Source: Andalucia godoyi And28 (Eukaryota; Protista; Jakobida). From it: a stretch of 64,000 nt of DNA. The notes beneath the pieces are model-generated. The model saw nothing but the letters and a program-made list of their open reading frames with translations. It did not search any database and was not told where the DNA came from. The stretch covers positions 274,857 to 338,856 of the forward strand of contig VRVR01000022.1 in assembly GCA_009859145.1 (NCBI GenBank), in the 5' to 3' direction. Shown piece by piece: positions 1 to 64,000 of this stretch. The position numbers and the translations under genes are program-made. Numbering within the stretch: position 1 is the first letter of the stretch; each line of letters begins with the position of its first letter.

Positions 1-571
1 TGTTTGTGACCTTTATGCGCATGAGCACATGATTATGGTCTGCCTTTGCGTACTCGACTTGCACGTCCCAGTAGGCCCGTTGATCCATGATTTTCGTGTC
101 GACAAGCTCGAATTCGCAGTCCTGGAGTCCGCGAGTGAGATTCTCTTGCACCAGCTGGGTGTATGGAAACTCGCTTTGCGGATACTTGTACAGCGCCTTC
201 GCATACGAATACGTTGGCGTCGCATCCAAATAGTAGTACAGCTCCTTCACATCTTCTCCATGAACCCCTTCTGGACCCGATACCATGAAAAACCGCTCCT
301 TCAAGATCGGATCGACACCGTTCCACAACACAGGAGCCAGGCAAATCCGACACTCGCGATCCGTGAATCCAAAGATTCCGTCCTCTCCCCATCGATATGC
401 CCTTGACCGAGCATGGTCATGCGGGAAGTAATTCCAAGAATCTCCGTTTGCAGAGTAGTCCTCACGAACCGTGCCCCATTGCCGCCCGCTAATATACGGA
501 CCAAACCGCTTCCAGTTGCAACGCCTCAGACCGTCCTCCTCCAGCCTCTGAATCTCTGCATGGTGCTTCAT
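1..571 (-). CDS. GH63/MGH1-like glycoside hydrolase (YMR196W-like glucosidase), 5' part; runs off the window start
   Basis: Not in the ORF track; translated by hand from ATG at 571: [65 protein letters not shown]...[13 protein letters not shown]...[22 protein letters not shown]. These are the hallmark N-terminal motifs of this family. Open to the window edge. Confidence 0.85.
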
Positions 572-817
572 GTCTTTATTTTCCTCCCCCTCCTGCTTCT
601 TATTCCTTTTTTTAATAAAATGTTTCTTTCTCTTCTTCTCTGCCAGCCTCGATTCTTGGTAAATGCAAAAGGGGGTTTCATACCAGAGTGCGGAACTGTT
701 CAAGCTGAGATTCAAAAATAGGAAAGGACCAAATTAAAATGAAAAAAAACACGACGGGCAATACGCTCCGACAACTTCCACTTTCGAGAAGCTCTGTTCG
801 GGAGCTTTTTTCGCCGG

Positions 818-2776
818 ATGTCGGTCTTTTTTTTTGTCGGACATTTCACAAGCACTCAACTAGCCTCGAATGGGCAACCCCCCGACTCGGCCGCTCTCCC
901 CTTTCTCCGATGCTCCGCTGGTTTCCTTTCTCCACTGTTGCTCTTCGCGTTGGCTGCGCTTCCTGGGGTGAGGGGAACGCACACGGCTGGTGGAAAAAAA
1001 ATGTTTGATTTGCGACGTGTTGACGCATACATCACGTTGCAAGGAGCGGATTCTGCAACTTTGTGGTCTTTCAGCGCGGATCACCAAGACTGGACATTCA
1101 ATTCGTTGACGCTGCCTGATTCGGCAATTGCATTCCGCTACGCAACGTGCGTGTATGTATGCGAAATCGATGCATTTGTCGCTCTGTGTCTCCTGGAGGT
1201 TGTGCATGGCAGACTTTGCGTATATGGACTGGATTGCTCGCGTCGATGCTTCTCAGATCCTCTATGCAGCTCGTTTGCCCTGTCATCATCAAGTCCGCGG
1301 TTCCAGTGCGTTCCTTGTGCATCAGGGTTTTTGATACTGGATGATTTTTGCAGTGTCCATTTTGTAGATTCCCGCGGCCATCTTCATGCGCTCTCATTGT
1401 TTCCCGAGTTCTCGCACGTACACGGAATGTTGGCTGTCTCTGGAGAGCAGTGGGCGTACGTGAGCGGCTTCTCAAATAACGAACCCAAGTTGCTACGAAT
1501 CGAGGTGTCCCCATGTGTTGGGCTCTTGGCTAAAGTACCGTGCATGGAGATCAATGTCAGAAACCAGGAACGGAGTGATCCAGCATCGCCGAGACATATC
1601 CGTCTGCCAGTGGGACTGCATGCGCCAAATTTGCTGATGTTGGACGATTCTCCGGCGCTGTCCTACGTTGACGCTGCGACTGGCAAGACAGTCGGAAACT
1701 CCGTGGATCTCACGTCTTTTGGATTCTCGGACATGTCCATGCTTACGATAATACAGCTTGTTCAGAATTCCGTGTGGTGTTTTGGCCTGGTTTGCAGGGC
1801 CAGCAGAAAGGCTCTTGTCATCGAAGTGCAGACGCTGTCTGTTTTGTCAACCTTGGAAAATGTGCAGGCGTTGTTGTTGAATTCGCGACAGGACCTGTTT
1901 GCGATTGAAGCAGGCCAAGTCGTTGGCAGGATCCAAATCCCACTGGTTTACTTTCCAAAGTCTGTCAATCCTTCCGTACGTTCTCTCTCGATCTTCAGTT
2001 CACAACTACGGCAACAAAGACTGGCGGAAGACGCGACGGTGTCGCTCAAACGGGCGATCATGAATAGATGGGTGCAATGCATTGACGAATGCAAATCCAC
2101 GTCGAAAAGGAACAGCTTTGTTTTTGAGGACCTCTTGCCCGTCGTGGTTGAGCATGAACATGCCCCGCTGCAGCAAGCGGCTCAACCAGGTGTCCGTGCC
2201 GACCATGTCTTGAAGATTGAGAGTTGTCGCGGATGGGTCCGCAGCTCCAATCCCGGAAAAACAATAATTGTTTCGTTTTCATTGGGTTCACAGATTCCTC
2301 CGGAAATTTTAAAATCGGTGGATGTCACAATCCACACCTTGTTTCCTTGCGGGCGTCAAGAAACGTGCATTCACCCGACAGGCCATGTAGTTTGCTGCTG
2401 GACAGATGGCAGTGCTGTCGAGGACGTCCAAGTGCAGCTGCTTGTATCTTCGCATACCAATTCGTTTCGTGCAGTCCGCGAAGTCATCGCTCTGGAAACA
2501 ACTGTGGCGCTTCCCAGCCTGCTACCGTGGTTCTGTCCGGTGAGCCTGCGTCTCAATAGTGTTGATGCTGTTGAGTTATTGATGAAGACACTCAAGTCCG
2601 CTGACAGTCGCTTCAGCATCCGGTCTGTCAACAGATCTAGCAAACAAGTGGAAGCAGTCGTCGAAGCCACATCCTTTCCAATGCTATGCCAGGCCTTAGG
2701 GGCACTGGCGGCCGCAACATCTGGAGGAAGACTTGGAACAATGATTGTATCCGACCAAACGCTTCAGCGGAACTGA
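818..2776 (+). CDS. Uncharacterised protein, possibly a divergent FANCB-like protein (beta-rich N-terminus, coiled coil, beta-sandwich/alpha-beta C-terminus)
   Basis: 652-aa ORF; true start may be the ATG at 1001, which follows an A-run. By-eye resemblance to FANCB: YATCVYVCE, SSFAL...GFLILDDFCSVHFVDSRG, and the central helix SLSIFSSQLRQQRLAEDATVSLKRAIMNRW. The CDS is solid; the family call is tentative. Confidence 0.5.
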   Translation: MSVFFFVGHFTSTQLASNGQPPDSAALPFLRCSAGFLSPLLLFALAALPGVRGTHTAGGKKMFDLRRVDAYITLQGADSATLWSFSADHQDWTFNSLTLPDSAIAFRYATCVYVCEIDAFVALCLLEVVHGRLCVYGLDCSRRCFSDPLCSSFALSSSSPRFQCVPCASGFLILDDFCSVHFVDSRGHLHALSLFPEFSHVHGMLAVSGEQWAYVSGFSNNEPKLLRIEVSPCVGLLAKVPCMEINVRNQERSDPASPRHIRLPVGLHAPNLLMLDDSPALSYVDAATGKTVGNSVDLTSFGFSDMSMLTIIQLVQNSVWCFGLVCRASRKALVIEVQTLSVLSTLENVQALLLNSRQDLFAIEAGQVVGRIQIPLVYFPKSVNPSVRSLSIFSSQLRQQRLAEDATVSLKRAIMNRWVQCIDECKSTSKRNSFVFEDLLPVVVEHEHAPLQQAAQPGVRADHVLKIESCRGWVRSSNPGKTIIVSFSLGSQIPPEILKSVDVTIHTLFPCGRQETCIHPTGHVVCCWTDGSAVEDVQVQLLVSSHTNSFRAVREVIALETTVALPSLLPWFCPVSLRLNSVDAVELLMKTLKSADSRFSIRSVNRSSKQVEAVVEATSFPMLCQALGALAAATSGGRLGTMIVSDQTLQRN

Positions 2777-2845
2777 GAAATAACACACAAAATAGATATA
2801 CTTTCGCGAGGTCATCTTGCGGGTGGAAGCTTCTGAAGCGAAATC

Positions 2846-5800
2846 TCAGTCGTTGGTCCATTGGTTCGTACGAATTGGCGAGGCAATTCCACGGAGATCA
2901 ACGGATGAAGGGTCTTTGCCCTCTTCTCGGAGGAGTTCTTGGTATAACCTTACACTCTGCTCCAGCGCAGACAGCATTGCGAAGTTCGATTTGCCAAAAA
3001 GCACAGCTCTCTGAAGAACTTCCATGACTTTGAAATAGACATTGCCCAAGCGGACGACCGTTCCGGATGCCGTTTGTGCAGGATCAAACGGACCCACGGT
3101 CAAGGTTGTGCTTTTGATGAAGATTCTTTCCGAGATGCAAAGAGTGTCGAAGCGTGGAAGATGGCGGGATTCTTGTTCGTGCATCACGGCAAGAGCGCTC
3201 TCAATGTTTGGAACGAACACAACATGTCGGAGCAGTCGCTCCACGACTGCCATGTCTCGTCGGCTGTGCAAGGGTTCAAGAATATGGGTAGCCCTTCGAC
3301 ATCCATGCCGGCGCACGTACTCAGGCAGCGGGAATTCCTTGTCCGGATGCCCAGACCCAGAAATATGAACAACTGGTAAACGACAAGACAAGCACCTCTT
3401 ATATTCGTCATCCGTTCGAGCTAAATAGCGTCCCAGCACATCCGAGAACTGCCAGCAAAGTAGGGACCCGAGTTCCGCAATCGACTCGATTGTTTCATCA
3501 AGCTCGCTTTTTGGGGCACGAAGAACGACAATATCCACCAGTTGATCTATTCCAATGCAGTTCTTATGTTTTGGCCCAAGCCGAGTAAATGGTTGCATCT
3601 TCGAGCGTAAACTTGCTCGTAACCGTTGCAGCTTGTCCATCGCAGAACCCAGGTCGGCGCTGGACGAAATGGAGAATTGCTCAGCCGTAATCGATCCCGT
3701 AATATCATTCAGAACGCGCTGGAGGACGGCGAAGCGGTACCGAAGATTGTAATCCGATCTCCGGAATAACTCACATGCATCAACCGATGTGCTCTCCAAT
3801 GACGTGCGCACGTAATCTGCGAACACCTGTACCAAGTCCACTTCCACAGTCCACATGTGTGGAGCAAAAAACCGCCGACGCTGCTCCATATATGAGACCT
3901 TGAAAACGCGGGGCATGTCGCACAGCAAACTGTCAGAGTGGAAAATGAAGACTGGACGGTCATCCTTGACTTCTTGCAAGCGATAGGCGATAACATCACA
4001 AATCACGTCCACAGATTGCTGAACAATATGCCGATCTGCGAAATCGAGATACCCTCCTTCAATGATGAGAGAAACCTCCAGAGTCGGCGCACAGCTTCCT
4101 TGGTCAGCACCAACTAGAAAACGTGCCTCAAGACGTCGAACAAAGCCCACACCATCTGCCATGCATCTCTCCAACAGTAGTTCCGTTGGTGCACCACCAC
4201 CCAAACTTCGAAGTTTTCTTCCAGTGCGGCTTTCCGCACCTCTGCCGTTCTCCAGCACGCAGAGAGAGAACTGAAGGGCAGCTTCCTGTTGATCGGGATC
4301 AAAAACAATGGTAACATCATCGACAGCGCATTCCCCATCAACAAATTTCGACGAAACCGTAATCCTGTCAAAGGGAAATATCTTGCAATGGACACCTAGT
4401 ACAGCAACTCTCATATCATTCGCTACACCAGACGTGACAGAATTCCCACCGACATCGAATAGCCGGAGCTTCAAACAACGAAACGCAAACATCGCTTGCA
4501 CAGGGAGTCGGCGCATTTGGGGATGATCTTCCAGTTTCCAACCGTCGATTTCGTAGAGGCGAACCGTACTAGGAGATCCAGGTACTACATTCACATACAA
4601 CGCATCCGTTGTCAACGAAAATTCATCGAAACTCAACCGGAACACAATTCCCACGCAACCAACATGGGCCACAAACGAAGGACATGAAAGCACTATGCAG
4701 TAGCCACCAATCTGAAGGATTGGATTTTCTGGTAAAAAATAGTGGTCGCTCTGGATGTGGCCCGCTGATTGCACTGCAAAATGGGAAAACTGAGAACGCA
4801 CGTCCGTGAACGGTGTTCCCACATCACTGTCCACCATCTGTATTTTGGAGGGTGCATCCGGTGAGAACGGTAATGCATTTCCAAAGCGGTCCGTCATTCG
4901 AACGTACATTTCTGGGAGCCCTGTCCCACTGGCCACTTCGGGAATCTGAGCGCTGGCAGCGTCGACGTCTTTCCAGGAAACAAGCAACCGTGACGGCAGC
5001 TCGGCTCTGAGATGAAAACTCAGATCAATCCCAAATACGGGTATCAATGCATTTTTGAACCGGAGCGAAATGACGTACGACCCGTAGTTTGTGAGCGTAG
5101 GGAAAACGGAATCCACAAGATACGACGACAATGAATAATAATCGACTAGTAGCTCACCACCGTTGATTGCGTGCTCACAAACTACGATTCCATTGCACAG
5201 TGCTTCCACACGCGGACTATCAGAATCGTGAAACATAGCGAAATCCCCATCGGCAGCGAGCAAACGAAACCGTATGTCCGGTATCCTGGACCCAACAGGC
5301 ACAATCCCAGTGAACTGCATGCTAGGAAAGGAATCCGATGTGACATCCGAATCTGCCTTCAGAATATGGAACGGGTCCTCGATGGCGGCAGTGCAGGGGT
5401 ATCGCGAAGCTTCCACTAGGACAGTAAGAGAACACGCTGCTACTTCTGCTGTTGCTGCTGTTGCTTCTCTGTCATTTTGTCGGCATTCAATCTCAAGCAG
5501 AAATTCGCCGTTAACGGGAGGCACAAGAGTGCGATATTCTGGCAAACAGATATGCACGACTGAGGAAACGGGAAAGGGAACTGCGGCTTTGATCGTAGGG
5601 AAGCAGAGAACAGCGCTACAGGGAAATGGTACTGGGCTTCCGAATCGATCGAATGCTGCCACCGTAAATGGAGGAACAGACGTTCCGGACCGAATTCGAG
5701 GCATTTGGTTTGCCGATGTTCCTGAGAATTGCGCCCGAATCGAGCAAAAAGTACCTGCACAGACGCTGCACGACAACTCCGTCGAGCCCAGGAGTTCGAG

Positions 5801-8800
5801 GCTTTCATTAAAGCCCGCAAGCAAACCACTGTCCTTTTCCGCGGGTCCGAAGAGGTCAATCTCGAGAAAACAGGATTCCGATTCCCCAAAAAAGGAAAAG
5901 TGATCACGTTCGTCTCGGAAGAGAATGCACAAGCCGTGCATCACATACTGAGATTCATGCGATTCATAAACAAAGGATACTGGAGGCATTGTCAAATAAA
6001 ACCGGGGTGATTTGATGCGAAGTCGAACAGCCTCGTCGGTGAGAACCGGATCTAGTGAGATGGCATTATTCATATCATCGTAGATCTTAAGGCAGAGTGT
6101 AAATGGAACATCTACAGACAACTGAGGTTGCGGAACACTGGCCATTATCCGACGAACAACGCTGTTGGTGACATGGACGGCCAACTCAAGATCCCCACAG
6201 ATGCTTTCCTCCAGATCAGAAAGCAGGAATGACGATTGTTCGAGAACGTTACGCTGCAATCTGCTCTTAAACACAAGAACATAATCGGCGCAGCCGTTAA
6301 ATTCCAAGACATGGGATGCATCTGCTACACACTGAAAAGGATACTCTTTGATGATATGTCCTCGAACAAACTTGCCGACCTCGGAGTTCCATGAAGATTC
6401 GTACACTTGTAATGCTACCATGAAGGGAGGGTCGTCCAGAGGCGAGCAAAAGTCGGGCAACCGCAATAGCGATCTCGGAGACGAGCATATCCTCTCTCCA
6501 AACTCCCGCGAGCAGCAAAATCGCGTGGTAAAATGGTACGTGCCTTCCGACAGAGTGCACGCGCCCGACGTGCAAGAGTTCGATGAGACACGACGAGTTT
6601 CCTTGGTCATGATTCCGGCCTGAAGAACGCTGGAGAGGACCAATCGGTGATCTGGAATGTGCATTCGAAAAAACGAAAACCGAGCCTCTGCCTTCGCTCT
6701 GTCAAAACGCCTTCCGTTCAGCAATAACTGAGAAACAGCAACGCGGTAGATGCCAGCATCATGGAACAAGTCCGCAGGAAGCAAGCGGATATTTGCAATC
6801 GCATCAGCGGCCTCAATCGTTTCTGCTTGCGATGCCGACCAGTTGTCCACAGTGAAGGACACGCATTGAATGGGAAATACACCGTTCTCGTCCACATAGA
6901 AAATCTGATTTGAAGCTGATCCGGAAGGATCATCACCGACACAATCCACCGATCGAAGAGGAGCTAAATTAAATGCACTTCCACGAAGCACGCAGCGACT
7001 CCATGACCCGCTGGGACTCAAAGGGCTACCACTATGAAACCTCGAAAGTTCAGCAAATCCATCTTCGCGAGCATGACATTCTCCCGCCCACTCGTAAACC
7101 GCCGGTTCCCATGGAGCTACTGCGATTCCCGCGATATCAAACACTGTCAGCAGATTGTCAAATCTGGAGGAAAACTTGTCTATGCAGAGCGGGAACTCGC
7201 CATGGAAGAACAGCTGGCCACGGATACGCTTCAGTGCTGGAGCTGGAGCCAATGCACTGTCGCTTCTGAAGTGCGATGGCAACAGGTACTGATATGGGAG
7301 CAGTTTGCCGTTCCAATACACTTCGCACACATATCCACGATGTGGGCAGGAGTCCCAGTCAGCCAAACACGTTCTCTCGTCATTTACAGCGTCTTCCACG
7401 CAATCTAGATCCAGGCGCTCCGACGGATCCGGAGGCAGTGACTCCTCGTTGAAAAACACCGGAAAGTACTTGAGAATAATTTTTGCACAACGACAAAGGT
7501 CAAGTACGAGTGGTGCGCACGACGACGCAGACATGAGACCTCGATCATATGCATTTGGATGGCTATTGCAGAGCTGGCGAATAATGGTGTTTCCTTGCAC
7601 ATCGGCACCTCGTACCGATATGTTGAGTGGAGGAATCGCTCTGCAAGGTCTTGGAACGGCCGGTTTCAAAGCGTTGGAGCGTGGAAAGCCACGATCATTC
7701 AAGTAATAATAGAAGGCGTGGGCCAGTGAGGTGGAATACGAGTCAACAAGTGAAATGATGCATTGGTTTAGGAGCTCAGCAGGGTCGAACAAGTGCGTGG
7801 AGTCCCTCTGAAGAACTCTGCTGAATGGCATCAGCATCTCCATGCGAAGTTTCGAAATAACAATGAGGGTGTACGAGGAGCATCTCCGATGCATGTCCAG
7901 CCACTGAGCCGATAGACCCGTAGAATGCTCTTCTTCTGAAAAACAAGACGGATCTTCTGGAATGATCTCGTTCAGCGAATTCTCGAATGCTCGAAACGAG
8001 TCTGTCGGAAAGGCCATCAGCTTTTCTGCATCTATTTCCACCGAGTATGTAGGATACCCTTCCTTCCTTGTGATAACTCGAAGCAATCGCCCAAGGGAAA
8101 ACGCAGCACGCTTCGCTCCCACTCCAAACACGCCCAGCCTTCCGTTTGCAAAAAACGGAAAGTCTTGTGGATCCCGAGTCTGTGCCTCTCCACGATGAGT
8201 CGGGATCAGTTCCTTTGGCACTGAAAATGCAAAGCACTCAATCAACTCGCGGTCTGTCATTCCGCATCCGTCGTCAGAAATCATGATAAACCCAACATCC
8301 CGCTTCTCTTGAAATTTGAGAGGACCCGGGACCGGATGAAACGAAACTTCGATATTCTCAGCGTTTGCTTCGATCGCGTTGTCAATAAATGCGGACAAAT
8401 AGGAATGGGTCGGGTGCTTCCACGCGTTCATCTTTGGGATTGGGCGTACGTCAAAAGGATGGACAAACAGGATGGGATTCAGTCTGTAGCTTGAAAACCC
8501 AAACGTAAACTCTCGACACTCTTGTCCGACGTGCCGTACAATGATGACGACGTTCACATGATTGCGAAACCACAAGAAATTCGCATCTGTGACGGTCATG
8601 TATTCAAATACAGCATTTTGCACTGATTCTCCATCCTTTCTTTCGTCGTGACGGTCGCGATCCATACCTGGATCACTGCCTGTGCGTGCGTCTTCGTCCT
8701 CGTCGTCATCAACCGAGCAGCCAAATCGGCTTTTGTGAAGCCTTGCTACGCACTCTACATGATCAGCATTCGCTGGATTTCCTCCATCCTTTTCATATGC

Positions 8801-8902
8801 AGACAACGCACACTCCAGCAGATGTGTCAAACTGCGCATAAACAAAAGATTCCCAAACAACCGGTCCACAGGCGCCAGAATGCTCACAGCAATCGGTCGC
8901 AT
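2846..8902 (-). CDS. SMCHD1: SMCHD1/GMI1-like protein: GHKL ATPase, long beta-rich linker, C-terminal SMC hinge-like region
   Basis: About 2018-aa uninterrupted ORF (first ATG 8902; start uncertain). GHKL motifs FIDNAIEA, DDGCGMT and LGVFGVGAKRAAFSLG. SMCHD1-typical VYWNGKLLPY and KRIRGQLF. C-terminal IAELGSLLCWQFSDVLGRYLARTDD resembles the SMCHD1 hinge. Confidence 0.8.
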   Translation of the reverse strand: MRPIAVSILAPVDRLFGNLLFMRSLTHLLECALSAYEKDGGNPANADHVECVARLHKSRFGCSVDDDEDEDARTGSDPGMDRDRHDERKDGESVQNAVFEYMTVTDANFLWFRNHVNVVIIVRHVGQECREFTFGFSSYRLNPILFVHPFDVRPIPKMNAWKHPTHSYLSAFIDNAIEANAENIEVSFHPVPGPLKFQEKRDVGFIMISDDGCGMTDRELIECFAFSVPKELIPTHRGEAQTRDPQDFPFFANGRLGVFGVGAKRAAFSLGRLLRVITRKEGYPTYSVEIDAEKLMAFPTDSFRAFENSLNEIIPEDPSCFSEEEHSTGLSAQWLDMHRRCSSYTLIVISKLRMEMLMPFSRVLQRDSTHLFDPAELLNQCIISLVDSYSTSLAHAFYYYLNDRGFPRSNALKPAVPRPCRAIPPLNISVRGADVQGNTIIRQLCNSHPNAYDRGLMSASSCAPLVLDLCRCAKIILKYFPVFFNEESLPPDPSERLDLDCVEDAVNDERTCLADWDSCPHRGYVCEVYWNGKLLPYQYLLPSHFRSDSALAPAPALKRIRGQLFFHGEFPLCIDKFSSRFDNLLTVFDIAGIAVAPWEPAVYEWAGECHAREDGFAELSRFHSGSPLSPSGSWSRCVLRGSAFNLAPLRSVDCVGDDPSGSASNQIFYVDENGVFPIQCVSFTVDNWSASQAETIEAADAIANIRLLPADLFHDAGIYRVAVSQLLLNGRRFDRAKAEARFSFFRMHIPDHRLVLSSVLQAGIMTKETRRVSSNSCTSGACTLSEGTYHFTTRFCCSREFGERICSSPRSLLRLPDFCSPLDDPPFMVALQVYESSWNSEVGKFVRGHIIKEYPFQCVADASHVLEFNGCADYVLVFKSRLQRNVLEQSSFLLSDLEESICGDLELAVHVTNSVVRRIMASVPQPQLSVDVPFTLCLKIYDDMNNAISLDPVLTDEAVRLRIKSPRFYLTMPPVSFVYESHESQYVMHGLCILFRDERDHFSFFGESESCFLEIDLFGPAEKDSGLLAGFNESLELLGSTELSCSVCAGTFCSIRAQFSGTSANQMPRIRSGTSVPPFTVAAFDRFGSPVPFPCSAVLCFPTIKAAVPFPVSSVVHICLPEYRTLVPPVNGEFLLEIECRQNDREATAATAEVAACSLTVLVEASRYPCTAAIEDPFHILKADSDVTSDSFPSMQFTGIVPVGSRIPDIRFRLLAADGDFAMFHDSDSPRVEALCNGIVVCEHAINGGELLVDYYSLSSYLVDSVFPTLTNYGSYVISLRFKNALIPVFGIDLSFHLRAELPSRLLVSWKDVDAASAQIPEVASGTGLPEMYVRMTDRFGNALPFSPDAPSKIQMVDSDVGTPFTDVRSQFSHFAVQSAGHIQSDHYFLPENPILQIGGYCIVLSCPSFVAHVGCVGIVFRLSFDEFSLTTDALYVNVVPGSPSTVRLYEIDGWKLEDHPQMRRLPVQAMFAFRCLKLRLFDVGGNSVTSGVANDMRVAVLGVHCKIFPFDRITVSSKFVDGECAVDDVTIVFDPDQQEAALQFSLCVLENGRGAESRTGRKLRSLGGGAPTELLLERCMADGVGFVRRLEARFLVGADQGSCAPTLEVSLIIEGGYLDFADRHIVQQSVDVICDVIAYRLQEVKDDRPVFIFHSDSLLCDMPRVFKVSYMEQRRRFFAPHMWTVEVDLVQVFADYVRTSLESTSVDACELFRRSDYNLRYRFAVLQRVLNDITGSITAEQFSISSSADLGSAMDKLQRLRASLRSKMQPFTRLGPKHKNCIGIDQLVDIVVLRAPKSELDETIESIAELGSLLCWQFSDVLGRYLARTDDEYKRCLSCRLPVVHISGSGHPDKEFPLPEYVRRHGCRRATHILEPLHSRRDMAVVERLLRHVVFVPNIESALAVMHEQESRHLPRFDTLCISERIFIKSTTLTVGPFDPAQTASGTVVRLGNVYFKVMEVLQRAVLFGKSNFAMLSALEQSVRLYQELLREEGKDPSSVDLRGIASPIRTNQWTND

Positions 8903-9280
8903 GATGAACAATCGCACCAAGTCTCACCTCGTCGCCGCCGTCCCAACAACAACAGCATGAAAGTTCAGCGCATTCGGCGCAATACCCTGGAGCAACAACG
9001 GCCAAAAGAATGCGGGAGAAACAGGAAGTGAATAATTGCTATAGTCATGCATAATAATAATAAATAAATAAAATAAAGGAAACCCAAAAACAAAACAAAA
9101 CAACAAAAAACGCGGCGAACCGTAGTCGGTTCCGTTGAACCTCAAACGTGTTTCTGGACTTTCGCTCAGAAGCCGCCGAAAGCTGTGCTGGTGTTCCTTC
9201 CGTCCTCTTTTTGTTCTACTTCTGCATATGCGACATTCGCTTTCGCTCACAGGGATAGGGACACGGATACTCGCACAATC

Positions 9281-9687
9281 ATGTCATTCTTTTCATCAAA
9301 GCCCGCTGCGGCGACTGGAAAATCAGAGGCCGATGAAATTGTTGGACGGATCCGCGAAGAAATGAACCAGCAAGCTGCGCAGGATCTCTTTCAGCGAGTC
9401 GCAGAAAAGTGCTTTGCAAAGTGCATTTCCAAGCCTGGATCAAAGCTCGATGCAAATGACCAAGCGTGCCTTGCAAGATGCGAAGACCGTTACATTGATG
9501 CAATGAATGTCATTTCACAGGCTCTCCAGGACCGATCAAATACCGTACGTGGCTGTTATTTCCCTCTTCCCTCCTTCTTTTATTATTATTATTCTTTATT
9601 ATCATTAATATTAATAATTCTTTGCTGTTTTTTAATATTTAATTTATTATTTTAATATCCGGATGACAGATGGAACAAGATTCTTAA
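9281..9687 (+). CDS. TIM13: Small Tim chaperone, Tim13-like; two exons 9281-9544 and 9670-9687
   Basis: Twin CX3C motif (KCFAKC...ACLARC, followed by DRYIDAMNVIS). A GTACGT donor at 9545, AT-rich interior and GACAG acceptor ending at 9669 give a phase-0 join to ATG GAA CAA GAT TCT TAA. Confidence 0.85.
9545..9669 (+). other. Spliceosomal GT-AG intron in the Tim13 gene
   Basis: GTACGT...CAG boundaries, very AT-rich interior. Unspliced reading gives an implausible hydrophobic low-complexity tail. Confidence 0.7.
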
Positions 9688-9972
9688 TCATGATGCATGA
9701 CGATGACAACGTCCGCGAGACACCCCCCCGCACGCTGCGCCACGGACAAGAAGGACAAAAACAGCGAGTAAAGCCCAACACCATCGACAGTCTGTTATTG
9801 TCATTATCATTATTATCATTATTGTTATTTTTTTAAAAACTACTTATTCTTGTATCATTTTGCGGATTAGACAGTTTCCAACAAGTTCGTGACTCCAAAA
9901 ACCTCTACGTCCATTGCCTGGTGCAACAACAGCAAGCGGAACTCATCGCGGCACACGGTAGCACAGCGCGAC

Positions 9973-10722
9973 TTACGCAGTTTTTCTCATTGGTGGGGAT
10001 GCAAAGCGTCTTCTGACGTCCCTGAGTTCCGCATCCGTGGCTGGACCAAACGATCCAGAGGATTCCCGAACCCAAATAGCGCGGTCTGTCTGCGTGGCCG
10101 TTGGCGAAACATCGACGAATCGGTAGCGAACACGCGGAGTCATGTCATTCTTGCAGAGTGCCGTTGCAAACTGGTCCTCATACGGCACGAGCGGCTTCCC
10201 GCGGATCGCAGCCAGCTGATCCTCGACAGCAGTCGCAGCCGACTCGGGCGCCGCAAGATCCTCGTCGCCGACAATGTACATGCGACCCGGAGTCTTCAGT
10301 CCAGCAACCTCCTTCTCCATCCTCTCCTTGTCGTCCGAGACAGCACCAGCACCACCCTTCTTGGCTGTGCGCTCCTGGTACTTTGCGACAAACCGGACAT
10401 TCGTGATTGACTCTGCAACATCAAGCGGCGTCTCCACAGGAGAAAACGGCGATTTTGCAATTGCGAGAATTCCTTGGATACGGGCTACAGAGCATCCAAA
10501 CTTTTGAGAAAGTGCAGTCAGTGAGTTCACGGCCGGGTTTGATGCGTGAAGCTGGACAATCTCAGCTCGAGCTGCCGGAGAAAGCATGACAATTGTCTCG
10601 GCATTATTCACAGACGATGCCGAGGCCGATGCCGACGATGATGACGATGACTTGGACGACTTGTCTGCAGATGACGACGACGGGCGCGTCGCGGCAAAAC
10701 GAACCAATAGCCGACGAAACAT
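9973..10722 (-). CDS. Mitoribosomal protein mS45 (Bot1/MRPS35-like)
   Basis: Presequence-like MFRRLLVRFAATRP. Bot1-type helix-turn-helix LSPAARAEIVQLH...LSQKFGCSVARIQGIL. C-terminal RFVDVS...IWVRESSGSFGPAT motif. Confidence 0.7.
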   Translation of the reverse strand: MFRRLLVRFAATRPSSSSADKSSKSSSSSSASASASSVNNAETIVMLSPAARAEIVQLHASNPAVNSLTALSQKFGCSVARIQGILAIAKSPFSPVETPLDVAESITNVRFVAKYQERTAKKGGAGAVSDDKERMEKEVAGLKTPGRMYIVGDEDLAAPESAATAVEDQLAAIRGKPLVPYEDQFATALCKNDMTPRVRYRFVDVSPTATQTDRAIWVRESSGSFGPATDAELRDVRRRFASPPMRKTA

Positions 10723-10963
10723 GGCTCCTCGGGGATGAAACTCAGCTTCTTCTTTTAATGTCTAATACTTTAATTAAAAAAAAAATGAATTTAAAAATGA
10801 ATTTAAAAAGAAATTTCTAAAAATTAAAAATTAAAAAAAAGAAAAAGTAATAATGGCGTCTCCAATCCATCTTGGAAACAGAAAAAGGGCGATAAAGTAC
10901 GTAAGGTGATCATGCGCATGTCAGCCTTTCTGTGGGATACGCATTTTTACGTTACTTAATTGC

Positions 10964-13900
10964 TCATGGTACGCGACCGGACTCGATCATTTCTGCATAT
11001 TCGCGAGATTGCAAAAAGAGAGGGAACATGGACTGCTCCATGTCGCGTCGGACCTCTTCCACAGCCGAATCAAAAAGATTACGAGGAGGATTGCTGGACG
11101 ACGCTTGGTACAATGATAAGATGTGTCGCCGGGTGGCTTCGTTGATGTTGATCGTATCGAACGAGTCGAGGGAGATGAATCTTTCAATGATCACACGAGA
11201 CTTCAGCGCAGACCGGGGTACAGCGCTCTCTTGCTGGAACTCGCGGACAGAATTGTAAAAGTTCAAACCATCCGGATCAAAATTGTTCTCCACAAAAGAC
11301 TGGAAATACTGACACATGTGGCGATCATTCAAAATCATTAGCAACGCCGATGCAGAGGACTTCGCATTGGCGGACGATGACGAGCGAGCATTCGACGCCG
11401 ATGACGAATGGTGATGATTAGCGTGCTGCAGCTGTTTCAACGGCACTACCGCTTCCTCTTCGTCGTCATCCAGCACAATCTCAATCTCATTCTTGTTCGC
11501 TTCCTGCGACGACCGACTCTGCGACGTCGGGGCAGCACGCTGAGGCGCTGCGGCCTCAACAGAGGCTTCCTCTTCATCATCATCCGGATTGAATTTGTAC
11601 GCCGGAGGAGCAACTACAGAAGAGGTCAAAGATGGGGTTGGCTGTTGTGGCGACGGCGGATGCTGAGTTGACACGGGCAGGTCGCGCTTCTCCAGGTTGA
11701 GACGTAGCAGCTTCTCTGAAATCTCCCTTTGGAAGGGAGAAGCCGAAGAGGAACTGTTGGATGCGCTAGGAGACCCAGGAGACAGTGGCTGGTTCGCGTG
11801 AGAGCGAGGACGGGGCATGCGCTCTTGAGATTTCGAGAACGATCGCTCGCGCTTCACGCGCGCAGATACTGCTGCCACGCGCGGTGCCAAAGCCTTTGGA
11901 GACTCTGCGGCGCCGTCGGACAACAAATTCGGGGATACAGGTCGGAGCGAGACTGCCTCCTTGGGAATTGCAGACGACAAATTCGGGTCGTCAAACTCAC
12001 GAGACAGGAATAACACGGCAGCCTGCAGAGCATCCACCGTCGGTTCGAGCATTTCCGAAAACAAGACGGCTCCATCTTCCACAACCGCATCATCAGAATC
12101 GCGAGGAAGAGCAACCTGCAAAAGAAGCAAGGCGCTGGCGCGAACGCGCTCCGCAGACGATGCGTATCGGCTGCACCAGCTCCAGAACTGCTGATCCAAC
12201 CGGGAGAGCAAAGGCCGGAATGCAACAACAAGAGTTGGCCGGTATGCTTCGCCCATCGATTCAAGCAGCGAGCGTGTCCATCTGAACAGCATCTCGAGCT
12301 GCAAGGAGCGCTGGTCAAAGATCGGAGAACGAGCACCGAGGGGCGGCAAAATGACTCCGAGAATTTGTCCGATGTACAGCCACATAGGAGACGAGGCGTC
12401 ATCCCCCAGAAGACTCATAATAGCGGAAGCCAAGCGCTTCGAGAAAGTCTGCGATGACAAGCGACTGGCTGGATCCTGCGAAGCAAATGCCCGCAGAGCC
12501 TTGATTGCTGAGAACCAGCCATCAACGATGTCTGGCGACAGCCCATCAATCGTCCCTTGATGCTGCTCCATGGCAAATGCAACATCCAGGCATACGCCCT
12601 CAACATCTTTTCTATTCCCAAGAGACAGTCGAAGAATTGATGGCGTCAGGGCAATCAACGTTGTAACATACTGGAAGACCGTGGGATGAATGGATGCACA
12701 GGAAGACGGGACCACCTGGACATACCGAGGAGAAAATGCTTGCGCAAAGGTTACGAGTAGCCGGAGTGCCAGAGGCTCGCATTCATTTCCGACATCCGCC
12801 AATGCCGGAAGAAGAAGCGGCTGGATTCCATCAAACAAGGACGTTGCTGCGCTTGACGATCCCAGAGAACATACGGGCACTTTCCAGTCCGCGACCAAGT
12901 CGATTCCATTCGGTCGATTCATGTTGAAGAATGTTTCGAAACAGATAGAATCCTGTGCAATCGTGTCGAGCAGGGGAATTGCGCTGCGATACAAGAGCTG
13001 AGAAGCAGTGACCTGCGACGGCTGCTGGGAACGCTTGACGACGGAATGCACAAAAGAACGCATTAGAGCAATCGAGGAGGAGAGCATTGCAGGGCTTTCA
13101 TGCAACACGTTACGCTTGGAAAGGTCCTGTGCTGCCGCGGTAAGAACGCGCGCACACTCAATGGCTCTTAGGAGGGAGGGAGCAAAGGCAGACTCACTCG
13201 TACCCAGCGCAAGAATCTTCCAGAGCAGCCTGCGCTTCGTGGTGGAGCGAGGTTTCGCACGCTCCGCTTTTCGCAAGGACCGCTCTGCCGCTTGAATCGC
13301 CCGAAGCAGGTGCGTCTGCACCAAGAACAGCACTCGGGAATTCATCGGTCTCAAGACCGAACGAAAGACTGCCAGCGCCTTCAAACAGATGCGATGATGC
13401 GCATGCACGGCATGATCTGGAAGAACGACACGCGATGAGGATGGGAAAGCAAACTGCAGGGACTCATGCCCCAGCAGCTCCACAAAGTACGGAGACACTG
13501 ACTGGGAACTTCCAGACATCGTCTGGACCAGCACTCTGACAAACTCGTCTACAAACACCACGGGGCCCTTGGACGGATCCACTTCGCTACTCGACCATGC
13601 GAACCGGACGTTCGGCTGCTGCAGCAGGAAAGCATACGATCGTAAAGCCGTTGCACGACTTGCTTCTGACCCTTGAAATTCCGACGCTTGCGCCATCATT
13701 ACATTGCTGAGGAACATCCGAACCTGGCTGGCATCAATATGTCGGTCGTCCGCGTGGATAAGCGCAAACAAGATGCACACATGAAGACGTTTCTGCAAGG
13801 CCGCAAAGTGATTCGTATCGCAAGCGAGATCCACAAGAGTCTGGAGGACAACCGCACAGCGACATCTCCAGTGCTGAAGAGCCTGATCAACAGAATCAAT

Positions 13901-16900
13901 ATGTCTGCGGCGTGCCGCTGCCACAAAGTTCTTCACGAACTCCGCACGATTCGGCTTTTCAGAGACAACAACGGCAGCCTGCGATGCAGATGATGATGAA
14001 GCTTCTGCTTCAGCACCAGCAGCACTGTTTGTCTCGGCTTTTTCATCCTTGATGACTGCAGCCTGAGCAGCATTTTCAACATCCGCCACAGAGCTCAGAG
14101 ACGCTGCCGCTGCTTCAGTCTGCGCCTCGGACTCTGCTGCATGAGCAACCAACTCTGGAGCACTGCAGACCTCGGACGGCTTTTCAGTTTCGAATTGCTC
14201 CTTGTACGCAGCAGCAGCCTGTTCACGAGCAATGACCTTGCTGAAGTCTCCAATGCATTCGCGGTAGCGCTCCGCGCTGAGTTCATAAACAAGTGGCAGC
14301 ACAACTGCGTCCGCATGCTGGTGATACAAGAACGCAAGAATCTCCGCAGCAAGTGCTTTTCCACTCTTCTGCATTGCATCATTATCGTTCGCAAACTCCA
14401 AACCTGCGGAGACATCGACGAGAATGGACACAACACGAGGAAGATTGACCTGCTCCTCATCCTCCGCCAGAGGGGCTTCAGCAAACGACTGCCACATCTT
14501 TCGCACTTCGCTGGCGGCTCCATTGACCGAAAAGAAAGTTGTGCTCACCGACAACAACGTAGTGACCATGTAGGTCGAGTCCTTCGCGTATGTCGACAAT
14601 CCAATGTTCCCAAGCCACGGGGTGACGATAGGAATCATCCACGCACAGGGTTTGCGGGATTCGATCATTCGCATAAAAGCGTCCTTCACAATGGTCAGCG
14701 ACAACGGCTTCAGCTTCAAGTTCGATGCCAGCAATCGAGACACCAGAGAGGCGTGCTTTCGTACAGACTCGATATGTCCAGAGGAGAACACCAGACGGAA
14801 ATACTGGAGATCGTCCAGCAGGGTAGCAGCACGGAAGATCTTCACGACAATGCACAACGATTCGTAAGCAGCCAGGTGAATCTCTCGCGCCTCATGATTC
14901 AAGAACCACAAGAGCAAGACAATCACCGAAGACAACACATCATCGGATAAATGAATACGACTCTCAAGGGCACCAATGTCAATTTCTGGGAAAGCGACGT
15001 ATGTGTTTTGTGTGAACGCAAGAATGAGGTCGTGCACTTGACGATGCTCGTCTAGACCACTCAGCGGGGCCGGAGGTGCATTTCCAAGCGTGGACTCAAA
15101 GCCAGAGGCATCAAACTTTGCGGGAACAAATACTCGGGACAGAGCTCGAAGCAAGGCACACCGATGAGCTTCTTCCTCAGCAGTTGAATCCTTGTCCAAA
15201 GAGTCGTACATGACCTTGAGCAACTGGTGCAGCAAGATGGCAGAGTTGTTATTCAGAATCAAGGCGTCAATCACATGATACCTCAAATATTCCAAATCGA
15301 TCCACTGATCCAGCTTTTCGTTGCTCTCCTCTAAAATACGACCAAAATGCGGGACAATAGAAAGAGCAATATGCGCCTCCTTCACAATAGCAGACGCCAG
15401 CACGTCCATAGTAGACAACGTCGATTGTTTGACAGCAGCGTCCTTTTCTTTGGACTGTACGAGCGTCGCCGCCTGCGAGCACCGCGGATCAAAAGGAGAA
15501 GCCTGTCGAATCCGGCCGATCGGCAACAGCATCTGCACAAGAAGACGTCGAAGCTCCACAGTGGACTCGGGAAGCACAGACAAAACCTGCTCCAACGACA
15601 CAATCAAATCAAAAGCTGACACCAATTCGACTACCGCAGTAGCAGCATACTTGGACACCGGGCCACGGTGAAACGACGAAATGCGACCGACGTCCTCAAA
15701 GGTGATTGCTGTTAATCTCTGCCAACTCTGAAGAATCATTCGCAGGGCGGCGTCGGCGTTGGACGGCAAAACGTTGAACGCCACATCGCGCATGACCGGG
15801 AGAGAGAGCAACACGAGGCGATCGCCGTTCTTCTTGCGCATCTTGGACAGCGATTGAACTGAAGACTGCGGTACAGACTTGATCACAGGAGTCGATGATC
15901 CTCCACGCTCCTCGCGAATACCAAACAGGCGCTGCAAAACAGACAGCGACAGCGACGAATGAGTAGATGCCAATGCAAACGAAGCGGCGTAACGCACCCA
16001 AGTGACATCAGCAGTAAGCAGCGGTAGCACTGTTTCCACCAGGGAATCAAAGAACGCAGATTCCGGAACAGAATCTGCTCCAGCCCGTTCGGCTGTGGTC
16101 TTCGATCCAGGGGCTTCCTCGACTTGGTCTGAGAACGAGACATGCTTGCGTGAGTCTGACGAGGAAAGAGGGGTGCCCGGCGCTGCCGCTTCCGGTTCCG
16201 TCTTCTCTTGGACGGGAGTCGATCGCTGAACAGAGGTCGAAGAGAATAAAAAGCAAAGCCCCCAAAAGAACATCAAGGCGTAATGAGACCCAAAAATACC
16301 TTTTGCCTTATTCTGCTTTTCCGATTTCTGCAATTGCTCTTCGCTCAAAGGCACTTCTGGTAGCAACGCAAGGCGTTTCAAGACTCGATCACGAGCCAAT
16401 CTGGCGATATCGACCTTGACATCACACAACAGTTCACGAAGAACGTACCCATATAGCAAAGTGTTGTCAGTATCCAATGCAGCAAACAGCGGAGCTGGCT
16501 CTGATTCCATTTGGTCCTGCAGAACCTTGAAGTACGGGTCGGCGACTGCATTCACACGATACGCATTTTGAAGCTCCGGCGTAGAATGCACGACAATCGG
16601 ACGGTCAACGACGATTCTATTGTTTGCATCATCGATCAGACACTTGTTGAACGCACGAAGAACAAGTTCCTTCTGCCACTCCGATTCTAGTTTCACGGGC
16701 AGCCGCTGGCGGACCTGAGAACTGGCCATGGCTGCTACTTGCTCCAGAACACGAAGGGCGAGACGTCGTACGACACCAGAGTGATGTGCGAGGAACGGCA
16801 AGCAAGACCCGTAAATCTTGTCAACCAAAGCATCAGAAGGCCCATTTGTTGATGAATAGTCCGATGAGCGATGCCAGAGGTTCAGAAAACACAGAACGTT

Positions 16901-19324
16901 GTCCAGCAAGGTAGAGACGCAGGATTCGGAAGCATATGCGTCGTTCTGAAGCAGAAGCACCGTTTGTTCCACAATAGTCGAACGCTGCTGTGACGAATTT
17001 TTCGCAACAAGAGATTGGAGAGCGTGGGACGTTGCAATCGCAAAAAGCGTCTCAAAATGAACCAAAAACCGTCCGAGAAATTCTCCCCTCTCGAACAGCA
17101 TCGAGTCTGGAGTGTGGACAGCGGAAAGGCAGCGAACTGCTTCCACATAAATTCGCAGATACCGCAGCTTGTCTTTGGTAATGCTGCCACGCAAAACATT
17201 GGCTTGTACTTGTTTTGCGCGGTCAGAACGAGAAAGGGTTTGTTCTGGCACGCGAGCGTCGTACTGATAGATATCTTTGACGAACTTCTGCTGTGCCTTG
17301 AAATACGAAGATCGGTCTTCGAGGCTGTCCGTCGTAGAAATCGGCATTCGTTTCTTCCCTTCCGAGCCGAATGCCACGTTCTCCCATACCGATACGACAT
17401 TTTCCAAGGACGCATGGTCAGAAACTGCCCTGGAGTTCTTCACATGAAACTCAATCTTCAAATCCTCATCTTCCTCCGCACTGGCTGCAGAAGACGGAAT
17501 GCTTTCCGATGATTCTTCTTTTTCCGAGCGCTCGGCAAACATACGAAGCGCCTCGGTTTCAAAGGAATCCGATTGATAGTAGGTTACGGGCACGTACTCG
17601 GGAACAACAGACACTCCCGAGTTCCATCCACCAATCTCACGATCGCACAGCGGCAACAAAAACACCACGGCCGTTGAAAGCAGCCCTTTCAAACTTTCAG
17701 TGGCCTCGACGCTGAAGCTCATCAAATGGTCCACAACACGGTTGTCTAGAACTGCTCGAAGAGCACGAATTCCAACTGCATATGCCTCGTGAGACTCCTT
17801 CGGCTTGTCCTTCGCAAGAAGCGTGTGAAACACTGTCTTGCCCAAGGGCAAGCTCTGCAGCGTGATCGTGACCAAAATGTCCACGTACAATCCGTGATGC
17901 AGAAGTGAATCAAACAATGATTTCTTGCCAACAAACAGAAGGTCAATAAACGTCGTCAATCGACTATCCAAGGAGTTCAAGTCATCATCATATCGACTGC
18001 GAAGACCAGCAAAAGAAGGAAAGCCCGAGTCGACTGCATCGTCATCACCCTCAGTGGATTCTCCATCCGACTCGACGTCTTCTGCGCCCAACTGCACACT
18101 TCCCGCGGGAGCTGCACCGGAAGCTGCAGGCTTCTGGAACATAGAGTTACGTCGACCCTTGACGAACGAATTTCGAGGAGCAACAACGTTTGGTGAAGGC
18201 AACGAGGAGCCGTCGTCTGCAGAGGCGGCGGCTGAGGACGAATACACGACACTCTCCAGCGAATTCTTATCAAGAGTCACAGACAATGCCAAATACGATG
18301 GCAATTTATCATTGGACACGTGCCTGCCCCGCAAAAACGTAAGAATGCCTTCCAAGACAGCCGCCATTTGCTTCTTTGAACCATAGTACGAAGATACGGA
18401 TTTTTTGAACAAAAGGAAGAGGCGCTCAAATTCTGTGCGCGGAGCATGCGCCAAGCAAACAGCCATGATTTGCAGACCCATTTCCAGAGTGTCGTCTGAC
18501 TTGATCCATTTTGCGGCAAGAGTGGAGATCATGTTGAGGAGCACGTCATCCAGAAACACGCCCGGCTGCAAGCCGTTCACTGCTGAGAACATTGCGAATG
18601 CAAAAGGATGTCTGGTTTTCTTCGAAACGTCGATGCAGACAAGGCAGTTCCGGATGAAGGATGTCAGAGAAGAAGAGTCCTGTGCAGACATTATACGCAA
18701 ATCTACTCGGGAAATGATTTTGCAAGCCTTCAGCAGATCCACATCTCCAATTTGTTTGATGCTTCCTGGCTGGAACATTGCAGCCCACTTATCCAGAACG
18801 GCTGCAGAGGACCATCTCGACAAACCTTCCAGAAGCAAAACAAGAGATTCAGAATGCGTCGAATACATGCTGAATCCGAGATCAAGAATGCTTCGAACGA
18901 GCGAGGCAGGAATGTCAGCTGCAGGCGCTGCATGAGCGATAACAGCCAGTGTGTCAACTGCAACCCGCGACAAATACGATTTCACAATCATGGCATCATG
19001 CTGACCTTTTGAATCATAGTGTGGACATGACAGCAATGCAGCAGACACGAGAGGGCTTGAGACATCTGCAAACGTCAAATATGTTGCCGCAAATGTCGCC
19101 GGAGAGGCCTTTGCAGCGCTGGAGAGAGTTCGAAGATGCGTGAAGTAGCCTTTTGAAGACGGGAACGACTGCCAAAGCTGCGCATCAAAGACCTCTCTCG
19201 TGAGCTTCTTGTTCTTCTTATCTGGAACATATGGAACAGAGAGCAAGGTGTCCATTTCCCGGCTCAGAATAGAAAGCAGTGTCGCCGCCAACGACTGCGC
19301 GGTATGTGTAGCAAGCGTCGGCAT
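10964..19324 (-). CDS. FRY: Furry/Tao3/Mor2 (NDR-kinase scaffold) homolog with a C-terminal RGS domain
   Basis: About 2786-aa ORF (first ATG 19324). HEAT/ARM-like helical protein matching Furry N-terminal motifs (LDSRLTTFIDLLF, AVGIRALRAVLD, FLGRFLVHFE...ATSHALQSLV, LPFLAH...VRRLALRVLEQV). S/P-rich linker, then an RGS fold (ILNDRHMCQYFQSF...LNFYNSVREF...IIERFI...ININEATRRHI...NLFDSAVEEV...MFPLFLQSREY). Confidence 0.8.
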   Translation of the reverse strand: MPTLATHTAQSLAATLLSILSREMDTLLSVPYVPDKKNKKLTREVFDAQLWQSFPSSKGYFTHLRTLSSAAKASPATFAATYLTFADVSSPLVSAALLSCPHYDSKGQHDAMIVKSYLSRVAVDTLAVIAHAAPAADIPASLVRSILDLGFSMYSTHSESLVLLLEGLSRWSSAAVLDKWAAMFQPGSIKQIGDVDLLKACKIISRVDLRIMSAQDSSSLTSFIRNCLVCIDVSKKTRHPFAFAMFSAVNGLQPGVFLDDVLLNMISTLAAKWIKSDDTLEMGLQIMAVCLAHAPRTEFERLFLLFKKSVSSYYGSKKQMAAVLEGILTFLRGRHVSNDKLPSYLALSVTLDKNSLESVVYSSSAAASADDGSSLPSPNVVAPRNSFVKGRRNSMFQKPAASGAAPAGSVQLGAEDVESDGESTEGDDDAVDSGFPSFAGLRSRYDDDLNSLDSRLTTFIDLLFVGKKSLFDSLLHHGLYVDILVTITLQSLPLGKTVFHTLLAKDKPKESHEAYAVGIRALRAVLDNRVVDHLMSFSVEATESLKGLLSTAVVFLLPLCDREIGGWNSGVSVVPEYVPVTYYQSDSFETEALRMFAERSEKEESSESIPSSAASAEEDEDLKIEFHVKNSRAVSDHASLENVVSVWENVAFGSEGKKRMPISTTDSLEDRSSYFKAQQKFVKDIYQYDARVPEQTLSRSDRAKQVQANVLRGSITKDKLRYLRIYVEAVRCLSAVHTPDSMLFERGEFLGRFLVHFETLFAIATSHALQSLVAKNSSQQRSTIVEQTVLLLQNDAYASESCVSTLLDNVLCFLNLWHRSSDYSSTNGPSDALVDKIYGSCLPFLAHHSGVVRRLALRVLEQVAAMASSQVRQRLPVKLESEWQKELVLRAFNKCLIDDANNRIVVDRPIVVHSTPELQNAYRVNAVADPYFKVLQDQMESEPAPLFAALDTDNTLLYGYVLRELLCDVKVDIARLARDRVLKRLALLPEVPLSEEQLQKSEKQNKAKGIFGSHYALMFFWGLCFLFSSTSVQRSTPVQEKTEPEAAAPGTPLSSSDSRKHVSFSDQVEEAPGSKTTAERAGADSVPESAFFDSLVETVLPLLTADVTWVRYAASFALASTHSSLSLSVLQRLFGIREERGGSSTPVIKSVPQSSVQSLSKMRKKNGDRLVLLSLPVMRDVAFNVLPSNADAALRMILQSWQRLTAITFEDVGRISSFHRGPVSKYAATAVVELVSAFDLIVSLEQVLSVLPESTVELRRLLVQMLLPIGRIRQASPFDPRCSQAATLVQSKEKDAAVKQSTLSTMDVLASAIVKEAHIALSIVPHFGRILEESNEKLDQWIDLEYLRYHVIDALILNNNSAILLHQLLKVMYDSLDKDSTAEEEAHRCALLRALSRVFVPAKFDASGFESTLGNAPPAPLSGLDEHRQVHDLILAFTQNTYVAFPEIDIGALESRIHLSDDVLSSVIVLLLWFLNHEAREIHLAAYESLCIVVKIFRAATLLDDLQYFRLVFSSGHIESVRKHASLVSRLLASNLKLKPLSLTIVKDAFMRMIESRKPCAWMIPIVTPWLGNIGLSTYAKDSTYMVTTLLSVSTTFFSVNGAASEVRKMWQSFAEAPLAEDEEQVNLPRVVSILVDVSAGLEFANDNDAMQKSGKALAAEILAFLYHQHADAVVLPLVYELSAERYRECIGDFSKVIAREQAAAAYKEQFETEKPSEVCSAPELVAHAAESEAQTEAAAASLSSVADVENAAQAAVIKDEKAETNSAAGAEAEASSSSASQAAVVVSEKPNRAEFVKNFVAAARRRHIDSVDQALQHWRCRCAVVLQTLVDLACDTNHFAALQKRLHVCILFALIHADDRHIDASQVRMFLSNVMMAQASEFQGSEASRATALRSYAFLLQQPNVRFAWSSSEVDPSKGPVVFVDEFVRVLVQTMSGSSQSVSPYFVELLGHESLQFAFPSSSRVVLPDHAVHAHHRICLKALAVFRSVLRPMNSRVLFLVQTHLLRAIQAAERSLRKAERAKPRSTTKRRLLWKILALGTSESAFAPSLLRAIECARVLTAAAQDLSKRNVLHESPAMLSSSIALMRSFVHSVVKRSQQPSQVTASQLLYRSAIPLLDTIAQDSICFETFFNMNRPNGIDLVADWKVPVCSLGSSSAATSLFDGIQPLLLPALADVGNECEPLALRLLVTFAQAFSPRYVQVVPSSCASIHPTVFQYVTTLIALTPSILRLSLGNRKDVEGVCLDVAFAMEQHQGTIDGLSPDIVDGWFSAIKALRAFASQDPASRLSSQTFSKRLASAIMSLLGDDASSPMWLYIGQILGVILPPLGARSPIFDQRSLQLEMLFRWTRSLLESMGEAYRPTLVVAFRPLLSRLDQQFWSWCSRYASSAERVRASALLLLQVALPRDSDDAVVEDGAVLFSEMLEPTVDALQAAVLFLSREFDDPNLSSAIPKEAVSLRPVSPNLLSDGAAESPKALAPRVAAVSARVKRERSFSKSQERMPRPRSHANQPLSPGSPSASNSSSSASPFQREISEKLLRLNLEKRDLPVSTQHPPSPQQPTPSLTSSVVAPPAYKFNPDDDEEEASVEAAAPQRAAPTSQSRSSQEANKNEIEIVLDDDEEEAVVPLKQLQHANHHHSSSASNARSSSSANAKSSASALLMILNDRHMCQYFQSFVENNFDPDGLNFYNSVREFQQESAVPRSALKSRVIIERFISLDSFDTININEATRRHILSLYQASSSNPPRNLFDSAVEEVRRDMEQSMFPLFLQSREYAEMIESGRVP

Positions 19325-19652
19325 TCTAGATCTTTTCTCTGTGTCGCGCTCTTGACGTCTGACCAAAGACTAACCAACAAAAAAAGACGACGAGAAACTA
19401 GCCCACAGAAAAGAAAGAAAAAAGAGACGAAAAAGAGAAAGGGATGAAAATATTATTACGCAGAGGACGAAACTAACACTTTTAAAAAAAGAGACGAGAA
19501 GAAGTAGGAAGAAGAAGAAACAAATAGAAGATGAAAATGCAAAACAAAATAAAATACGATGAAAAGGAATACACATAAAACGAGAAAACCTTTTTGCCAA
19601 GCGAGAGGAAGACGATGTGGGGCAGCGGGGCCTTTCGTGGGAGCACGGTCGA

Positions 19653-20750
19653 CCGTTGAATAATAGCAACACGTCATTGTCATGCAACACGTTTTGTTTC
19701 ACAGGGAATTCGTGCTTACGCACGCTCGGCCAAAATTCAGCCGGTGACACAGGCTCTGCATTTTCGACACTCTTTAACGCAGCATCCGTGGCCATCTATT
19801 CTATCATTCGTTGGTTTCACTTTTTTGGTTTCACTTTTTTATTCAAATAGGGGCGTGGGTGCGCTGGGATGACGCATTCGCCTGCGCCTACGCCTACGCC
19901 GCTCGATACACGGCCTCCTAGGTCCCGCAGACCTCCTAAGAGACCACGTGTCACTACGCCTACCGCCTCTTCCTCTCGTGTCTCCAGTTGCGTCAATCGC
20001 TGCAACTGAGGACACGAAAGCGCCTGCTGCTAGGGCCGCCAGACTCAAAATGCACCCTTCTCAGGAACAACGTGTCACGCTGAGAAAGTGGCTCACAGAT
20101 TGATCGAGATTGAGGACGGAGCGCGGAACATCTATCTGAAGAGCGCCGTGAGCTGTGTTGGGGCCTATCCCCTTCGCGGCAACGGGATGCAAGGTTGAAT
20201 ATGCATGTCTACTCGTAGATATGCATGTTGAGTGTATAATGTAGGCGTTTTTGTGCATCAACATTGAACATCAAACAATGTCATATCTGCCCCTCTGTTC
20301 GGCCCCGATGTTCCTACCGTAGTCAAGTCTAGCATTTCTTGATTCTTCACTTTTTGCTGTTCTATTCTTGCTGAGCAAGCTGCGGATGATCATCAAATCA
20401 CGACGATGTGATCGCTTTGCGTTCGGAATGCGCTTTCAAGTCAGAGAACAAGAAGGAACAAAGGCAAAAAGCGTCGTCAGGCGCGATGGGCAACACCGCC
20501 GACCACATTCTGTTTCCTCCAACGTTTCAATTTTTGAATGTTGAATCGCTTGGGAAATATGCTGGCTGCAATGCCCGTCTGACGCAGAGCAATCTGCATT
20601 GAGGAGTTGGTGCTCGCCCCAAATATAAATAAATAAATAGATTTAAGAAACCCGTGTGGCTTGGATCTGCGTTTGGTGACAGCAAGCTAGCATCTTGGAT
20701 CGACCTGTCAGTGACAATTGATTCTACATGTCAGCGTAATTAAAAAAATG
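19653..20750 (-). repeat. Copy A of a dispersed degenerate element (probable decayed gene family)
   Basis: Blocks 19653-19812, 19959-20054 and 20195-20248 align with 40318-40810. Block 20315-20624 is 99% identical to 42410-42719. Motifs also occur at 44765-45145. Confidence 0.85.
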
Positions 20751-20935
20751 TAACTTGAGTCGCCAAAAGGAAATAAGCGGGGCAATCGGGACTCCCTCAA
20801 ACTAAAAACACAAAAAGAAAAAAGCAGAAAGGAAACCACAACAGGTTGATGCAAGGATCCCCTATGGCGGGAGGGAAGGAATCATTCACGGGGTTCTCTC
20901 GAGGCCCAGAAACCTCTCGTGCTTTCTTCTCTGCG

Positions 20936-21082
20936 GTATGCTTTCATTGACAATGATGATCTGGGTTGCCCGCTATCGTGTCTCATTTTGCCCTTGTCTT
21001 CTTTCTTCTTTCTTTCTTTTTTTTTCCGCTTCTTCTTCTTCTTCTTCTTCTTCTTCTTCTTCTTCTTCCTATTATTTGCCAG
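20936..21082 (+). other. Putative 5'-UTR intron upstream of the C2/CEP76-like gene
   Basis: GTATGC donor, long (TTC)n/poly-T tract, and TTTGCCAG acceptor 30 nt before the ATG at 21113. Confidence 0.35.
21029..21069 (+). repeat. (CTT)n microsatellite
   Basis: Direct reading. Confidence 0.9.
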
Positions 21083-21112
21083 TGCGATTGAGAGTAACCA
21101 TCAAACATTAGA

Positions 21113-24100
21113 ATGGGGAAAACCGACAATCTTGATTTCAACGAAGACGGAACCAATGCGGGAGTCGAAGATTCTCAAGCGAAGGAAGACGCCGAGCTGA
21201 AGGTCAAGCTCGCAAAGGCAGAGGAAAAGGACCGCGAAAAAATCTTGAAAGCGGAGGAGGCTCGAAAGGCCAAGGAAGCGGACAAGGCAGTTGAGGAGTC
21301 GAAGCGGAGTGAAGAACTGCGACGGAAAACGGATCGGAGAGTGTTTAAATGCGTCATTCGCACCGTGCAGCTGCGCAAGATTGCGGAAAAGTGCGATCCA
21401 TACGTGAAGTTTAAACTTGGAGGCATCAGTACCAAAAAGGAGACCAAGCATCTGGATAAAACCGAGGAGGAGAATCGCGAGGCCTTTTTGGCCGTCAAGA
21501 AACCAATGAAGAAGTTCAAGACGAAGAAGTTTAAGAATGCTCGGCGAGGGTCGTCTGTGACGTACAACCAGGTGTTTGTCAAGTACTGGTACGGCACGTA
21601 TGATGATCTTGAAAAGGAGTTTTTGCGAGTGGAGCTGTGGGACTGGGACATGTTTACGCGGAATGACTACATGGGCGAAGGAAGGATCAAGCTTTCCGAC
21701 TTGGCAAACGGAAACGTGCAGCAGCACATGAACATGCTTCCGAGTCTCCAGCGCTCGAAAGGTAAGCGGAGGGTTGTCGCTGGAGAGGTTGATTTCCAAT
21801 GCTACTTTCAGGAAGTGTTTGACTTCAAACTGAACTTCTATGACTGGGAAGGAAAGAATTTAATTGCTGCTGATTTCGGAGGGACATCGGATCCGTACAT
21901 TGTGTTTTCGATTCCCCGGTCGTGGTCGAATCCGTTCACAAGAGGAGTTGCCTGGGGTCGGTCGTGCAAGTCTCCTGTTGTGTCGAATACCCTGTTTCCG
22001 AGGTGGGAGGACTGCGGGAATCTGCACTATCGCGGAACTCGCTCCGAACTGGAAGACGAGGATTTGACGCTCAAAGTCTATGACTGGGACCTGTCTTCAG
22101 CCGACGATTTTATCGGGGCTGCTGTGCTTCCTCTTCGCGGAATACTTGAATACGGTTTCCTTCAGTGCGGCTTGCTTATCAAGGGAAAAGTGAAGGTTCC
22201 CAACCAGGGCAAGAAGAAGGAGTGGAATTTGCCGGCCGGATCCTTGTCTGGGTACGTTCGTGCGGAAGATCTTCCAATGCATCAACAGTTCGGTGAGCAG
22301 GTTACGCTCCGCGATCATCATCGCTATCTTGCTGTTCACATCTCTCAGTGCACGCAACTACGTGACATCCACATGGGGTATTCGGATCCGTTTGTTGCGG
22401 TGGAATGGGATGGCATGAAGCAGGAGACTCGAGTGATTGAGAAGGAATTGAATCCATACTTTGACGAAGTGTTGTATTTTCCGGTTCGCATGTCCAACGT
22501 CGGAGACGTGGAGGAGCTGCGGAAAAAACCACGAATTCGGTTGTCTGTCTACCATCATGGATCCGCTGGAAATGATTTTCTCGGTACCACGGAGCTGCCG
22601 TTGTATGCAATTTTGTTGTCAAAAGTGGAAAAAACGCGCGAGTTTGACGGCCAGAAGACACGAATGTTCCGCGGCACGATGAAGTTGGCAAACCTCGGAT
22701 CCATGACGGATTCGACCATTTCTTTCAAAGCGTATTTTGTTCGTGACTTTCCTCCCGAAATGGTTCTGGAGGAGGACGAGTCGATGCAGTTTAAAGGTGA
22801 GGTAGTGGATCGCGATCTGCCCCTCATTTACAGGGAACGCGAGGAAAAGTGGCGAAACTCGATGTTCAGAGCCGGTATCCGGATCACGGACGGAGAGTTT
22901 CCATGCAAGGCCCTTGATGAGCAGCGGGTTTATCGCTTCCTTCCCACGTTTTTGACTCCCATGGTTCCGCCGCGAGACCTTCGGAACGTCTTGGCTCTTG
23001 CACGAATGGTGCAGTGCATCACATGGGCGGAAGACGATGACATTTACGCAGCGGCACTGGCAAGAACAACCGCTGGAATGCGTGCCGCAATGCAGCAGCA
23101 GCCTGTCGTTCCAGGTACAGTGAAGGCGTCGAAGAAGGCAGTGCAGCAAATTGCTCAGACTCCTGTCTCTGCATCCTCGCAGTCGGTTGATATTTGGACA
23201 ACTCCCACGTTTTTCTTGTCCGTCCGCAAAGGCGATTCCGAGGACCATGCGATTCTCATGGTGAATTTGCTCCTAGGAATGGGCAAGGACGCGTATTTGT
23301 GCTACGGGAAATCAAGATCTGGCGTCGATAAGTATGTGTGGGTTCTTGTTCGGGAAGGCGATGGGTCTGTTCACATGTGGGAAACGACCACGGCTCGAAT
23401 GTACCGTCTTGGAGATCGCTGGATTGGCCAAGGTTTGACGCAAGAAGAGGCCGAGGCGTGCGAATTCGGATTGGAAGACGTGGTCCATTATGACAAGAAG
23501 ACGAAAGACGCCATCCGAAAGTATCGTCGCCGTCTGAAGTCCGTGATCAAGAAGATGGAAACAGCGAAGAAGAAATCGCTGAAGAAAAACAATGGGGTGG
23601 AGGCCGATGTGAGCGCGGCGTCTGTGAAGGACGTGGCAGACGAGGCGGATGCGAAAGTCGAAGACGACAAGCGGCTCAAGGAACTTGAGGAGATTGCAGA
23701 GCGGGGAGATGCGGCAGTAGAGGAGTTTCCAGATGTGGATCGGGATGCGCAGGCGGCGTCGAACATGGGCTTGGAAGCCGATGTGGATCAGCCCGAGTTT
23801 GAAATGGACGACGAGCCTCAAAACCCCGAAATTGCTGCGAAGGCTGCTGAAGAGGACGTCAAGGATGAGCAAAAGCGACAGATCGAAGCGAAATTGAAGC
23901 GACGCAAGTATGAAGAAGAAGAAGTCAAGAAGAAGGAGCGGAAGTTGCAGAAGGATCTGAAATCCATATCGAAGGAAGTGTGGACCAAGGACCTCGAAAT
24001 TTTCGACGATGATGCGATGCTGGATGCAAAGGACATTTTTGCAGACATTCGAGCTCCTGAGTACCAGACGCTATTCCAGACCGTAATGACTCTCGACGGA

Positions 24101-25102
24101 CACATTCCGCTGCCGAATAGTGTGATGGCCGGCCATGATGAAAACCGCGGCATTCTTACCCCCGCCTATGTGCCGTATGGATCGATTGAGGTAATCTGCA
24201 ATCACGAGAATCTCTGGGCGAACATTTCCGGCGAGCTTGATCCATCCAAAGTGCGATTTGATGTCGAAGACGAGTCTGTTTGGCTTCCATTTGTTTCTGA
24301 GGATTCGCGTATTCCGCCGCCGATTCCGTTTTATGACCCCAAGCCTCTCGGACCGAAGATGGCCAAAGCACGGGCCGCGGCACTGAGTACCCTGATCTAC
24401 AACGAAGTCAAGTCTGGCTATATGGTCTGGCGTCACAGGGCGAACATGGAAACGAAGTTTCTGAATGAATTTTCATCTCTCCTCGCCGACGGCCTGCGGG
24501 TGCTGGAGGCTACGCGCACCACACCACCATCTGTTGTCCAGCTTGTCCGTCGCAAGACCAAGGAGATTGGTGAACTGCTGATTAATACGGAGGATGAGGA
24601 GGCCCGCGATCTGATTGCCGTTCACCTCAAGGCGCTACGTTCTGAGGCAGACAAGTATGATTTCGAATATTGGAGAGGAAAATTGATGCAGAGACTGCCT
24701 GGCGGCTACGAGTTTGAAGGTGTTCCTATCTCATTTTCGTACACGGACCACAAGCGTATTCGTCGCTATATCATGGAGCACTTCGACTACCACGAAGACT
24801 CGGACGAGAAAATCAACTTTCTGCTTGCAGTGCATGTGACACCGTATGCAAACTCGGTGAGTTCCGTGTGGGTTTTTATTGCCAAGATGTGGGAAACGGT
24901 GACGACGGCGGACAAGACGGAGGATGCGCAGAATGGCGCCGCTGCGAAGACTAGCAAGGCGGCGGACAACCGGGCGGCTTCAGCGGCCCCTGCAGGTGCT
25001 TCGTCTGTTCCGGCTGCAGCAGGCGCCACCGCCGGGCCAAAGAAGACTGGTTCGCAGAAGACCGTGAAGGAAGGCGCTGGCACTGGTCTCTCTGATTCTT
25101 GA
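21113..25102 (+). CDS. Multi-C2-domain protein with CEP76/CC2D2A-type transglutaminase-like domain (centriole/transition-zone family)
   Basis: 1329 aa. At least three C2 domains (DPYVKF...LWDWDMFTRNDYMG; SDPYIVF...VYDWDLSSADDFIG; SDPFVAVEW...NPYFDE). Then WTTPTFFLSVRKGDSEDHAILMVNLLLG...VWVL...MWETTT and IEVICNHENLWANI, as in CEP76/CC2D2A. Confidence 0.8.
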   Translation: MGKTDNLDFNEDGTNAGVEDSQAKEDAELKVKLAKAEEKDREKILKAEEARKAKEADKAVEESKRSEELRRKTDRRVFKCVIRTVQLRKIAEKCDPYVKFKLGGISTKKETKHLDKTEEENREAFLAVKKPMKKFKTKKFKNARRGSSVTYNQVFVKYWYGTYDDLEKEFLRVELWDWDMFTRNDYMGEGRIKLSDLANGNVQQHMNMLPSLQRSKGKRRVVAGEVDFQCYFQEVFDFKLNFYDWEGKNLIAADFGGTSDPYIVFSIPRSWSNPFTRGVAWGRSCKSPVVSNTLFPRWEDCGNLHYRGTRSELEDEDLTLKVYDWDLSSADDFIGAAVLPLRGILEYGFLQCGLLIKGKVKVPNQGKKKEWNLPAGSLSGYVRAEDLPMHQQFGEQVTLRDHHRYLAVHISQCTQLRDIHMGYSDPFVAVEWDGMKQETRVIEKELNPYFDEVLYFPVRMSNVGDVEELRKKPRIRLSVYHHGSAGNDFLGTTELPLYAILLSKVEKTREFDGQKTRMFRGTMKLANLGSMTDSTISFKAYFVRDFPPEMVLEEDESMQFKGEVVDRDLPLIYREREEKWRNSMFRAGIRITDGEFPCKALDEQRVYRFLPTFLTPMVPPRDLRNVLALARMVQCITWAEDDDIYAAALARTTAGMRAAMQQQPVVPGTVKASKKAVQQIAQTPVSASSQSVDIWTTPTFFLSVRKGDSEDHAILMVNLLLGMGKDAYLCYGKSRSGVDKYVWVLVREGDGSVHMWETTTARMYRLGDRWIGQGLTQEEAEACEFGLEDVVHYDKKTKDAIRKYRRRLKSVIKKMETAKKKSLKKNNGVEADVSAASVKDVADEADAKVEDDKRLKELEEIAERGDAAVEEFPDVDRDAQAASNMGLEADVDQPEFEMDDEPQNPEIAAKAAEEDVKDEQKRQIEAKLKRRKYEEEEVKKKERKLQKDLKSISKEVWTKDLEIFDDDAMLDAKDIFADIRAPEYQTLFQTVMTLDGHIPLPNSVMAGHDENRGILTPAYVPYGSIEVICNHENLWANISGELDPSKVRFDVEDESVWLPFVSEDSRIPPPIPFYDPKPLGPKMAKARAAALSTLIYNEVKSGYMVWRHRANMETKFLNEFSSLLADGLRVLEATRTTPPSVVQLVRRKTKEIGELLINTEDEEARDLIAVHLKALRSEADKYDFEYWRGKLMQRLPGGYEFEGVPISFSYTDHKRIRRYIMEHFDYHEDSDEKINFLLAVHVTPYANSVSSVWVFIAKMWETVTTADKTEDAQNGAAAKTSKAADNRAASAAPAGASSVPAAAGATAGPKKTGSQKTVKEGAGTGLSDS

Positions 25103-26001
25103 GCACCCTCGGAATTCATAATTGAATTATTTTTTTTTACCAATCAAAAAATTAAAGAAGAAACGTCCCATTCCTCTTCGCGTTCATATTCATGTTTATG
25201 TTTATGTTCTTGTTCATTATGCCGTTTCTCACAAAGGCGACAAGAACAAGCAAAAGAAGATGGGAATCCGGATTTGTTTGTTGAACAGCCCAAAATTCGA
25301 GGTCGGTGTAGGTGGAATGCCCCAAATTGTTCAGACGCTGATGTTCGGGACACTATTTAATTTGCATTTTCCTTTTCCACGCGATGCCAATGTACGGGAT
25401 CCCCTGCCACGCTACGCAAGACATGTGACATTTCCACCGCAACCTGACGACGGACATGCATCGCAAGCATGCAAAATGGCTGTGTGAGGGGAGTAGGCGG
25501 GTCGCGAAGTCCACATCGTCACTGAGGAACACAGATCAAGACGTGTGGTCAGTGCAGGGCAATCCATGCGAAGCTCGGAAGACACAAAGGCGTTCCGACG
25601 TCCAGGCTGTTGTGCGACGATCGATCGCGATTGGAATGGTGCGCGCAATAACAGTATCTTTAATACGCCGTGCAAGGTGTATTGAAGGGCCAACCCCGCC
25701 CCCCCTTTCGCCCCATGCGGACATGGCCCGGGTAGCAAGATTTGATTACGCATGGATAGCGATGATCATGCGTACTAAACGTACGATGTAGGCGCATGAC
25801 GATGTCGTGGCGTCACTTGGCACACGGCCCTCCATCCCAAATTTCTCACATTTGGTCAGTTTTGTGATGTTTACGGAACAACATGGCTGAGTTGGCAGTT
25901 GTGGGAGCGACAAAAAGTTGGCAAGGCTTGGGTTGGAGTAGTAGTATTTCTACTACTAATCATAGTTATTCTTGTTGGTTATTCATATACACTTAAAAAT
26001 C

Positions 26002-26040
<39 letters not shown>
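26002..26040 (+). repeat. (AAT)13 microsatellite
   Basis: Direct reading. Confidence 0.9.
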
Positions 26041-26041
<1 letters not shown>

Positions 26042-26044
26042 CCG

Positions 26045-27385
26045 TTATTGATCCTCAGTCGACGACGGTGCTGCTGCTGTTGGAGGGCTCCGCGTCGCCA
26101 TGAGCGTGACTTCGTGCTTGGCACTCCACAGGTGCCGCACATCAACAGTCCATCCATGGTTAACCAAGTCACGGCGAATGTCGTTGATCGCAGCCGCTTG
26201 ATCTTGCCGAATTAGAAATGGCGGATCTTCGACTCGTTTGCGGGGAGCAGAAGAATCACGAGCTCGCGGCTGCTTCGCCTCCCAGTACTCTTTTCTCCGC
26301 GACGTTCCAACATCCAAATCATTGCGCAACTTGAGATTTGCAATGATGCACTCCAATCCAGACAATTCTGGATTCGAAGCCCACTTGTGCAGAACCTCGC
26401 CCGCCGCTCTTGGATCGCAAGCAACGTCCCAAACCAGCCACTGCGCTGCTGCATCGTGGAATCGGAATGCGTCCCCCTTTTCAAACTTCAAACTGCCATT
26501 GCGGTCTTCGCCTTCGTGCCCTGCAACGATGCTCGCCACAACATCGGCGCTCACCTCGAGCGGCGCTCGATCCACGGCGGTGACATGACAGCCGTATTTG
26601 AGTGCAAGCAGCACAGACCATGCACCCGGCGATGCACCGAGATCGACCACTCGTTTTCCGGGGCTTGGCCGAGCTCCGAGACACCGTATTGCCTCTTCCA
26701 GTTTGCGGTAAGTTGATCCAGGAGCTTGTGGAAACTCGTCCATGAGGAGTGGCTTTCCGAGGGCAAACGTCGGATATCGTAGTGCCTGCGGAAGCGCGAC
26801 GCTTGCATCCCACTCGCTGCGATTCACACACGAAACCCACACATCTTCCGCATCGGTCATGAACACCGATAATGTGTACGTAGGAGTGACTTCATCGCGG
26901 CCGCGGGTCATCCGGCTGTCCGGTCTGCAGTATCTCCAATTCGTCCTTTCTCTCAGTTTTGCCCGGATTGCATTCGAAAGCAGCTCGCATCTGCGTCCAA
27001 GCACGCTTCTCTCGATAGTGGTTTGCCCAGGCTTCTGAAGATACGAGGACGAAAAACAGTGAAGCTGGTAGAACGGCATCTCGCCATCGGATCCCTTCGC
27101 GCACCGCGCTCTGCTCTTGCTCAGCACGTCGGGCTGTCCAAACAAGATCTCGTCTGCCAACTGCGCGATGCTTGATCCTTGAACCTGCTGTGCATCCGGC
27201 ATCACGCCGACCACAAACGGGCTGCAATACGCCGTCGACACAATCTCAGATGCACAACCGCCAGGCTTTCCGGCACTCGCCAGCAACAACGCTCCAGGTG
27301 CGATGCTTTGGACGAGCGTCAACCCCGGAGGCAACGTCCGCTGCATGCTTGTTACAAACAATGGCCGCGCAAACAAGATGCTCAT
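26045..27385 (-). CDS. rlmM: RlmM-like (FtsJ/RrmJ-fold) rRNA 2'-O-methyltransferase
   Basis: First ATG 27385. STYRKLEEA, VVDLGASPGAWS...CHVTAVDRAPL, WLVWDVAC, IIANLKL and VRHLWSAKHEVT give the K-D-K-E tetrad and closely parallel bacterial RlmM motifs. Confidence 0.75.
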   Translation of the reverse strand: MSILFARPLFVTSMQRTLPPGLTLVQSIAPGALLLASAGKPGGCASEIVSTAYCSPFVVGVMPDAQQVQGSSIAQLADEILFGQPDVLSKSRARCAKGSDGEMPFYQLHCFSSSYLQKPGQTTIERSVLGRRCELLSNAIRAKLRERTNWRYCRPDSRMTRGRDEVTPTYTLSVFMTDAEDVWVSCVNRSEWDASVALPQALRYPTFALGKPLLMDEFPQAPGSTYRKLEEAIRCLGARPSPGKRVVDLGASPGAWSVLLALKYGCHVTAVDRAPLEVSADVVASIVAGHEGEDRNGSLKFEKGDAFRFHDAAAQWLVWDVACDPRAAGEVLHKWASNPELSGLECIIANLKLRNDLDVGTSRRKEYWEAKQPRARDSSAPRKRVEDPPFLIRQDQAAAINDIRRDLVNHGWTVDVRHLWSAKHEVTLMATRSPPTAAAPSSTEDQ

Positions 27386-27662
27386 CAGCAATCACCTTTA
27401 CTCTCTCGCATCCACCACCGCAACAGCAACAAAACTAATAATTAATACTATTATGTATGTTAAACACCAAAAACATGTAATAAATTCTGCATTTTTTCCC
27501 AGCTAGGAACTACAACGGCCAACAGAAGCCACTGTACTCTGCACCGTTGTCGACAAGCGTCGATTTGCGCTCGTAGCCATTCGTGCGAACACCGATCTTT
27601 GTCTTAACCACAGAGCGGCGGACGCACAGTTTGTGAGGAGAGAGGGAAAGAGAGAACAAGGA

Positions 27663-27700
<38 letters not shown>

Positions 27701-27733
27701 GAAAAGGAAGGGAAGAAGAAATAAGAAAGATTC

Positions 27734-28468
27734 ATGGCGCCGCAGCAACCAGTGAATCCGAAGCCGCTTCTCTTGTCTCTCGTCGGTCAGCCGATAATTG
27801 TACGGTTAAAGTGGGGAATCGAGTATCGCGGATTGCTGGTTTCGACGGATGCTTATATGAACCTCCAGCTATCAGAATGCGAAGAATGGGTTCGTGGACA
27901 CTATGCAGGTCTTCTCGGCCAGGTCCTTATTCGATGCAATAACGTACTGTACATTCGCCAAGGAACCCATCAGGACCTCCACCAATCGAAAAGCTCCCAA
28001 TCTTCCAACCGCGCAGGAGAAGAACAAGAATCGGACGCACACTCGGCTCAATCCGGACTGCTTCCACCGCCACAGCAGTCGCCACAGCAGTTGCCGTCGT
28101 CGCCAGCAGAGCCGCAGCAATCTGTGTCGGTATTGGCATTGGAGCCTCTTCCGGTATCTGCATCGGAATCTGCACCGGCACCAGCACCAGCACCAGCACC
28201 AGAGGGAGAGGGCAAAGGCGCCTCAAAGATGGAACTGACACAGGACGAAGCGATGGAGACGCACGAGCCGGTGAAGCCCGCGGTGGAGAAAAAGACTCGG
28301 AGAAAGAGGGGAAGTGAGCCTGCACCCGCAGTCGCAGTCGCACCCGCAACGCCCGTGGAGCCAGAGACGCCGCAGCAGCCAGAAGCCGAGCAAAGTGCAC
28401 GAGCAGAGGCAGCAGAAGAGGTTGTGGAAGAACCAAAACCAAAGCGACGACGGGGTGGCAGGAAGTAA
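27734..28468 (+). CDS. SNRPF: snRNP core protein SmF with a long low-complexity C-terminal extension
   Basis: VNPKPLL...[24 protein letters not shown]...[14 protein letters not shown] is a canonical SmF (Sm1/Sm2 motifs). The ORF continues about 165 aa. Confidence 0.85.
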
Positions 28469-28705
28469 AACGTAAAGACCAAACATTTATTATTATTATT
28501 ATTATTTGATCGCCCTCGTTTTTGGCTTTCATTTGTCTGTTTTCCCTCTTCTTCTCTGCTCAAGATTCGACGCATGCATTCCTTCTGGAGCAAACAGACA
28601 TATCAGGCAAGTGCATTTATTTACAACAACAATAACAACAACAACGACAAAAAAAAAAGAGGGAGAGAGCACGACGGAAAGGTCTGTTGCCCCCGATTCG
28701 CTGAG

Positions 28706-30169
28706 CTATTCCGACGACGGCATGCGTCGACCGGCGAGCATCTCCATTGGTTTTGCAAACTGCGGCTCGACAGGTCGGTCTGCAAAGACGCTGTCAACAA
28801 AGGCCTGGAAGACTTTCTCTTCGTTTCCGAGCTGCTCCCACGCCTTCTGCGCCTCGAGCTTCCCTCGAATCGCCTCCTGTTCCTTCCCAAGTCTCTTTTC
28901 AGCGTTCTGCTTTCTCTGGAACTGCATCGTCTGAATCGCCTTCTTTTTTCTCGCCTCTGCATCTCGCCGATCCTCCTCTGCAAGAACATCCGCAAGCTGC
29001 CGAAGCTGCATCTGGACCGCTCCCCTTGCCTCCCTGTCTCGCTCTGCGCGTCGCTTCTTCTCCGCGATCTGTGCATCACGCGACATCTTTGTCGCTGCAA
29101 GATACTCGCTCTTCCTCCGAGCATCCTCCCGCTCTCTTTCAGCCCGGGCTTCCTCAGCGGCCCGAACCTGGCCATCTACCCGCGCTTCTTCCGTCGAGCG
29201 CATTGCCGCAAGCATTGCCGCCTGCTCATCAATCAGCTTCTGTCTCCTTGCCAACTGCGCCCCAAACCGCTCGTCTTCTCGAGCTTTCCTCGTTGCTTCC
29301 TTCGCTGCCTTTTCTGCTGCATACTGAGCAATCTTGTCTTCCTCCGCCTTTTCCTGCGCGCGCTCTCTCTCTCTCGACCTTCCAAGCTCCATATTTGCAT
29401 CCCGCAGCTCTCTCAGCCTGGCCTTTCCAGCTTCTCGCTCCCGCTCACTCTTTTCCTTTTCCTCTCTCGCCCGTTCCTTTTCTCGCTCGCGCTCCCTTGC
29501 TTTCTCAGCCTCCATAGCTTCCGCTTCTGCCGCCTCCCGTCGCTGCTTCTCGCCAATCTGCGCGGCACGCTCATTCGCAAGCTTCAGCGCTGCGTCTCTC
29601 TTTGCAATTGCATTACTCACCTGCTTATCATCAAACGCAGCCCATGTCGACTCGAGGTTCGCATGATGTTCGCGAGCCTTCCGCGCCTCATATTCCTCCT
29701 TCTTGTGGTGTGCATCGATCTGTGATGCGCGGCCCTGCAGACACTCGGAAAGCAACAGCCGAGCCTCGAACGAACGGACCTTGTCGGACGATGTGCGCAG
29801 CGAGGCAGCATCGGCCTTTGCAAGAATCGCCGCGCGCTCCGCAGCTCGGCGGGACTCCTCCTGAGCATCCAGTGCTCGCAGCCGTGCTTCATCGGCTGCA
29901 AGGCGCGTCTGGGCGGCCTGAAGCTGTGCTGTGCGAGCTCCATCGAGTGTGTTGGACCACGTGGACACTCGCGCATCGGACAGCGCCTTCAGCCGAATGC
30001 GGTCTTCTTCAAGCGCTGCAGTTGGCGAGTATGATGTCGATGCATACGACGGAAGTCCCGGCGAACCCGATGCCGAAGAAACCGTCATCGACTTTAACCG
30101 CTGCAGCTCATGCGTCGACACGAAGGACTGGCCAGAACCAGGGTGTGTCGCAACATCATATCGAGTCAT
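28706..30169 (-). CDS. Trichoplein-homology (TPH) coiled-coil ciliary protein, CFAP210/CCDC173-like
   Basis: RLKALSDARVSTWSNTL...SDKVRSFEARLLLSECLQGRASQI followed by a long E/K/R/A coiled coil. Confidence 0.7.
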   Translation of the reverse strand: MTRYDVATHPGSGQSFVSTHELQRLKSMTVSSASGSPGLPSYASTSYSPTAALEEDRIRLKALSDARVSTWSNTLDGARTAQLQAAQTRLAADEARLRALDAQEESRRAAERAAILAKADAASLRTSSDKVRSFEARLLLSECLQGRASQIDAHHKKEEYEARKAREHHANLESTWAAFDDKQVSNAIAKRDAALKLANERAAQIGEKQRREAAEAEAMEAEKAREREREKERAREEKEKSEREREAGKARLRELRDANMELGRSRERERAQEKAEEDKIAQYAAEKAAKEATRKAREDERFGAQLARRQKLIDEQAAMLAAMRSTEEARVDGQVRAAEEARAEREREDARRKSEYLAATKMSRDAQIAEKKRRAERDREARGAVQMQLRQLADVLAEEDRRDAEARKKKAIQTMQFQRKQNAEKRLGKEQEAIRGKLEAQKAWEQLGNEEKVFQAFVDSVFADRPVEPQFAKPMEMLAGRRMPSSE

Positions 30170-30494
30170 CTTTCCTTTTTCTATTTTCGGTTGAAGAAAG
30201 GAAAACGTACACTTGTTGGGTGACGAAACGAGAAGAGAAAAACGTAAAACAGAGAATCAGAGAATCAGAGGAATTGAAGAAATTGGTTTGTCGGAAAGTG
30301 GATGTGCTCAGTGTTTAGTTGTGTGACGGTTGGACAGGCATTCCAAGATGGAGGAGGGTGAGACTAGGGCTTTGATGCAGTGATGCAGAAAAGTGTGAAC
30401 TTCAGAAAAATCGACAATTGACGACTTCCTTTTACCTTTTTTTAATTAATTACAGCAAGTTTCTTTTCTTTTTCCTTGTTATTGTTTAAACTTA

Positions 30495-31373
30495 TTAATC
30501 TTGCATGGGCTGCGGGGGCACACCAGGGCCCGGGGGCGTCGCTGTGGTTGACGACGACGACGACGATGGAGTGGGTTGTTGTGAGGGTTGTGAGGAGGAT
30601 TGTGTGGACTGTGTGGACGGTTGTGAAGACGGCGGCTGCTGCTGTTGCTGCTGTGCTTGCTTTTCGGCCTGAATTTCCGCAATGACGGCATCGACTTCCT
30701 CATCTGCAAGCGTTCGAACACCCTGCTCAGAGCGTTTCATGACGGCAACCTCAATGTTCTTTGAGCCTGTTTCGACGACCTCCAGGAGTGCTCGGACCGC
30801 GAGCTTGACCGCATCGTCGTACTTGAGTTCCGGCTCCCAGTTCTTCTCGAGAAACTCGCGAACGGTTGCCGACGACCGTCCAATGGCATTCGATCGCCAC
30901 TCGGTCATCACACCTGACGGCTCCGTCATGAACAGTCGCGGAACATTCGTGTGATGCTCAAACCCTGCAATGAGCGTTGATATTCCAAATGGCCGAACTC
31001 CGCCGGACTGTGTGTAGGACTGCTGGACGCGTGCCACAAAGCGCCCTGCAACCTCGACTCCAATGACATCTTCGTAAGTAAGACCATACGACTGCGCTTC
31101 AATGCGTGCCTTGTTGATCAGCACTCGCGCATCGGCAGTCAGTCCAGCGAAAACGATCGCAATGTGATCGTCAATCAGCGCAATCTTGCGCACAGTACGA
31201 GTGTCCTGGAGCTTTGCAGCCGACTTGCGCTCCACGGCAAGAATCACAGAGTCCGTACCACGAACCCCAACTGCAGTCGAGCCCTTCTTCACTGCCTCCT
31301 GCGCATACTGGACTTGGAAAAGCTGGCCGTCCGGAGAAAAGACTGTGATTGCGCTGTCGTATCGAGAACTCAT
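30495..31373 (-). CDS. PSMA7: 20S proteasome alpha-4 subunit (PSMA7/Pre6) with a Q/S/P-rich tail
   Basis: Start at ATG 31373: [31 protein letters not shown]...[22 protein letters not shown]...[18 protein letters not shown]. Confidence 0.95.
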
Positions 31374-31730
31374 GGGCGGAAGTGGGTGGAAGTAGGAGGG
31401 GAATGAGAAAGAGCAAGGGCTGGGAAACTTTCCAGTATTATTAAAATATAAATATGCAAATAATAATAATAATGATAATAGAAAAACAGAAAGTGGTGAG
31501 TAGAGTGCCAAAAAGAACCCAGGAGGGGAAAGTATAAAGAAAAGAAAACGACGAGAGAGACTTGAATCTGGTCCGAGGCTTTTGACATTTTGACGCAGCT
31601 AGCAGTCCACACCTTCAAGAACACGATCAAGTTGTGGACATTCCATTCGCTTACAACAGGTAGGCATTTTATATACAGTATTATACCGGTATAATACCCA
31701 AAAACATTTTTTTTTAATTGCTCCCCTTGC

Positions 31731-33050
31731 TCAATTATCATCATCGTCGTCATCGTCATCTTCTTCATCAAGATCGTCGTCGAGATCAATGTGATCGTCG
31801 TCAACAGGCTCGAACTCGTCTTCCTCGTCTTCCTCGTCTTCCTCTCCCTCTTCATCCCCACCACCACCATCAGCATCATCATCATTGTCGTCGTCGTCGT
31901 CGTCGTTGTTCTCCTGTTCCTTGGCCTTCTTCTTGAGCTCAAACTTGACCTTCTTCTTCTCCTTCTTTTCGTCTTCGATGCGCTTCTTTTCTGCAACCCG
32001 TCGCTCCTGCTCTTCCCTTCGGGCCTTCTTCTCGGACCTTCGCTGGTCCATCTCCGCGATTTCTGACGCAGTCTTTTGCACAAATCGATGATACAGCACC
32101 TGTCCAGAGCAGATCCCATCCTCAATCTTCACCGGCTTCAGACGAATTCTCGGCCCGACTTCAATCACCTTGAGCGCCACCTTTTTGTTTCTGGAGTCCT
32201 CTCCATCCTCCGCCAAATCACCGTCGTCCTGCGACCGTGGTTGTTGCTGCTGGCCGTTCTTGCTTCCTCTCACAGACGAGGCAAGCAAGGATGACGGATC
32301 GTCGACCTTTTCACCTTCTGACTCGGTATCGGATCCTTGTCCAAAGAGCCCTTCCGCGCCTCCCGCAATCACTTTTCGGAGTCTGTCGATTGAAATTGCC
32401 TTTCCAAGACTGCGCTGTCGAATGACATAGTGCCTGACCTCGATCCAGTCGTTAGCAGGGTGTTTGTGGAAGAGCACCAGCCGCCGCACGTCCGAATCGA
32501 GCTTGACTGTCGAGAGCTTGAGAGCAGGGAACATCGACTGGATCGACGACGTGATCACCTTCCACTCTCCAGCCGAGCACAGTCGCTCGTTTTTCCCGTC
32601 CACAGCCGCAGAACTCGGGGTAATCGACGAAAACCCATTCATGACACACAACGCAGGAACCTTGTAGTCGATCGATGCGGTTCCAATGGGCCGCTTCTGC
32701 ACAGCCTGGACATCCCGGATGAGCGAGTACCCAAGCACCTTGAATGTGACCGTCGGCCCATTCGGCACACGGCACACTTTCCAATACGGCCCATTCTCGC
32801 CAACCGTAATCATCTGAAAGTGCGAAACCGACATGGACGACGCAACCCGCACATAGTCCCGAAGACGCGTCGACTGAGTAGACTGCAGCTTACGTGCTGT
32901 CAGCGGCTCCATCATTTGCCGCAGATCACGCACAAGTTGTTTATGCTGCTTCAGCACCGATCCACGATGAAAAATCATCGTTCGCGAAACTGCCGCTTCT
33001 ACATCAGGATTCACTGCCCGGTGCGTACGAGTTTTGCGACGTCGGCCCAT
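31731..33050 (-). CDS. PPAN: Peter Pan/Ssf1 Brix-domain ribosome biogenesis protein
   Basis: MGRRRKTRTH, LVRDLRQMMEP, VCRVPNGPTVTFKV, EVGPRIRLKPVKIEDGICSGQVLYH; acidic tail. Confidence 0.9.
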   Translation of the reverse strand: MGRRRKTRTHRAVNPDVEAAVSRTMIFHRGSVLKQHKQLVRDLRQMMEPLTARKLQSTQSTRLRDYVRVASSMSVSHFQMITVGENGPYWKVCRVPNGPTVTFKVLGYSLIRDVQAVQKRPIGTASIDYKVPALCVMNGFSSITPSSAAVDGKNERLCSAGEWKVITSSIQSMFPALKLSTVKLDSDVRRLVLFHKHPANDWIEVRHYVIRQRSLGKAISIDRLRKVIAGGAEGLFGQGSDTESEGEKVDDPSSLLASSVRGSKNGQQQQPRSQDDGDLAEDGEDSRNKKVALKVIEVGPRIRLKPVKIEDGICSGQVLYHRFVQKTASEIAEMDQRRSEKKARREEQERRVAEKKRIEDEKKEKKKVKFELKKKAKEQENNDDDDDDNDDDADGGGGDEEGEEDEEDEEDEFEPVDDDHIDLDDDLDEEDDDDDDDDN

Positions 33051-33411
33051 TGCTTCTCTATTTATGCGTGTGGATGTGTGGATGTGTGGATGTGTGAATG
33101 TGGGTGTGCTTTTCTTGTAAATGAAAATAGAAAAAACAACGTGACGGAAACGAGGCGAGAGAGCCTACGTGCTCAAGATAAAAGGGGATGGGGGGAAGAG
33201 CGAAAGACGGATCTACAGTGGCTGCGACATGAGGACGTGATGGACACGGCAGCTGGTGGGCTGGGAGCTTTTTTCTTCCAGCTTGTTTGAAACGTTGTTC
33301 GGGGAAGCGGAACAAGGGTTATGTGTGCTTGAGCCTATTGTCCAAGTCGAAGACACTGCATCGTAACAGCAAGAGGTGGCAGGGGTGGTGGTAAATGACC
33401 TTGCGTCCACG

Positions 33412-34144
33412 ATGAGTCGATGTGCAGATTCGTGTGCTTTGAACAATCGAGACGACAACGACGACGACGACGACGATAAGGATGACAAGAATGGGGAGAG
33501 TCGCTTTCGGGAGTTCAAGCAGTCCGTGCTGAGAAACGGGATTCCAGTCGAACCGTCGTTTGCATTTGTTGTGAAGGTTCACCAGTACAAATCATTGGAT
33601 CCTTTGTTCCAGGTCATAGCGGATGAGCTTCCGCTCTCTGCCTTTATTCCTGATTCCTTGATAAGACCGCGAAGGCATGCTGAAAATACGTCTTTTTTCT
33701 TGAACTGCGAAAACAACAATGACAACGCCAACGACGATGGTGATAGTGGTGGTGACGCGTCCAGCGAGGAAGAGTTGACGATGAACGGGCGGCGTCTCCT
33801 TGAGAGAGACGGCATTCTTGAACGAATGCCGCATATCTTGCGTGATAACGATCCGGCCAAGAAATTAATTGAGGATTCCAGTGCCCGGCTCGCTTCTGCA
33901 CTGTCGACCATTGTGTCCAGCATAAACTTTTGGGAGTCGTTTGGCGAGCCGCAGTCTAACAACGAAGATGATGAGAATGCGAGCTGGGTAGACTCGTTTT
34001 CACTGCACCAGAAACCACAATTGTCGTACGAAAAGTGGAGACTGCTTTCACGGATGGTGCATCGAGCAACTGCAGAGTGGGATGGGAAATTGGAATCCAT
34101 GCGCAGTACCGTGCAGCATGCGGACGACGACGGCGGCGGCGACT

Positions 34145-34194
<50 letters not shown>

Positions 34195-35487
34195 GCGCGC
34201 TCCACGGCAATCAATGATCTGAAGCAAGTATTGCACACGGAGGTTTCCGCCATCCAAGATTCGATCGAGTGGAGGCAACACTGGAAAGCGCTGGATTTTG
34301 GCTCTTCTAACTCCACGGACGACGGCGGCACTTGTGAAATACCATACTTGGCAGATCCTGCATTCTGCTCTCATGTTGTGATTCATGCACCGAGCAATAC
34401 ACGAGTGGCTGTGCATGTTGACTGGATGCGCCGCAAAGATGCTGTACAGAAAAAGCTGCAACTGGAATCTGTTGTTTTTGACGTGCAGTCTGGCCAGGAC
34501 GGGGTGAACGGAAAGTCAAAATTCAAGAGTCTCGTCTTGTCTGCGATGGCTTCTCAGTTAAAACACGACATACAAAGCTGCATGGTTCAGGACGACGTCA
34601 CGAAGAACATGGAGCAATTGCAGCACGCGCTTCGACATGTGACAGCTGGGACAGTCGACGGTGTTCGTGATGCTGTTTCGTACAAGGAGCAAGTGCGAAG
34701 TGCAAGCTCCACCACGGTATCAGCGTTGCAAGGATTTGCCGGTCTCGGGTTTTTGGAACCGCTTTTCCAAAGCCCGCGTGCAGCAGTCTATCCGCGCATC
34801 TTGGAGTCGTTTCGAGCCATTTCACTCTATACGTATGATTTTGAAAATGCGTCGTGCGAGAGATGTTCGCACTTGTTTTTCCACTTTCTCAAAGCACTTT
34901 TGCGAGTTTTGCTTCCTCGAGCATCTTTGGCAAGTTTGTGGCAGTGCACGTCTCGTAACGGAGAGGATTTTGCGCAATTCGAAATGTCAGTTACAAGACA
35001 TCATCCTTTGAGTATTTTATTCCATGGAGAGAACGAACAATCAGAATCAATCACGGGCCCGTCGTTGCTCCTCTTTAACTGCATCCATCCACCAACGGCA
35101 GCAAAGGTGTTGATGGAGAGTGTGACGGACGTTTCAAACGTCCTTCCCGTCGCCAAATCCTTGCTCTCTGTTCCCTGGGACCACATAGCAAATACACTGA
35201 GTTTTCCAGAGCTGTGTCTGTGGGCTCCAGATTTCGGCATTCGAAGGACTGCCCATGCATCATCGCAAGGCTCCGTGCCTGCTCCACGAAATGTGGAAGA
35301 ACTCACAAAGACACTGGAGAATTGCTCCGTTTTGTGGTCAAAATCCACCGCGATATTCCGGTCGAAGAATCTCTTCCTGTCGTCTGCCCGGTCGGAGCTG
35401 TTTGCACACTTCATGAAGCGATATGAGGACTGGATTGGACATGCCGCAGTGTCCCTTTCCAGGATGGGTCCTCCATCATCATTCTGA
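33412..35487 (+). CDS. Uncharacterised protein with poly-Asp tracts (weak resemblance to Mediator MED1 in the C-terminal half)
   Basis: About 691-aa ORF from ATG 33412 with coding-like composition. The family assignment is not secure. Confidence 0.7.
34147..34191 (+). repeat. (GAT)15 coding microsatellite (poly-Asp)
   Basis: Direct reading; in frame with the 33412 ORF. Confidence 0.9.
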
Positions 35488-35601
35488 TCATCACCAAACT
35501 GAGCTTAGCTGGAAATGCTAGAGGACAGAAGGGGGAGAAAGGAGGACAGAAAGAAATGAAAAAAGAAAGAAAGAAAGAAAGAAAGATATTCACCATGCGG
35601 C

Positions 35602-37479
35602 TTACTTTCCAGCGGTTGCGGGTACAGCGGGACGAAGAACCAGTCGAAGAACGACCGTCGCAGGGTCCATCGAACGTTGTAGTGCAACCGCACGGAGCTT
35701 TGGCAACAGAATCCAACCACAATCCTTGTTATCCCAGACGAATAAGCTTTCGATGCGTTCAGGTAAAATACCACCTCTTCTCAAGATGCCAAAGATCATC
35801 GGACGCGAGAGTGTCTCGGCAACGACGCCCTCTTGTCGAACCGTTCGCCAGATCCCAGGTGCGCCGGATACTTGGTACTTCAATAAAATCGGTCTTCCCA
35901 GTTCGGGAAAAGCAATTGCAACTTCTTCCGGAGTGTACGCGAACTTGTGGAAGGGACGGAAATCAGAGCCCTCAAGACGCGTCGCAGCGGTCAGTGATTT
36001 GTAATACCGCGCGTCCGCCACACAAAGCTCCTCCTCGATGCGGAGCACCTCCAGGTCTTCCACAGAAAGCAGCCTGTTCTTGGAAAACACTCTTTCCAAG
36101 AACCCGCGATCATATCGAAGGATAGGTCTCCTGATGAGGACATCCTCATCGTCCTCGTAATTGTCATCCCGGAGACCAAGTTCATCTGAGCACGCCGTTC
36201 GCACACGCTTGGCAGTCCACCGACGAATTTGCTTCTCCAGGGTCTCCAACTCGTCTCGATCATCATCGCGGCCACCGCTTCCCGTCGACACAGCCCCAGT
36301 CCCAGTCCCAGAAGCTTGCACAGGATTTAGACATCCCCTATCTCGAAGCGGATCGACACGAGCATTCACGTCATCGCCGAAATCCATCAGGTCCATGTCT
36401 CGAAGATCATCATCGTTTGCAGCAACATCCGGAAGCTTAGATGCAATCTGTAGCTTCATCCAGACAAGGGCTTGTGCAGAGTCGGCTGCAACGGTCCCCA
36501 GAGAAACAGGGACATTCCCATCCGCGGAGCTCAGCGGATTCGTGTTTCCGCAGTAGACGCCGCCCGAAGCGACGTTTCCATTGCCGTTCGTGCGATCGAC
36601 AGGAGCGCCGGTCATCGTGGACAGCTCGTCTCTTCCGGGCATGATGCTACCTGGGCCAGCGGTAGGAGTATCCTCTCCAACCAAACTTGACAAATAGCCA
36701 AGACCATTGATGACAACGGACGGTCCAGAGAGCGACAAGAGCGAGCTGGACAATTTCCAATACTCCCGATCCGCCAGCAGCTTGTCTACTTCCGTTCTCC
36801 GCCGATCAATCTCTGCAGCGGTACTGCTTCGACTGCCCCGCTGCCTCTTCTTTCCGTCTATCACATCTACGATGGCGTTCTTGTCGTTCTTTTCCTTGTT
36901 CTTTCGCTCCTCTTCAAGGCGCATCTGCTCCATAAACTCCTCTGGAGCACGCCCGGACTTCCGACAGTCCATGCAAAACCATAGTCCTTTCGGAATCTCG
37001 TCCAGCGGCGGATTGCAGCAATACAAGTGGTATGCAGCAGGGCAGCCATCGCAACAAATCAAAAACCCGCCTTGGAAGCACTGATAGCAGACATCTTCAT
37101 TGTGCACAGTTTCTTCCAAGTCGCTCGCAGAAGGATGAAGAAGGACGCCGGCAGCCGTGGTGAAGCGGCTTCCTTTTTTGAAAGCAGCCAAGCAAGCTTC
37201 GGCCTCTCGCAGTCCCTCTTGATACTCCGCAGACTTGCTTGATCCATTGAAGAACTTTTTCAGCAGCGATGCCTGGGTCGGCGGCGCTGTTTTGGACGAT
37301 TCAAACGGCTTCAGCTGCTTGCCTTCCAACTTTGCCTGCAGTCGTTTCTTGCCGCCAAAAAACAATACGAGATACTGATCTTGCTGTGGATAGGATTCAA
37401 GAACGAACCCCGGCCAAAAAGGGTGGCCCGTCACACGCGCCCAAACAAGGTCCGCATAGGTGTATCTTGTGCCTGACAT
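35602..37479 (-). CDS. PWWP + PHD-finger chromatin reader
   Basis: Likely start ATG 37479. [15 protein letters not shown]...YLVLFFG is a PWWP domain. NEDVCYQC...[33 protein letters not shown] is a C4HC3 PHD finger. Confidence 0.88.
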
Positions 37480-37971
37480 CTTTCCTAGTCTTGTTCTCCA
37501 AACACACTCGCACAAACACACATACACGCACGCCCGCACATGCAACAGCAGCAGCAACAGCAACAGCAACAACTGAAAAGCTGGATGAACGACATCGAAA
37601 AGGAAAATAAGAAGCAAAAGATGGCGAGCGGAGACACTGGTCCCATCAGATTCAGCATCAAAAAAGCAATCGACAGCTGTCGAATGTAAATTTGACAATA
37701 GTACATTGTTTTACAGTAGCGCTGTTGGTTGCTGGCTGCTGCTGCATGACGTCGCCGTTCGGGGAATCGGGGTCGTTCACCCGGTGCGTGCCATCTGCCT
37801 GATGAAGAGAGTTCTGCTGCTGGAGCCTGGACGACAAGGAGAAGGAGTCCGGAGAGCGAGTGGTAGACGGCGGCGCTGGAAAAACACCCAGAGAGAAGCC
37901 CCTCCGTGCGCTTGCTGACCAAGAACGACAAAAAGCGTGAGGCCTGCATCTCGCGTGTTATCCCAGGGAGG

Positions 37972-38047
37972 AAGAAAAAGAAGAAAAAGAAGAAAAAGAA
38001 GAAAAAGAAGAAAAAGAAGAAAAAGAAGAAAAAGAAGAAGAAAAAAC
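37972..38047 (+). repeat. (AAGAAAAAG)n 9-mer tandem repeat
   Basis: About eight units, between the PWWP-PHD gene and the CDK 3' end. Confidence 0.9.
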
Positions 38048-38059
38048 AATGCACTGGAT

Positions 38060-39094
38060 CTACTCAATGTCGAAAGATCGCACTTCACGCGGAGGGACAG
38101 AGACAAGCAGTTCTGGTGCGCAAGCAATGGGAGCTTCCTCGAACCATGGATGAGACAGGGCCTGCTTCGCTGTGATTCGCACCCGAGGGTCATATGTTAA
38201 CAATCGACAAAGCAAGTCGAAACCGGTGTCCGAGAGCATTGCAGGACCGATCAACGTGCGAAGCCTGTCCCAGCCGAGAGGATATGCCTTGAAGCACCAC
38301 GTCTTCACATACGGCAAGTTATTGTACCCTGGCCACACAGTTTCATTCGGGGTGCCCAAGAGGGACAGGATGCGATCGATCTGCTGAATTTCCCGAGACG
38401 CGGCAAATAATGGGGCATGCGAGATGACTTCTGCCATGATGCATCCGATGGACCACATATCCACGGATGAAGAGTAGAATCTGTCGCCGAGAAGCACCTC
38501 GAGCGGTCTGTACCACAATGTGACGACCGGCGCTGTAAGTGGCCGCTGCATTGGATGACGCTCCGTGATCTTTGAGAATGGCCGAGCAAGTCCGAAATCA
38601 CAAATCTTGAGCACCCCGCTCTTGAAGAGAATATTGGTTGGCTTCAGATCTCTGTGCATGATGAACTGCGAGTGACAGTGGTCGATTCCCTGGAGAAGTT
38701 GCTTCATAATGCACTTGTGTTGCGGAACCGTGAATTTTGTTGTGTGTTTCATATGCTCCATGAGATAACGCAAGTCAAAATCACTATGCTCAAGAACCAT
38801 AAACACCTTTTGCGATGCTGGCGACACTGCAATTTCCTTCAACTCCACAATGTTTGGATGCTGGAGCGAGAACAATGCACGAATTTCCCGTATCGGTACT
38901 ATGGGAAACCCATCGCGCTCTTCTTTCGGGTCCACATGGATCCTTTTCAGCGCTACAACCTCCTCCGTGTCCTTGTCCTGCGCCTTGTACACTGTCCCAT
39001 ACGAACCCTCGGATAACCGGCCAAGCTTCTTGAATCGATTCACATCGCGTGCCGGAACACTTCCAGGAACAAAAGCAGAAGTCTCGGATTGCAT
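38060..39094 (-). CDS. Cyclin-dependent kinase, CDK10/CDK11 (PITSLRE-like) family
   Basis: Start probably ATG 39094 (the upstream in-frame stretch is microsatellite). EGSYGTVY, VALKRI, GFPIVPIREI, HRDLKPTN, DFGLAR, VVTLWYRPLE. Confidence 0.88.
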   Translation of the reverse strand: MQSETSAFVPGSVPARDVNRFKKLGRLSEGSYGTVYKAQDKDTEEVVALKRIHVDPKEERDGFPIVPIREIRALFSLQHPNIVELKEIAVSPASQKVFMVLEHSDFDLRYLMEHMKHTTKFTVPQHKCIMKQLLQGIDHCHSQFIMHRDLKPTNILFKSGVLKICDFGLARPFSKITERHPMQRPLTAPVVTLWYRPLEVLLGDRFYSSSVDMWSIGCIMAEVISHAPLFAASREIQQIDRILSLLGTPNETVWPGYNNLPYVKTWCFKAYPLGWDRLRTLIGPAMLSDTGFDLLCRLLTYDPRVRITAKQALSHPWFEEAPIACAPELLVSVPPREVRSFDIE

Positions 39095-39365
39095 ACACTC
39101 CTCTCTCTCTCTCTCTCTCTCTCTCTGTCTGTCTATATATATATATATATATATCCTCGTGACCTGGCCCTCTCGCAATCTAGCAGCGGGTAGCGTCTGT
39201 GCGTCACGCGCTCTGAACGTCAGAATGGGGAATTTCGCCCCAGCTTTTGAATTTACCAAACCAAAACGAAAAACGAAGAATGTCGACGCTGAGGATTCTC
39301 TGACTCATTTTCTGCGTTTTCTTTGGTTCAACTTCAATCTGATCTGCTGCTTTTCGTATTTTCCC

Positions 39366-39411
39366 TTTGGTTTTGGTTTTGGTTTTGGTTTTGGTTTTGG
39401 TTTTGGTTTTG
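39366..39411 (+). repeat. (TTTTGG)6 tandem repeat in the divergent CDK/COQ10 spacer
   Basis: Direct reading. Confidence 0.9.
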
Positions 39412-39561
39412 CTGTTGCTGTTTGTGTTTTCTCTCTTTTCTTTTCTTTTTTTTTTTTTTTTGAATTCTACCTTTGGGATGATCATTATCATTTGAGCACT
39501 GTTGTGAAGGCGATCTTGCTACGGAGGAAGGGGTGGTGTCTTTTTTTTTTTGGGGGGGGGG

Positions 39562-40122
39562 ATGCTGGCATGTCAGAGAATCTGTCGTCGCTCGATATTT
39601 TCGTTTCTTCCGAGGCCGCCGTTTCTGGGCGGGGGTGGATCGACGCGCATCCATGCAAAGCGCCACGGAGAGCGTGCTCTTCTTGGATATTCGCCTGAGC
39701 AGCTGTTCGATGTTGTGATTGATGTGGATTCCTATGCAGAGTTTATTCCGTGGTGCTCTGGATCGAAAATTCTGAAAAGAAACCCGGACAATACGATGAA
39801 CGCGGAATTAAAGATTGGATTCAAGCCGTTTGAGGAACGATACACGTCGCATATTTCATATGCTAGACCACGTGTTGTGTATGTGAATGTCCAGGAAGGT
39901 CGGCTGTTCCACCATTTGAAGACTGAGTGGGTGTTCTCGGAAGGTCCAAAGCCAAATTCCTGCGATCTGAACTTCTCTGTGGACTTTGCGTTTGCGAGCG
40001 TCCTGCATCAAAGGGTCGCGGAAATGTTCTTCCATGAAGTGTCGTCAACGATGACTTCGGCATTTGAAAAGCGGTGCAGGGCCGTGTATGGGAAACCGTC
40101 GTTGACCATGCGTACATTGTGA
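39562..40122 (+). CDS. COQ10: COQ10 (START-fold coenzyme Q-binding protein), mitochondrial
   Basis: LGYSPEQLFDVVIDVDSYAEFIPWC...AELKIGFKPFEERYTSHI...FHHLKTEW...VDFAF...AFEKRC; presequence-like N-terminus. Confidence 0.92.
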   Translation: MLACQRICRRSIFSFLPRPPFLGGGGSTRIHAKRHGERALLGYSPEQLFDVVIDVDSYAEFIPWCSGSKILKRNPDNTMNAELKIGFKPFEERYTSHISYARPRVVYVNVQEGRLFHHLKTEWVFSEGPKPNSCDLNFSVDFAFASVLHQRVAEMFFHEVSSTMTSAFEKRCRAVYGKPSLTMRTL

Positions 40123-40317
40123 TCCATCCTGCGATCGGGCGAAGCCAGACCCCACGCGTAATGTTATAGAAGTCAGATCAGTTGCGGTAGTGTTGTAAAT
40201 TATATCAATGTCATCGGACTTCTGCATCATGGTGCCTCAGCGTCGGTCGCGTGTGGACTTGCAGCCATCTTTTCCTGCTGGGGAATTCATGATTGTGGAA
40301 AAAGCCGAGTGCTGGAG

Positions 40318-40820
40318 CCGTTGAATAATAACACGTCATTGTCATGCCATACGGGGGACCGACCGACACCAGCTCGTTTGCTTCACAGGAACTCGTGCTT
40401 ACGCACGCTCGGCCAAAATTCAGCCTGTGACACACGCTCCGCATTTTCGACACTCTTTAACGCAGCATCCGTAGCCATCCATCATTCGTTCAGCGCACTG
40501 CCAAGAGGCGAACGTCCAAGACACGATCTCCAATCCCCAGCACGCAGGTTAGCCAACCCCAAGCAGAAGCCTCAGGGACCGTCTCTTGCAGAACTCTTGG
40601 TTTTTCTGCTACGATGCACCAGGCGCAGTCGTAGTTGCAAAACCCCACCGTCTTCCTACCGCCTCTTCCTCTCGTATCTCCAGGTGCATCAATCGCTGCA
40701 ACTGAGGACACGAAAGTGCCTGCCGCTAGGGCCGTCAGAATCAAAATGCAAGTTTGAATATGCATGTCTATTCGTGGATGTTCATGTTCAGAGTATAACG
40801 CAGGCGTCGACTGATTCATC
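40318..40820 (-). repeat. Copy B (left part) of the dispersed degenerate element
   Basis: Collinear with 19653-20260: shared blocks separated by unrelated inserts. Confidence 0.85.
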
Positions 40821-41096
40821 AATTAATTAATTTGCTAACTCTGCTGGTGACTTGCTGCGCGGTGCGGCTTGCACCAAGGTACTGGCATAAGCATTCCTGT
40901 TAAGCGGATCTCGGAAAGAGCAGCTGTGCCTCTCGCGTACGAAACCTGCCTTTGAATTTGTGATTTGGAATTTGGATCCTTCTCCTTCTTCGTCGGTTTG
41001 ACTCACTGCAACGCAGTCCGTGATTGCGGATTGCCAAACTCTCCCGCTTCTCGAGTTTATGATCCTTAGATTTTCATTCTTTCAGGTTTCTGTTTA

Positions 41097-42200
41097 CTAC
41101 TCTGTTGTGTCCATTCCATTCTCCTCATCGTCCTCGTCGGCAGCATCGGCAAAAGATGGTCCAAACCGTCTGACAAGGAAATCAGACGGGATCTCGGCGA
41201 CCATTTCAAGACTTGCACCCACCTCGTCAGCGAGTTCTTTCATTTGCTGCACGAGTTCCACATCTTCCTCGTACTCTCCTTCTGTTGCGATCTTCAGTCC
41301 GTAGGCAGCGCATTCTATTGCAATGTCCTTGTTGCCGAGAGACGCGTGGCACGCTGTGAGCAAATACCAGATTCCAAGAACCATGGCATCTTCATAGAGC
41401 AGTCGTTCAAGCACCTCGATCGCCCTTTCTTGCAGTCCAAGTTCCATGAGGATCTTTGCAGTTTGAATTCTAAAGTCCAGAATTGGCAGCTCATGTGATC
41501 CATCCCCGTTGTCGCCCTCCTCGTCCTCAAATGTGGCTTCATCAATCGGCGCGTCTGGCGAAACTTTCCGGATGGGAACATGCCATAGACTGAGTGACCG
41601 AAGCAACGTTTCCTTGGCTTCCTCCGGTCGCTGTTGGGAAATGCGGATGCTGGCCAACGTTTGAAGCGCCTCTACATTGTTTGGCATTACGGACAGCGCA
41701 ACAGTCATTGCGCGCTCGCACTGCTGTTCCGCGTCCTGTTCAAAGCACAAATCCGTCATGAATAAATCTGCAATGCCGCAAAGCCCTCGACAAACCTTTT
41801 CGTTGCGCTCTGCTGATTCCGGTTGCTTCATCAGAATCGACACTCCATGTTCATAAAACGCCACCGCTTGTCTGCCGGTTGAGAGCTGGCCCATGTACAT
41901 GTACGGCTCGGCAATCGCATCTCCGTGCCTCTCGATGCTCTTCATCAAAAACAAGCGTGCCTTGTCCGATTCGCCCAAATCAAGAAGTAATTCTGCATAC
42001 AGATCGATCAGCTCCACGTTGTCAGGCTCGACTTGGAGTGCACGACGAAAATACTTCTCCGCCTCTTCAAAATGCCCAAGCTCCGCAAGCTCGCAGCCTT
42101 TCTCAATCATCGCGGGAACACTAATTGGTAGCCGACTCCCCGAACTCGATCCATTCGCTTTTCGTGGTGGCCGTCCATGCCGTCGTGAAGGAGGAGGCAT
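41097..42200 (-). CDS. ACL4: TPR protein Acl4 (assembly chaperone of Rpl4/uL4)
   Basis: TPR repeats plus Acl4-like YMYMGQL, LCGIADLFMTDLCFEQDAEQQCE, EALQTLASIRISQQR, FRIQTAKILME and WYLL; acidic tail. Confidence 0.8.
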   Translation of the reverse strand: MPPPSRRHGRPPRKANGSSSGSRLPISVPAMIEKGCELAELGHFEEAEKYFRRALQVEPDNVELIDLYAELLLDLGESDKARLFLMKSIERHGDAIAEPYMYMGQLSTGRQAVAFYEHGVSILMKQPESAERNEKVCRGLCGIADLFMTDLCFEQDAEQQCERAMTVALSVMPNNVEALQTLASIRISQQRPEEAKETLLRSLSLWHVPIRKVSPDAPIDEATFEDEEGDNGDGSHELPILDFRIQTAKILMELGLQERAIEVLERLLYEDAMVLGIWYLLTACHASLGNKDIAIECAAYGLKIATEGEYEEDVELVQQMKELADEVGASLEMVAEIPSDFLVRRFGPSFADAADEDDEENGMDTTE

Positions 42201-42339
42201 CTTCTTTTTGCTCGCAAAGCAGTCTGCTCCAATTCACTCGACAAGCCAGAAACGTGAAGAAATAATAATACTATTAATTTAAAATAACAAAATAACAAAA
42301 CAAAAAAAAAAAAAGACAAGCACGGATGACTATTTCTGC

Positions 42340-42790
42340 GTATGAACTTCGAAAACAACATCATTCCGGAAGTTTTGTTTATCCAACGCCTATGGAGACG
42401 CGATTTTCTTACCGTAGTCAAGTCTAGCATTTCTTGATTCTTCACTTTTTGCTGTTCTATTCTTGCTGAGCAAGCTGCGGATGATCATCAAATCACGACG
42501 ATGTGATCGCTTTGCGTTCGGAATGCGCTTTCAAGTCAGAGAACAAGAAGGAACAAAGACAAAAAGCGTCGTCAGGCGCGATGGGCAACACCGCCGACCA
42601 CATTCTGTTTCCTCCAGCGTTTCAATTTTTGAATGTTGAATCGCTTGGGAAATATGCTGGCTGCGATGCCCGTCTGACGCAGAGCAATCTGCATTGAGGA
42701 GTTGGTGCTCGCCCCAAATTGGATCTGTCTTCGGTGATCGCTTCGCCGATGATCAATAGTGATTCGTGTTTTGGCGGGCAGATGAATCAA
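42340..42790 (-). repeat. Copy B (right part) of the dispersed degenerate element
   Basis: 42410-42719 differs from 20315-20624 at 3 of 310 positions. Flanks align more loosely with 44765-45145. Confidence 0.9.
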
Positions 42791-42918
42791 TCGCCTTGAA
42801 CCCACTCCTTATTTTTTGCTGGGTTTAGTTCGGCTTGATGCTAGAGAGTTCAGAGTTTCGCTCTCAAAAAAGGAGCTTGTTACAGCAGACGGCAATCCGG
42901 AAAATGCTTCCCGTTCAC

Positions 42919-44418
42919 TCAATCCATTGCATCTTCGTAGTTGTCGGATGCTGCCGACAGCTCGTCAACGGAGACGTCGGTCTTCGCAGAACTCGACAGT
43001 TTTGCATTGGAAGGCATTGCGCGAGAGCTGCCTGTGGAGTGTAAGTGGTTGTTTTTAGGAGATGAAGAGATCGGATCGCAGACGGCTGGCTGTTTCGTGA
43101 CCGACCGCATGATGTTCTCAATCAGAGCATCGTCGTCGGAATCGTCGATAGGAAATGGAGTCGCAGTCACGGGAGTGGAGGAAGAAGACACAAGAATTGG
43201 AGTGGAGCTTCCTTGACTTCCTTGAACGCTCCGAATATGAGAGCTTTGCAAAGCCGCTTTCCCTCCAGGAAAATTGGAATTCGTAAAACTGGATCCGTGA
43301 TAAGAACCACCACCACCACCACCACCACCACCACCTCCTCCTCCTCCACCAACTGCATGCATCAAATTTCCAGAGGAAGTTCTTCGATGAAACTGCGCGG
43401 CAATTCCTCGTCCAGATGGAACGCTTCCCACAGGTCGATCTCCTTCTCGCTCGCTGCTTGCATTCGCTGCTGCATCTTCAATTGATATTTCCTCCAGAAT
43501 GGAGTTCCCTCTGCGATGCCGATTCTCGACTGCAAGCATCGACATCTTATCGCTGGACCCAATGGTCTCGACATTGAAAGAGTCCTTTGTATCCATTGAG
43601 GATGACTTCCGTTTCGAGGCATCCACCAACGCGCCATAAGGTCTTTTTGCAAGCGCTTTTGATCCCGAGGAAGGACGAGGCCCATTTCCAATTGTGAAAC
43701 TGGTTCTTCCAGTCTGAGCAGAAACAGGAGTGTTGGAGCTGGTCCCTGGGGCCGTTGCAGTCCCGCTGGAGCTCTCTGCCGAATCTGCGCTCGAATCAAG
43801 ATCCTTCTCTGGGTCCTCACTGCCACTGGGTCCTCCCCCCATCACTGACTCATTCACACTCACTCCCGTTCTTCGTGGATCTTCATCAAAGTCATCGGAT
43901 GTGGCATCATAGTCCAGCTCATCGAGATCATCCTCATTTTGCTGCTTTGTCATTGGCGGCACGTCGTAATTCACCGATCCTTGGCCGGGCAGAAGCGATG
44001 TCGCAACCGCAAGTTTTAATATTCCGTTGAATTTCGACTCGGACAAGACACACTTCCGCGGAATCCGAACATTGTTCGATTTCGCAAACTCGGATATATT
44101 CAATTCGACAACCCCAAGTCTGTTGATTTTCCTTCCTCCTTTGACTTCTTGCCGCACGGACAAGCGTACGATACACGGCTGGAGAACCCGATTCTCTTTA
44201 GAAAAAGGAGCCAGGTCAACATCAAACGTGAATATCCAGTTCCAATCTACGGTTCGTGTCGCGGGTTGCACAGCAACGCGCGGTGTTTCAGACGTGAGAA
44301 ACGATCCGGTGCGGGATTTCGCTTTGACGAAGATGACTGCATTGGGAAAAGGAACATGCACAAGCTGCTCGACGATGAGAATTACACGGAATCGTAGCCG
44401 CTCTCGTTTCCAGAACAT
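42919..44418 (-). CDS. NT-C2 domain protein (EEIG1/FAM102-like) with a disordered S/G-rich tail
   Basis: FRVILIVEQLVHVPFPNAVIFVK...VDWNWIFTF...CIVRLSVRQEVKGG...LGVVELNISEFA, a typical NT-C2 fold. Confidence 0.8.
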   Translation of the reverse strand: MFWKRERLRFRVILIVEQLVHVPFPNAVIFVKAKSRTGSFLTSETPRVAVQPATRTVDWNWIFTFDVDLAPFSKENRVLQPCIVRLSVRQEVKGGRKINRLGVVELNISEFAKSNNVRIPRKCVLSESKFNGILKLAVATSLLPGQGSVNYDVPPMTKQQNEDDLDELDYDATSDDFDEDPRRTGVSVNESVMGGGPSGSEDPEKDLDSSADSAESSSGTATAPGTSSNTPVSAQTGRTSFTIGNGPRPSSGSKALAKRPYGALVDASKRKSSSMDTKDSFNVETIGSSDKMSMLAVENRHRRGNSILEEISIEDAAANASSEREGDRPVGSVPSGRGIAAQFHRRTSSGNLMHAVGGGGGGGGGGGGGGGSYHGSSFTNSNFPGGKAALQSSHIRSVQGSQGSSTPILVSSSSTPVTATPFPIDDSDDDALIENIMRSVTKQPAVCDPISSSPKNNHLHSTGSSRAMPSNAKLSSSAKTDVSVDELSAASDNYEDAMD

Positions 44419-44764
44419 AATACTCTTGTTCTCCCCGCCCTCTCCTTTGACAATTGAATAAAACTATAACACAAAAAAAAAATAAAAAAAAAGCGCCAAG
44501 CTGTGCGTCAAAAGAAAAAAGAAAAAAAGAAGAAGGAATACAACAACAATAATAAAAGAACTGATAAAAATAGAGGCAAAAGAACAGGAAATGAATCAAA
44601 AAAACTCTTTTTTCTCAAGTCCTTTTCTTCTTCGTCTTCTTCTTCGTCTTCTCCTTGTTCTTTCTTTGTTTAGTTTTTGTTGTGTGGACTTGTGGAAGCC
44701 TACACGAAGAACATGAAGGAGAACATCGAGACGGCAAGAACACCAGACGGTGGACCGTTTAGTG

Positions 44765-45145
44765 TAAGGAACATCAGACAACATCATGCCGAAAGCTTGT
44801 TTGTCCAACCCCTATGGAAAACCGCGATGTTTTCGTACCGTAGTCAAGTCTAGAACTTCTGCATTCTTCACCTTCTTTTCTTTATATTCTTTCTGTTTGT
44901 TTGTTTTAATAATCGAATCCTCACACAGCACCTTTCATCAAAAAACAAAACATCGCATGGCTCCAAAGGGGATCTTGCCGACAAACTCACACCGGCCATG
45001 CCCGAAGTTGCCGAGAACCAAGAAACTCGTGGTTGCGACGACCCTCTGATGCAGAGCAATCTGCATGGAAAGAATTGGATCTGTCTTTGGGAGACAGCTT
45101 AACCGCTGATCAGTAACGATTCATGTTTTGGCGAGCGGAAACAAC
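44765..45145 (-). repeat. Copy C (most divergent) of the dispersed degenerate element
   Basis: Shares TACCGTAGTCAAGTCTAG (44836-44853), GCAGAGCAATCTGCAT, TTGGATCTG and the 45099-45134 block with copies A/B, in the same order. Confidence 0.75.
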
Positions 45146-45813
45146 GTATTCGAATTCCCCTCTGTACCACACCAGTTGCTGGTGCTTCGTAGTTCGCAGC
45201 ACATCGATGCTCCTTCATGTATGTTGGCAAATGGGGGATTCATTAAACGCGGCTCCACCGGTCAAAGGGCCAGGCGGCATGTCACCAGAGGCAGCGTTCT
45301 TTCGATACGCATTGTACTGCGCGCGTTCCATTCCAGTCTCGGTCTGCACGCCGGACACCACCGCAGCGCTGCGCCACCGCCGAGTTACTGGTGGACAACA
45401 ACTGTACTGTTCTGTCACAATGCGAACTTGTCGACTCGCTTAGCAGAATCTGGGGCGACTCTGTTTCCTGGTTCCAATGCGGATTCATCATTCACAGAGC
45501 GAAATCCAAAACGCAGTCGGGAAGATCTCTTGAAAAAAAATAAATAAATACTGTCATAAAACACTCACGCGACTGTAGAGCAGCTTCCATCTCCATCTTT
45601 TTGACCTTTTTGTTTGGGTTGGGGTTGGGGGGAACTTGGGTCGGCCAGCGTAGCTTAGACCATGCATCGTTTTCCCCGCCAATGAATTGGATAATTGCTG
45701 ATCAAAGAGGCGATTCAGACTTGCGATCTCAAACGTTTTTTCCATTTCGATTTCGTTATTATGTTTAATAGTTAATAACTAATAATAATTACTTTCTTTG
45801 TTGCTTTCTTCTT

Positions 45814-45814
<1 letters not shown>

Positions 45815-45883
<69 letters not shown>
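45815..45883 (+). repeat. (TAT)n microsatellite, about 23 units
   Basis: Direct reading. Confidence 0.9.
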
Positions 45884-45884
<1 letters not shown>

Positions 45885-46002
45885 TGACCGGCACCATCAT
45901 CCTAGGTCTTCCTTTCCTCCTTTCTTCCGCTTGTTGTTGTTGTTGTTGGTGGTGGTGGTGTTGTTGTTGTTGTTGTTGTCCTTCTTGTAGCGTTTGGTTG
46001 AG

Positions 46003-48741
46003 ATGCCTGCGTGTAGTATTAAGGTGTGCATCCGCTTTCGTCCTTTTAACCGCCGTGAGTTGGCGCTTGGGGAGTCGAAGGGCAAGTTTCAGATCCAGGA
46101 TGGGGTGAATCTGGAGTGTCTTGGAAACACACTGCAGCATCACCAGTTTGCATTTGATCGGATTTTTGGGATGAACACAAACCAACCAGAGGTTTTTGAG
46201 TATGTCGGAAGACCTTGCATTGAGGATGTGATGCAGGGTTTCAATGGAACGATTTTCGCGTACGGCCAGACCGGTGCGGGAAAGTCGTTTTCGATGATGG
46301 GCGATTTGCACCAGGAGGAAATCAAGGGCATTATTCCACGAGGCGCAAACCTGATTTTTAGAACTATCGACAAGGACACGTCAAGCACGGAATACTCAGT
46401 GAAATGCTCTTACCTGGAAATCTACAACGAAACCATTCAGGATCTGCTCGATCCAACGGGGCTGAAGAAGAATCTCAAGATCCACGAGTCGCCTCAGAAG
46501 GGAATTTACATCCAGGATCTCACAGAAGAATATGTGAACAACGAGGAGGATATTTACACCCTGCTGGACATCGGCGCGTCGAATCGAGCTGTTGCGTCGA
46601 CAAACATGAATTTGGAGTCGTCTCGATCGCACACCGTGTTCATCATCGAAGTGCACCAAAAGACAGGAGATGGGTCCACAAAGTCCGGTCGGCTGAATCT
46701 GGTCGATCTTGCTGGCTCGGAAAAAGTTGGAAAGACGGGAGCGACTGGACAGACTCTGGAAGAAGCAAAAGGGATCAACAAGTCGTTGTCTGCGCTCGGT
46801 CTCTGCATCAATGCCCTGGTGGAGGGCAGAAAACATGTTCCATACCGCGATTCAAAGCTTACGAGAATTTTGCAAGATTCGCTGGGCGGAAACACAAAGA
46901 CAACGCTGCTCTGTGCGTGCTCGCCCCACGACGACAACTTTGAAGAAACCATTTCGACGCTCAAGTTTGGCGCTCGTGCCAAGACAATCAAGACGAACGT
47001 CAAGGCCAACACACAAAAGAGTGCGGCGGAGCTCATGCGTATTATTGAAAAGCTCAAGCAGGAGCTTGCCGCTCTCAAAGCCTATTGCGCCGAGTTGGAG
47101 AAGCAGCTACCGTCCGCCAAGGTCGCTGAAATCCGAGAGAAAGTGGCATCCATTGTCGGTACGGCTTCCGATGCCACGGATGGCTCCGGTGCGCCTGCAC
47201 TCGGTGACGATGAGAGCAATGCAGATGACGAGAATGTTGTGAATAATCCGTCGCTTGTTACCCGGGCACTGGAGTCTGATCCCGTGGCATCTGCAGAGAT
47301 GGCTGCGGAACTTGATCGAGTTCGCGAGGAGTCGCGGACTCGGGTTGCAAATTTGGAATCCGACCTGTTGGAAGCTACCCAACGGGAAGAGGAGCTGCGG
47401 GCTCGGATCAAGACCCTTGAGACCACCTCTGCGAATGTCGATTCACTGCTCGCCGCAAAGGATGCAGATCACTCGCGACAGTCCGCTGTGTGGAACGATG
47501 AGAAAAACAAGCTCATTTTCGAGCGGGAGCAGGTTGAGCTCGATCTGGAACACATTATCGCGGAATTGGAAGATGCAAAGATTGCCCGTGAGAAGATGCA
47601 AAAGGAACTCGCAATGACCAGAACGTCTTTCAATGAATACAAGTTGCAAACGGGGGACATGGAAAAGCTGCAAGCGGAGCAGGAAATTCTGTTTGAGGAA
47701 CTAGCTGCTGCTGAAGAAAAATTTGCGATCACGCAGGAGAAGTGTGACATGTATCGCCAGCAGGCGGACGTCAATTCGAGAAAGGCAGAGGACACGCTGA
47801 AATCCCTCAAGGATGTGGAGAAGGAGCGCGACGAGCTGTACGATTATATTCAATCACTGGAGAGAGATCTGGAAGAGGCGACCCGCAAACGCATTGAAGA
47901 GGAGGGCAAGGTCAAGCAGCTTGAACAGACACTCGCGGATAGCCGCGTGCAGTCCGGGGAGGCCAAGGCTTCTGCCCAAGCGAATGCCGCCCAGCAGTTG
48001 ATTGTCGCGCAAACACAAATGGAGGTTCTGGCGTCGGAGAAGAGGTCTCTCGAATCGCGTCTCGAAATGGAGTCGCTTCGGGTTTCCGTGTTGACGGAGA
48101 AGAACGAGACGTTGTCCAAGGAATCCAGTGATTTGCAATCGCAGGTTGTTGCGTTGCAGGAGAAATCCATTGCTGCCGAGAAGCGTGCTGCAGAAGCTCA
48201 TCATGCGGCTGCTGACGCAGTTTCGTCCAAAGAGGCGGAGTCGCTGCGTGCGCGAGTAGGTGTACTGGAGAAGGAGAAGATCCAGTTGGAATCTGCAAAG
48301 GATGTTGCGGAGTTTGAAGCCGCAGAGGCGGCCAAGAAATCGTCCCAGATGCAGTTCAAAGTCAACTCGTTGCAAACGCGTTGTGATGCCCTGGAAGAGG
48401 AGGTCAAGAGACTTCGAGGTCGGATGCAAGAAATTGAGGTCAAGGCTGATGCAGAAGAGAAGAGCAAAGTTGAGCTCCAGCAGAAGCTCGACGAATCGGA
48501 TAAGCAGGTGCAGCAGCTCAAGTTGCTGAACGAGAATAACATTCGTCGTGCAAAAGTCTGGAAGCCAATCACCAAGTCAGGATCTTCAGTCATTGATGCG
48601 TTTTCACAAAAAGAGGAATTCGGCATGCACAAACTTCGATCGACGGGATCCAAGTTGTTGGAGGAAGCGCGAGAGCAAGCACGAGCTGCCGATTCTCCAA
48701 AGGCGTCTCCGTCGCCGCATTCTGCGTTTTCATCCAAATGA
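46003..48741 (+). CDS. Kinesin-1-like heavy chain
   Basis: IKVCIRFRP, FNGTIFAYGQTGAGKS (P-loop), NLESSRSH, LVDLAGSE, HVPYRDSKLTRILQDSLGGN; long coiled coil; tail KVWKPI resembling the IAK motif. Confidence 0.9.
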   Translation: MPACSIKVCIRFRPFNRRELALGESKGKFQIQDGVNLECLGNTLQHHQFAFDRIFGMNTNQPEVFEYVGRPCIEDVMQGFNGTIFAYGQTGAGKSFSMMGDLHQEEIKGIIPRGANLIFRTIDKDTSSTEYSVKCSYLEIYNETIQDLLDPTGLKKNLKIHESPQKGIYIQDLTEEYVNNEEDIYTLLDIGASNRAVASTNMNLESSRSHTVFIIEVHQKTGDGSTKSGRLNLVDLAGSEKVGKTGATGQTLEEAKGINKSLSALGLCINALVEGRKHVPYRDSKLTRILQDSLGGNTKTTLLCACSPHDDNFEETISTLKFGARAKTIKTNVKANTQKSAAELMRIIEKLKQELAALKAYCAELEKQLPSAKVAEIREKVASIVGTASDATDGSGAPALGDDESNADDENVVNNPSLVTRALESDPVASAEMAAELDRVREESRTRVANLESDLLEATQREEELRARIKTLETTSANVDSLLAAKDADHSRQSAVWNDEKNKLIFEREQVELDLEHIIAELEDAKIAREKMQKELAMTRTSFNEYKLQTGDMEKLQAEQEILFEELAAAEEKFAITQEKCDMYRQQADVNSRKAEDTLKSLKDVEKERDELYDYIQSLERDLEEATRKRIEEEGKVKQLEQTLADSRVQSGEAKASAQANAAQQLIVAQTQMEVLASEKRSLESRLEMESLRVSVLTEKNETLSKESSDLQSQVVALQEKSIAAEKRAAEAHHAAADAVSSKEAESLRARVGVLEKEKIQLESAKDVAEFEAAEAAKKSSQMQFKVNSLQTRCDALEEEVKRLRGRMQEIEVKADAEEKSKVELQQKLDESDKQVQQLKLLNENNIRRAKVWKPITKSGSSVIDAFSQKEEFGMHKLRSTGSKLLEEAREQARAADSPKASPSPHSAFSSK

Positions 48742-48966
48742 AGATGAGGACGCCACAACGATTGTTTATCACTCTTTTTTTTATTATTTTATTTTTTTAA
48801 TTCATTGTTTGTTAATTTGACCATGGAATCATATATTTTGTACACCATTGTTTGTTCCTTAGTGTGCTTGTTTGGGACGTCTAAATAAAGGCGCGGAATC
48901 CAAGGGATTTACGAGGTTGTGCAACACCATACAATTCGTCTGATCGTTTGGGCGCCATCCTTTGGA

Positions 48967-49758
48967 TTACTTTTTCTGTGAAATTCTATTGATGGTCGCT
49001 TGCAATCGCTCTGCATACTCCTGAGACGCGTACGAAGTTGCCTGACACACGGCTTCTCGCTCGAGAGCCTGCTCAAGGCCATCGCCGTCAACCTGCATGC
49101 GAAGCGTTTGAGTGACCATACCGACAGAATCCGGCCCTCCCTTTGCAATCTGTTCGCCCATTGCTTGTGCTTCTCTCACAACGTTCTGACTGCCCTCCAC
49201 AACCTTGAGAGCCAGTCCGTAGTCCAGCGCTTCTTGGCCAGAGATGACGGCGCCCGTTTGCAGCAGGTACATTGCAACGTCTCGGCGAACCACCCGCGGC
49301 AAAATATGCGTTGCGCCCATTCCCGCATGAAGACCAAGTGACGTGAATGTCAGCCCGAGTCTGGTATTCTTCTCTACAATCCGAATGTCTGCCGCGCAAG
49401 CCAAGCACAAGCCCGCACCGATGGCAACTCCGTTCACTGCCGCGATCAGCGGAACCCGAAGGCTGCGCATGCTCAGAAACTGGCCGTAAAAGCTTCTCAT
49501 CGTCTTCACGTTTTCCTGGAACGGAGTCCGAATGCGCTCCTTCAAAAAGTCCATGTCCCCTCCCGATGAAAAAGCTGGATCTTCTCCCGTAAGAACCACT
49601 GCGCGGACAGCCTCGTCATGCAACCTTCCAGAATGACTGATCGACGCCACAATCGACGCAAACTGCTTTCCCATCGCATCCGTAAGACAGTTCAGCTTTC
49701 CTGGATTCGAAAGAGTCAACGTAACGACGCCATTCTTGATGGCTGCACGAACTGACAT
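48967..49758 (-). CDS. Enoyl-CoA hydratase/isomerase (crotonase) family protein
   Basis: LTLSNPGKLNCL, VVLTGEDPAFSSGGDM, PLIAAVNGVAIGAGLCLACAADIRI, GLHAGMGATHILPR. Confidence 0.92.
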   Translation of the reverse strand: MSVRAAIKNGVVTLTLSNPGKLNCLTDAMGKQFASIVASISHSGRLHDEAVRAVVLTGEDPAFSSGGDMDFLKERIRTPFQENVKTMRSFYGQFLSMRSLRVPLIAAVNGVAIGAGLCLACAADIRIVEKNTRLGLTFTSLGLHAGMGATHILPRVVRRDVAMYLLQTGAVISGQEALDYGLALKVVEGSQNVVREAQAMGEQIAKGGPDSVGMVTQTLRMQVDGDGLEQALEREAVCQATSYASQEYAERLQATINRISQKK

Positions 49759-50170
49759 GGTTGCGTGAGAGAGGGATAGAGAGAATTAAAGCAATTCTCG
49801 GACTGCGTTCGCAAAACCCAAAGTCACGCTGTTCTCATCGGTGATCACAAAATGCGTTGGGAAAATACAGTGCTGCATCCTTTGCAAAAATGGTAGCGGC
49901 CTCAATCCAGATTCTCTCCAAAAAAAAAAAAAAAAGCGCATGCATGCACTTGAGTGCCGTTGTCCGTTGACACTTGACACACATTGGAAAAAGCATGCTT
50001 TCTCGTTTGTTTCGTGCTTCTTCTTTCTCCATCTTGGTTTTCCCATTTCTGAATTTGGCCCAAGGGTGCTTTTCAAGAGTCGATTGAACCCGTTCATCCG
50101 CTGGAAATCTTTAAAAAAAAACCGCTCACCAACAATCGCAGAGGCAGCAGAAATTAAAGAGGAGGAAAAA

Positions 50171-50755
50171 ATGTCGATGCAATTCCACAAGCCCAATTCG
50201 TCGTTATCTTCTTCTTCAGAGCAGCCGCCTGCAAATGGCGCTCGGGGCGGGACTGGGACTGGGACTGGAGCGCCAACTGAGTCGAAGAAGGAGCGTGCTG
50301 TGAGTCCTGCAGCACCGCAAGTGCGTCCCGAAGCGATCTCTCTTCAGATTCGAGAGCTTGATACGCGCATGACTGGTTTCCGCGAAGAGAAGCACAAACG
50401 GCAGTTGCAAATCGACGCAGATCGGAAAGAACTCGAATATGTGCATTCGGAAATCTCTCGCATTCAAAAGATGAAGGAACAGACGGCGTCGCGACATACA
50501 GTGCACGCTGCAAACATGGGTTCCATGGAACATGCAGTTGGAGTAGGAAAGAAGGAAATTGTGTCAGTCAATCGCAGTGCGACAGAATTGCTGCAGCGCG
50601 CCCATCAGCAGATGCGGATAATCCAACAAAAGAACGACCGCGATCTGGCGTCGGAGCGACCTACGAAGCGCATCTCGACGGAGACGATGCAGCTCCTTGC
50701 GCGTGAAAGCGCCTCGAGCCCAGTCAAGTCGGGAAACCGGCGCTCAGCGTCGTGA
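50171..50755 (+). CDS. Small coiled-coil protein, possibly SSNA1/DIP13-like
   Basis: Start ATG 50171 after an A-run. Heptad pattern LQIRELDTRM...LQIDADRKELEYVHSEISRI...SATELLQRA resembles SSNA1 by eye. Confidence 0.55.
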   Translation: MSMQFHKPNSSLSSSSEQPPANGARGGTGTGTGAPTESKKERAVSPAAPQVRPEAISLQIRELDTRMTGFREEKHKRQLQIDADRKELEYVHSEISRIQKMKEQTASRHTVHAANMGSMEHAVGVGKKEIVSVNRSATELLQRAHQQMRIIQQKNDRDLASERPTKRISTETMQLLARESASSPVKSGNRRSAS

Positions 50756-50961
50756 GAACGGTGGGCATGGGATACCTGTACATATTCTTTCCTCTGTGGA
50801 CATGTTTGTTCTGCTGCAGCAACAACGAGGGAACGTGAAAAGCTATACGCGCATGAATTTTTTTCTGTCTTCCTCATTTAAAAAAATCAAGATCAATCTT
50901 GCTTGAACACTTTGCACAAGGAAAAAAAAAACAGAAAAGAAAAGAAAAAACAAAAACGAGT

Positions 50962-51591
50962 TTACTTGAGGATTGTTCGTTCGAACTGTTCTTTGGCCTG
51001 TTTGAAAAAGGAAGCAAAGGACTGTTCCATGGAAGACGATGAGGACGAGGACGAGGACGAGGACGAGGAGGATGAAGAGCCAAAGCTCTCTTGCTCGGCA
51101 CCTTGCAGGATGACTCGGTTGGTGACTGTCGCAGCGTCGATTTCCATCAGCACGCCGTCGTCGACAACCTCGTCGACCGAAACGACGAGTGCATCGTAGT
51201 GTTCAAGCAGCATTCGCTTGTCAAACTGGTCCTGGAAAAGCGTTCGAAGGGCATCAAAGAGCGATCCAAGAGCGGCAGCAAGCAATGCTTCGTTCTCCCA
51301 TCGCGACCCAATCACATAGAAAAACACGTCGCTTTCAAAGCGATAGACGACAGTCGCTGCGTACTCCTCAAGAAGCGCAATGTCAAATTCATGAGTGGCA
51401 ATCGTCGACTTTGACGTCTTTGTGAACAGCAGGCGCTCAAACTCAGACTGTTCGGCCGCGGAAAACGGATTCTTCGTCACCAATTGCGGAATCCCAGTAG
51501 CCATGTTATAGCCCCAGTAGTGCTTTGAGAGAATCTTGTTTCCTTCATTGTCAAGAATGACAATGCCACGAATCAATCGAACATCATCCAT
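50962..51591 (-). CDS. COPZ: Coatomer zeta subunit (longin fold)
   Basis: IRGIVILDNEGNKILSKHY...EQSEFERLLFTKT...FFYVIGSRWENE...DKRMLLEHYD...VDEVVDDGVLME; poly-Ser near the C-terminus. Confidence 0.9.
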   Translation of the reverse strand: MDDVRLIRGIVILDNEGNKILSKHYWGYNMATGIPQLVTKNPFSAAEQSEFERLLFTKTSKSTIATHEFDIALLEEYAATVVYRFESDVFFYVIGSRWENEALLAAALGSLFDALRTLFQDQFDKRMLLEHYDALVVSVDEVVDDGVLMEIDAATVTNRVILQGAEQESFGSSSSSSSSSSSSSSSSMEQSFASFFKQAKEQFERTILK

Positions 51592-52007
51592 CTCTAAAAT
51601 GAAGGGTTCAAAAAACAGAAAACAAACAAACAACAACGACCCCGACCTACCCTCGATCTCTCCTCTCTTTCTGTTGGTTGGTTGGTGCTGTCGGCCCTCT
51701 TGGGTGGTTCGCGTGAACTGAGTGCTCTGGGTGAACTGAATGAGCTGAAATGACCGGAATCACGAAAATGAAAACTCGCTGCTACGAGATCAAGCTGTCT
51801 TCCAAATGGTCTTAATAGGAGTGGGGAAAGCGGTGTGCTTTGGGGGCTTTCTTTGCCGGATGAAAAATCGACACGCGTCGACAATGATGGTGGGGGGAAG
51901 CCCCAGCCAGCAGAAAAGGAACCGCGGCACTCGTTCAAGAAGCCTGGTTGACTGGGTTTGTGTGTGGGTTTGAGTTTGGGTTTGGAGTTTGTGTGCATGT
52001 CTTTACA

Positions 52008-52691
52008 ATGTCATCGCGGGTTGTGAATTTCGTGCGTGAAGGGAAAAAGATTCTGGGGGTGTTGCGCAACTATCGCGCACATGCAACGGAGCTGGGAAAT
52101 CCAGTTCCCAAAGAACCGATCTTCTTTCTGAAGCCGACGACGGCTTATCTCTCCGAGTCCAGCGATGCCAAGATTGTGATTCCTAAAGGTGCGGAAGTTC
52201 ATCACGAAGTTGAATTGGCGGTTGTGATTGGAAAGAATGGAAGGAACATTGCGGTGTCAGATGCGCTTTCTCATGTCGGAGGTTATGCCCTTGCATTGGA
52301 TATGACGGCTCGCAACTATCAGCAACAAGCAAAGGAGGCTGGGCTGCCATGGTTCAAAGGAAAGTGCTGGGATACGTTTGCTCCCATTTCCGAGCTGATT
52401 TCCAAGGATGCTGTGGAACCGTCTTTGCAGTCAGGTAAGTTGAACCTTGTGTTGACTGTGGACGGTGTCCAGAAACAGAATGCAACGACGTCTTCCATGA
52501 TCTTTGACGTGGCCACGATTATTGCTGCTGCTTCACGAGTCGTAACGCTCGAAGAAGGCGATGTGATCCTCACGGGGACACCGGAAGGAGTGGGTCCTGT
52601 CTCGCATGGAAATATAATCACTGCACGAATGATCGATCAGTCCGGAAAGACAATTTCGCAAATTAAATTCCCTGTCGTTGCAGAGCAGTAG
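52008..52691 (+). CDS. FAHD1: FAHD1-like fumarylacetoacetate hydrolase family protein (acylpyruvase/oxaloacetate decarboxylase)
   Basis: RNYRAHATELGN...PIFFLKP, HHEVELAVVIGK, ALDMTARN, PWFKGKCWDTFAP, LEEGDVILTGTPEGVG. Confidence 0.93.
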   Translation: MSSRVVNFVREGKKILGVLRNYRAHATELGNPVPKEPIFFLKPTTAYLSESSDAKIVIPKGAEVHHEVELAVVIGKNGRNIAVSDALSHVGGYALALDMTARNYQQQAKEAGLPWFKGKCWDTFAPISELISKDAVEPSLQSGKLNLVLTVDGVQKQNATTSSMIFDVATIIAAASRVVTLEEGDVILTGTPEGVGPVSHGNIITARMIDQSGKTISQIKFPVVAEQ

Positions 52692-52908
52692 TGTGCTCTC
52701 CACCGCAGAAAGGGTTAATCGTGTTTTTTTTTTTTTTTTTTTTGGTTTGCTTCTATACGGATATTGTTGTTGGTTTGCTGGCTGTTGTCTGGACTGTGCT
52801 CATTCTTGTTACCATTTCTTCCATGTCAAAGATACGCTAAGACCAAAAATGAGAACTCGAATCAGATCGTTTTTAATACAAGTTTTTAATGTTTAAAAGA
52901 AAGTGTTT

Positions 52909-53880
52909 TCATTGACCCATTGCGAGAAAGTCTTTAGATGTGAGTGGCGAGTCTTCGGATAATCTCAAGTCACCGCCCGCCTGCGAGTAGGACGATTTGA
53001 AATAGAACTCATCGTCGAGAGAAGACTGCGTATACTGTCTCTTGTCCATGTTCTTGGTGAGCGGCGAAGGCTGCAGCTCTGTTCCAGTGCTGCTGGGCTT
53101 TCTTTCCGCAGAAGACATCTGCTGATTCATCTTGCGGAGCATGATGGAGAAGGCCGGACTGAGTACAGATCCTCTGCCGTCGTCGGCTGCCTTGATGGGA
53201 GATACCGCCAGTCGATCTAACCCCGATTCATTGGGATCGCTGCGCGACACGGTTCCATCATCTGCGAACACCAGGATTTTCGGTTTCACTTTGACGTCGG
53301 TGTACGCTTGTCTGGGAGCAGAGTACTTGAGACCGGCAACCATTTCTTGTTTTCTCCGGATATCCTCTTCGACAAGCTGAATATCCTGCTTCAGCAGGAG
53401 CAGCTGCCCTGTTCGGGAAGCACTGTCCTTGTTCTTCTTGTCAGGGGTCGCAGCCAACATCAACAGTTTCTTTTGCAGAACATGTACAACCCTTTCCAAG
53501 ATTGCGATTCTGCGATTCAGCAAGACAACATCCTGTTCCTCCGGTCCCTGCCGCATGTACGGTGTAATTGTGTGCGGAGCTTGTCGAGTCGCTTGCTGCG
53601 GACTTGCAGGTGGCGCTGGTGTCTTGGAGGCCGGCACTGCAGCTTCCGATGCAGATGCGGGAATTGGAGAATCCGGCAAAAGCTGGTTATACAGTAACTT
53701 TTCCGTGTGAACTGTGCTGCTCAGTAGCTCTTGGAGGTCATATGCGCCCTGCTGCCAAATCGGTATTCCCCCAATTGAGTTCGGATCCAGACGAAGATGC
53801 TGCCGCAGGGCATACGATACGTCTCCTATTCTCTCGAGTTCTGTATCAAGAGCGATGATTGTATCCGCATTGACGTCCAT
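52909..53880 (-). CDS. Hypothetical protein with an antiparallel coiled-coil segment
   Basis: 323-aa ORF with ATG start and coding-like composition; no family recognised. Confidence 0.65.
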   Translation of the reverse strand: MDVNADTIIALDTELERIGDVSYALRQHLRLDPNSIGGIPIWQQGAYDLQELLSSTVHTEKLLYNQLLPDSPIPASASEAAVPASKTPAPPASPQQATRQAPHTITPYMRQGPEEQDVVLLNRRIAILERVVHVLQKKLLMLAATPDKKNKDSASRTGQLLLLKQDIQLVEEDIRRKQEMVAGLKYSAPRQAYTDVKVKPKILVFADDGTVSRSDPNESGLDRLAVSPIKAADDGRGSVLSPAFSIMLRKMNQQMSSAERKPSSTGTELQPSPLTKNMDKRQYTQSSLDDEFYFKSSYSQAGGDLRLSEDSPLTSKDFLAMGQ

Positions 53881-53950
53881 TGACGGAACTATGATTTTGA
53901 CTGATTATCGTGTCAATAAGGAGGAACAGAACAAGAACAACAGACTCACA

Positions 53951-54034
53951 GAGAGACAGACAGAGAGACAGACAGAGAGACAGACAGAGAGACAGACAGA
54001 GAGACAGACAGAGAGACAGACAGAGAGACAGACA
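53951..54034 (+). repeat. (GAGAGACAGACA)7 tandem repeat
   Basis: Direct reading. Confidence 0.92.
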
Positions 54035-54292
54035 GAGAAAGACAGCAGAATCGTCAGAATTTAGTTTGGCAGTGGCGCTCGCGGGCTCTTTTAACGGGTG
54101 GACGTGATTCATCAGTCGCTCAGCATCAACCGACCCCCTGCCTTTTTTCTTTTTCTTTTTCTTTTTCCGTTTCTTGGCAAAGCCCAGCGCAGAATACTGC
54201 AGATACAAAGGGCTGCTTGAATATCTCTCCCAGTGCGTCAGTCCTCGGTTACACGACAATCGGAGCCACCACAGAAGAAAAAGGCACAAAGG

Positions 54293-54466
54293 ATGGGGTA
54301 TGACCAAATGCTAACGCTCATGAAGAGCTTGAACGACAGAATTTCGCAACTCCACGGGACTCATCAGCGCCTGCTAGAGCACAACAGTCACGTTGCCCAA
54401 TCCTGCGCTTCCCAAGCCGACGTTTTGCGTACGGCAGTCTTCTTGTCGTCGCACTCGAATTCCTAA
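54293..54466 (+). CDS. Small hypothetical coiled-coil protein (57 aa)
   Basis: MGYDQMLTLMKSLNDRISQLHGTHQRLLEH... is an amphipathic helix in a GC-richer island between AT-rich spacers. Confidence 0.35.
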   Translation: MGYDQMLTLMKSLNDRISQLHGTHQRLLEHNSHVAQSCASQADVLRTAVFLSSHSNS

Positions 54467-54634
54467 GAAAATGGAATGGAGAACGAGGAGCGAGCGATCT
54501 TCTTGTAACAAATACTGTACATTCTGCACATTCTGTAAATTCAGAGACACGAAGAAGGGAAAAACAATCGAAGGGGAGGGGGAAAAAACTCATCACTTGC
54601 GAATAGTTCTACGTTTATTCGTGTTCCTTGTTGT

Positions 54635-55225
54635 TTAGAACTTGAACAAGTGCGGTGCGTCTCCCTTGGACAGCGAGAAGCGAGTCTTGAGGTAGGCGGC
54701 GAGCTGAGGAACGGCATTGATGGCGGCGTTGACTGCAGTGTCCACATCCTTCTGTGCGGAAACTTTGGCGGCCGGGAGAGTGTTCTGGACCTTGGCGTCC
54801 TGCTTTGCGAATCCTTCTGCAGACTTCTCAGTCTTGGATGCCTCCTTTGCGAAGAACTTGTCATCAATGTTGCTGACGTTGACCTTGGAAACATCAACCT
54901 TGGTCGAGGTGGCAATGACGTATGCCTGGTTGACACGGCGCATGGGAACTCCGTTCAGCTTGAATGGTCCAGTGACAAGAAGGAGACCCGAAGTGAGCTG
55001 CTTCAGGAAAACGACACGCTTGCCGCGGAAACGACCAGCGAGGAGGATCAAAACAGTTCCGGGAGTGATCGAGGAACGGAGCTTCGACACCTTGCGGTTG
55101 CCCTTGGAGGACGGAAGTCTTGACTTGACATCATCAGCGGGGTAGTATGAGAAAGTCTTGACGGCCTTGGTCTTCTTCTCTGCGACCTTGGTTGCGGGGG
55201 CGGTGGTCTTTGCAGCGATAGCCAT
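54635..55225 (-). CDS. RPL6: 60S ribosomal protein L6 (eL6)
   Basis: Start ATG 55225; [68 protein letters not shown]. Confidence 0.97.
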
Positions 55226-55365
55226 AGTGAACACGGATGGAAAATTGAAAAATGACACCACAAGAAAATGAAACAAATCCAGAGAAGACAATGAACGACC
55301 GAATTTTTTGAAAAATGGTTCACAATTGAGCTTCTCTCCTCTCCTGCTGCTAATCGAACCACACC

Positions 55366-55381
55366 AGGGTTAGCTAGGGTT
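55366..55381 (-). promoter_or_regulatory. Tandem telobox-like motifs (AACCCTAG CTAACCCT) upstream of RPL6
   Basis: + strand AGGGTTAGCTAGGGTT, about 140 bp upstream of the RPL6 ATG. Confidence 0.45.
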
Positions 55382-55943
55382 GCAACACGCACCTTGCTTA
55401 GCCTAATTAGCCTTTTTTTAATAACCCCCCCCCCGGCGCCGTGCATCAATTGATGCTTCAGTCATCCTCTCCGCCGGATTTTTTTTCACCATTCATTAAA
55501 AGGATCTCAGATTTCCCATCTTTGGGAGGCGAGTCCGTGACAAAATGCCCCGCCAAATAAAAAGTAGTGGTGCGACTAGCGGCTTTTCCGCTAGCGGGGG
55601 ACGGCAGGGAAATGTCCCAGGGAAAGTCAGCGGTCATGTTCACCAACGCTAGCGGAAAAATAAATAGTTGTTTGGATCCTGTATAATCATTTTTACACGT
55701 AATTCCTTCAAATAGAAGTAGGTTAATTGCCAGCCCGCTGGCCGTAAAAAGAACTGCCGCTTTCGCAGCACTCTTTTTTCTGTTGCTGCTGCTTTGCGAT
55801 CCGACCGACGACGAGAAAGAAAGAAGAGAGGAAAATAACAAAGGAAAACACACACGAATTCTGGGAAAAGAAAGCCATATAGGAGACCCATGGAAATTGT
55901 TTATCTTATTTAATTTCAGCAGAAGCCGATCCCACTTCCTGAA

Positions 55944-57311
55944 ATGACAGAAACCAAGACGAAAGCACCGGAGTCAAATGTCGAATTCTTCCAGTGCAGA
56001 CTTGAAGCGGTTCCGCTTGACATTCTGGAATTCATTTCCCTGTTTCGGGACTCGCCGTTCCGCAATTGGTTTTTGCAGCAGTCAAATATGCCGCAGTCGC
56101 TCAAGGATTGCGTGACTGCGACGGAAAGAGAGGGACTCTACCATCCGGAGACGGAAGTGTCCGCAATGACGGAGAATTCGTTCTTGTATTGCCCGTTCGC
56201 AAAGTGGGCGGATCAAGGAGCTGGCGTGTATGCATCCCGTCGGATTGTGGTTATGTGGGATGGACGACTTGTTTTGGATGTCCTACGATTCGAAAAGGAC
56301 GACATGTCATTCCTTAGAACGCCCCTGAAGGACGCCAAGATATTCTTGAACCACAGCAACATCAGCGTGTTTGCTCAATCCTCGGAGCCCATGGACCACC
56401 ACATCCTTCTGCTGTTTCGTCCTGGGAATAGTAATCAAGACGATGTGAAATGGCACGCTCGTCTTGTGCTGATCCATCCCTCTGTGATTCTCTCGAATCT
56501 CCATGCAGGATTGCTGAAAGTGCTTGGTCCCTTTCTGTCCTCGCAAATCGTCGTGGGTGCAGTTGGAGTCAGTCCCGTTGTAATTGACGAGAGCCAATGG
56601 GGGCTTTTGCGCCCGGAGCGAGTCACAAGTGCACATCTGCCTCACTCATGGACGCTGCAGTCGGAAACCAAAAATACGTCTGCTGGGACGATTTGGGCGG
56701 ACGGTCAACGCACGTGTTGGTACGGCTGTTCTCGCATGTGCTTATGCGGTGCTGCCAAACCAATTCTTGCGACGTGCTGCGATCCCAGCGACACTAACCC
56801 TGGTGTCTGCATTCGCACTGGATTTGGACCGCAGTTTCAACACCGCATTGTGACAGAGAATTGTCCATGTTTTTGCTGCGTGTGGGGCAACGAAGTGGAT
56901 CCTCGAACTCATCAACTGTATTCTCGGTGCGGGTTTTCTCCCGTTGGATGTCTTTTTTTACTGTGCGGTCCTTGCGGCCTCTTGCCGCAAATGTGCATCC
57001 CCCCGTTCTCAATCGGTTGTCGCGAAACGCTTCTCGGAACCTATACATCTCTCCATGACAATTATGCAGACGTAGCTGGTGCCGTTGTAGAGTATGGTCC
57101 AAAGTCGATTTCTCTTAGGGCAACAATATCTCCTCCGGCGCCAGTTCCTCTCAACATGGGCGCACGAGACCTTTCCATTACTTCCATCTACCCGAGATGT
57201 TGCAGCGACAAGACACAGCCGCCAATCGACCGTCTGACGCTGGTGCGGGATGCCTTCAGTGCACTGGGTGCACCACTTGTTCACAGTTCCTCTCCTCAAA
57301 ACATGATGTAA
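55944..57311 (+). CDS. Hypothetical protein with a Cys-rich C-terminal half (possibly scramblase-like)
   Basis: 455-aa ORF; dense Cys clusters (CSRMCLCG, CPCFCC, CGPCG, PRCC). Confidence 0.7.
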   Translation: MTETKTKAPESNVEFFQCRLEAVPLDILEFISLFRDSPFRNWFLQQSNMPQSLKDCVTATEREGLYHPETEVSAMTENSFLYCPFAKWADQGAGVYASRRIVVMWDGRLVLDVLRFEKDDMSFLRTPLKDAKIFLNHSNISVFAQSSEPMDHHILLLFRPGNSNQDDVKWHARLVLIHPSVILSNLHAGLLKVLGPFLSSQIVVGAVGVSPVVIDESQWGLLRPERVTSAHLPHSWTLQSETKNTSAGTIWADGQRTCWYGCSRMCLCGAAKPILATCCDPSDTNPGVCIRTGFGPQFQHRIVTENCPCFCCVWGNEVDPRTHQLYSRCGFSPVGCLFLLCGPCGLLPQMCIPPFSIGCRETLLGTYTSLHDNYADVAGAVVEYGPKSISLRATISPPAPVPLNMGARDLSITSIYPRCCSDKTQPPIDRLTLVRDAFSALGAPLVHSSSPQNMM

Positions 57312-57689
57312 GGCAGTGTAGTGAGCAGGAATTTCTAACACGGACGTCACTGTATTCAACTATCTTCTTTTTCTCCACTTCTCACGAGGCATCGTCAACA
57401 TTGTAGCACATCCTCATGAAGATTAAATACAGCACAATGACGAGCAATGTGCCATTTCGTTCAGAAAGGTTACTGCATGAACTGGGGATGTGAACACTCC
57501 ATTGCATGCATTGACAAGTCAGCTGATAACTGCTATTAATTAATTAATTAGTTGTTTATTATTATTATTATTTAGCTGGAACCCCAAAACAACGGCGGAA
57601 CCAGTGTCATTATCAAATACCCACGCATTCCATTCTGGTAATAATAAAAACTGGGCAAGAGCGACCTCTTGTGCACCAGGGGCTTTATA

Positions 57690-59945
57690 CTATACGTCTG
57701 ATCGATCCGAGTAAATGTAAAAGGGAGGATCGACAGGCATCTGAGAAATGGGCAATGGTGGCAGCCGGCTCGGAGCTGCGGAAACAGTGTACGCAGAGTG
57801 TGGGTCCGGTCCTGACGCAGGATGCGGTGTCGATGCACCGCCGGATTCGGGGAAAAGACCTTCTTCCACTAGGTTCTGCGAATACTTGCGCTCTTTCTTC
57901 GTCCGCGGTAACGAACGAGACCTCGCCGGCCGCAATTCGTCGTCATCGATGGACAGCTGGTCTGGAAATTGCGCTGTCGCACGAGCAATGTTGCTCAAAT
58001 CTTTCGAACTGGCACTGTGGTTACCACGAGGAGAAGGGAAGAAGGCTGATCTCAGTCGGTACTTGTTCGGAATCAGCTCCACCATCAACTCGGGAGCAGA
58101 GATTCCTTTTAGGGGAACAAATCCAATGAACTTCACAAATGGATCGCCACACTTGCGAAGAATGTCGTCTGTGGCAGTTAACTTCGCCCATGTTGCACCG
58201 GACACAATAATCTGTCCTCCGTGTCCAGCGGAAGAAACGCGAGCTGCGAGATTGATGGATGGCGAGAAAAAGTCCCATCGACGAATGCTGGGGTCCCACG
58301 ATGGTTCTGCAAATCCACAGTGAATCCCCATTCTGACACGCAAGCCACGGAAGATGCACACGGAAGGGCGCTCCGGGTGCTCGGGATCCTTGGCGTACTG
58401 TTCTTTGCAGATGGACTGCGGCCAGTCGGCCAGCATAAACGCCTCCTGAACACCAAGCGTCCACTTGACGGCGTCCATGAACTCTTGGAACACAAGGAAC
58501 AGCGAGTCACCTTCACTTTTGACGATGTAGCCGTGAAACTTTGCTGCCAGTTCACGCATGATTTCGTAGTGCATGTGAACGGCACGCTGCATGTGAACAG
58601 GCGACTCTTCCCAGAGAGCAGTGGATCCTTGTACGTCCGTGAACACAATTGCAATATCGCCATGAGGGGGTCTTTCGGAGTCTCCAGACACAATTCTCGA
58701 CAGCGCAACGCGGCGTTTGTGCGTGTACCACGAAAATCCAATGAGCGTCGCGATCACGAGAAGTCCCACTACAGAAAATACGGCTACAAGAATGAGCGTT
58801 GTTCCGGTCAGCTGCGTATCCGAACTCCCGGAAACGGATGCTTTTGGAAGCGGAACGAGGTCATACAGATACTCCCCGTTGACCGACACTCCCTTCAAAA
58901 TGAGAGTAATCCGATCTCGCAGCGCCGCTGACAGTGGAACCATGGTGTTATCATTGAGAATCGAGTCCGCCTGTGCTTCTGTCAGGAACCAGTTCACGAA
59001 CCGCAGGACTTCCAGAGCTTGAGTCCGCGATGACTGGGTAGTGTTGTGCACCATGAAGTACGTATAACTCGCGATGGGCCAAGAGAGCGTTCCGGGAGCA
59101 TCCGTAATCGTCGCGATCATCCGGAAGGGGCTTTGAAACACGCTTCCAAAATCGGTCATGGCAGACTGGATCGTTCCGCTTGTCGCAGACACCGTGTTGT
59201 TCGCCTTGTTAATCAGTCTGCTCAATGCAACATCGAAATAAACGGCAGAGGCAGGGTTCAGATATCCGATGCTGTATGTGTTTGCAAGAATCTGAAATGA
59301 GACTCCCCGATTTTGCAGCCCATAGTACTGCACAACAGGCCAGGTCGGTATGGAATTCACGCCTATTACAGTACCGAAGCCAGAAGGATCAAACTGCGAA
59401 AGGGCACTAGTAAATGCTTCGGTGGTACCGCTCTTGTCTTGCCGAACAACAATACTAATCCGCTGGGTGGGAAGCGACAGCGAGGGATTCAGAGCGACTA
59501 TTTGAGAATCGTTCCACCATCGGATTGCACCGAGGAAGATCTGGGCAGTCACGTATCTCGACAGAACCAACTGCCCCGAAGAGATGCCCGGTAAGTTGTA
59601 CCCAATCACAACAGCGCCAGCAAACGACGGGAACATTACGACGTCTGTGCTGTTCCTGTTATTCTTTTCGGCCGCAGAAAGATCCTCGTCGCTGCCCGCA
59701 AAGTCTACAGCGCTTGACAAGATCTGCGACTTGCCCGATCCAGATCCCGTCGCGGCATACGTAATTTTCACTGCATTGTCTCTCGACGAGCCAAATGCAA
59801 CAGCCCATGCATTGTAGACATCCGCTGCAAACGACGAGCCAGCGCCAGAAACGGAAACTTGCGCTCCGCTGGAAAACGAAACCCGATCGTTCCAAAGAAG
59901 AAGAATGCAGGTTACCGCCAAGAAACACGTTGTGCACCGATACAT
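57690..59945 (-). CDS. Receptor-type adenylyl cyclase: signal peptide - PstS phosphate-binding domain - TM helix - class III cyclase
   Basis: Start ATG 59945 with hydrophobic signal. PstS motifs GAGSSFA, TGSGSG, DFAGSD, WWNDSQIVALNP, VVRQDKSGTT, WPIASYTY. TM LILVAVFSVVGLLVIATLIGFSWY. Cyclase motifs IVFTDVQGST, VKSEGD, RVRMGIHCG, WDFFSPSINLAARV, GGQIIVS. Confidence 0.9.
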   Translation of the reverse strand: MYRCTTCFLAVTCILLLWNDRVSFSSGAQVSVSGAGSSFAADVYNAWAVAFGSSRDNAVKITYAATGSGSGKSQILSSAVDFAGSDEDLSAAEKNNRNSTDVVMFPSFAGAVVIGYNLPGISSGQLVLSRYVTAQIFLGAIRWWNDSQIVALNPSLSLPTQRISIVVRQDKSGTTEAFTSALSQFDPSGFGTVIGVNSIPTWPVVQYYGLQNRGVSFQILANTYSIGYLNPASAVYFDVALSRLINKANNTVSATSGTIQSAMTDFGSVFQSPFRMIATITDAPGTLSWPIASYTYFMVHNTTQSSRTQALEVLRFVNWFLTEAQADSILNDNTMVPLSAALRDRITLILKGVSVNGEYLYDLVPLPKASVSGSSDTQLTGTTLILVAVFSVVGLLVIATLIGFSWYTHKRRVALSRIVSGDSERPPHGDIAIVFTDVQGSTALWEESPVHMQRAVHMHYEIMRELAAKFHGYIVKSEGDSLFLVFQEFMDAVKWTLGVQEAFMLADWPQSICKEQYAKDPEHPERPSVCIFRGLRVRMGIHCGFAEPSWDPSIRRWDFFSPSINLAARVSSAGHGGQIIVSGATWAKLTATDDILRKCGDPFVKFIGFVPLKGISAPELMVELIPNKYRLRSAFFPSPRGNHSASSKDLSNIARATAQFPDQLSIDDDELRPARSRSLPRTKKERKYSQNLVEEGLFPESGGASTPHPASGPDPHSAYTVSAAPSRLPPLPISQMPVDPPFYIYSDRSDV

Positions 59946-61008
59946 TGTGCTGCAGTATCGCTTGATAGGCAAAACCGAAATGCGGACAAGCAAAGATACC
60001 AAACAAATAATGTTTTTTTATGCTGAAACGTGTGCAGTTTCCGAGGATCGAGAACAGAGAAACCATCCTTTCGTTGCTGTCAGCAAACTTCAAAAAACAT
60101 CAGGATGCAACGAGTGTCTGCCCCGACGTGGACCAACACTTTCCTAACTGCCTACATTGTACACTAACCACGGATAATAATCGCTGATCACCCATAATCA
60201 ATGTTGCAACCCAACAACATGCATAATGCAACGCGGCGGCGTATTTATATAGGGATTCCATGATCAAAATGAGGCGAAACGAATCGGGCATCGTGTGACG
60301 GAGTTGCCAAGATAGCAAACGCATGCGCATAGGCGCTTGGCAGTGTGTTTGTTTTCGTGCGCTTCAGATTGCTTCATCATTTCGCAGTAAGTGGCAACGG
60401 CGCATCCACTTCTCTGCGGCTGTCCTCCATTTGCGGAAGCCGTGCAATCAGAAGCTTAAGCAGAGGAAAGCCCCAACTGCCTCAGTCCTTCTCAACGCTT
60501 TTTGGTCACGCTTTGGTTTCAAACGGGAACACATCCTCCTCCTGCGCTGCGCGCGAGGTGCGGGTCCTACTACAGAATGCTCGGTGCTTCATTATCGTTC
60601 GTGCACAGCTCTGTCATGCAGAACGAACATTATCCAACGGTTGACTCTTCAACTCTCAGAATGCTCGTATGATAAAACGCTTGTTAGGAGGAACGCAGAC
60701 AACGGTTCATGGCGGAGAAACGATGGGAGATGCACGCATCGAAGCGATCAGGTCCATGAAAGTGAAATAATGCTGATTTTGCATAGGTATTCCATCATCG
60801 TTAGTACAGTTCTTTTATTGTGATTTTCACTAGATTCCCAATTCGTCGGTGGAACTGAAAGATACCTGAAGGCTTCATGTCGCAGCAGGGTGGCTGACAG
60901 CAACCAACGCCTGTCTTACAAAGTGGTAATCTACAGGACTTTACTCTCAGTCACATTCAGTTTGGATGCGTGGGGAGGGAGGAAGAAAAATTGTGGTTAC
61001 AATGGCTG

Positions 61009-63072
61009 TTAGATAAGCGCCTGGCGTTCGCCGGATCCGGTCCGCAACCGTCGGCTTCGCAAGAAGACATATGCAAAGGCCGCTCCGACCACAGCGGCGC
61101 CACCAATCGCGATTCCCACAATCGCACCTACTGGAAACGTGCTCTTGCTATCGTCTCCATCGTTGTGCTTGGGCGGAACGTAAGGACCGTCGAGATTGAA
61201 GTAGAGTTCGTCTGTCGACACACTAGCCATTTGATCTGGAGTCACAGCGACAACCATTATGGAATACTGGTCGCCATCTCCAAAGAGACTTTCGTACGTG
61301 AACTGAAACGAAGTCGATGTCGTCGTATAGGCTTTCATAAGCGCCTCACCAAGATCCGTGATTCTCACGTTGTACGATGAGATTGCCTGTCCGCGAGTAT
61401 CGGACGGCGGATCCCAACGGAACACAAAGTCAAAAAGCGATCCAGTGGCATACGTATCCATAGCAAGATTCCGGGGAGCAGACATCACCGCTGGAGACGC
61501 ATTGAACTCAACAGGCACGGAGGGATCGCCGACGTTTCCAAGTTCTTGAGAGACGGCAGACACGAGCACCGAGTACATCTTGAAGTCGCCAAAAAACTGT
61601 CGAAAAGGAATCGTAAATGCAGTGTCGGCAGACGATGTTGGATAGTTGCGAAGCCATGAGATCGCAGTGTCCGTGACCGTCACGACGTATGCTGCAATCG
61701 TCTGTCCCTGCAGAACAGTTGGGGCCTCCCACGAAAACGAATAGTCGTACGCATACGACTGCGAGTTCCACACAGGAACAACCTTGACATTTGACGGCGC
61801 ACCAAGGGGTGGTCCAGTGCCAAATACAGCTGGAGTCCGCTGCAGATACGAGTCGCCCTGGGACAGGTATGCCCAGTACTCGGTCAGCGGTGTCAAGTTT
61901 GTCGCATTCAGGGAACCAAAGTACAAAATCTCTCCAGTAGGTGAGGCCGGCGCAGTAACGTACAAGATATTGGAAACCCACGGTGAACAGCGATCACAAG
62001 TAAACGAAGCAGTTGTCAGATCATACGAAACGACGCGAAGCCCGTCCGGCGGGCTGGAGGGCCCGACGGCACCACCCACCTGAATTCTGTGCATCGTAAA
62101 GTCGCTTTCCACCACAAACATCGCGTTCAATTGCATGTTGCAGGAGCCATATACGAGAGGATTAGAGGTTGTTACGTTGTACCCGACAACACCTTTGCTG
62201 TCCAGGCCAAGCAGTACACCGCCGGAAATCACCCACACACTCAAGGTAGAACTGGGGCACGGGCAGAAGTGCTGGAATGGACCCGGAAGGGTGGTGTTGT
62301 AGGGAGCATATGCAAAACCACTCGATTGTCGAACATACAGTCTAGAACCAGTCGAAAACAGTTTTGCACCCTGAGACAACTTCACCACCGGCTCTGGGGC
62401 TTCGAACGTGTCCGTCACCGCATGTGCCGACGGCGTGTATCTTCGCAGCGTTGTGCCCTGAAACGCCACAAACCACGCAGTTCCCGTATCAAATGGCTGA
62501 TATGCGGCCGGGCCAGGCACACAGCCGTCTCCAAAGAAATTTAAAATGGTCCCATTCAGCGTCATGTGTTTCACATTGAATCCCAGCGTGCCCACGAGAT
62601 TCGAGTTAGTGACAACATACACCACAGACGGATAGTTGTAATGCCAGCAGAGAGCCGTAACCTTCACTGCCCCCCCAATGGCGGAAAAATCATAGGGAAC
62701 TTGGACATATGTGCTAGTTAGCTGATTGAAACGGAACAGTCCATTCTGCTTGGTCGACCATAGGAAATTGTATCCGTGACCAAAGATATTCACTGGCTCG
62801 ACTTCCGTAACCGAGTCATCAGGAACCGAAACGGACTGCAAAGTTCCGGACTGGAACGGGCTGTTCTGCAAGACTTGCACAGACACGTTCGAGCGAGTGT
62901 ATGTGTTCACGGACAAGGTTAGCATATCTTCAGAAACCGAAACAGGAAACGAACATGGGGGAGAGGGACAAATGCTGGCAGTCCAGTCAGCTGCTGCTGC
63001 GGAGCGAGCAAGCACTGCTATCACCACAAGAACAGCAACCCCAAGAATCTTCATCTGAACACAGCAAGTCAT
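61009..63072 (-). CDS. Type I membrane protein with about three fibronectin type III repeats
   Basis: Signal MKILGVAVLVVIAVLARSAAA (alternative start 63054). FN3-like repeats (APSNVKV...FSWEAP...YVVTV; APRNL...FRWDPP...YNVRI). TM GAIVGIAIGGAAVVGAAFAYVFL; short tail ending ERQALI. Confidence 0.82.
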   Translation of the reverse strand: MTCCVQMKILGVAVLVVIAVLARSAAAADWTASICPSPPCSFPVSVSEDMLTLSVNTYTRSNVSVQVLQNSPFQSGTLQSVSVPDDSVTEVEPVNIFGHGYNFLWSTKQNGLFRFNQLTSTYVQVPYDFSAIGGAVKVTALCWHYNYPSVVYVVTNSNLVGTLGFNVKHMTLNGTILNFFGDGCVPGPAAYQPFDTGTAWFVAFQGTTLRRYTPSAHAVTDTFEAPEPVVKLSQGAKLFSTGSRLYVRQSSGFAYAPYNTTLPGPFQHFCPCPSSTLSVWVISGGVLLGLDSKGVVGYNVTTSNPLVYGSCNMQLNAMFVVESDFTMHRIQVGGAVGPSSPPDGLRVVSYDLTTASFTCDRCSPWVSNILYVTAPASPTGEILYFGSLNATNLTPLTEYWAYLSQGDSYLQRTPAVFGTGPPLGAPSNVKVVPVWNSQSYAYDYSFSWEAPTVLQGQTIAAYVVTVTDTAISWLRNYPTSSADTAFTIPFRQFFGDFKMYSVLVSAVSQELGNVGDPSVPVEFNASPAVMSAPRNLAMDTYATGSLFDFVFRWDPPSDTRGQAISSYNVRITDLGEALMKAYTTTSTSFQFTYESLFGDGDQYSIMVVAVTPDQMASVSTDELYFNLDGPYVPPKHNDGDDSKSTFPVGAIVGIAIGGAAVVGAAFAYVFLRSRRLRTGSGERQALI

Positions 63073-63486
63073 TGCGATGGGAGCCACGAATTACAAAAAC
63101 CAAAGGGGATGTGTGTGGGAACTTCCATCAGAAATTGAAGAACACGGAGCGCATGCAATTGTGCGTGCTGGGGCCTGACCTCCTAAGACGACTGATTTTT
63201 CGCAGGATCGATTGCTGAACAAAATTGCAAAGTACCCAGTCAGAACCAATTATAACCAATTAGCAGTGATGCAGTGCATCGCCGGCGGCGTGGCCCACAG
63301 CCTCGCACAACAAATCGCGGGGAAATGCCCGATTTTGGTGAAGGACATGTGCTCAGAGGGGGGGACCCACAGTACCTTCTCCCAAAAGTCCAAGTCCAAG
63401 CCCCACTTAAACAAGGATCGTGTTCCGGAGACCATTCCACAGCAGCGACAATCCAAGACACTGCTACATACATACGAAGAATACAA

Positions 63487-64000
63487 ATGACAGAGTTTTG
63501 GGAAATAAGCTTTCAAGACAAGGGAATGATGTGGGGCGAGGAGCCCGCTCTTTCGGCAGTTCTCGCTCGGGATTATTTTCTCCATCAGAACGCCAAAAAC
63601 GTGCTCATACCGGGTTTTGGATATGGACGGAATGCAAAGCCTTTCCTCGATGCAGGCATGTCAGTTACTGGGATAGAAATTTCGAAAACAGCAATTGACC
63701 TCGCAAGGAACAACATGGGTCTTGAAACCACCATATTTCACGGCTCAGTGTCCAGCATGCCATTCGATCGTCAAGCGTATGACGGTATCTTCTGCTACGG
63801 ACTAATTCATCTACTTGATGATCATTACAGAGAGAAGCTCATCAAGGACTGTTATGCGCAACTTGCTCCCGGGGGCTGCATGATCTTTACCGCCGTTTCC
63901 ACTAAATCTCCAATGTATGGAAAGGGAACCCAGGTAGGGCCGCAGCGATTCGAGAATTTTGGCGGTGTTCAAATATTCTATTATGATGAGGCTACAATAC
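63487..64000 (+). CDS. Bacterial-type class I SAM-dependent methyltransferase, 3'-partial
   Basis: Not in the ORF track; hand translation: MTEFWEISFQDKGMMWGEEPA...NVLIPGFGYGRNA...VTGIEISKTAIDLA...GSVSSMPFDRQAYDGIFCYGLIHLL...LAPGGCMIF. Open to the window end. Confidence 0.85.
   Translation, partial: MTEFWEISFQDKGMMWGEEPALSAVLARDYFLHQNAKNVLIPGFGYGRNAKPFLDAGMSVTGIEISKTAIDLARNNMGLETTIFHGSVSSMPFDRQAYDGIFCYGLIHLLDDHYREKLIKDCYAQLAPGGCMIFTAVSTKSPMYGKGTQVGPQRFENFGGVQIFYYDEATI

Follow-up and report, generated by a model that had tools for sequence, protein, structure and literature searches.

A predicted protein of the SMCHD1 family, encoded in the 64-kb window (the whole stretch of DNA that was analyzed), has alanine at the position of the glutamate that positions the catalytic water in GHKL ATPases. 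We hold with moderate confidence that this residue, Ala70, is a real, lineage-specific Glu-to-Ala substitution that gives a hydrolysis-deficient SMCHD1-family module. The finding concerns one codon in one assembly.

The gene lies in an uninterrupted ORF on the minus strand (Table 1), and the predicted protein has approximately 1,920-2,020 aa. Four in-frame ATGs (8902, 8839, 8665, and 8599) are candidate start codons, and the 107 codons upstream of the Met at 8599 include an acidic low-complexity stretch. Residues are numbered here from the Met at 8599; Ala70 is codon 177 when the ORF is translated from 8920. The minus strand from 8416 to 8366 runs from CAC (His62) to GCA (Ala78), contains TTG TCC GCA TTT ATT GAC AAC around Ala70, and is translated as HPTHSYLSAFIDNAIEA. 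The first-pass annotation had reported a GCA (Ala) codon at 8392-8390 in motif I, and re-reading of the strand and its translation bore this out.

Table 1. Features of the SMCHD1-family gene and its product, with positions in the window
Feature	Position	Strand	Basis or remark
ORF of the SMCHD1-family gene	2846-8920	minus	uninterrupted, 2,024 codons including stop; collinear with the 2,154-aa protein P0001
GHKL motif I (N-box) helix, H62-A78, HPTHSYLSAFIDNAIEA	8366-8416	minus	AF2: residues 64-78 helical, block pLDDT ~78
Codon GCA, Ala70	8390-8392	minus	position of the catalytic/water-positioning Glu (human SMCHD1 E147)
D73-N74; D73 is the i+3 "second acidic residue", N74 the Mg2+-binding Asn	8378-8383	minus	both columns invariant
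E77 (Glu of "NAIE"), canonical N-box acid at i+7	8369-8371	minus	also in P0001, P0023, and L003-L006
Motif II (G1 box), D109-D-G-C-G-M114	8258-8275	minus	D109, G113, and M114 columns invariant
Motif III (G2 box), G156-VFGVGAKRAA-F167	8099-8134	minus	G159, G161, K163, and F167 columns invariant
Motif IV, Thr244	7868-7870	minus	column invariant
SMCHD1-type transducer (ribosomal S5 domain 2-like)	7172-7480	minus	PF22899; transducer alignment
Lys475 in "DKF" (family equivalent "NKL")	7175-7177	minus	K475 column invariant
Possible degenerate SMC-hinge-like region, ~aa 1710-1810	3170-3472	minus	weak hhalign match, MAFFT pattern

To assign the protein to a family, we compared it with domain, sequence, and structure collections. 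A Pfam scan of the protein revealed HATPase_c_3 (PF13589, E=1.2e-13) and SMCHD1_S5 (PF22899, the SMCHD1-specific S5-like transducer; E=5.6e-8 and 33.2 bits, above the gathering cutoff of 27) and no further domain. The sole match of the protein in a HMMER search against PDB sequences was the SMCHD1 ATPase module 6mw7 (E=4.6e-13), in which A70/D73/N74 of the query were paired with A129/D132/N133 of 6mw7_A (LSAFIDNAIEA against LAALIDNSLSA). Ala is paired with Ala in this alignment because the protein deposited as 6MW7 is the SMCHD1 ATPase module carrying the E147A mutation (PMC7458401). When 1.84 billion cluster representatives were scanned exhaustively with HMMER, 32 matches were returned in all, comprising short GHKL proteins and SMCHD1-family proteins of approximately 1,900-2,800 aa from animals, Volvox, Heterostelium, Andalucia, and metagenomic eukaryotes. 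A profile of the relatives, made without the window sequence, matched this ORF alone in the window (E=6.4e-52), and the family profile search found no second GHKL copy inside the 64 kb.

Fold comparison gave the same assignment. The AF2 model of residues 1-620, built on an input alignment of 25 sequences, had a pTM of 0.67, with pLDDT of 78-91 in the motif-bearing segments, low pLDDT at residues 21-60, and a poorly modeled ATP-lid region. The top match of this model in a PDB fold search was 6mw7 (E=4e-20; TM 0.58-0.60, target-normalized), followed by Hsp90 and MORC at approximately 1e-10 to 1e-11, so that the match to MORC was about 9-10 orders of magnitude weaker than that to SMCHD1. The Pfam, PDB HMMER, cluster-representative, and AF2 fold results agree with one another and with the earlier description of the protein as SMCHD1-like. 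By sequence, profile, and fold comparison, the N-terminus is an SMCHD1-type GHKL ATPase and transducer module.

In its length and its middle region, the protein also resembles the SMCHD1 family. At approximately 2,000 aa, it is collinear with family members (relatives of 1,900-2,800 aa) and has a beta-rich middle region with repeated [hydrophobic]-x-D-x-x-G-N motifs, as in P0009, P0005, and P0001. Near the C-terminus, hhalign gave a weak match to a hinge-like region (E=1.3e-3, probability 18.6%), which is collinear with the Pfam SMC_hinge match of the animal SMCHD1 P0009, and a MAFFT alignment revealed a shared W / LP / LLxxxxF..A pattern in this region. The Pfam SMC hinge (PF06470) itself was matched by the animal P0009 alone and not by the window protein, P0001, P0002, or P0023; since the tested non-animal relatives lack the match too, this divergence is not peculiar to this gene. 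The window protein was not matched by the family C-terminal HMM, a PDB phmmer search with its C-terminal 650 aa found nothing, and AF2 modeled the last 420 aa at a pLDDT of 45, too low for the model to be of use. The basic KRRR-type C-terminal tail that is typical of the family is absent. Of the N-terminal UBL, no more than the final strands could be aligned with P0001 (BLASTP E=2e-4, spanning the end of the UBL and the N-box). Because P0001 retains the Glu and is equally divergent in the hinge and the UBL, the divergence of these regions is a lineage trait and not decay. With this gene, the range of the SMCHD1 family reaches a very divergent lineage of protists whose hinge and UBL are barely recognizable.

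The best relative of the window protein is P0001, a metagenomic protein of 2,154 aa (loci L001/L002) that is collinear with it over the full length, in the N-terminal, middle, and C-terminal segments. The contigs of P0001 share the gene order of the window: a giant RGS-domain gene, MRP-L20, Tim10 on the opposite strand, and the SMCHD1-like gene. As the neighbors and their order match, P0001 is the positional ortholog. Its locus differs from the window in having an upstream nucleoside hydrolase gene, which is missing from the window. The two proteins share the lineage-specific substitutions FYYYLN, DKF, and SLP as well as the i+7 Glu, although their identity is just 25-29%. Comparison with orthologs had been proposed as a check on the alanine; unlike the window protein, P0001 retains the catalytic Glu and reads AELVDN (IAELVDNCIEA).

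The DNA of the window is eukaryotic; its intron-poor genes are packed very compactly on both strands, the GC content is approximately 50%, and the gene content includes flagellar/cytoskeletal and mitochondrial genes. An Rfam scan of the 64-kb window gave no matches. A proteasome alpha subunit encoded in the window has 60-71% identity to those of fungi, plants, heteroloboseans, and oomycetes alike and hence does not place the lineage taxonomically. Because this subunit is only 60-71% identical across all major groups, the lineage appears to have no sequenced close relative.

We further examined how unusual Ala70 is among the relatives. Thirty of the 31 relatives that cover the motif have Glu at this position and the remaining one has Asp; a non-acidic residue occurs in none of them. 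Their motif is A/G/S-E-[LFI]-[IV]-D-N, the sole exception being a short bacterial-type protein with Asp. No natural variant without the catalytic carboxylate was seen among the other SMCHD1-family sequences recovered. A metagenome scan with an alignment of the window protein and P0001 yielded four distant bacterial MORC-like loci (L003-L006), all Glu-bearing, and a further profile search returned three proteins, of which P0157 alone covers the motif and reads Glu. The Glu that opens the N-box (E-x-x-x-N) is a mark of active GHKL ATPases (SMCHD1, MORC, MutL, GyrB, and Hsp90); in the window protein it is absent and Ala70 stands in its place. Pairwise HMMER, two multiple alignments, and family-wide conservation all put Ala at the catalytic/water-positioning Glu position, as the first-pass annotation had claimed. 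A shift of register was considered and rejected: within three positions of A70 there is no acid except the conserved D73. The closest relative in the collections searched has approximately 27% identity, and at this distance Ala70 is not demonstrably fixed, old, or selected.

The other residues expected of an active GHKL ATPase are present. N74, D73, D109/G111/G113, G159/G161, T244, and K475 were all found, in columns that are invariant or nearly so. Invariant columns in the 25-sequence alignment comprise D73, N74, A78, D109, G113, M114, G159, G161, K163, F167, G170, T244, W429, R458, and K475, and the transducer family motifs W429, GKLLP, R458, G461, and K475 all align. The nucleotide-binding motifs (Asn, DxGxGM, and G-loop), which the earlier reading had called intact, all fall in invariant columns of this alignment. 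Of the family sites conserved in at least 80% of sequences, 39/64 are kept in the window protein, 40/62 in P0001, and 40/65 in the Andalucia protein P0023, and many of the departures of the window protein from family-conserved sites are common to P0001. Tajima relative-rate tests of the window protein against P0001 with 11 outgroups were all non-significant. The ATPase module thus shows no faster evolution or extra decay than its Glu-bearing ortholog. This normal rate fits purifying selection on the nucleotide-binding module, or equally a very recent change or an error.

The consequences of the same substitution have been described in related enzymes. SMCHD1 E147A no longer hydrolyzes ATP, still binds it, and favors the dimeric ATP-bound state (PMC7458401; PMC13434421). 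In a 2026 study of MutL and GyrB, the first Glu chiefly positions the nucleophilic water, and a second acid at i+3 (MutL E32, GyrB D51) shares the base function (PMC13614785). Replacement of the first Glu by Gln leaves 10-30% activity, whereas MutL E29A and GyrB E48A have undetectable ATPase activity and have lost ATP binding despite the i+3 acid, which rescues Gln but not Ala (PMC13614785). The earlier statement that SMCHD1 E147A is hydrolysis-dead is thus sustained, and the corresponding replacement abolishes hydrolysis in MutL and GyrB as well. By analogy with these mutants, the window module is probably hydrolysis-dead or nearly so; since Ala cannot hydrogen-bond water, no meaningful hydrolysis would be expected, though D73 is present.

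By the same analogy, the module may or may not bind ATP, as SMCHD1 E147A binds it and MutL E29A and GyrB E48A do not. The "locked clamp" suggested at first reading is therefore a conjecture, and retained ATP binding together with locking of the clamp is speculative. It had also been suggested that E77, the Glu of "NAIE", might compensate for the lost residue. We reject this suggestion: E77 is the canonical i+7 acid and is present in P0001, the Andalucia protein P0023, and the bacterial L003-L006, and because these relatives keep the catalytic Glu as well, E77 was there before the catalytic Glu was lost and does not specifically compensate for it.

The loss of binding in MutL and GyrB also bears on the reading that the module is dead for both binding and hydrolysis, being either a recent null mutation heading to decay or an ATP-independent scaffold that acts through the middle and C-terminal regions. 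We consider this reading unlikely. Besides the loss of ATP binding upon Glu-to-Ala replacement in MutL and GyrB (PMC13614785), the loss of function of E147A in mouse cells (PMC13434421), the barely recognizable hinge and UBL, and the lack of a KRRR-type tail would agree with it. However, the 6-kb ORF is intact, the ATP-contact residues are all kept, the rate shows no acceleration over that of P0001, and hinge and UBL have diverged equally far in P0001, which has the Glu.

It is rather improbable that Ala70 stems from a wrong base call or from misassembly, or that it belongs to an allele that is not fixed or is specific to the sequenced clone, with the functional protein having the normal Glu (GAA). 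GCA is a single transversion away from GAA, the residue at this position is acidic in 31/31 relatives, and the remaining module looks like that of an active enzyme with a normal evolutionary rate, all of which would be expected of an error or a stray allele. Look-ups of identical copies of four window proteins, one of them the database's own entry for the proteasome subunit (P0037), also yielded no second sequence of this species. On the other hand, long intact ORFs are numerous in the 64-kb window, among them ones of 2,024 and 2,800 codons, as would be expected if errors were few. A random error hitting exactly this base is very unlikely, yet the first reading was an anomaly-seeking one, and this constitutes a selection effect. 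If the Ala codon were an error or a clone-specific null allele, it would have no wider significance.

Least probable of all is that the protein is still an ATPase in which D73 at i+3 or another group activates the water with slow but useful turnover: two acids share the general-base role in MutL and GyrB and Gln mutants keep 10-30% activity (PMC13614785), D73 and the gamma-phosphate Lys475 are retained, and GHKL enzymes are intrinsically slow so that low rates can suffice, but Ala, unlike Gln, is unable to hydrogen-bond water, MutL E29A, GyrB E48A, and SMCHD1 E147A have undetectable activity despite the i+3 acid (PMC13614785; PMC7458401; PMC13434421), and no new acid lies within three positions on either side of A70.

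Under the favored reading of a real substitution in a hydrolysis-deficient module, Ala would have taken the place of the Glu responsible for positioning and activating the hydrolytic water, in a single step (GAA to GCA), with all other nucleotide-contacting and gamma-phosphate-sensing residues retained. The likely outcome would be a module without a meaningful rate of ATP hydrolysis, in what appears to be a flagellated eukaryote that branches deeply and has a compact, intron-poor genome. Such a module might act as a nucleotide-binding-only dimerization module on chromatin, without the hydrolysis-driven "consolidation" and release cycle of mammalian SMCHD1, or it might pair with a catalytically competent paralog encoded at another place in the genome. 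In mouse cells, SMCHD1 E147A is a loss-of-function allele that neither accumulates on the inactive X (Xi) nor silences (PMC13434421), and it has been described as stuck in the engagement state and unable to consolidate (PMC7458401; PMC13434421). Because E147A is a loss of function in mammals, an SMCHD1 that is hydrolysis-dead and yet functional would have to work by a changed mechanism. That Ala is fixed and ancient and the ATP-binding residues are under selection, so that the protein would be a natural ATP-binding-only dimerization clamp or the silent half of a heterodimer, is a tentative reading that we regard as possible but doubtful.

Among known systems, mammalian SMCHD1 (6MW7) is the best match in both sequence and fold. 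Like the window protein, it consists of a GHKL Bergerat-fold ATPase followed by the SMCHD1-specific S5-like transducer, has approximately 2,000 aa and a collinear beta-rich middle region with DxxGN motifs, and shares the xxFIDNxxxA form of the N-box and the same G1 box, G2 box, Thr, and Lys. The window protein differs from it in having Ala for E147, no SMC hinge that Pfam detects, an uncertain UBL, and no basic C-terminal tail, and the identity between them is approximately 20%. The engineered SMCHD1 E147A has the identical residue at the identical position; it is a laboratory loss-of-function allele, whereas the Ala of the window protein is the natural sequence of an intact gene. The MORC ATPases and the bacterial MORC-like L003-L006 resemble the window protein in the GHKL fold and in belonging to the HATPase_c_3 family, and L003-L006 share the exact N-box IDNAIEANA with it. 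In contrast to the window protein, they keep the Glu (E-[VLI]-IDNAIEANA) and have neither the SMCHD1_S5 transducer nor the 2,000-aa architecture.

Natural loss of the catalytic carboxylate has precedents outside the SMCHD1 family. Meiotic TOPOVIBL-type subunits count among the GHKL proteins in which the catalytic Glu is naturally missing. Histidine kinases are another such group (PMC13614785), and heterodimeric ABC transporters are described as having degenerate nucleotide sites. The three groups set a precedent for a nucleotide-binding fold that outlives its catalytic carboxylate in a binding or regulatory role. These families differ, however, from the SMCHD1 family in their chemistry or their partners.

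SMCHD1 is a disease gene (FSHD2, BAMS). Its ATPase cycle has been modeled from engineered mutants, with E147A as the reference dead-but-binding allele. An intact gene of the SMCHD1 family that naturally carries an E147A-type change would test whether the fold can have a binding-only role, which residues stay constrained after the loss of hydrolysis, and whether structural studies could obtain a stable ATP-bound dimer. If the protein is indeed an ATP-binding clamp or the silent half of a heterodimer, the lineage would have kept an SMCHD1-type chromatin function without ATP turnover and would offer a natural ATP-trapped form for structure determination.

Comparison of the gene order around the SMCHD1-like gene revealed that micro-synteny was kept among the window and L001 and L002, the metagenomic contigs encoding its positional ortholog, although protein identity was just 25–49%. 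In the common order, the giant RGS-domain gene is followed by MRP-L20, an oppositely oriented Tim10 and the SMCHD1-like gene. L001 and L002 carried an additional inosine-uridine nucleoside hydrolase gene immediately upstream of the SMCHD1-like gene, whereas the window did not. The combination of MOR2-PAG1 (Furry-like, weak match) and RGS domains in the giant ORF is an uncommon fusion, and it was also kept in the metagenomic relative.

Coordinates of the conserved block and of two multidomain ORFs
Feature	Position	Strand	Description
Micro-synteny block	window 8920-19366; L001 1-15836; L002 21-12472		
Giant RGS-domain ORF	10964-19366	-	2,800 codons; weak N-terminal MOR2-PAG1 (Furry-like) match; C-terminal RGS domain
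PBP_like_2-cyclase fusion ORF	57690-60002	-	770 aa; two domains

L003–L006, which are low-GC bacterial MORC-like GHKL genes on JGI metagenome contigs, have the N-box IDNAIEANA, identical to that of the window protein. In these bacterial genes the Glu preceding the motif was intact, unlike in the window protein.

The C-terminus of most SMCHD1-family members is a basic tail of the KRRR type, which resembles a nuclear localisation signal. In contrast, the C-terminal stretch of the window protein (2849-2950, minus strand) ends in ...SPIRTNQWTND, with no basic cluster. At the other end, 107 in-frame codons (8599-8920, minus strand) lie 5' of Met 8599, one of the candidate starts, with three further ATGs and an acidic low-complexity run, DDDEDEDAR...DRDRHDERKD. 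Splice-site-like sequences were observed in this part of the ORF (GTATGG at about 8667-8672 and CAG at about 8587-8589); the region possibly contains a small intron, with several candidate start codons.

Over its whole length the window was intron-poor and very compact, and the spacing of convergent genes fell as low as 70 bp (2776 to 2846). Flagellar and centriolar proteins (CEP76, TPH, and kinesin) are among its products, as are mitochondrial proteins. A proteasome subunit search found no sequenced close relative of the organism (best identity ≤71%). The GC-richest stretch within the window (28574-30169; 57%) contained long ORFs overlapping across strands, of 383 and 256 aa on the plus strand and 487 aa on the minus strand. 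Because a Pfam domain (TPH) was present only in the minus-strand ORF, the plus-strand ORFs are probably spurious.

In the PBP_like_2-cyclase ORF, the catalytic domain of an adenylate/guanylate cyclase is fused to PBP_like_2, a domain resembling PstS-type periplasmic-binding proteins, and the product looks like a receptor-type cyclase.

Follow-up and report, generated by a model that had tools for sequence, protein, structure and literature searches.

The 64,000-nt stretch of Andalucia godoyi And28 DNA analyzed here (hereafter the window; contig VRVR01000022.1) encodes a protein in which a predicted Furry-family scaffold is joined through a low-complexity linker to a C-terminal RGS domain. Judged from sequence, this fusion suggests a physical link between G-protein signaling and cell-polarity control. 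The coding region is one predicted gene on the minus strand and appears to be a single exon (Table 1). Its open reading frame (10964–19366, minus strand) runs for 2,800 codons with zero stops, as determined from the ORF list and its translation, and the first ATG (19322–19324) gives a 2,786-aa product identical to database protein P0001. The two remaining forward frames of the gene contain 79 (+2) and 106 (+3) stops. The window DNA as a whole has few introns and a GC content of ~50%.

Table 1. Features of the predicted Furry-RGS gene and codons at positions aligned with Gα-contact residues of RGS4 (residues listed in the order window protein / L001 / P0003)
Feature	Position in window	Strand	Basis and details
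Furry-RGS complete CDS	10964–19324	-	2,786 codons plus TGA stop at 10964–10966; ORF list, translation
Predicted C-terminal RGS domain, end of protein	10967–11386	-	Pfam match 10991–11338
Leu replacing RGS4 Arg167	11018–11020	-	Alignment; L / S / S
Ser codon, P0001 S2765, at RGS4 Asp163 position	11030–11032	-	Alignment; S / E / E
Asp replacing RGS4 Leu159	11042–11044	-	Alignment; D / A / K
Asn codon, P0001 N2726, equivalent to RGS4 Asn128	11147–11149	-	Alignment; N / S / P
Gly codon, P0001 G2686, at RGS4 Asn88 position	11267–11269	-	Alignment; G / G / S
Region between Furry part and RGS domain	11387–12259	-	291 codons; last ~200 form an S/A/P/E-rich low-complexity linker
Predicted Furry/Tao3/Mor2-homologous scaffold region	12260–19222	-	P0001 aa 35–2355; hhalign
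MOR2-PAG1_C-equivalent region	12476–13009	-	Alignment to P0003 aa 1899–2051; FDGIQPLLL
MOR2-PAG1_N partial match, best-conserved N-terminal Furry part	16901–17995	-	Pfam, profile 251–541 of 559

Membership of the window protein in the Furry family was weak by Pfam alone. MOR2-PAG1_N (PF14222) matched with 22.1 bits (E = 8.2e-5), under the 27-bit cut-off, and MOR2-PAG1_C (PF14225) gave no Pfam match in the protein itself. The assignment was confirmed by profile-profile comparison, in which an alignment of P0001 with its metagenomic relative P0003 matched four amoebozoan Furry proteins (two from Balamuthia and one each from Vermistella and Soliformovum) with a probability of 100% (hhalign; E = 3.6e-55, 1,870 columns, query residues 35–2355). 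A phmmer search of 1.84 billion representative sequences returned five non-self matches, all carrying MOR2-PAG1 domains above threshold, and no relative with identity above ~26% to P0001. An oomycete origin, first suggested by the few introns and the GC content, was rejected on this ground, since a well-sampled group should have yielded a nearer match. Stretches near the MOR2-PAG1_N match aligned by phmmer to the Vermistella, Balamuthia, and Soliformovum proteins, and residues 700–1032 of P0001, which overlap that match, aligned to P0003 with E = 8e-16. The MOR2-PAG1_C-equivalent region falls inside the PF14225 match of P0003 (49.7 bits; cut-off, 25), and the family motif F-x-G-I-Q-P-L-L, conserved in the multiple alignment, is kept there. 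On this evidence, the window protein is predicted to be a divergent representative of the giant helical-repeat scaffolds that make up the Furry/Tao3/Mor2/Pag1 family.

Compared with the known Furry/Tao3/Mor2/Pag1/SAX-2 proteins (MOR2-PAG1_N, _mid, and _C), the window protein is likewise a giant scaffold, in the range of 2.4 to 3.5 thousand residues, and is collinear with them over about 2,300 residues. As is described for the family (PMC2868802), conservation peaks in a block of the N-terminal third. It differs in being only 22% identical to the amoebozoan members, so that Pfam places the N domain below threshold and misses the C domain, and in its C-terminal RGS domain. A Pfam scan detected no RGS domain in the four amoebozoan Furry proteins or in a further, unassigned fragment, P0005. 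The contig encoding P0005 (L003) stops short of the C-terminus, and this fragment is uninformative about a downstream RGS domain. The preliminary description of this DNA had stated that animal FRY/FRYL and fungal Tao3/Mor2 lack RGS domains; the amoebozoan relatives retrieved here lack them as well. We know of no RGS domain in animal, fungal, or plant Furry members. No solved Furry structure was found in the PDB, either by phmmer or with the amoebozoan Furry profile.

The C-terminal ~120 residues are predicted to be a true RGS domain. PF00615 matched the window protein with 59.2 bits (E = 6.6e-16; cut-off, 23.9; profile positions 4–116 of 117), over nearly the same span as the roughly 120-aa terminal RGS fold originally placed at 10964–11345. 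The Pfam check proposed for both domains thus upheld the RGS domain outright, whereas the Furry part stayed below threshold and was settled by hhalign. phmmer matches in the PDB were RGS domains only, namely those of RGS8, RGS18, RGS16, RGS3, RGS5, and RGS4 (E = 1.8e-7 for RGS8 and 3.6e-6 for RGS4). An AF2 model built from a three-sequence RGS alignment was all-helical, with a pLDDT of only 63. The best 30 Foldseek matches of this low-confidence model were all RGS domains, with a probability of 1.0 for nearly all and 0.99 for one, at TM scores of only 0.45–0.6 and E values of about 0.01.

A profile of the three RGS domains (window protein, L001, and P0003) scored about 60 bits (E ~1e-16) against R4-type domains (RGS5, RGS8, RGS4, and RGS16), but only 33 bits against axin, 23 against GRK2, and 24 against EhRGS-RhoGEF. 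R4-type domains were the best matches both in sequence and, with the pLDDT-63 model, in structure; domain length and, apparently, helix order agree, and the window copy keeps Asn128. R4 proteins are small and consist mostly of the RGS domain, whereas in the window protein the domain terminates a scaffold of 2,786 aa. It also differs from them by replacement of Asn88, Leu159, Asp163, and Arg167 with residues that vary among orthologues, by a four-residue insertion, and by FY in place of FW.

The same layout was found in two other sequences when the fusion was sought in other organisms, as had been recommended. P0003, a 2,469-aa metagenome protein ~24% identical to P0001, is encoded by a single ORF on a 35% GC contig, is collinear with P0001 in at least five blocks, and has, in addition to its MOR2-PAG1_C domain, a C-terminal RGS domain (58.1 bits). 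The metagenome contig L001 carries on one strand MOR2-PAG1_C (30.2 and 22.5 bits), a linker, and then an RGS domain, which is encoded in two exons and is about 51% identical to that of the window. The RGS domains of P0001 and P0003 are 29% identical, on par with the best Furry blocks, and the linker region is the least conserved part of the protein (18–22%). All three RGS domains have in common the four-residue insertion, FY for FW, and IL-x-x-Y, and because R4 RGS domains lack these features, they argue for a single origin. At least two further uncultured eukaryotes have the predicted architecture, which, to judge from these three sequences, is inherited and maintained rather than an accident of assembly or annotation.

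One rival explanation is a gene-model artefact, in which two neighboring genes, one for Furry and a small one for the RGS domain, share a frame by chance or an intron or terminator has gone unseen. The gene is predicted from sequence, and an ATG does occur immediately upstream of the RGS domain (…SALLMILNDRHM…). However, the preliminary description was correct that the Furry-like ORF continues without a stop through the linker. The 291 codons between the two parts contain no in-frame stop, compared with 4 to 13 in the other five frames, and such a run in a non-conserved region has a probability of about 5e-5 given the base composition. GC3 is the same here as in the remaining gene, and serine (45 of the 291 residues), alanine (37), leucine (29), and proline (28) are prominent. 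Moreover, the ORF is likewise continuous in P0003, which comes from an unrelated genome of 35% GC, and L001 has matching order and strand. We regard an artefact as very improbable.

Further relatives were not retrieved by metagenome scans with RGS patterns and then with the C-domain motif FxGIQPLL; the five-sequence alignment was too divergent to yield a search pattern. An exact search for P0001 in the contig collection gave no record. A word-indexed homologue search with the whole protein or its C-terminal 600 residues returned the protein itself or nothing, low-complexity words having probably swamped the candidates, and the same search with the RGS domain alone gave a single match, P0002. 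In the literature, we found no paper describing a Furry-RGS architecture or joining Furry, an RGS domain, and NDR. Shuffling of RGS domains is common in protists. The main text of PMC3971589 reports 229 RGS proteins in Naegleria gruberi and RGS fusions that arose independently in many protist lineages, with kinase, DEP, LRR, Rho GTPase, START, and ankyrin partners. The fusion described here resembles these in placing an RGS domain on a new partner, but that main text does not name Furry/MOR2-PAG1 as a partner.

Contacts with Gα were assigned by alignment to RGS4. Three RGS4 contacts are critical: Asn128 with Gln204 in switch II of Gα, and Asn88 and Asp163 with Thr182 in switch I (PMC8252600). 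The corresponding contacts in human RGS proteins form a conserved backbone of Gα binding (PMC7572916). The window protein retains Asn128 only; Asn88 and Asp163 are replaced. The RGS4 segments SEENIDF, EVNLD, and MEKDSYRRF correspond to FDPDGLNF, TININ, and MEQSMFPLF, in agreement with the substitutions first listed (EENIDF to PDGLNF and MEKDSYRRF to MEQSMFPLF). The accompanying claim that the Asn of the EVN motif is kept holds for the window protein (TININ) but not for its orthologues, in which Ser (L001) or Pro (P0003) takes its place. Core residues are conserved among the three RGS domains, whereas the positions of N88, N128, D163, R167, and L159 vary. The acidic residue at the Glu87 position is retained in all three (D in the window protein and L001, E in P0003).

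Because the window protein carries other residues at two of the three critical positions and the contact positions vary among orthologues, we tentatively favor, at somewhat under an even chance, a Furry-family scaffold with a low-complexity linker and an RGS domain that would dock onto Gα but be weak or inactive as a canonical GAP. The appended RGS domain would be a docking module joining the Furry scaffold to heterotrimeric Gα at the membrane. The Furry N-terminal domain would hold an NDR kinase, and the protein would scaffold polarized growth, as in animals and fungi. The polarity machinery could in this way sense receptor or G-protein activity locally, or G-protein signaling could be damped at the site of the scaffold. 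The N-terminal region of Furry binds the NDR kinase Trc (PMC2868802), and some RGS domains are described in the main text of PMC3971589 as having lost GAP activity and acting as scaffolds. By analogy, the p115, PDZ, and LARG RhoGEFs, Entamoeba EhRGS-RhoGEF, and GRK2 likewise fuse an RGS-fold domain to an output module that Gα could recruit or regulate. The window domain differs from the GRK2 and EhRGS-RhoGEF domains in its low similarity to them (23–24 bits), and the output here would be a kinase scaffold rather than a GEF or kinase.

Alternatively, the RGS domain may be a working GAP that Furry delivers to sites of polarized growth, where it would turn Gα off locally, its contacts having co-evolved with a divergent Gα. 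The likeness to R4 domains (~60 bits vs 23–33) and the kept Asn128 make real GAP activity possible, since the profile lies nearest to R4 GAP domains and non-GAP homology domains score far lower. The retained acid at the Glu87 position also favors a GAP, as does the Ser of L001, which we take to be the residue found at the Asn128 position in GAP-active RZ-family RGS proteins. Against this, P0003 has Pro at that position, and Leu159 and Arg167 have given way to unrelated residues that differ by orthologue, unlike a constrained catalytic interface. The window protein itself lacks two of the three critical contacts defined for RGS4 (PMC8252600). We consider a working GAP unlikely, though credible.

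Should the canonical Gα surface prove to be free of constraint, the partner of the RGS domain may be something other than Gα. The domain could instead be an RGS-fold module without a G-protein role, comparable to those of axin, sorting nexins, and AKAP10, and bind some other partner, the membrane, or Furry itself in autoregulation. The conserved core and unconserved Gα-contact positions of the three orthologues would fit such a module, and the Pfam RGS family includes non-G-protein homology domains. RGS domains turned scaffolds are also on record in the main text of PMC3971589. However, similarity to axin- and GRK-type domains is much below that to classical RGS domains, and the three sequences revealed neither an alternative partner nor a conserved alternative surface. 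We give this explanation about the same modest weight as a working GAP.

The preliminary description had also proposed an effector-type RGS-homology domain rather than a GAP. This idea is consistent with the unconserved contacts, but the R4 likeness (~60 bits vs 23–33 for homology domains) speaks against it. In a further reading, which we hold to be rather doubtful, the Furry-NDR module would be a direct Gα effector: active Gα would bind the RGS fold through a non-canonical, non-catalytic interface and thereby recruit or activate the NDR scaffold at the receptor-stimulated site. If true, receptors would be connected to cell polarity by a route that is not known from animals, fungi, or plants.

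The conserved and very large Furry proteins are poorly understood, and to our knowledge, little has been learned of the cues that put Furry and NDR kinases in the right place at the right time. Polarized growth in yeast, including growth induced by the G-protein-coupled mating pheromone signal, requires the NDR (RAM/MOR) pathway; we know of no physical link between this pathway and G-protein signaling. That a natural fusion has been kept in deeply diverged lineages hints, in the manner of a “Rosetta stone,” at a functional interaction between the two systems, and the small RGS domain (about 140 aa) is a concrete piece to express and test against Gα. The fusion may also be a lineage-specific elaboration without bearing on animals or fungi, because few signaling domains of protists are shuffled as promiscuously as the RGS domain.

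No NDR or MOB gene was found within the window. The only kinase gene found there (38060–39259) was considered as an NDR candidate and ruled out because it is CDK11-like. Searching the window for Rfam families and tRNA genes gave no match. For the eL6 and proteasome alpha proteins encoded in the window, the nearest among solved structures were those of plants, which is a weak hint of relationship.

The Furry-like part and the RGS part form one protein. They are read from a single minus-strand ORF whose product from the first ATG, 2,786 aa, is identical to database protein P0001 (sole listed source, EukProt). The other two forward frames carry 79 and 106 stops over the same stretch, and GC3 is uniform along the ORF (0.49-0.60). 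No signs of introns were seen across the 2,800 codons, so the gene appears to be single-exon. The spacer between the two parts has no in-frame stops, while the remaining five frames have 4-13 each, and a stop-free run of this kind is expected by chance, from its own base composition, with a probability of ~5e-5. A gene-model artifact as the source of the fusion is very improbable.

Coordinates of the Furry-RGS gene, its neighbors, and features of two related metagenome contigs
Feature	Position	Strand	Remarks
SMCHD1-like chromatin ATPase (protist)	2846-8920	-	2,024-aa ORF; GHKL ATPase (HATPase_c_3) and SMCHD1 S5-fold domain
Mitochondrial ribosomal protein L20-like gene	9973-10722	-	Next gene, same strand as Furry-RGS
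Spacer after Furry-RGS stop	10723-10963		~240 bp to start of next same-strand gene; AT-rich; 12-bp tandem repeat at 10781-10809
Furry-RGS ORF	19366 to TGA at 10964-10966	-	2,800 codons; first ATG at 19322-19324
RGS match (Pfam PF00615)	10991-11338	-	Residues 2677-2792 of the 2,800-codon translation
Furry-to-RGS spacer	11387-12259	-	291 codons; final ~200 codons S/A/P/E-rich, low complexity
Region upstream of Furry-RGS	19325-21112		Non-coding; shared head-to-head with CEP76-like gene; (TCT/GAA)n microsatellite at 20997-21068
CEP76-like gene	21113-25102	+	1,329 aa; three C2, CEP76 peptidase-like and CEP76 C-terminal domains
Proteasome alpha subunit	30495-31511	-
eL6	54635-55291	-
Putative receptor cyclase	57690-60002	-	770-aa ORF
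L001 RGS exons	about 2578-2820 and 2925-3113	same as MOR2-PAG1_C	~51% identical to window RGS
L001 intron	2821-2937		GT..AG, ~117 bp
REJ-domain (polycystin-like) gene beside P0003 (contig L002)	1-6446	-	>2,292 aa

The RGS domain is real. A Pfam scan bore out the assignment made in the preliminary description, with 59.2 bits against a gathering score of 23.9 (E 6.6e-16, profile positions 4-116 of 117). The domain does terminate the protein, as had been proposed: the match stops eight residues short of the stop codon. When the whole protein was compared by phmmer with all PDB chains, the matches were RGS domains, led by RGS8 (1.8e-7) and followed by RGS18, RGS16, RGS3, RGS5, and RGS4 (3.6e-6), plus one chance row at E 0.95. 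AlphaFold2, run on an alignment of three sequences, gave an all-helical model of low confidence (pLDDT 63). With this model, the best 30 Foldseek matches in the PDB were all RGS domains (TM 0.45-0.6), nearly all with a probability of 1.0 and one with 0.99.

Pfam alone was insufficient for the Furry-like label of the preliminary description. The MOR2-PAG1_N model of the Furry/Tao3/Mor2 family gave a partial, sub-threshold match (22.1 bits against 27), and the mid and C models did not match the window protein. When the N-terminal 1,186 aa were compared exhaustively by phmmer with 1.84 billion representative proteins, there were only five non-self matches, from Vermistella antarctica, Balamuthia mandrillaris, Soliformovum irregulare, an SRA-derived (Logan) assembly contig, and a JGI metagenome. 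All five were MOR2-PAG1 proteins above the Pfam threshold and aligned at equivalent positions. The label was upheld by profile-profile comparison of P0001 and its nearest relative, the metagenome protein P0003, with four amoebozoan Furry proteins: the probability was 100% (E 3.6e-55, 1,870 aligned columns) over P0001 residues 35-2355, and homology to accepted Furry members is therefore full-length and collinear. The C-domain motif FxGIQPLL is present as FDGIQPLLL. Judged by these comparisons, the protein is a very divergent member of the Furry family.

The fusion was also found beyond this organism, in P0003 and on the 5.1-kb ENA metagenome contig L001, giving three instances in all, two of them from metagenomes. 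P0003 (2,469 aa) is the product of a single ORF; its JGI metagenome contig is 321 kb long. Pfam scores are 49.7 bits for its MOR2-PAG1_C domain and 58.1 bits for the RGS domain at its C-terminus (residues 2345-2458 of 2,469). P0003 aligns with P0001 in at least five collinear BLAST blocks from the N-terminus through the RGS domain, at ~24% identity overall; the RGS domain (29%, E 3e-13) equals the best Furry blocks, and the linker is lowest (18-22%). Since the P0003 contig is intron-poor and 35% GC, the fusion spans genomes of widely differing composition. A search with the RGS domain alone had a sole match, P0002 on L001, where MOR2-PAG1_C lies as consecutive halves in two adjoining ORFs (22.5 and 30.2 bits), followed on one strand by a P/Q-rich ORF and the two-exon RGS domain. 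Because all three RGS domains have in common four inserted residues after helix 6, FY for FW, and an ALK/IL-x-x-Y pattern, none of which occurs in human R4 domains, their sequences point to a single ancestral fusion of Furry and RGS. Pfam found no RGS match in the four amoebozoan Furry proteins or the unassigned Furry fragment P0005, and two further metagenome scans brought no additional Furry-RGS members.

In a review of Gα interfaces, three contacts of RGS4 with Gα are given as critical: Asn128-Gln204, Asn88-Thr182, and Asp163-Thr182 (PMC8252600). We located their equivalents by multiple alignment with PDB-derived RGS4, RGS8, RGS16, and RGS5 sequences. At RGS4 positions Glu87, Asn88, Asn128, Leu159, Asp163, and Arg167, the residues are, respectively, D, G, N, D, S, and L in the window protein; D, G, S, A, E, and S in L001; and E, S, P, K, E, and S in P0003. 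This alignment shows that the contact-residue substitutions first listed from the DNA were correct. The Asn of TININ is indeed retained in the window protein but is not conserved in the family. The L001 Ser was read across the intron as TIS|IEE; RZ-family RGS proteins also have Ser at this position. That intron falls exactly in the loop with the Asn128 equivalent, a site without an intron in the window gene.

By this alignment, the entire contact surface drifts among the orthologues. Some RGS domains, a class that binds Gα, now lack GAP activity and have turned into scaffolds (PMC3971589). The tail may, at somewhat under even odds, be a Gα docking module whose canonical GAP activity is weak or absent. 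Against a profile built from the three domains, R4-type GAP domains scored ~60 bits, whereas axin (33), EhRGS-RhoGEF (24), and GRK2 (23) were far less similar; overall, the sequence is that of a classical RGS domain, outside the known non-GAP homology classes. Evidence on GAP function is mixed, with a drifting contact surface set against an R4-like overall sequence. That likeness favors a true GAP with a co-evolved Gα, but the drifting contacts correspond to the conserved backbone of Gα binding in human RGS proteins (PMC7572916), and we consider this reading rather unlikely. A tail with no G-protein role at all also seems to us rather unlikely.

Drosophila Fry binds the NDR kinase Trc through its conserved N-terminal region, and its size suggests that it serves as a scaffold (PMC2868802). 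As a docking module, the RGS tail could hold the Furry/NDR module to cortical Gα; alternatively, the Furry scaffold could carry RGS activity to sites of polarized growth. Either arrangement would couple receptor signaling to polarity. Yeast needs the NDR (RAM/MOR) pathway for polarized growth, including the mating projections formed in response to pheromone, a G-protein-coupled signal. No Gα, NDR, or MOB genes were found within the 64-kb window.

We found no paper on Furry or MOR2-PAG1 combined with an RGS domain. Both the scaffold family and the signaling domain are known, but their arrangement here, which is conserved, is one that we found described nowhere. Surprise is tempered because protist RGS domains have been shuffled independently onto many partners; Naegleria alone encodes 229 RGS proteins, and architectures unique to single lineages are the norm (PMC3971589). 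The fusion would carry more weight if it reflected a functional link that holds in trans in other eukaryotes.

The neighboring genes are eukaryotic housekeeping and cilium/centrosome genes (SMCHD1-like ATPase, mitochondrial ribosomal protein, CEP76, kinesin, proteasome alpha subunit, eL6, and CDK11-like kinase), and the locus therefore belongs to a gene-dense, intron-poor protist genome of ~50% GC. The CEP76-like and Furry-RGS genes are divergently transcribed from a 1.8-kb intergenic region. At the same locus, one ORF pairs a periplasmic-binding-protein-like domain (PBP_like_2, 77.5 bits; SBP_bac_1, 30 bits) with the catalytic domain of a class III adenylate/guanylate cyclase (80 bits) and resembles a ligand-binding receptor cyclase. 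Two comparisons hint weakly at a source organism outside the opisthokonts, amoebozoans, and discobids. Among solved structures, plant eL6 was clearly nearest to the window eL6 (217 bits against ~166 for the next group), and the proteasome alpha subunit was nearest to 7qve, which we take to be from spinach, at 320 bits; its human counterpart scored 297.

Follow-up and report, generated by a model that had tools for sequence, protein, structure and literature searches.

We analyzed a stretch of 64,000 nucleotides from Andalucia godoyi (called the window below) and found a gene on its minus strand (57690–59945) whose product joins a PstS-type phosphate-binding domain to a class III cyclase through one transmembrane (TM) helix. 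It is fairly likely that this protein is a phosphate-regulated receptor adenylyl cyclase, in which external phosphate controls cAMP synthesis. The well-studied eukaryotic phosphate pathways, those of SPX domains and inositol pyrophosphates, monitor phosphate inside the cell, and the reading of external phosphate is poorly understood. A preliminary description of this DNA had called eukaryotic phosphate sensing mainly intracellular. This holds for SPX domains and inositol pyrophosphates, but it is too simple as a general statement; extracellular or transporter-linked sensors have been proposed, namely the yeast Pho84 transceptor and mammalian PiT1/2, CaSR and FGFR1. The Andalucia protein is a concrete candidate for a eukaryotic phosphate receptor at the cell surface. 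The ligand chemistry of its sensor is known at atomic detail and the product of its enzyme is easily measured, so the hypothesis can be tested by standard assays.

Domain layout and proposed phosphate gating

From the N-terminus, a signal peptide and the PstS domain are followed by one TM helix, the class III cyclase and a disordered tail (all coordinates here and below are on the minus strand). The signal peptide (aa 1–~29; 59859–59945) has the h-region CFLAVTCILLLW and is likely cleaved near SSG/AQ; the predicted mature N-terminus lines up with that of E. coli PstS, and AF2 places a helix of low pLDDT at aa 2–21. The PstS domain is followed by an extracellular stalk or linker (aa 349–382; 58800–58901). 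Exactly one strong hydrophobic segment exists, which is the TM helix (aa 383–406; 58728–58799), and the basic HKRR that follows it agrees with the positive-inside rule. A helical juxtamembrane segment (aa 407–423; 58677–58727) links this helix straight to the cyclase. AF2 draws aa 382–420 as one continuous helix across both segments, and within the 17-residue gap between TM helix and cyclase Pfam finds no kinase-homology, HAMP or other domain. The C-terminal tail (aa 625–751; 57693–58073) has a short conserved motif, R-x-x-F-F-P-x-x-R, at aa ~630–641 and then a Ser/Pro-rich region that is predicted to be disordered, with pLDDT below 50 from aa 642 onward. In the same monomer model, pLDDT exceeds 90 in both the PstS domain and the cyclase domain. 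The best explanation of these predictions is a type I membrane receptor with the PstS flytrap outside and the cyclase in the cytosol. The preliminary description had proposed the signal peptide, PstS, TM and cyclase parts, and its boundaries for the last three agree with ours to a few codons.

We propose that gating could work as follows. After cleavage of the signal peptide, the PstS-type Venus-flytrap would be exposed to the medium. Phosphate binding would shut the flytrap and bring the two TM and juxtamembrane helices into a different spacing or rotation, which would make the pairing of the two catalytic domains more or less productive; the rate of cAMP synthesis would in this way be set by external phosphate. 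Natriuretic-peptide receptor guanylyl cyclases and trypanosomatid receptor adenylyl cyclases have been suggested to work by the same logic. We infer with reasonable, though far from full, confidence that phosphate binding is coupled to cyclase output. Two points count against it. Bacterial PstS is monomeric, and it is not obvious how a monomeric flytrap would drive a dimeric output. In addition, the stalk is modelled with low confidence by AF2 and lacks the Cys pair that most relatives carry there. As a matter of speculation, such a receptor might serve this bacterivorous flagellate in chemotaxis, in its feeding behaviour or in phosphate homeostasis.

A rather unlikely alternative is that the ectodomain binds phosphate without gating, and that the cyclase is constitutive or is controlled from the cytosol through the tail or by phosphorylation. 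The PstS domain would then capture or concentrate phosphate at the surface, or would anchor or dimerise the protein. Gram-positive bacteria and archaea commonly have membrane-tethered binding proteins whose only task is to deliver substrate, and the tail offered by the Andalucia protein (aa 642–751) is long, disordered and Ser/Pro-rich. Trypanosome cyclases have been proposed to be regulated via a cytosolic delta-subdomain or by phosphorylation (PMC6027212). However, no gene for a PstC, PstA or PstB partner turned up in the window, and the fusion to a signalling enzyme is repeated in four Discoba genera. PstS ectodomains also occur on two other signalling outputs, the receptor guanylyl cyclase and the class C GPCR, which fits a sensor rather than a transport accessory.

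The phosphate-gated receptor that we prefer can be compared with two groups of known receptors. The trypanosomatid receptor adenylyl cyclases (T. brucei ESAG4/GRESAG4 and Leishmania RAC) have the same topology, in which a large ectodomain of the PBP fold is followed by a single TM helix and a class III catalytic domain; their catalytic residues match those of the Andalucia protein exactly, and both belong to Discoba. The Andalucia protein is much shorter (751 aa) and has a single type II PstS domain with a readable ligand site, whereas the trypanosome ectodomain comprises two Venus-flytraps whose ligands are not known (PMC6027212). For decades no ligand has been known for the trypanosomatid receptors, which require dimerisation of their catalytic domains (PMC6027212). 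The Andalucia protein, which comes from a free-living relative and has an ectodomain that can be read, offers a model for the gating of these receptor cyclases. In the metazoan receptor guanylyl cyclases of the NPR-A type, too, a single TM helix connects a flytrap ectodomain to a class III cyclase. They are dimers that pass a ligand-induced rearrangement of the ectodomain across the membrane, and we propose that the Andalucia protein may be likened to them in this respect. In contrast to them, it has neither a kinase-homology nor an ANF_receptor domain according to Pfam, and its substrate-selecting residues are Lys/Asp (ATP) rather than Glu/Cys (GTP).

The PstS ectodomain and its ligand site

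The PstS-type (type II periplasmic binding protein) ectodomain covers aa 27–348 (58902–59867), as judged from Pfam, TIGR00975, AF2 and Foldseek. The Pfam/CDD scan that the preliminary description had called for returned PBP_like_2 together with Guanylate_cyc. PBP_like_2 (PF12849) matched aa 27–321 (E = 1.7e-21, 77.6 bits against a cut-off of 27). The NCBIfam equivalog model for PstS, TIGR00975, was passed with 233 bits against a cut-off of 205, and the narrower enterobacterial PstS model NF008171 scored 175.9, below its cut-off of 339. No other binding-protein family was detected in the ectodomain by Pfam or NCBIfam, which leaves a single PstS domain. In the PDB, the domain matched the sequences of E. 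coli and Yersinia PstS (1e-43 to 1e-45). We compared the AF2 ectodomain with 1pbp, 1ixh-type and 9k3x structures using Foldseek and found TM-scores of 0.93–0.94 and rmsd values of 1.9–2.3 Å; the model fits the closed, phosphate-bound form of PstS to about 2 Å. The complete PstS-like fold that had been read from the sequence is therefore upheld by the TIGR00975 match and by the TM-score of 0.93 to E. coli PstS.

The ligand residues were located by comparison with E. coli PstS. They are S38 and F39 (E. coli T10 and F11; 59829–59834), S68 (E. coli S38; 59742–59744), the ligand and specificity residue D86 (E. coli D56; 59688–59690), and the loop R168-Q-D170-K-S172-G173-T174 (E. coli R135, D137, S139, G140 and T141; 59424–59444). 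In this set, 9/9 ligand or ligand-supporting residues are kept and the sole change is T10 to Ser, just as the preliminary description had stated. In E. coli PstS, D56 picks protonated phosphate over sulfate. Because every ligand residue is kept, orthophosphate would be bound in a buried, fully hydrogen-bonded site of the E. coli type. Residues and model together make it quite probable that the ectodomain binds inorganic orthophosphate.

It is unlikely, but conceivable, that the physiological ligand is a phosphorylated compound or a tetrahedral oxyanion other than orthophosphate, for example arsenate, phosphite, pyrophosphate or an organophosphate. The relatives show that the site can drift. 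Only 5/25 PstS domains in PstS-cyclase proteins retain the full canonical phosphate site; E often replaces D56 in Entosiphon, Willaertia and Euglena, and other changes are F11 to L/Q/A and T141 to A/V. Because the ligand sites of most relatives are altered, the PstS-cyclase family may not be phosphate-specific throughout. The NF008171 score under its cut-off also favours a different ligand. However, the Andalucia domain retains all ligand residues, including D86 and the R168–D170 pair, and both its passing of the equivalog cut-off and its fit to phosphate-bound PstS speak for orthophosphate.

The ectodomain is a canonical PstS homologue but not a transporter subunit: it continues into a TM helix and a cyclase, and the 64 kb window showed no gene resembling pstC, pstA or pstB. 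It has the sequence family, the fold and all phosphate-ligand residues in common with bacterial PstS of the PstSCAB ABC transporter; it differs from it in the covalent connection via a TM helix to a cyclase, and in its origin from a eukaryotic nuclear gene with no pstCAB nearby. The chemoreceptor CtpL of P. aeruginosa is activated by phosphate-loaded PstS (PMC8050422). There too, PstS serves as a phosphate-sensing input to a transmembrane signalling protein, but the bacterial system consists of two separate proteins in non-covalent contact, and its output is a chemotaxis kinase cascade.

The cyclase domain

The class III nucleotidyl cyclase catalytic domain lies at aa 424–624 (58074–58676) and was recognised by Pfam, a PDB match, alignment and Foldseek. 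The Pfam model Guanylate_cyc (PF00211) matched aa 426–593 (E = 1.9e-22, 80.2 bits against a gathering cut-off of 21.9). By alignment we found the metal-binding Asp D437 in FTD (58635–58637), the adenine-selecting Lys K476 and the second metal Asp D480 in VKSEGD (58506–58520), and the adenine-selecting Asp D558, S561 and the transition-state pair N565 and R569 in WDFFSPSINLAAR (58239–58274). The metal, ATP-selecting and Asn/Arg residues claimed at the outset are thus all found. The whole set of D437, K476, D480, R538, D558, N565 and R569 is present here, as it is in T. brucei GRESAG4.1 and in 20/24 other relatives, and the substrate pair K476/D558 is Lys/Asp (ATP type), not the Glu/Cys of guanylyl cyclases. 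From its residue set, the domain is apparently an active adenylyl cyclase. Class III cyclases function as dimers only. Because of this, and because one chain holds every catalytic residue, a homodimer with two active sites would be expected, the model itself being a monomer.

One position departs from the usual pattern. S561 lies in the D-x-x-G motif, where 25/25 compared cyclase domains have Gly. The preliminary description had seen an active-looking cyclase, which is right for the full residue set, but it overlooked this replacement. The change from Gly to Ser could lower cyclase activity, and position 561 is not known to have a catalytic role.

We regard it as quite unlikely that the cyclase is weak or dead, in which case the protein would be a scaffold, a pseudo-enzyme or the regulatory partner of another cyclase. 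Besides G561S in a motif invariant elsewhere, the relatives lend some weight to this. P0041, the nearest PstS relative, has a clearly degenerate cyclase without the first metal Asp and the K-x-x-G-D motif, and some 2xPstS relatives are without catalytic residues as well. However, 7/7 residues needed for class III catalysis are present in the Andalucia domain, no amino acid in it has changed between the two Andalucia alleles, and 561 is not among the known catalytic positions.

The best PDB sequence match of the apparently active cyclase is T. brucei GRESAG4.1/4.3 (~1e-24). Identity to GRESAG4 is about 28%, with a TM-score of 0.75 in Foldseek. An insert at aa ~506–533 can be aligned with the delta-subdomain region of the T. 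brucei protein but is ~10 residues shorter. Bacterial cyclases (Myxococcota, Riflebacteria and others) are nearer in sequence, with 40–43% identity, and the label 'trypanosome-specific' was rejected for this reason.

Distribution of the fusion and setting of the gene

We searched for the same architecture elsewhere, as the preliminary description had advised, and found the PstS-TM-cyclase order in Entosiphon (two paralogues), Euglena, Willaertia and one eukaryotic metagenome contig; within the window, tblastn with the whole protein as query found no paralogue. The fusion occurs in 3/3 Discoba lineages, because Entosiphon, Euglena and Willaertia join Andalucia, and in Entosiphon complete Trinity transcripts bear it. 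This recurrence argues that the PstS-cyclase fusion is an old one and serves a function. As the preliminary description had guessed, the architecture was present in databases: the A. godoyi entry ANDGO_00956 carries no other name than 'Phosphate-binding protein PstS', and the one from Willaertia is listed as a 'hypothetical protein'. A profile word-index search returned mostly stand-alone bacterial PstS and no further named fusions. In the full-text literature we found no description of a PstS-cyclase, only passing mentions of PBP_like_2 on 7TM proteins.

The PstS ectodomain is also joined to other outputs. Animal receptor guanylyl cyclases of Haliotis and Tubulanus carry it with the full ligand set, and one PstS-guanylyl cyclase (P0114) has Glu/Cys at the substrate-selecting positions. 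On class C GPCRs of fungi and protists it was found in Calcarisporiella, Chromosphaera and one MMETSP transcript. Class C GPCR-like proteins with PBP_like_2 (Spizellomyces SPPG_06488, Plasmodiophora brassicae and amoebae) have the same kind of sensor module; their output is a 7TM domain, not a cyclase, and none is functionally characterised. Genome surveys have recorded this PBP_like_2 and 7TM architecture without discussing phosphate as the ligand (PMC3251606, PMC4815078, PMC10445921).

A phylogeny of the PstS part had also been recommended. In our neighbour-joining tree, the eukaryotic fused PstS domains formed one clade (bootstrap 91/100, with a ceiling placed on saturated distances), and the Andalucia domain sits in this eukaryote-only clade, apart from stand-alone bacterial PstS. 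A prokaryotic origin of the fusion was considered and found no support: in a GTDB-wide pattern scan, a limited sample of 80 loci, 0/80 held both domains within 3 kb, while 74 loci had a cyclase match only and 7 a PstS match only.

The presence of the same sensor on animal guanylyl cyclases and class C GPCR-like proteins suggests a wider receptor family. We put forward only tentatively that the PstS flytrap is the sensor of an old, pan-eukaryotic and unrecognised family of cell-surface phosphate receptors, and that the module was acquired once and then joined to three outputs. In Discoba the output would be the adenylyl cyclase; lophotrochozoan animals and other lineages would have the receptor guanylyl cyclase, and fungi, ichthyosporeans and algae the class C GPCR. 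The Andalucia protein may be the simplest and most canonical member. If true, this would explain in direct molecular terms how external phosphate is read by many eukaryotes, and would provide the first nameable ligand for a trypanosome-like receptor adenylyl cyclase. Members of such a family would at present be mislabelled by automatic annotation, under the names 'PstS', 'natriuretic peptide receptor-like' and 'retinal guanylyl cyclase-like'.

The gene is a complete intronless CDS of 751 aa with its stop codon at 57690–57692, and it matches ANDGO_00956. From the first ATG to the stop it is a single unbroken ORF, which confirms the earlier claim of one intronless frame; the Entosiphon transcripts carry both halves too. 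A chance origin is excluded because the ORF is 751 codons long in DNA of about 50% GC. ANDGO_00956 is 98.5–99% identical to the window ORF (tblastn, 98.5% across aa 3–745 of P0001). Of the 13 residue differences between the window allele and the EukProt protein, 13/13 fall in the signal peptide or the tail and none in aa 22–637, which argues for purifying selection on the protein. We also considered an intron or alternative first exon behind the differing N-terminus of ANDGO_00956, and rejected it since no upstream frame encodes the EukProt N-terminus; the divergence of the signal peptide is therefore allelic or strain-level.

The flanking 60 kb code for a kinesin, a proteasome alpha subunit, Brix, PWWP-PHD, CEP76 and an RGS protein, and judged from these neighbours the PstS-cyclase gene is nuclear and eukaryotic. 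No downstream cAMP effector and no phosphate transporter were found in the 64 kb window, which counts against the receptor reading. An artefact (bacterial contamination, chimeric assembly or two adjoining genes read as one) is extremely improbable: although close bacterial homologues exist for both domains, no stop codon interrupts the continuous ORF across the junction, the scanned prokaryotic loci hold no such pair, and the eukaryotic neighbourhood together with ANDGO_00956 as an independent proteome entry and the Entosiphon and Euglena transcripts effectively refutes a contaminant or chimeric assembly. Further upstream, a TTG start in frame would lengthen the ORF to 60002.

The gene and its product

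We examined the minus-strand ORF at 57690-59945, which runs from the first ATG to the stop over 751 codons. GC content is about 50% all along the window, so an ORF of this length excludes a chance origin. The gene is nuclear. Other products of the window are a kinesin (45994-48741), a proteasome alpha subunit, a Brix protein, a PWWP-PHD protein, a CEP76/C2 protein, a protein kinase, an SMCHD1-like ATPase and a 2800-aa RGS-domain protein, and these typical eukaryotic neighbours rule out a bacterial contaminant as the source.

Pfam assigned PBP_like_2, the PstS-type domain, to aa 27-321 and Guanylate_cyc to aa 426-593. The hydrophobicity scan found an N-terminal hydrophobic core of signal-peptide type and a single strongly hydrophobic membrane segment, at aa 383-406, with HKRR after it. 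The predicted mature N-terminus aligns with that of E. coli PstS. In the AlphaFold2 model, which was built from an alignment of 33 sequences (mean pLDDT 81.5), the PstS and cyclase domains each exceeded a pLDDT of 90. A single unbroken helix (aa 382-420) passes through the membrane and a short juxtamembrane segment and stops a few residues short of the first cyclase strand. Model confidence was low for the stalk (aa 368-384), and the tail is disordered from aa 642 on.

The preliminary description expected that the architecture may exist in databases, and the sequence is indeed already public under an uninformative name: EukProt ANDGO_00956 of A. godoyi, labelled merely 'Phosphate-binding protein PstS', is 98.5-99% identical to the window protein. 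Thirteen positions differ; the signal peptide accounts for ten (aa 7-21; 59883-59927) and the tail for the other three (aa 638, 671 and 684; 57894-58034), and none falls in aa 22-637, which hold the PstS domain, TM helix and cyclase. The EukProt N-terminus is not encoded by any other reading frame of the window. Together with the 13 differences, this suggests that the window and the EukProt proteome come from different isolates or assemblies.

Upstream of the receptor gene is a 692-aa ORF (61009-63087, minus strand) without a Pfam match. Its product, which may be another orphan surface protein, starts with a signal-like segment and has a long extracellular part rich in Ser, Thr and Val, then a TM helix at the C-terminus. 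A 455-aa ORF (55944-57311, plus strand) converges on the receptor gene; Cys is abundant in the second half of its product, which also had no Pfam match. Two very long minus-strand ORFs were observed at 10964-19366 and 2846-8920. The 2800-aa product has its RGS domain at the C-terminus and a weak MOR2/PAG1 match at the N-terminus, and the 2024-aa product combines a GHKL ATPase with an SMCHD1-like S5 domain.

Phosphate site and cyclase residues

By both sequence and model, the ectodomain can be classed as a canonical PstS. It passed the NCBI equivalog TIGR00975 (233 bits; cut-off 205), gave matches of 1e-43 to 1e-45 to the PstS of E. coli and Yersinia, and in the model superposed on phosphate-bound PstS structures with TM-scores of 0.93-0.94 (rmsd about 2 Å over about 334 columns). 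Alignment to E. coli numbering showed that the ligand residues are all kept, namely S38 (T10 in E. coli), F39 (F11), S68 (S38), D86 (D56), R168 (R135), D170 (D137), and S172, G173 and T174 (S139-T141). The motifs GAGSSF, TGSG, AGSD and RQDKSGTT had been read correctly. Phosphate binding is strongly inferred. Among PstS-cyclase proteins, the full canonical site was found in 5 of 25 PstS domains; those of Entosiphon, Willaertia and Euglena have Glu at D56 and vary at further site positions. Within the family the Andalucia protein is the most canonical, which makes the case for a phosphate ligand strongest there and weaker for the family as a whole.

The adenylyl cyclase residue set claimed earlier was borne out by an alignment of 26 sequences: the metal residues D437 and D480, the adenine-selecting K476 and D558, and the transition-state N565 and R569, likewise R538, are present. 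The cyclase looks active and ATP-specific on these residues. However, Ser561 (58263-58265), missed earlier and common to the second Andalucia allele in EukProt, stands where all 25 other cyclases compared have Gly in the D-x-x-G-x-x-x-N motif. Position 561 is not known to be catalytic; the substitution is a caveat to the predicted activity. The closest solved structures were the T. brucei receptor cyclases GRESAG4.1 and 4.3 (about 1e-25), whose delta-subdomain insert aligns with a shorter insert here. Identity was about 28% to GRESAG4 and 40-43% to Myxococcota, Riflebacteria and other bacterial cyclases; therefore, 'trypanosome-type' fits the architecture better than the ancestry of the catalytic domain.

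Related fusions and origin

An exhaustive HMMER search over 1.84 billion cluster representatives returned numerous proteins with both PstS and cyclase domains. Architectures were assigned by local domain and hydrophobicity scans, and nine proteins were confirmed with Pfam. The PstS-TM-cyclase order was found in Entosiphon sulcatum (P0002, marked as a complete Trinity ORF, and P0048), Euglena gracilis (P0064) and Willaertia magna (P0054; KAL9656567.1, 'hypothetical protein'). With Andalucia, all three Discoba lineages (Jakobida, Euglenozoa and Heterolobosea) have it. At least for relatives, fusion transcripts counter the objection that the two halves might lie on separate transcripts.

Another fusion, P0003, lies on a metagenome contig (L001) whose SWIB, VPS9, zf-MYND and RGS neighbours indicate a eukaryotic source. 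Its gene model is truncated; the N-terminal third of the PstS domain is just upstream (L001 7775-8011 and 8052-8783), and the gap of about 40 bp is probably a short intron of an uncultured eukaryote. P0041, on an 18-kb Logan contig, is nearest to the Andalucia protein in its PstS part and has the same layout, but its cyclase is degenerate, having lost the K-x-x-G-D motif and the first of the metal Asp residues; it is likely a pseudo-cyclase, paralogous or orthologous, of a related organism. The top-scoring representatives (P0032-P0038, P0040, P0042-P0045 and others) are very long, with 3-5 tandem cyclase domains of the same subfamily as the Andalucia cyclase and without PstS.

Neighbour joining of 165 PstS domains gave a bipartition that separates 16/16 known-eukaryotic domains, 48/57 domains that belong to fused or long proteins and 6 short ones from 5/5 known bacterial sequences and 81/87 stand-alone PstS. 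Its bootstrap was 91/100, or 96/100 once the most divergent 15% were removed. This suggests a single acquisition of the PstS module followed by domain shuffling, on evidence limited by query-driven sampling, only five named bacterial sequences and a distance method only. A GTDB-wide pattern scan returned 80 prokaryotic loci, and in none did PstS and cyclase lie within 3 kb of each other.

Proposed signalling and other outputs

Class III cyclases function as dimers. Activation of trypanosome receptor cyclases, whose natural ligands are unknown, occurs through dimerisation of their catalytic domains (PMC6027212). The P. aeruginosa chemoreceptor CtpL is activated by phosphate-loaded PstS (PMC8050422), so PstS is able to serve as a signalling input. 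On the favoured explanation, the Andalucia receptor would be a homodimer in which phosphate closes the PstS flytrap; closure would reposition the TM and juxtamembrane helices and thereby alter productive pairing of the catalytic domains. We infer this coupling of phosphate to the cyclase. In the full-text literature searched, a PstS-cyclase is not described from any organism. Receptor cyclases whose ectodomain is a binding protein are already known as a general kind; what is new is a PstS ectodomain on one, with a predicted ligand readable from sequence.

PstS sensors also precede other outputs. The animal receptor guanylyl cyclase-like proteins P0005 (Haliotis asinina) and P0006 (Tubulanus polymorphus), annotated 'atrial natriuretic peptide receptor 1-like' and 'retinal guanylyl cyclase 2-like', combine PBP_like_2 with kinase-homology and cyclase domains. 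Their genes are located on 58-Mb and 21-Mb scaffolds, and the phosphate-ligand set is complete in both. Their cyclase parts, which did not match the local cyclase profile, may be divergent. The cyclase domain of P0114, which groups with them, is that of a canonical guanylyl cyclase, with Glu/Cys as the specificity residues. A PstS domain lies ahead of a class C GPCR-like 7TM region in Calcarisporiella, Chromosphaera and one MMETSP transcript; PBP_like_2+7tm_3 has been noted in passing in Spizellomyces, Plasmodiophora and amoebae (PMC3251606, PMC4815078, PMC10445921). Four tandem PstS domains were seen in P0037 (Chromosphaera perkinsii), where the phosphate site is canonical in two and not in the other two, and in P0078 and P0059. 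A 7TM region comes next in P0037 and P0078, and a single predicted TM segment in P0059.
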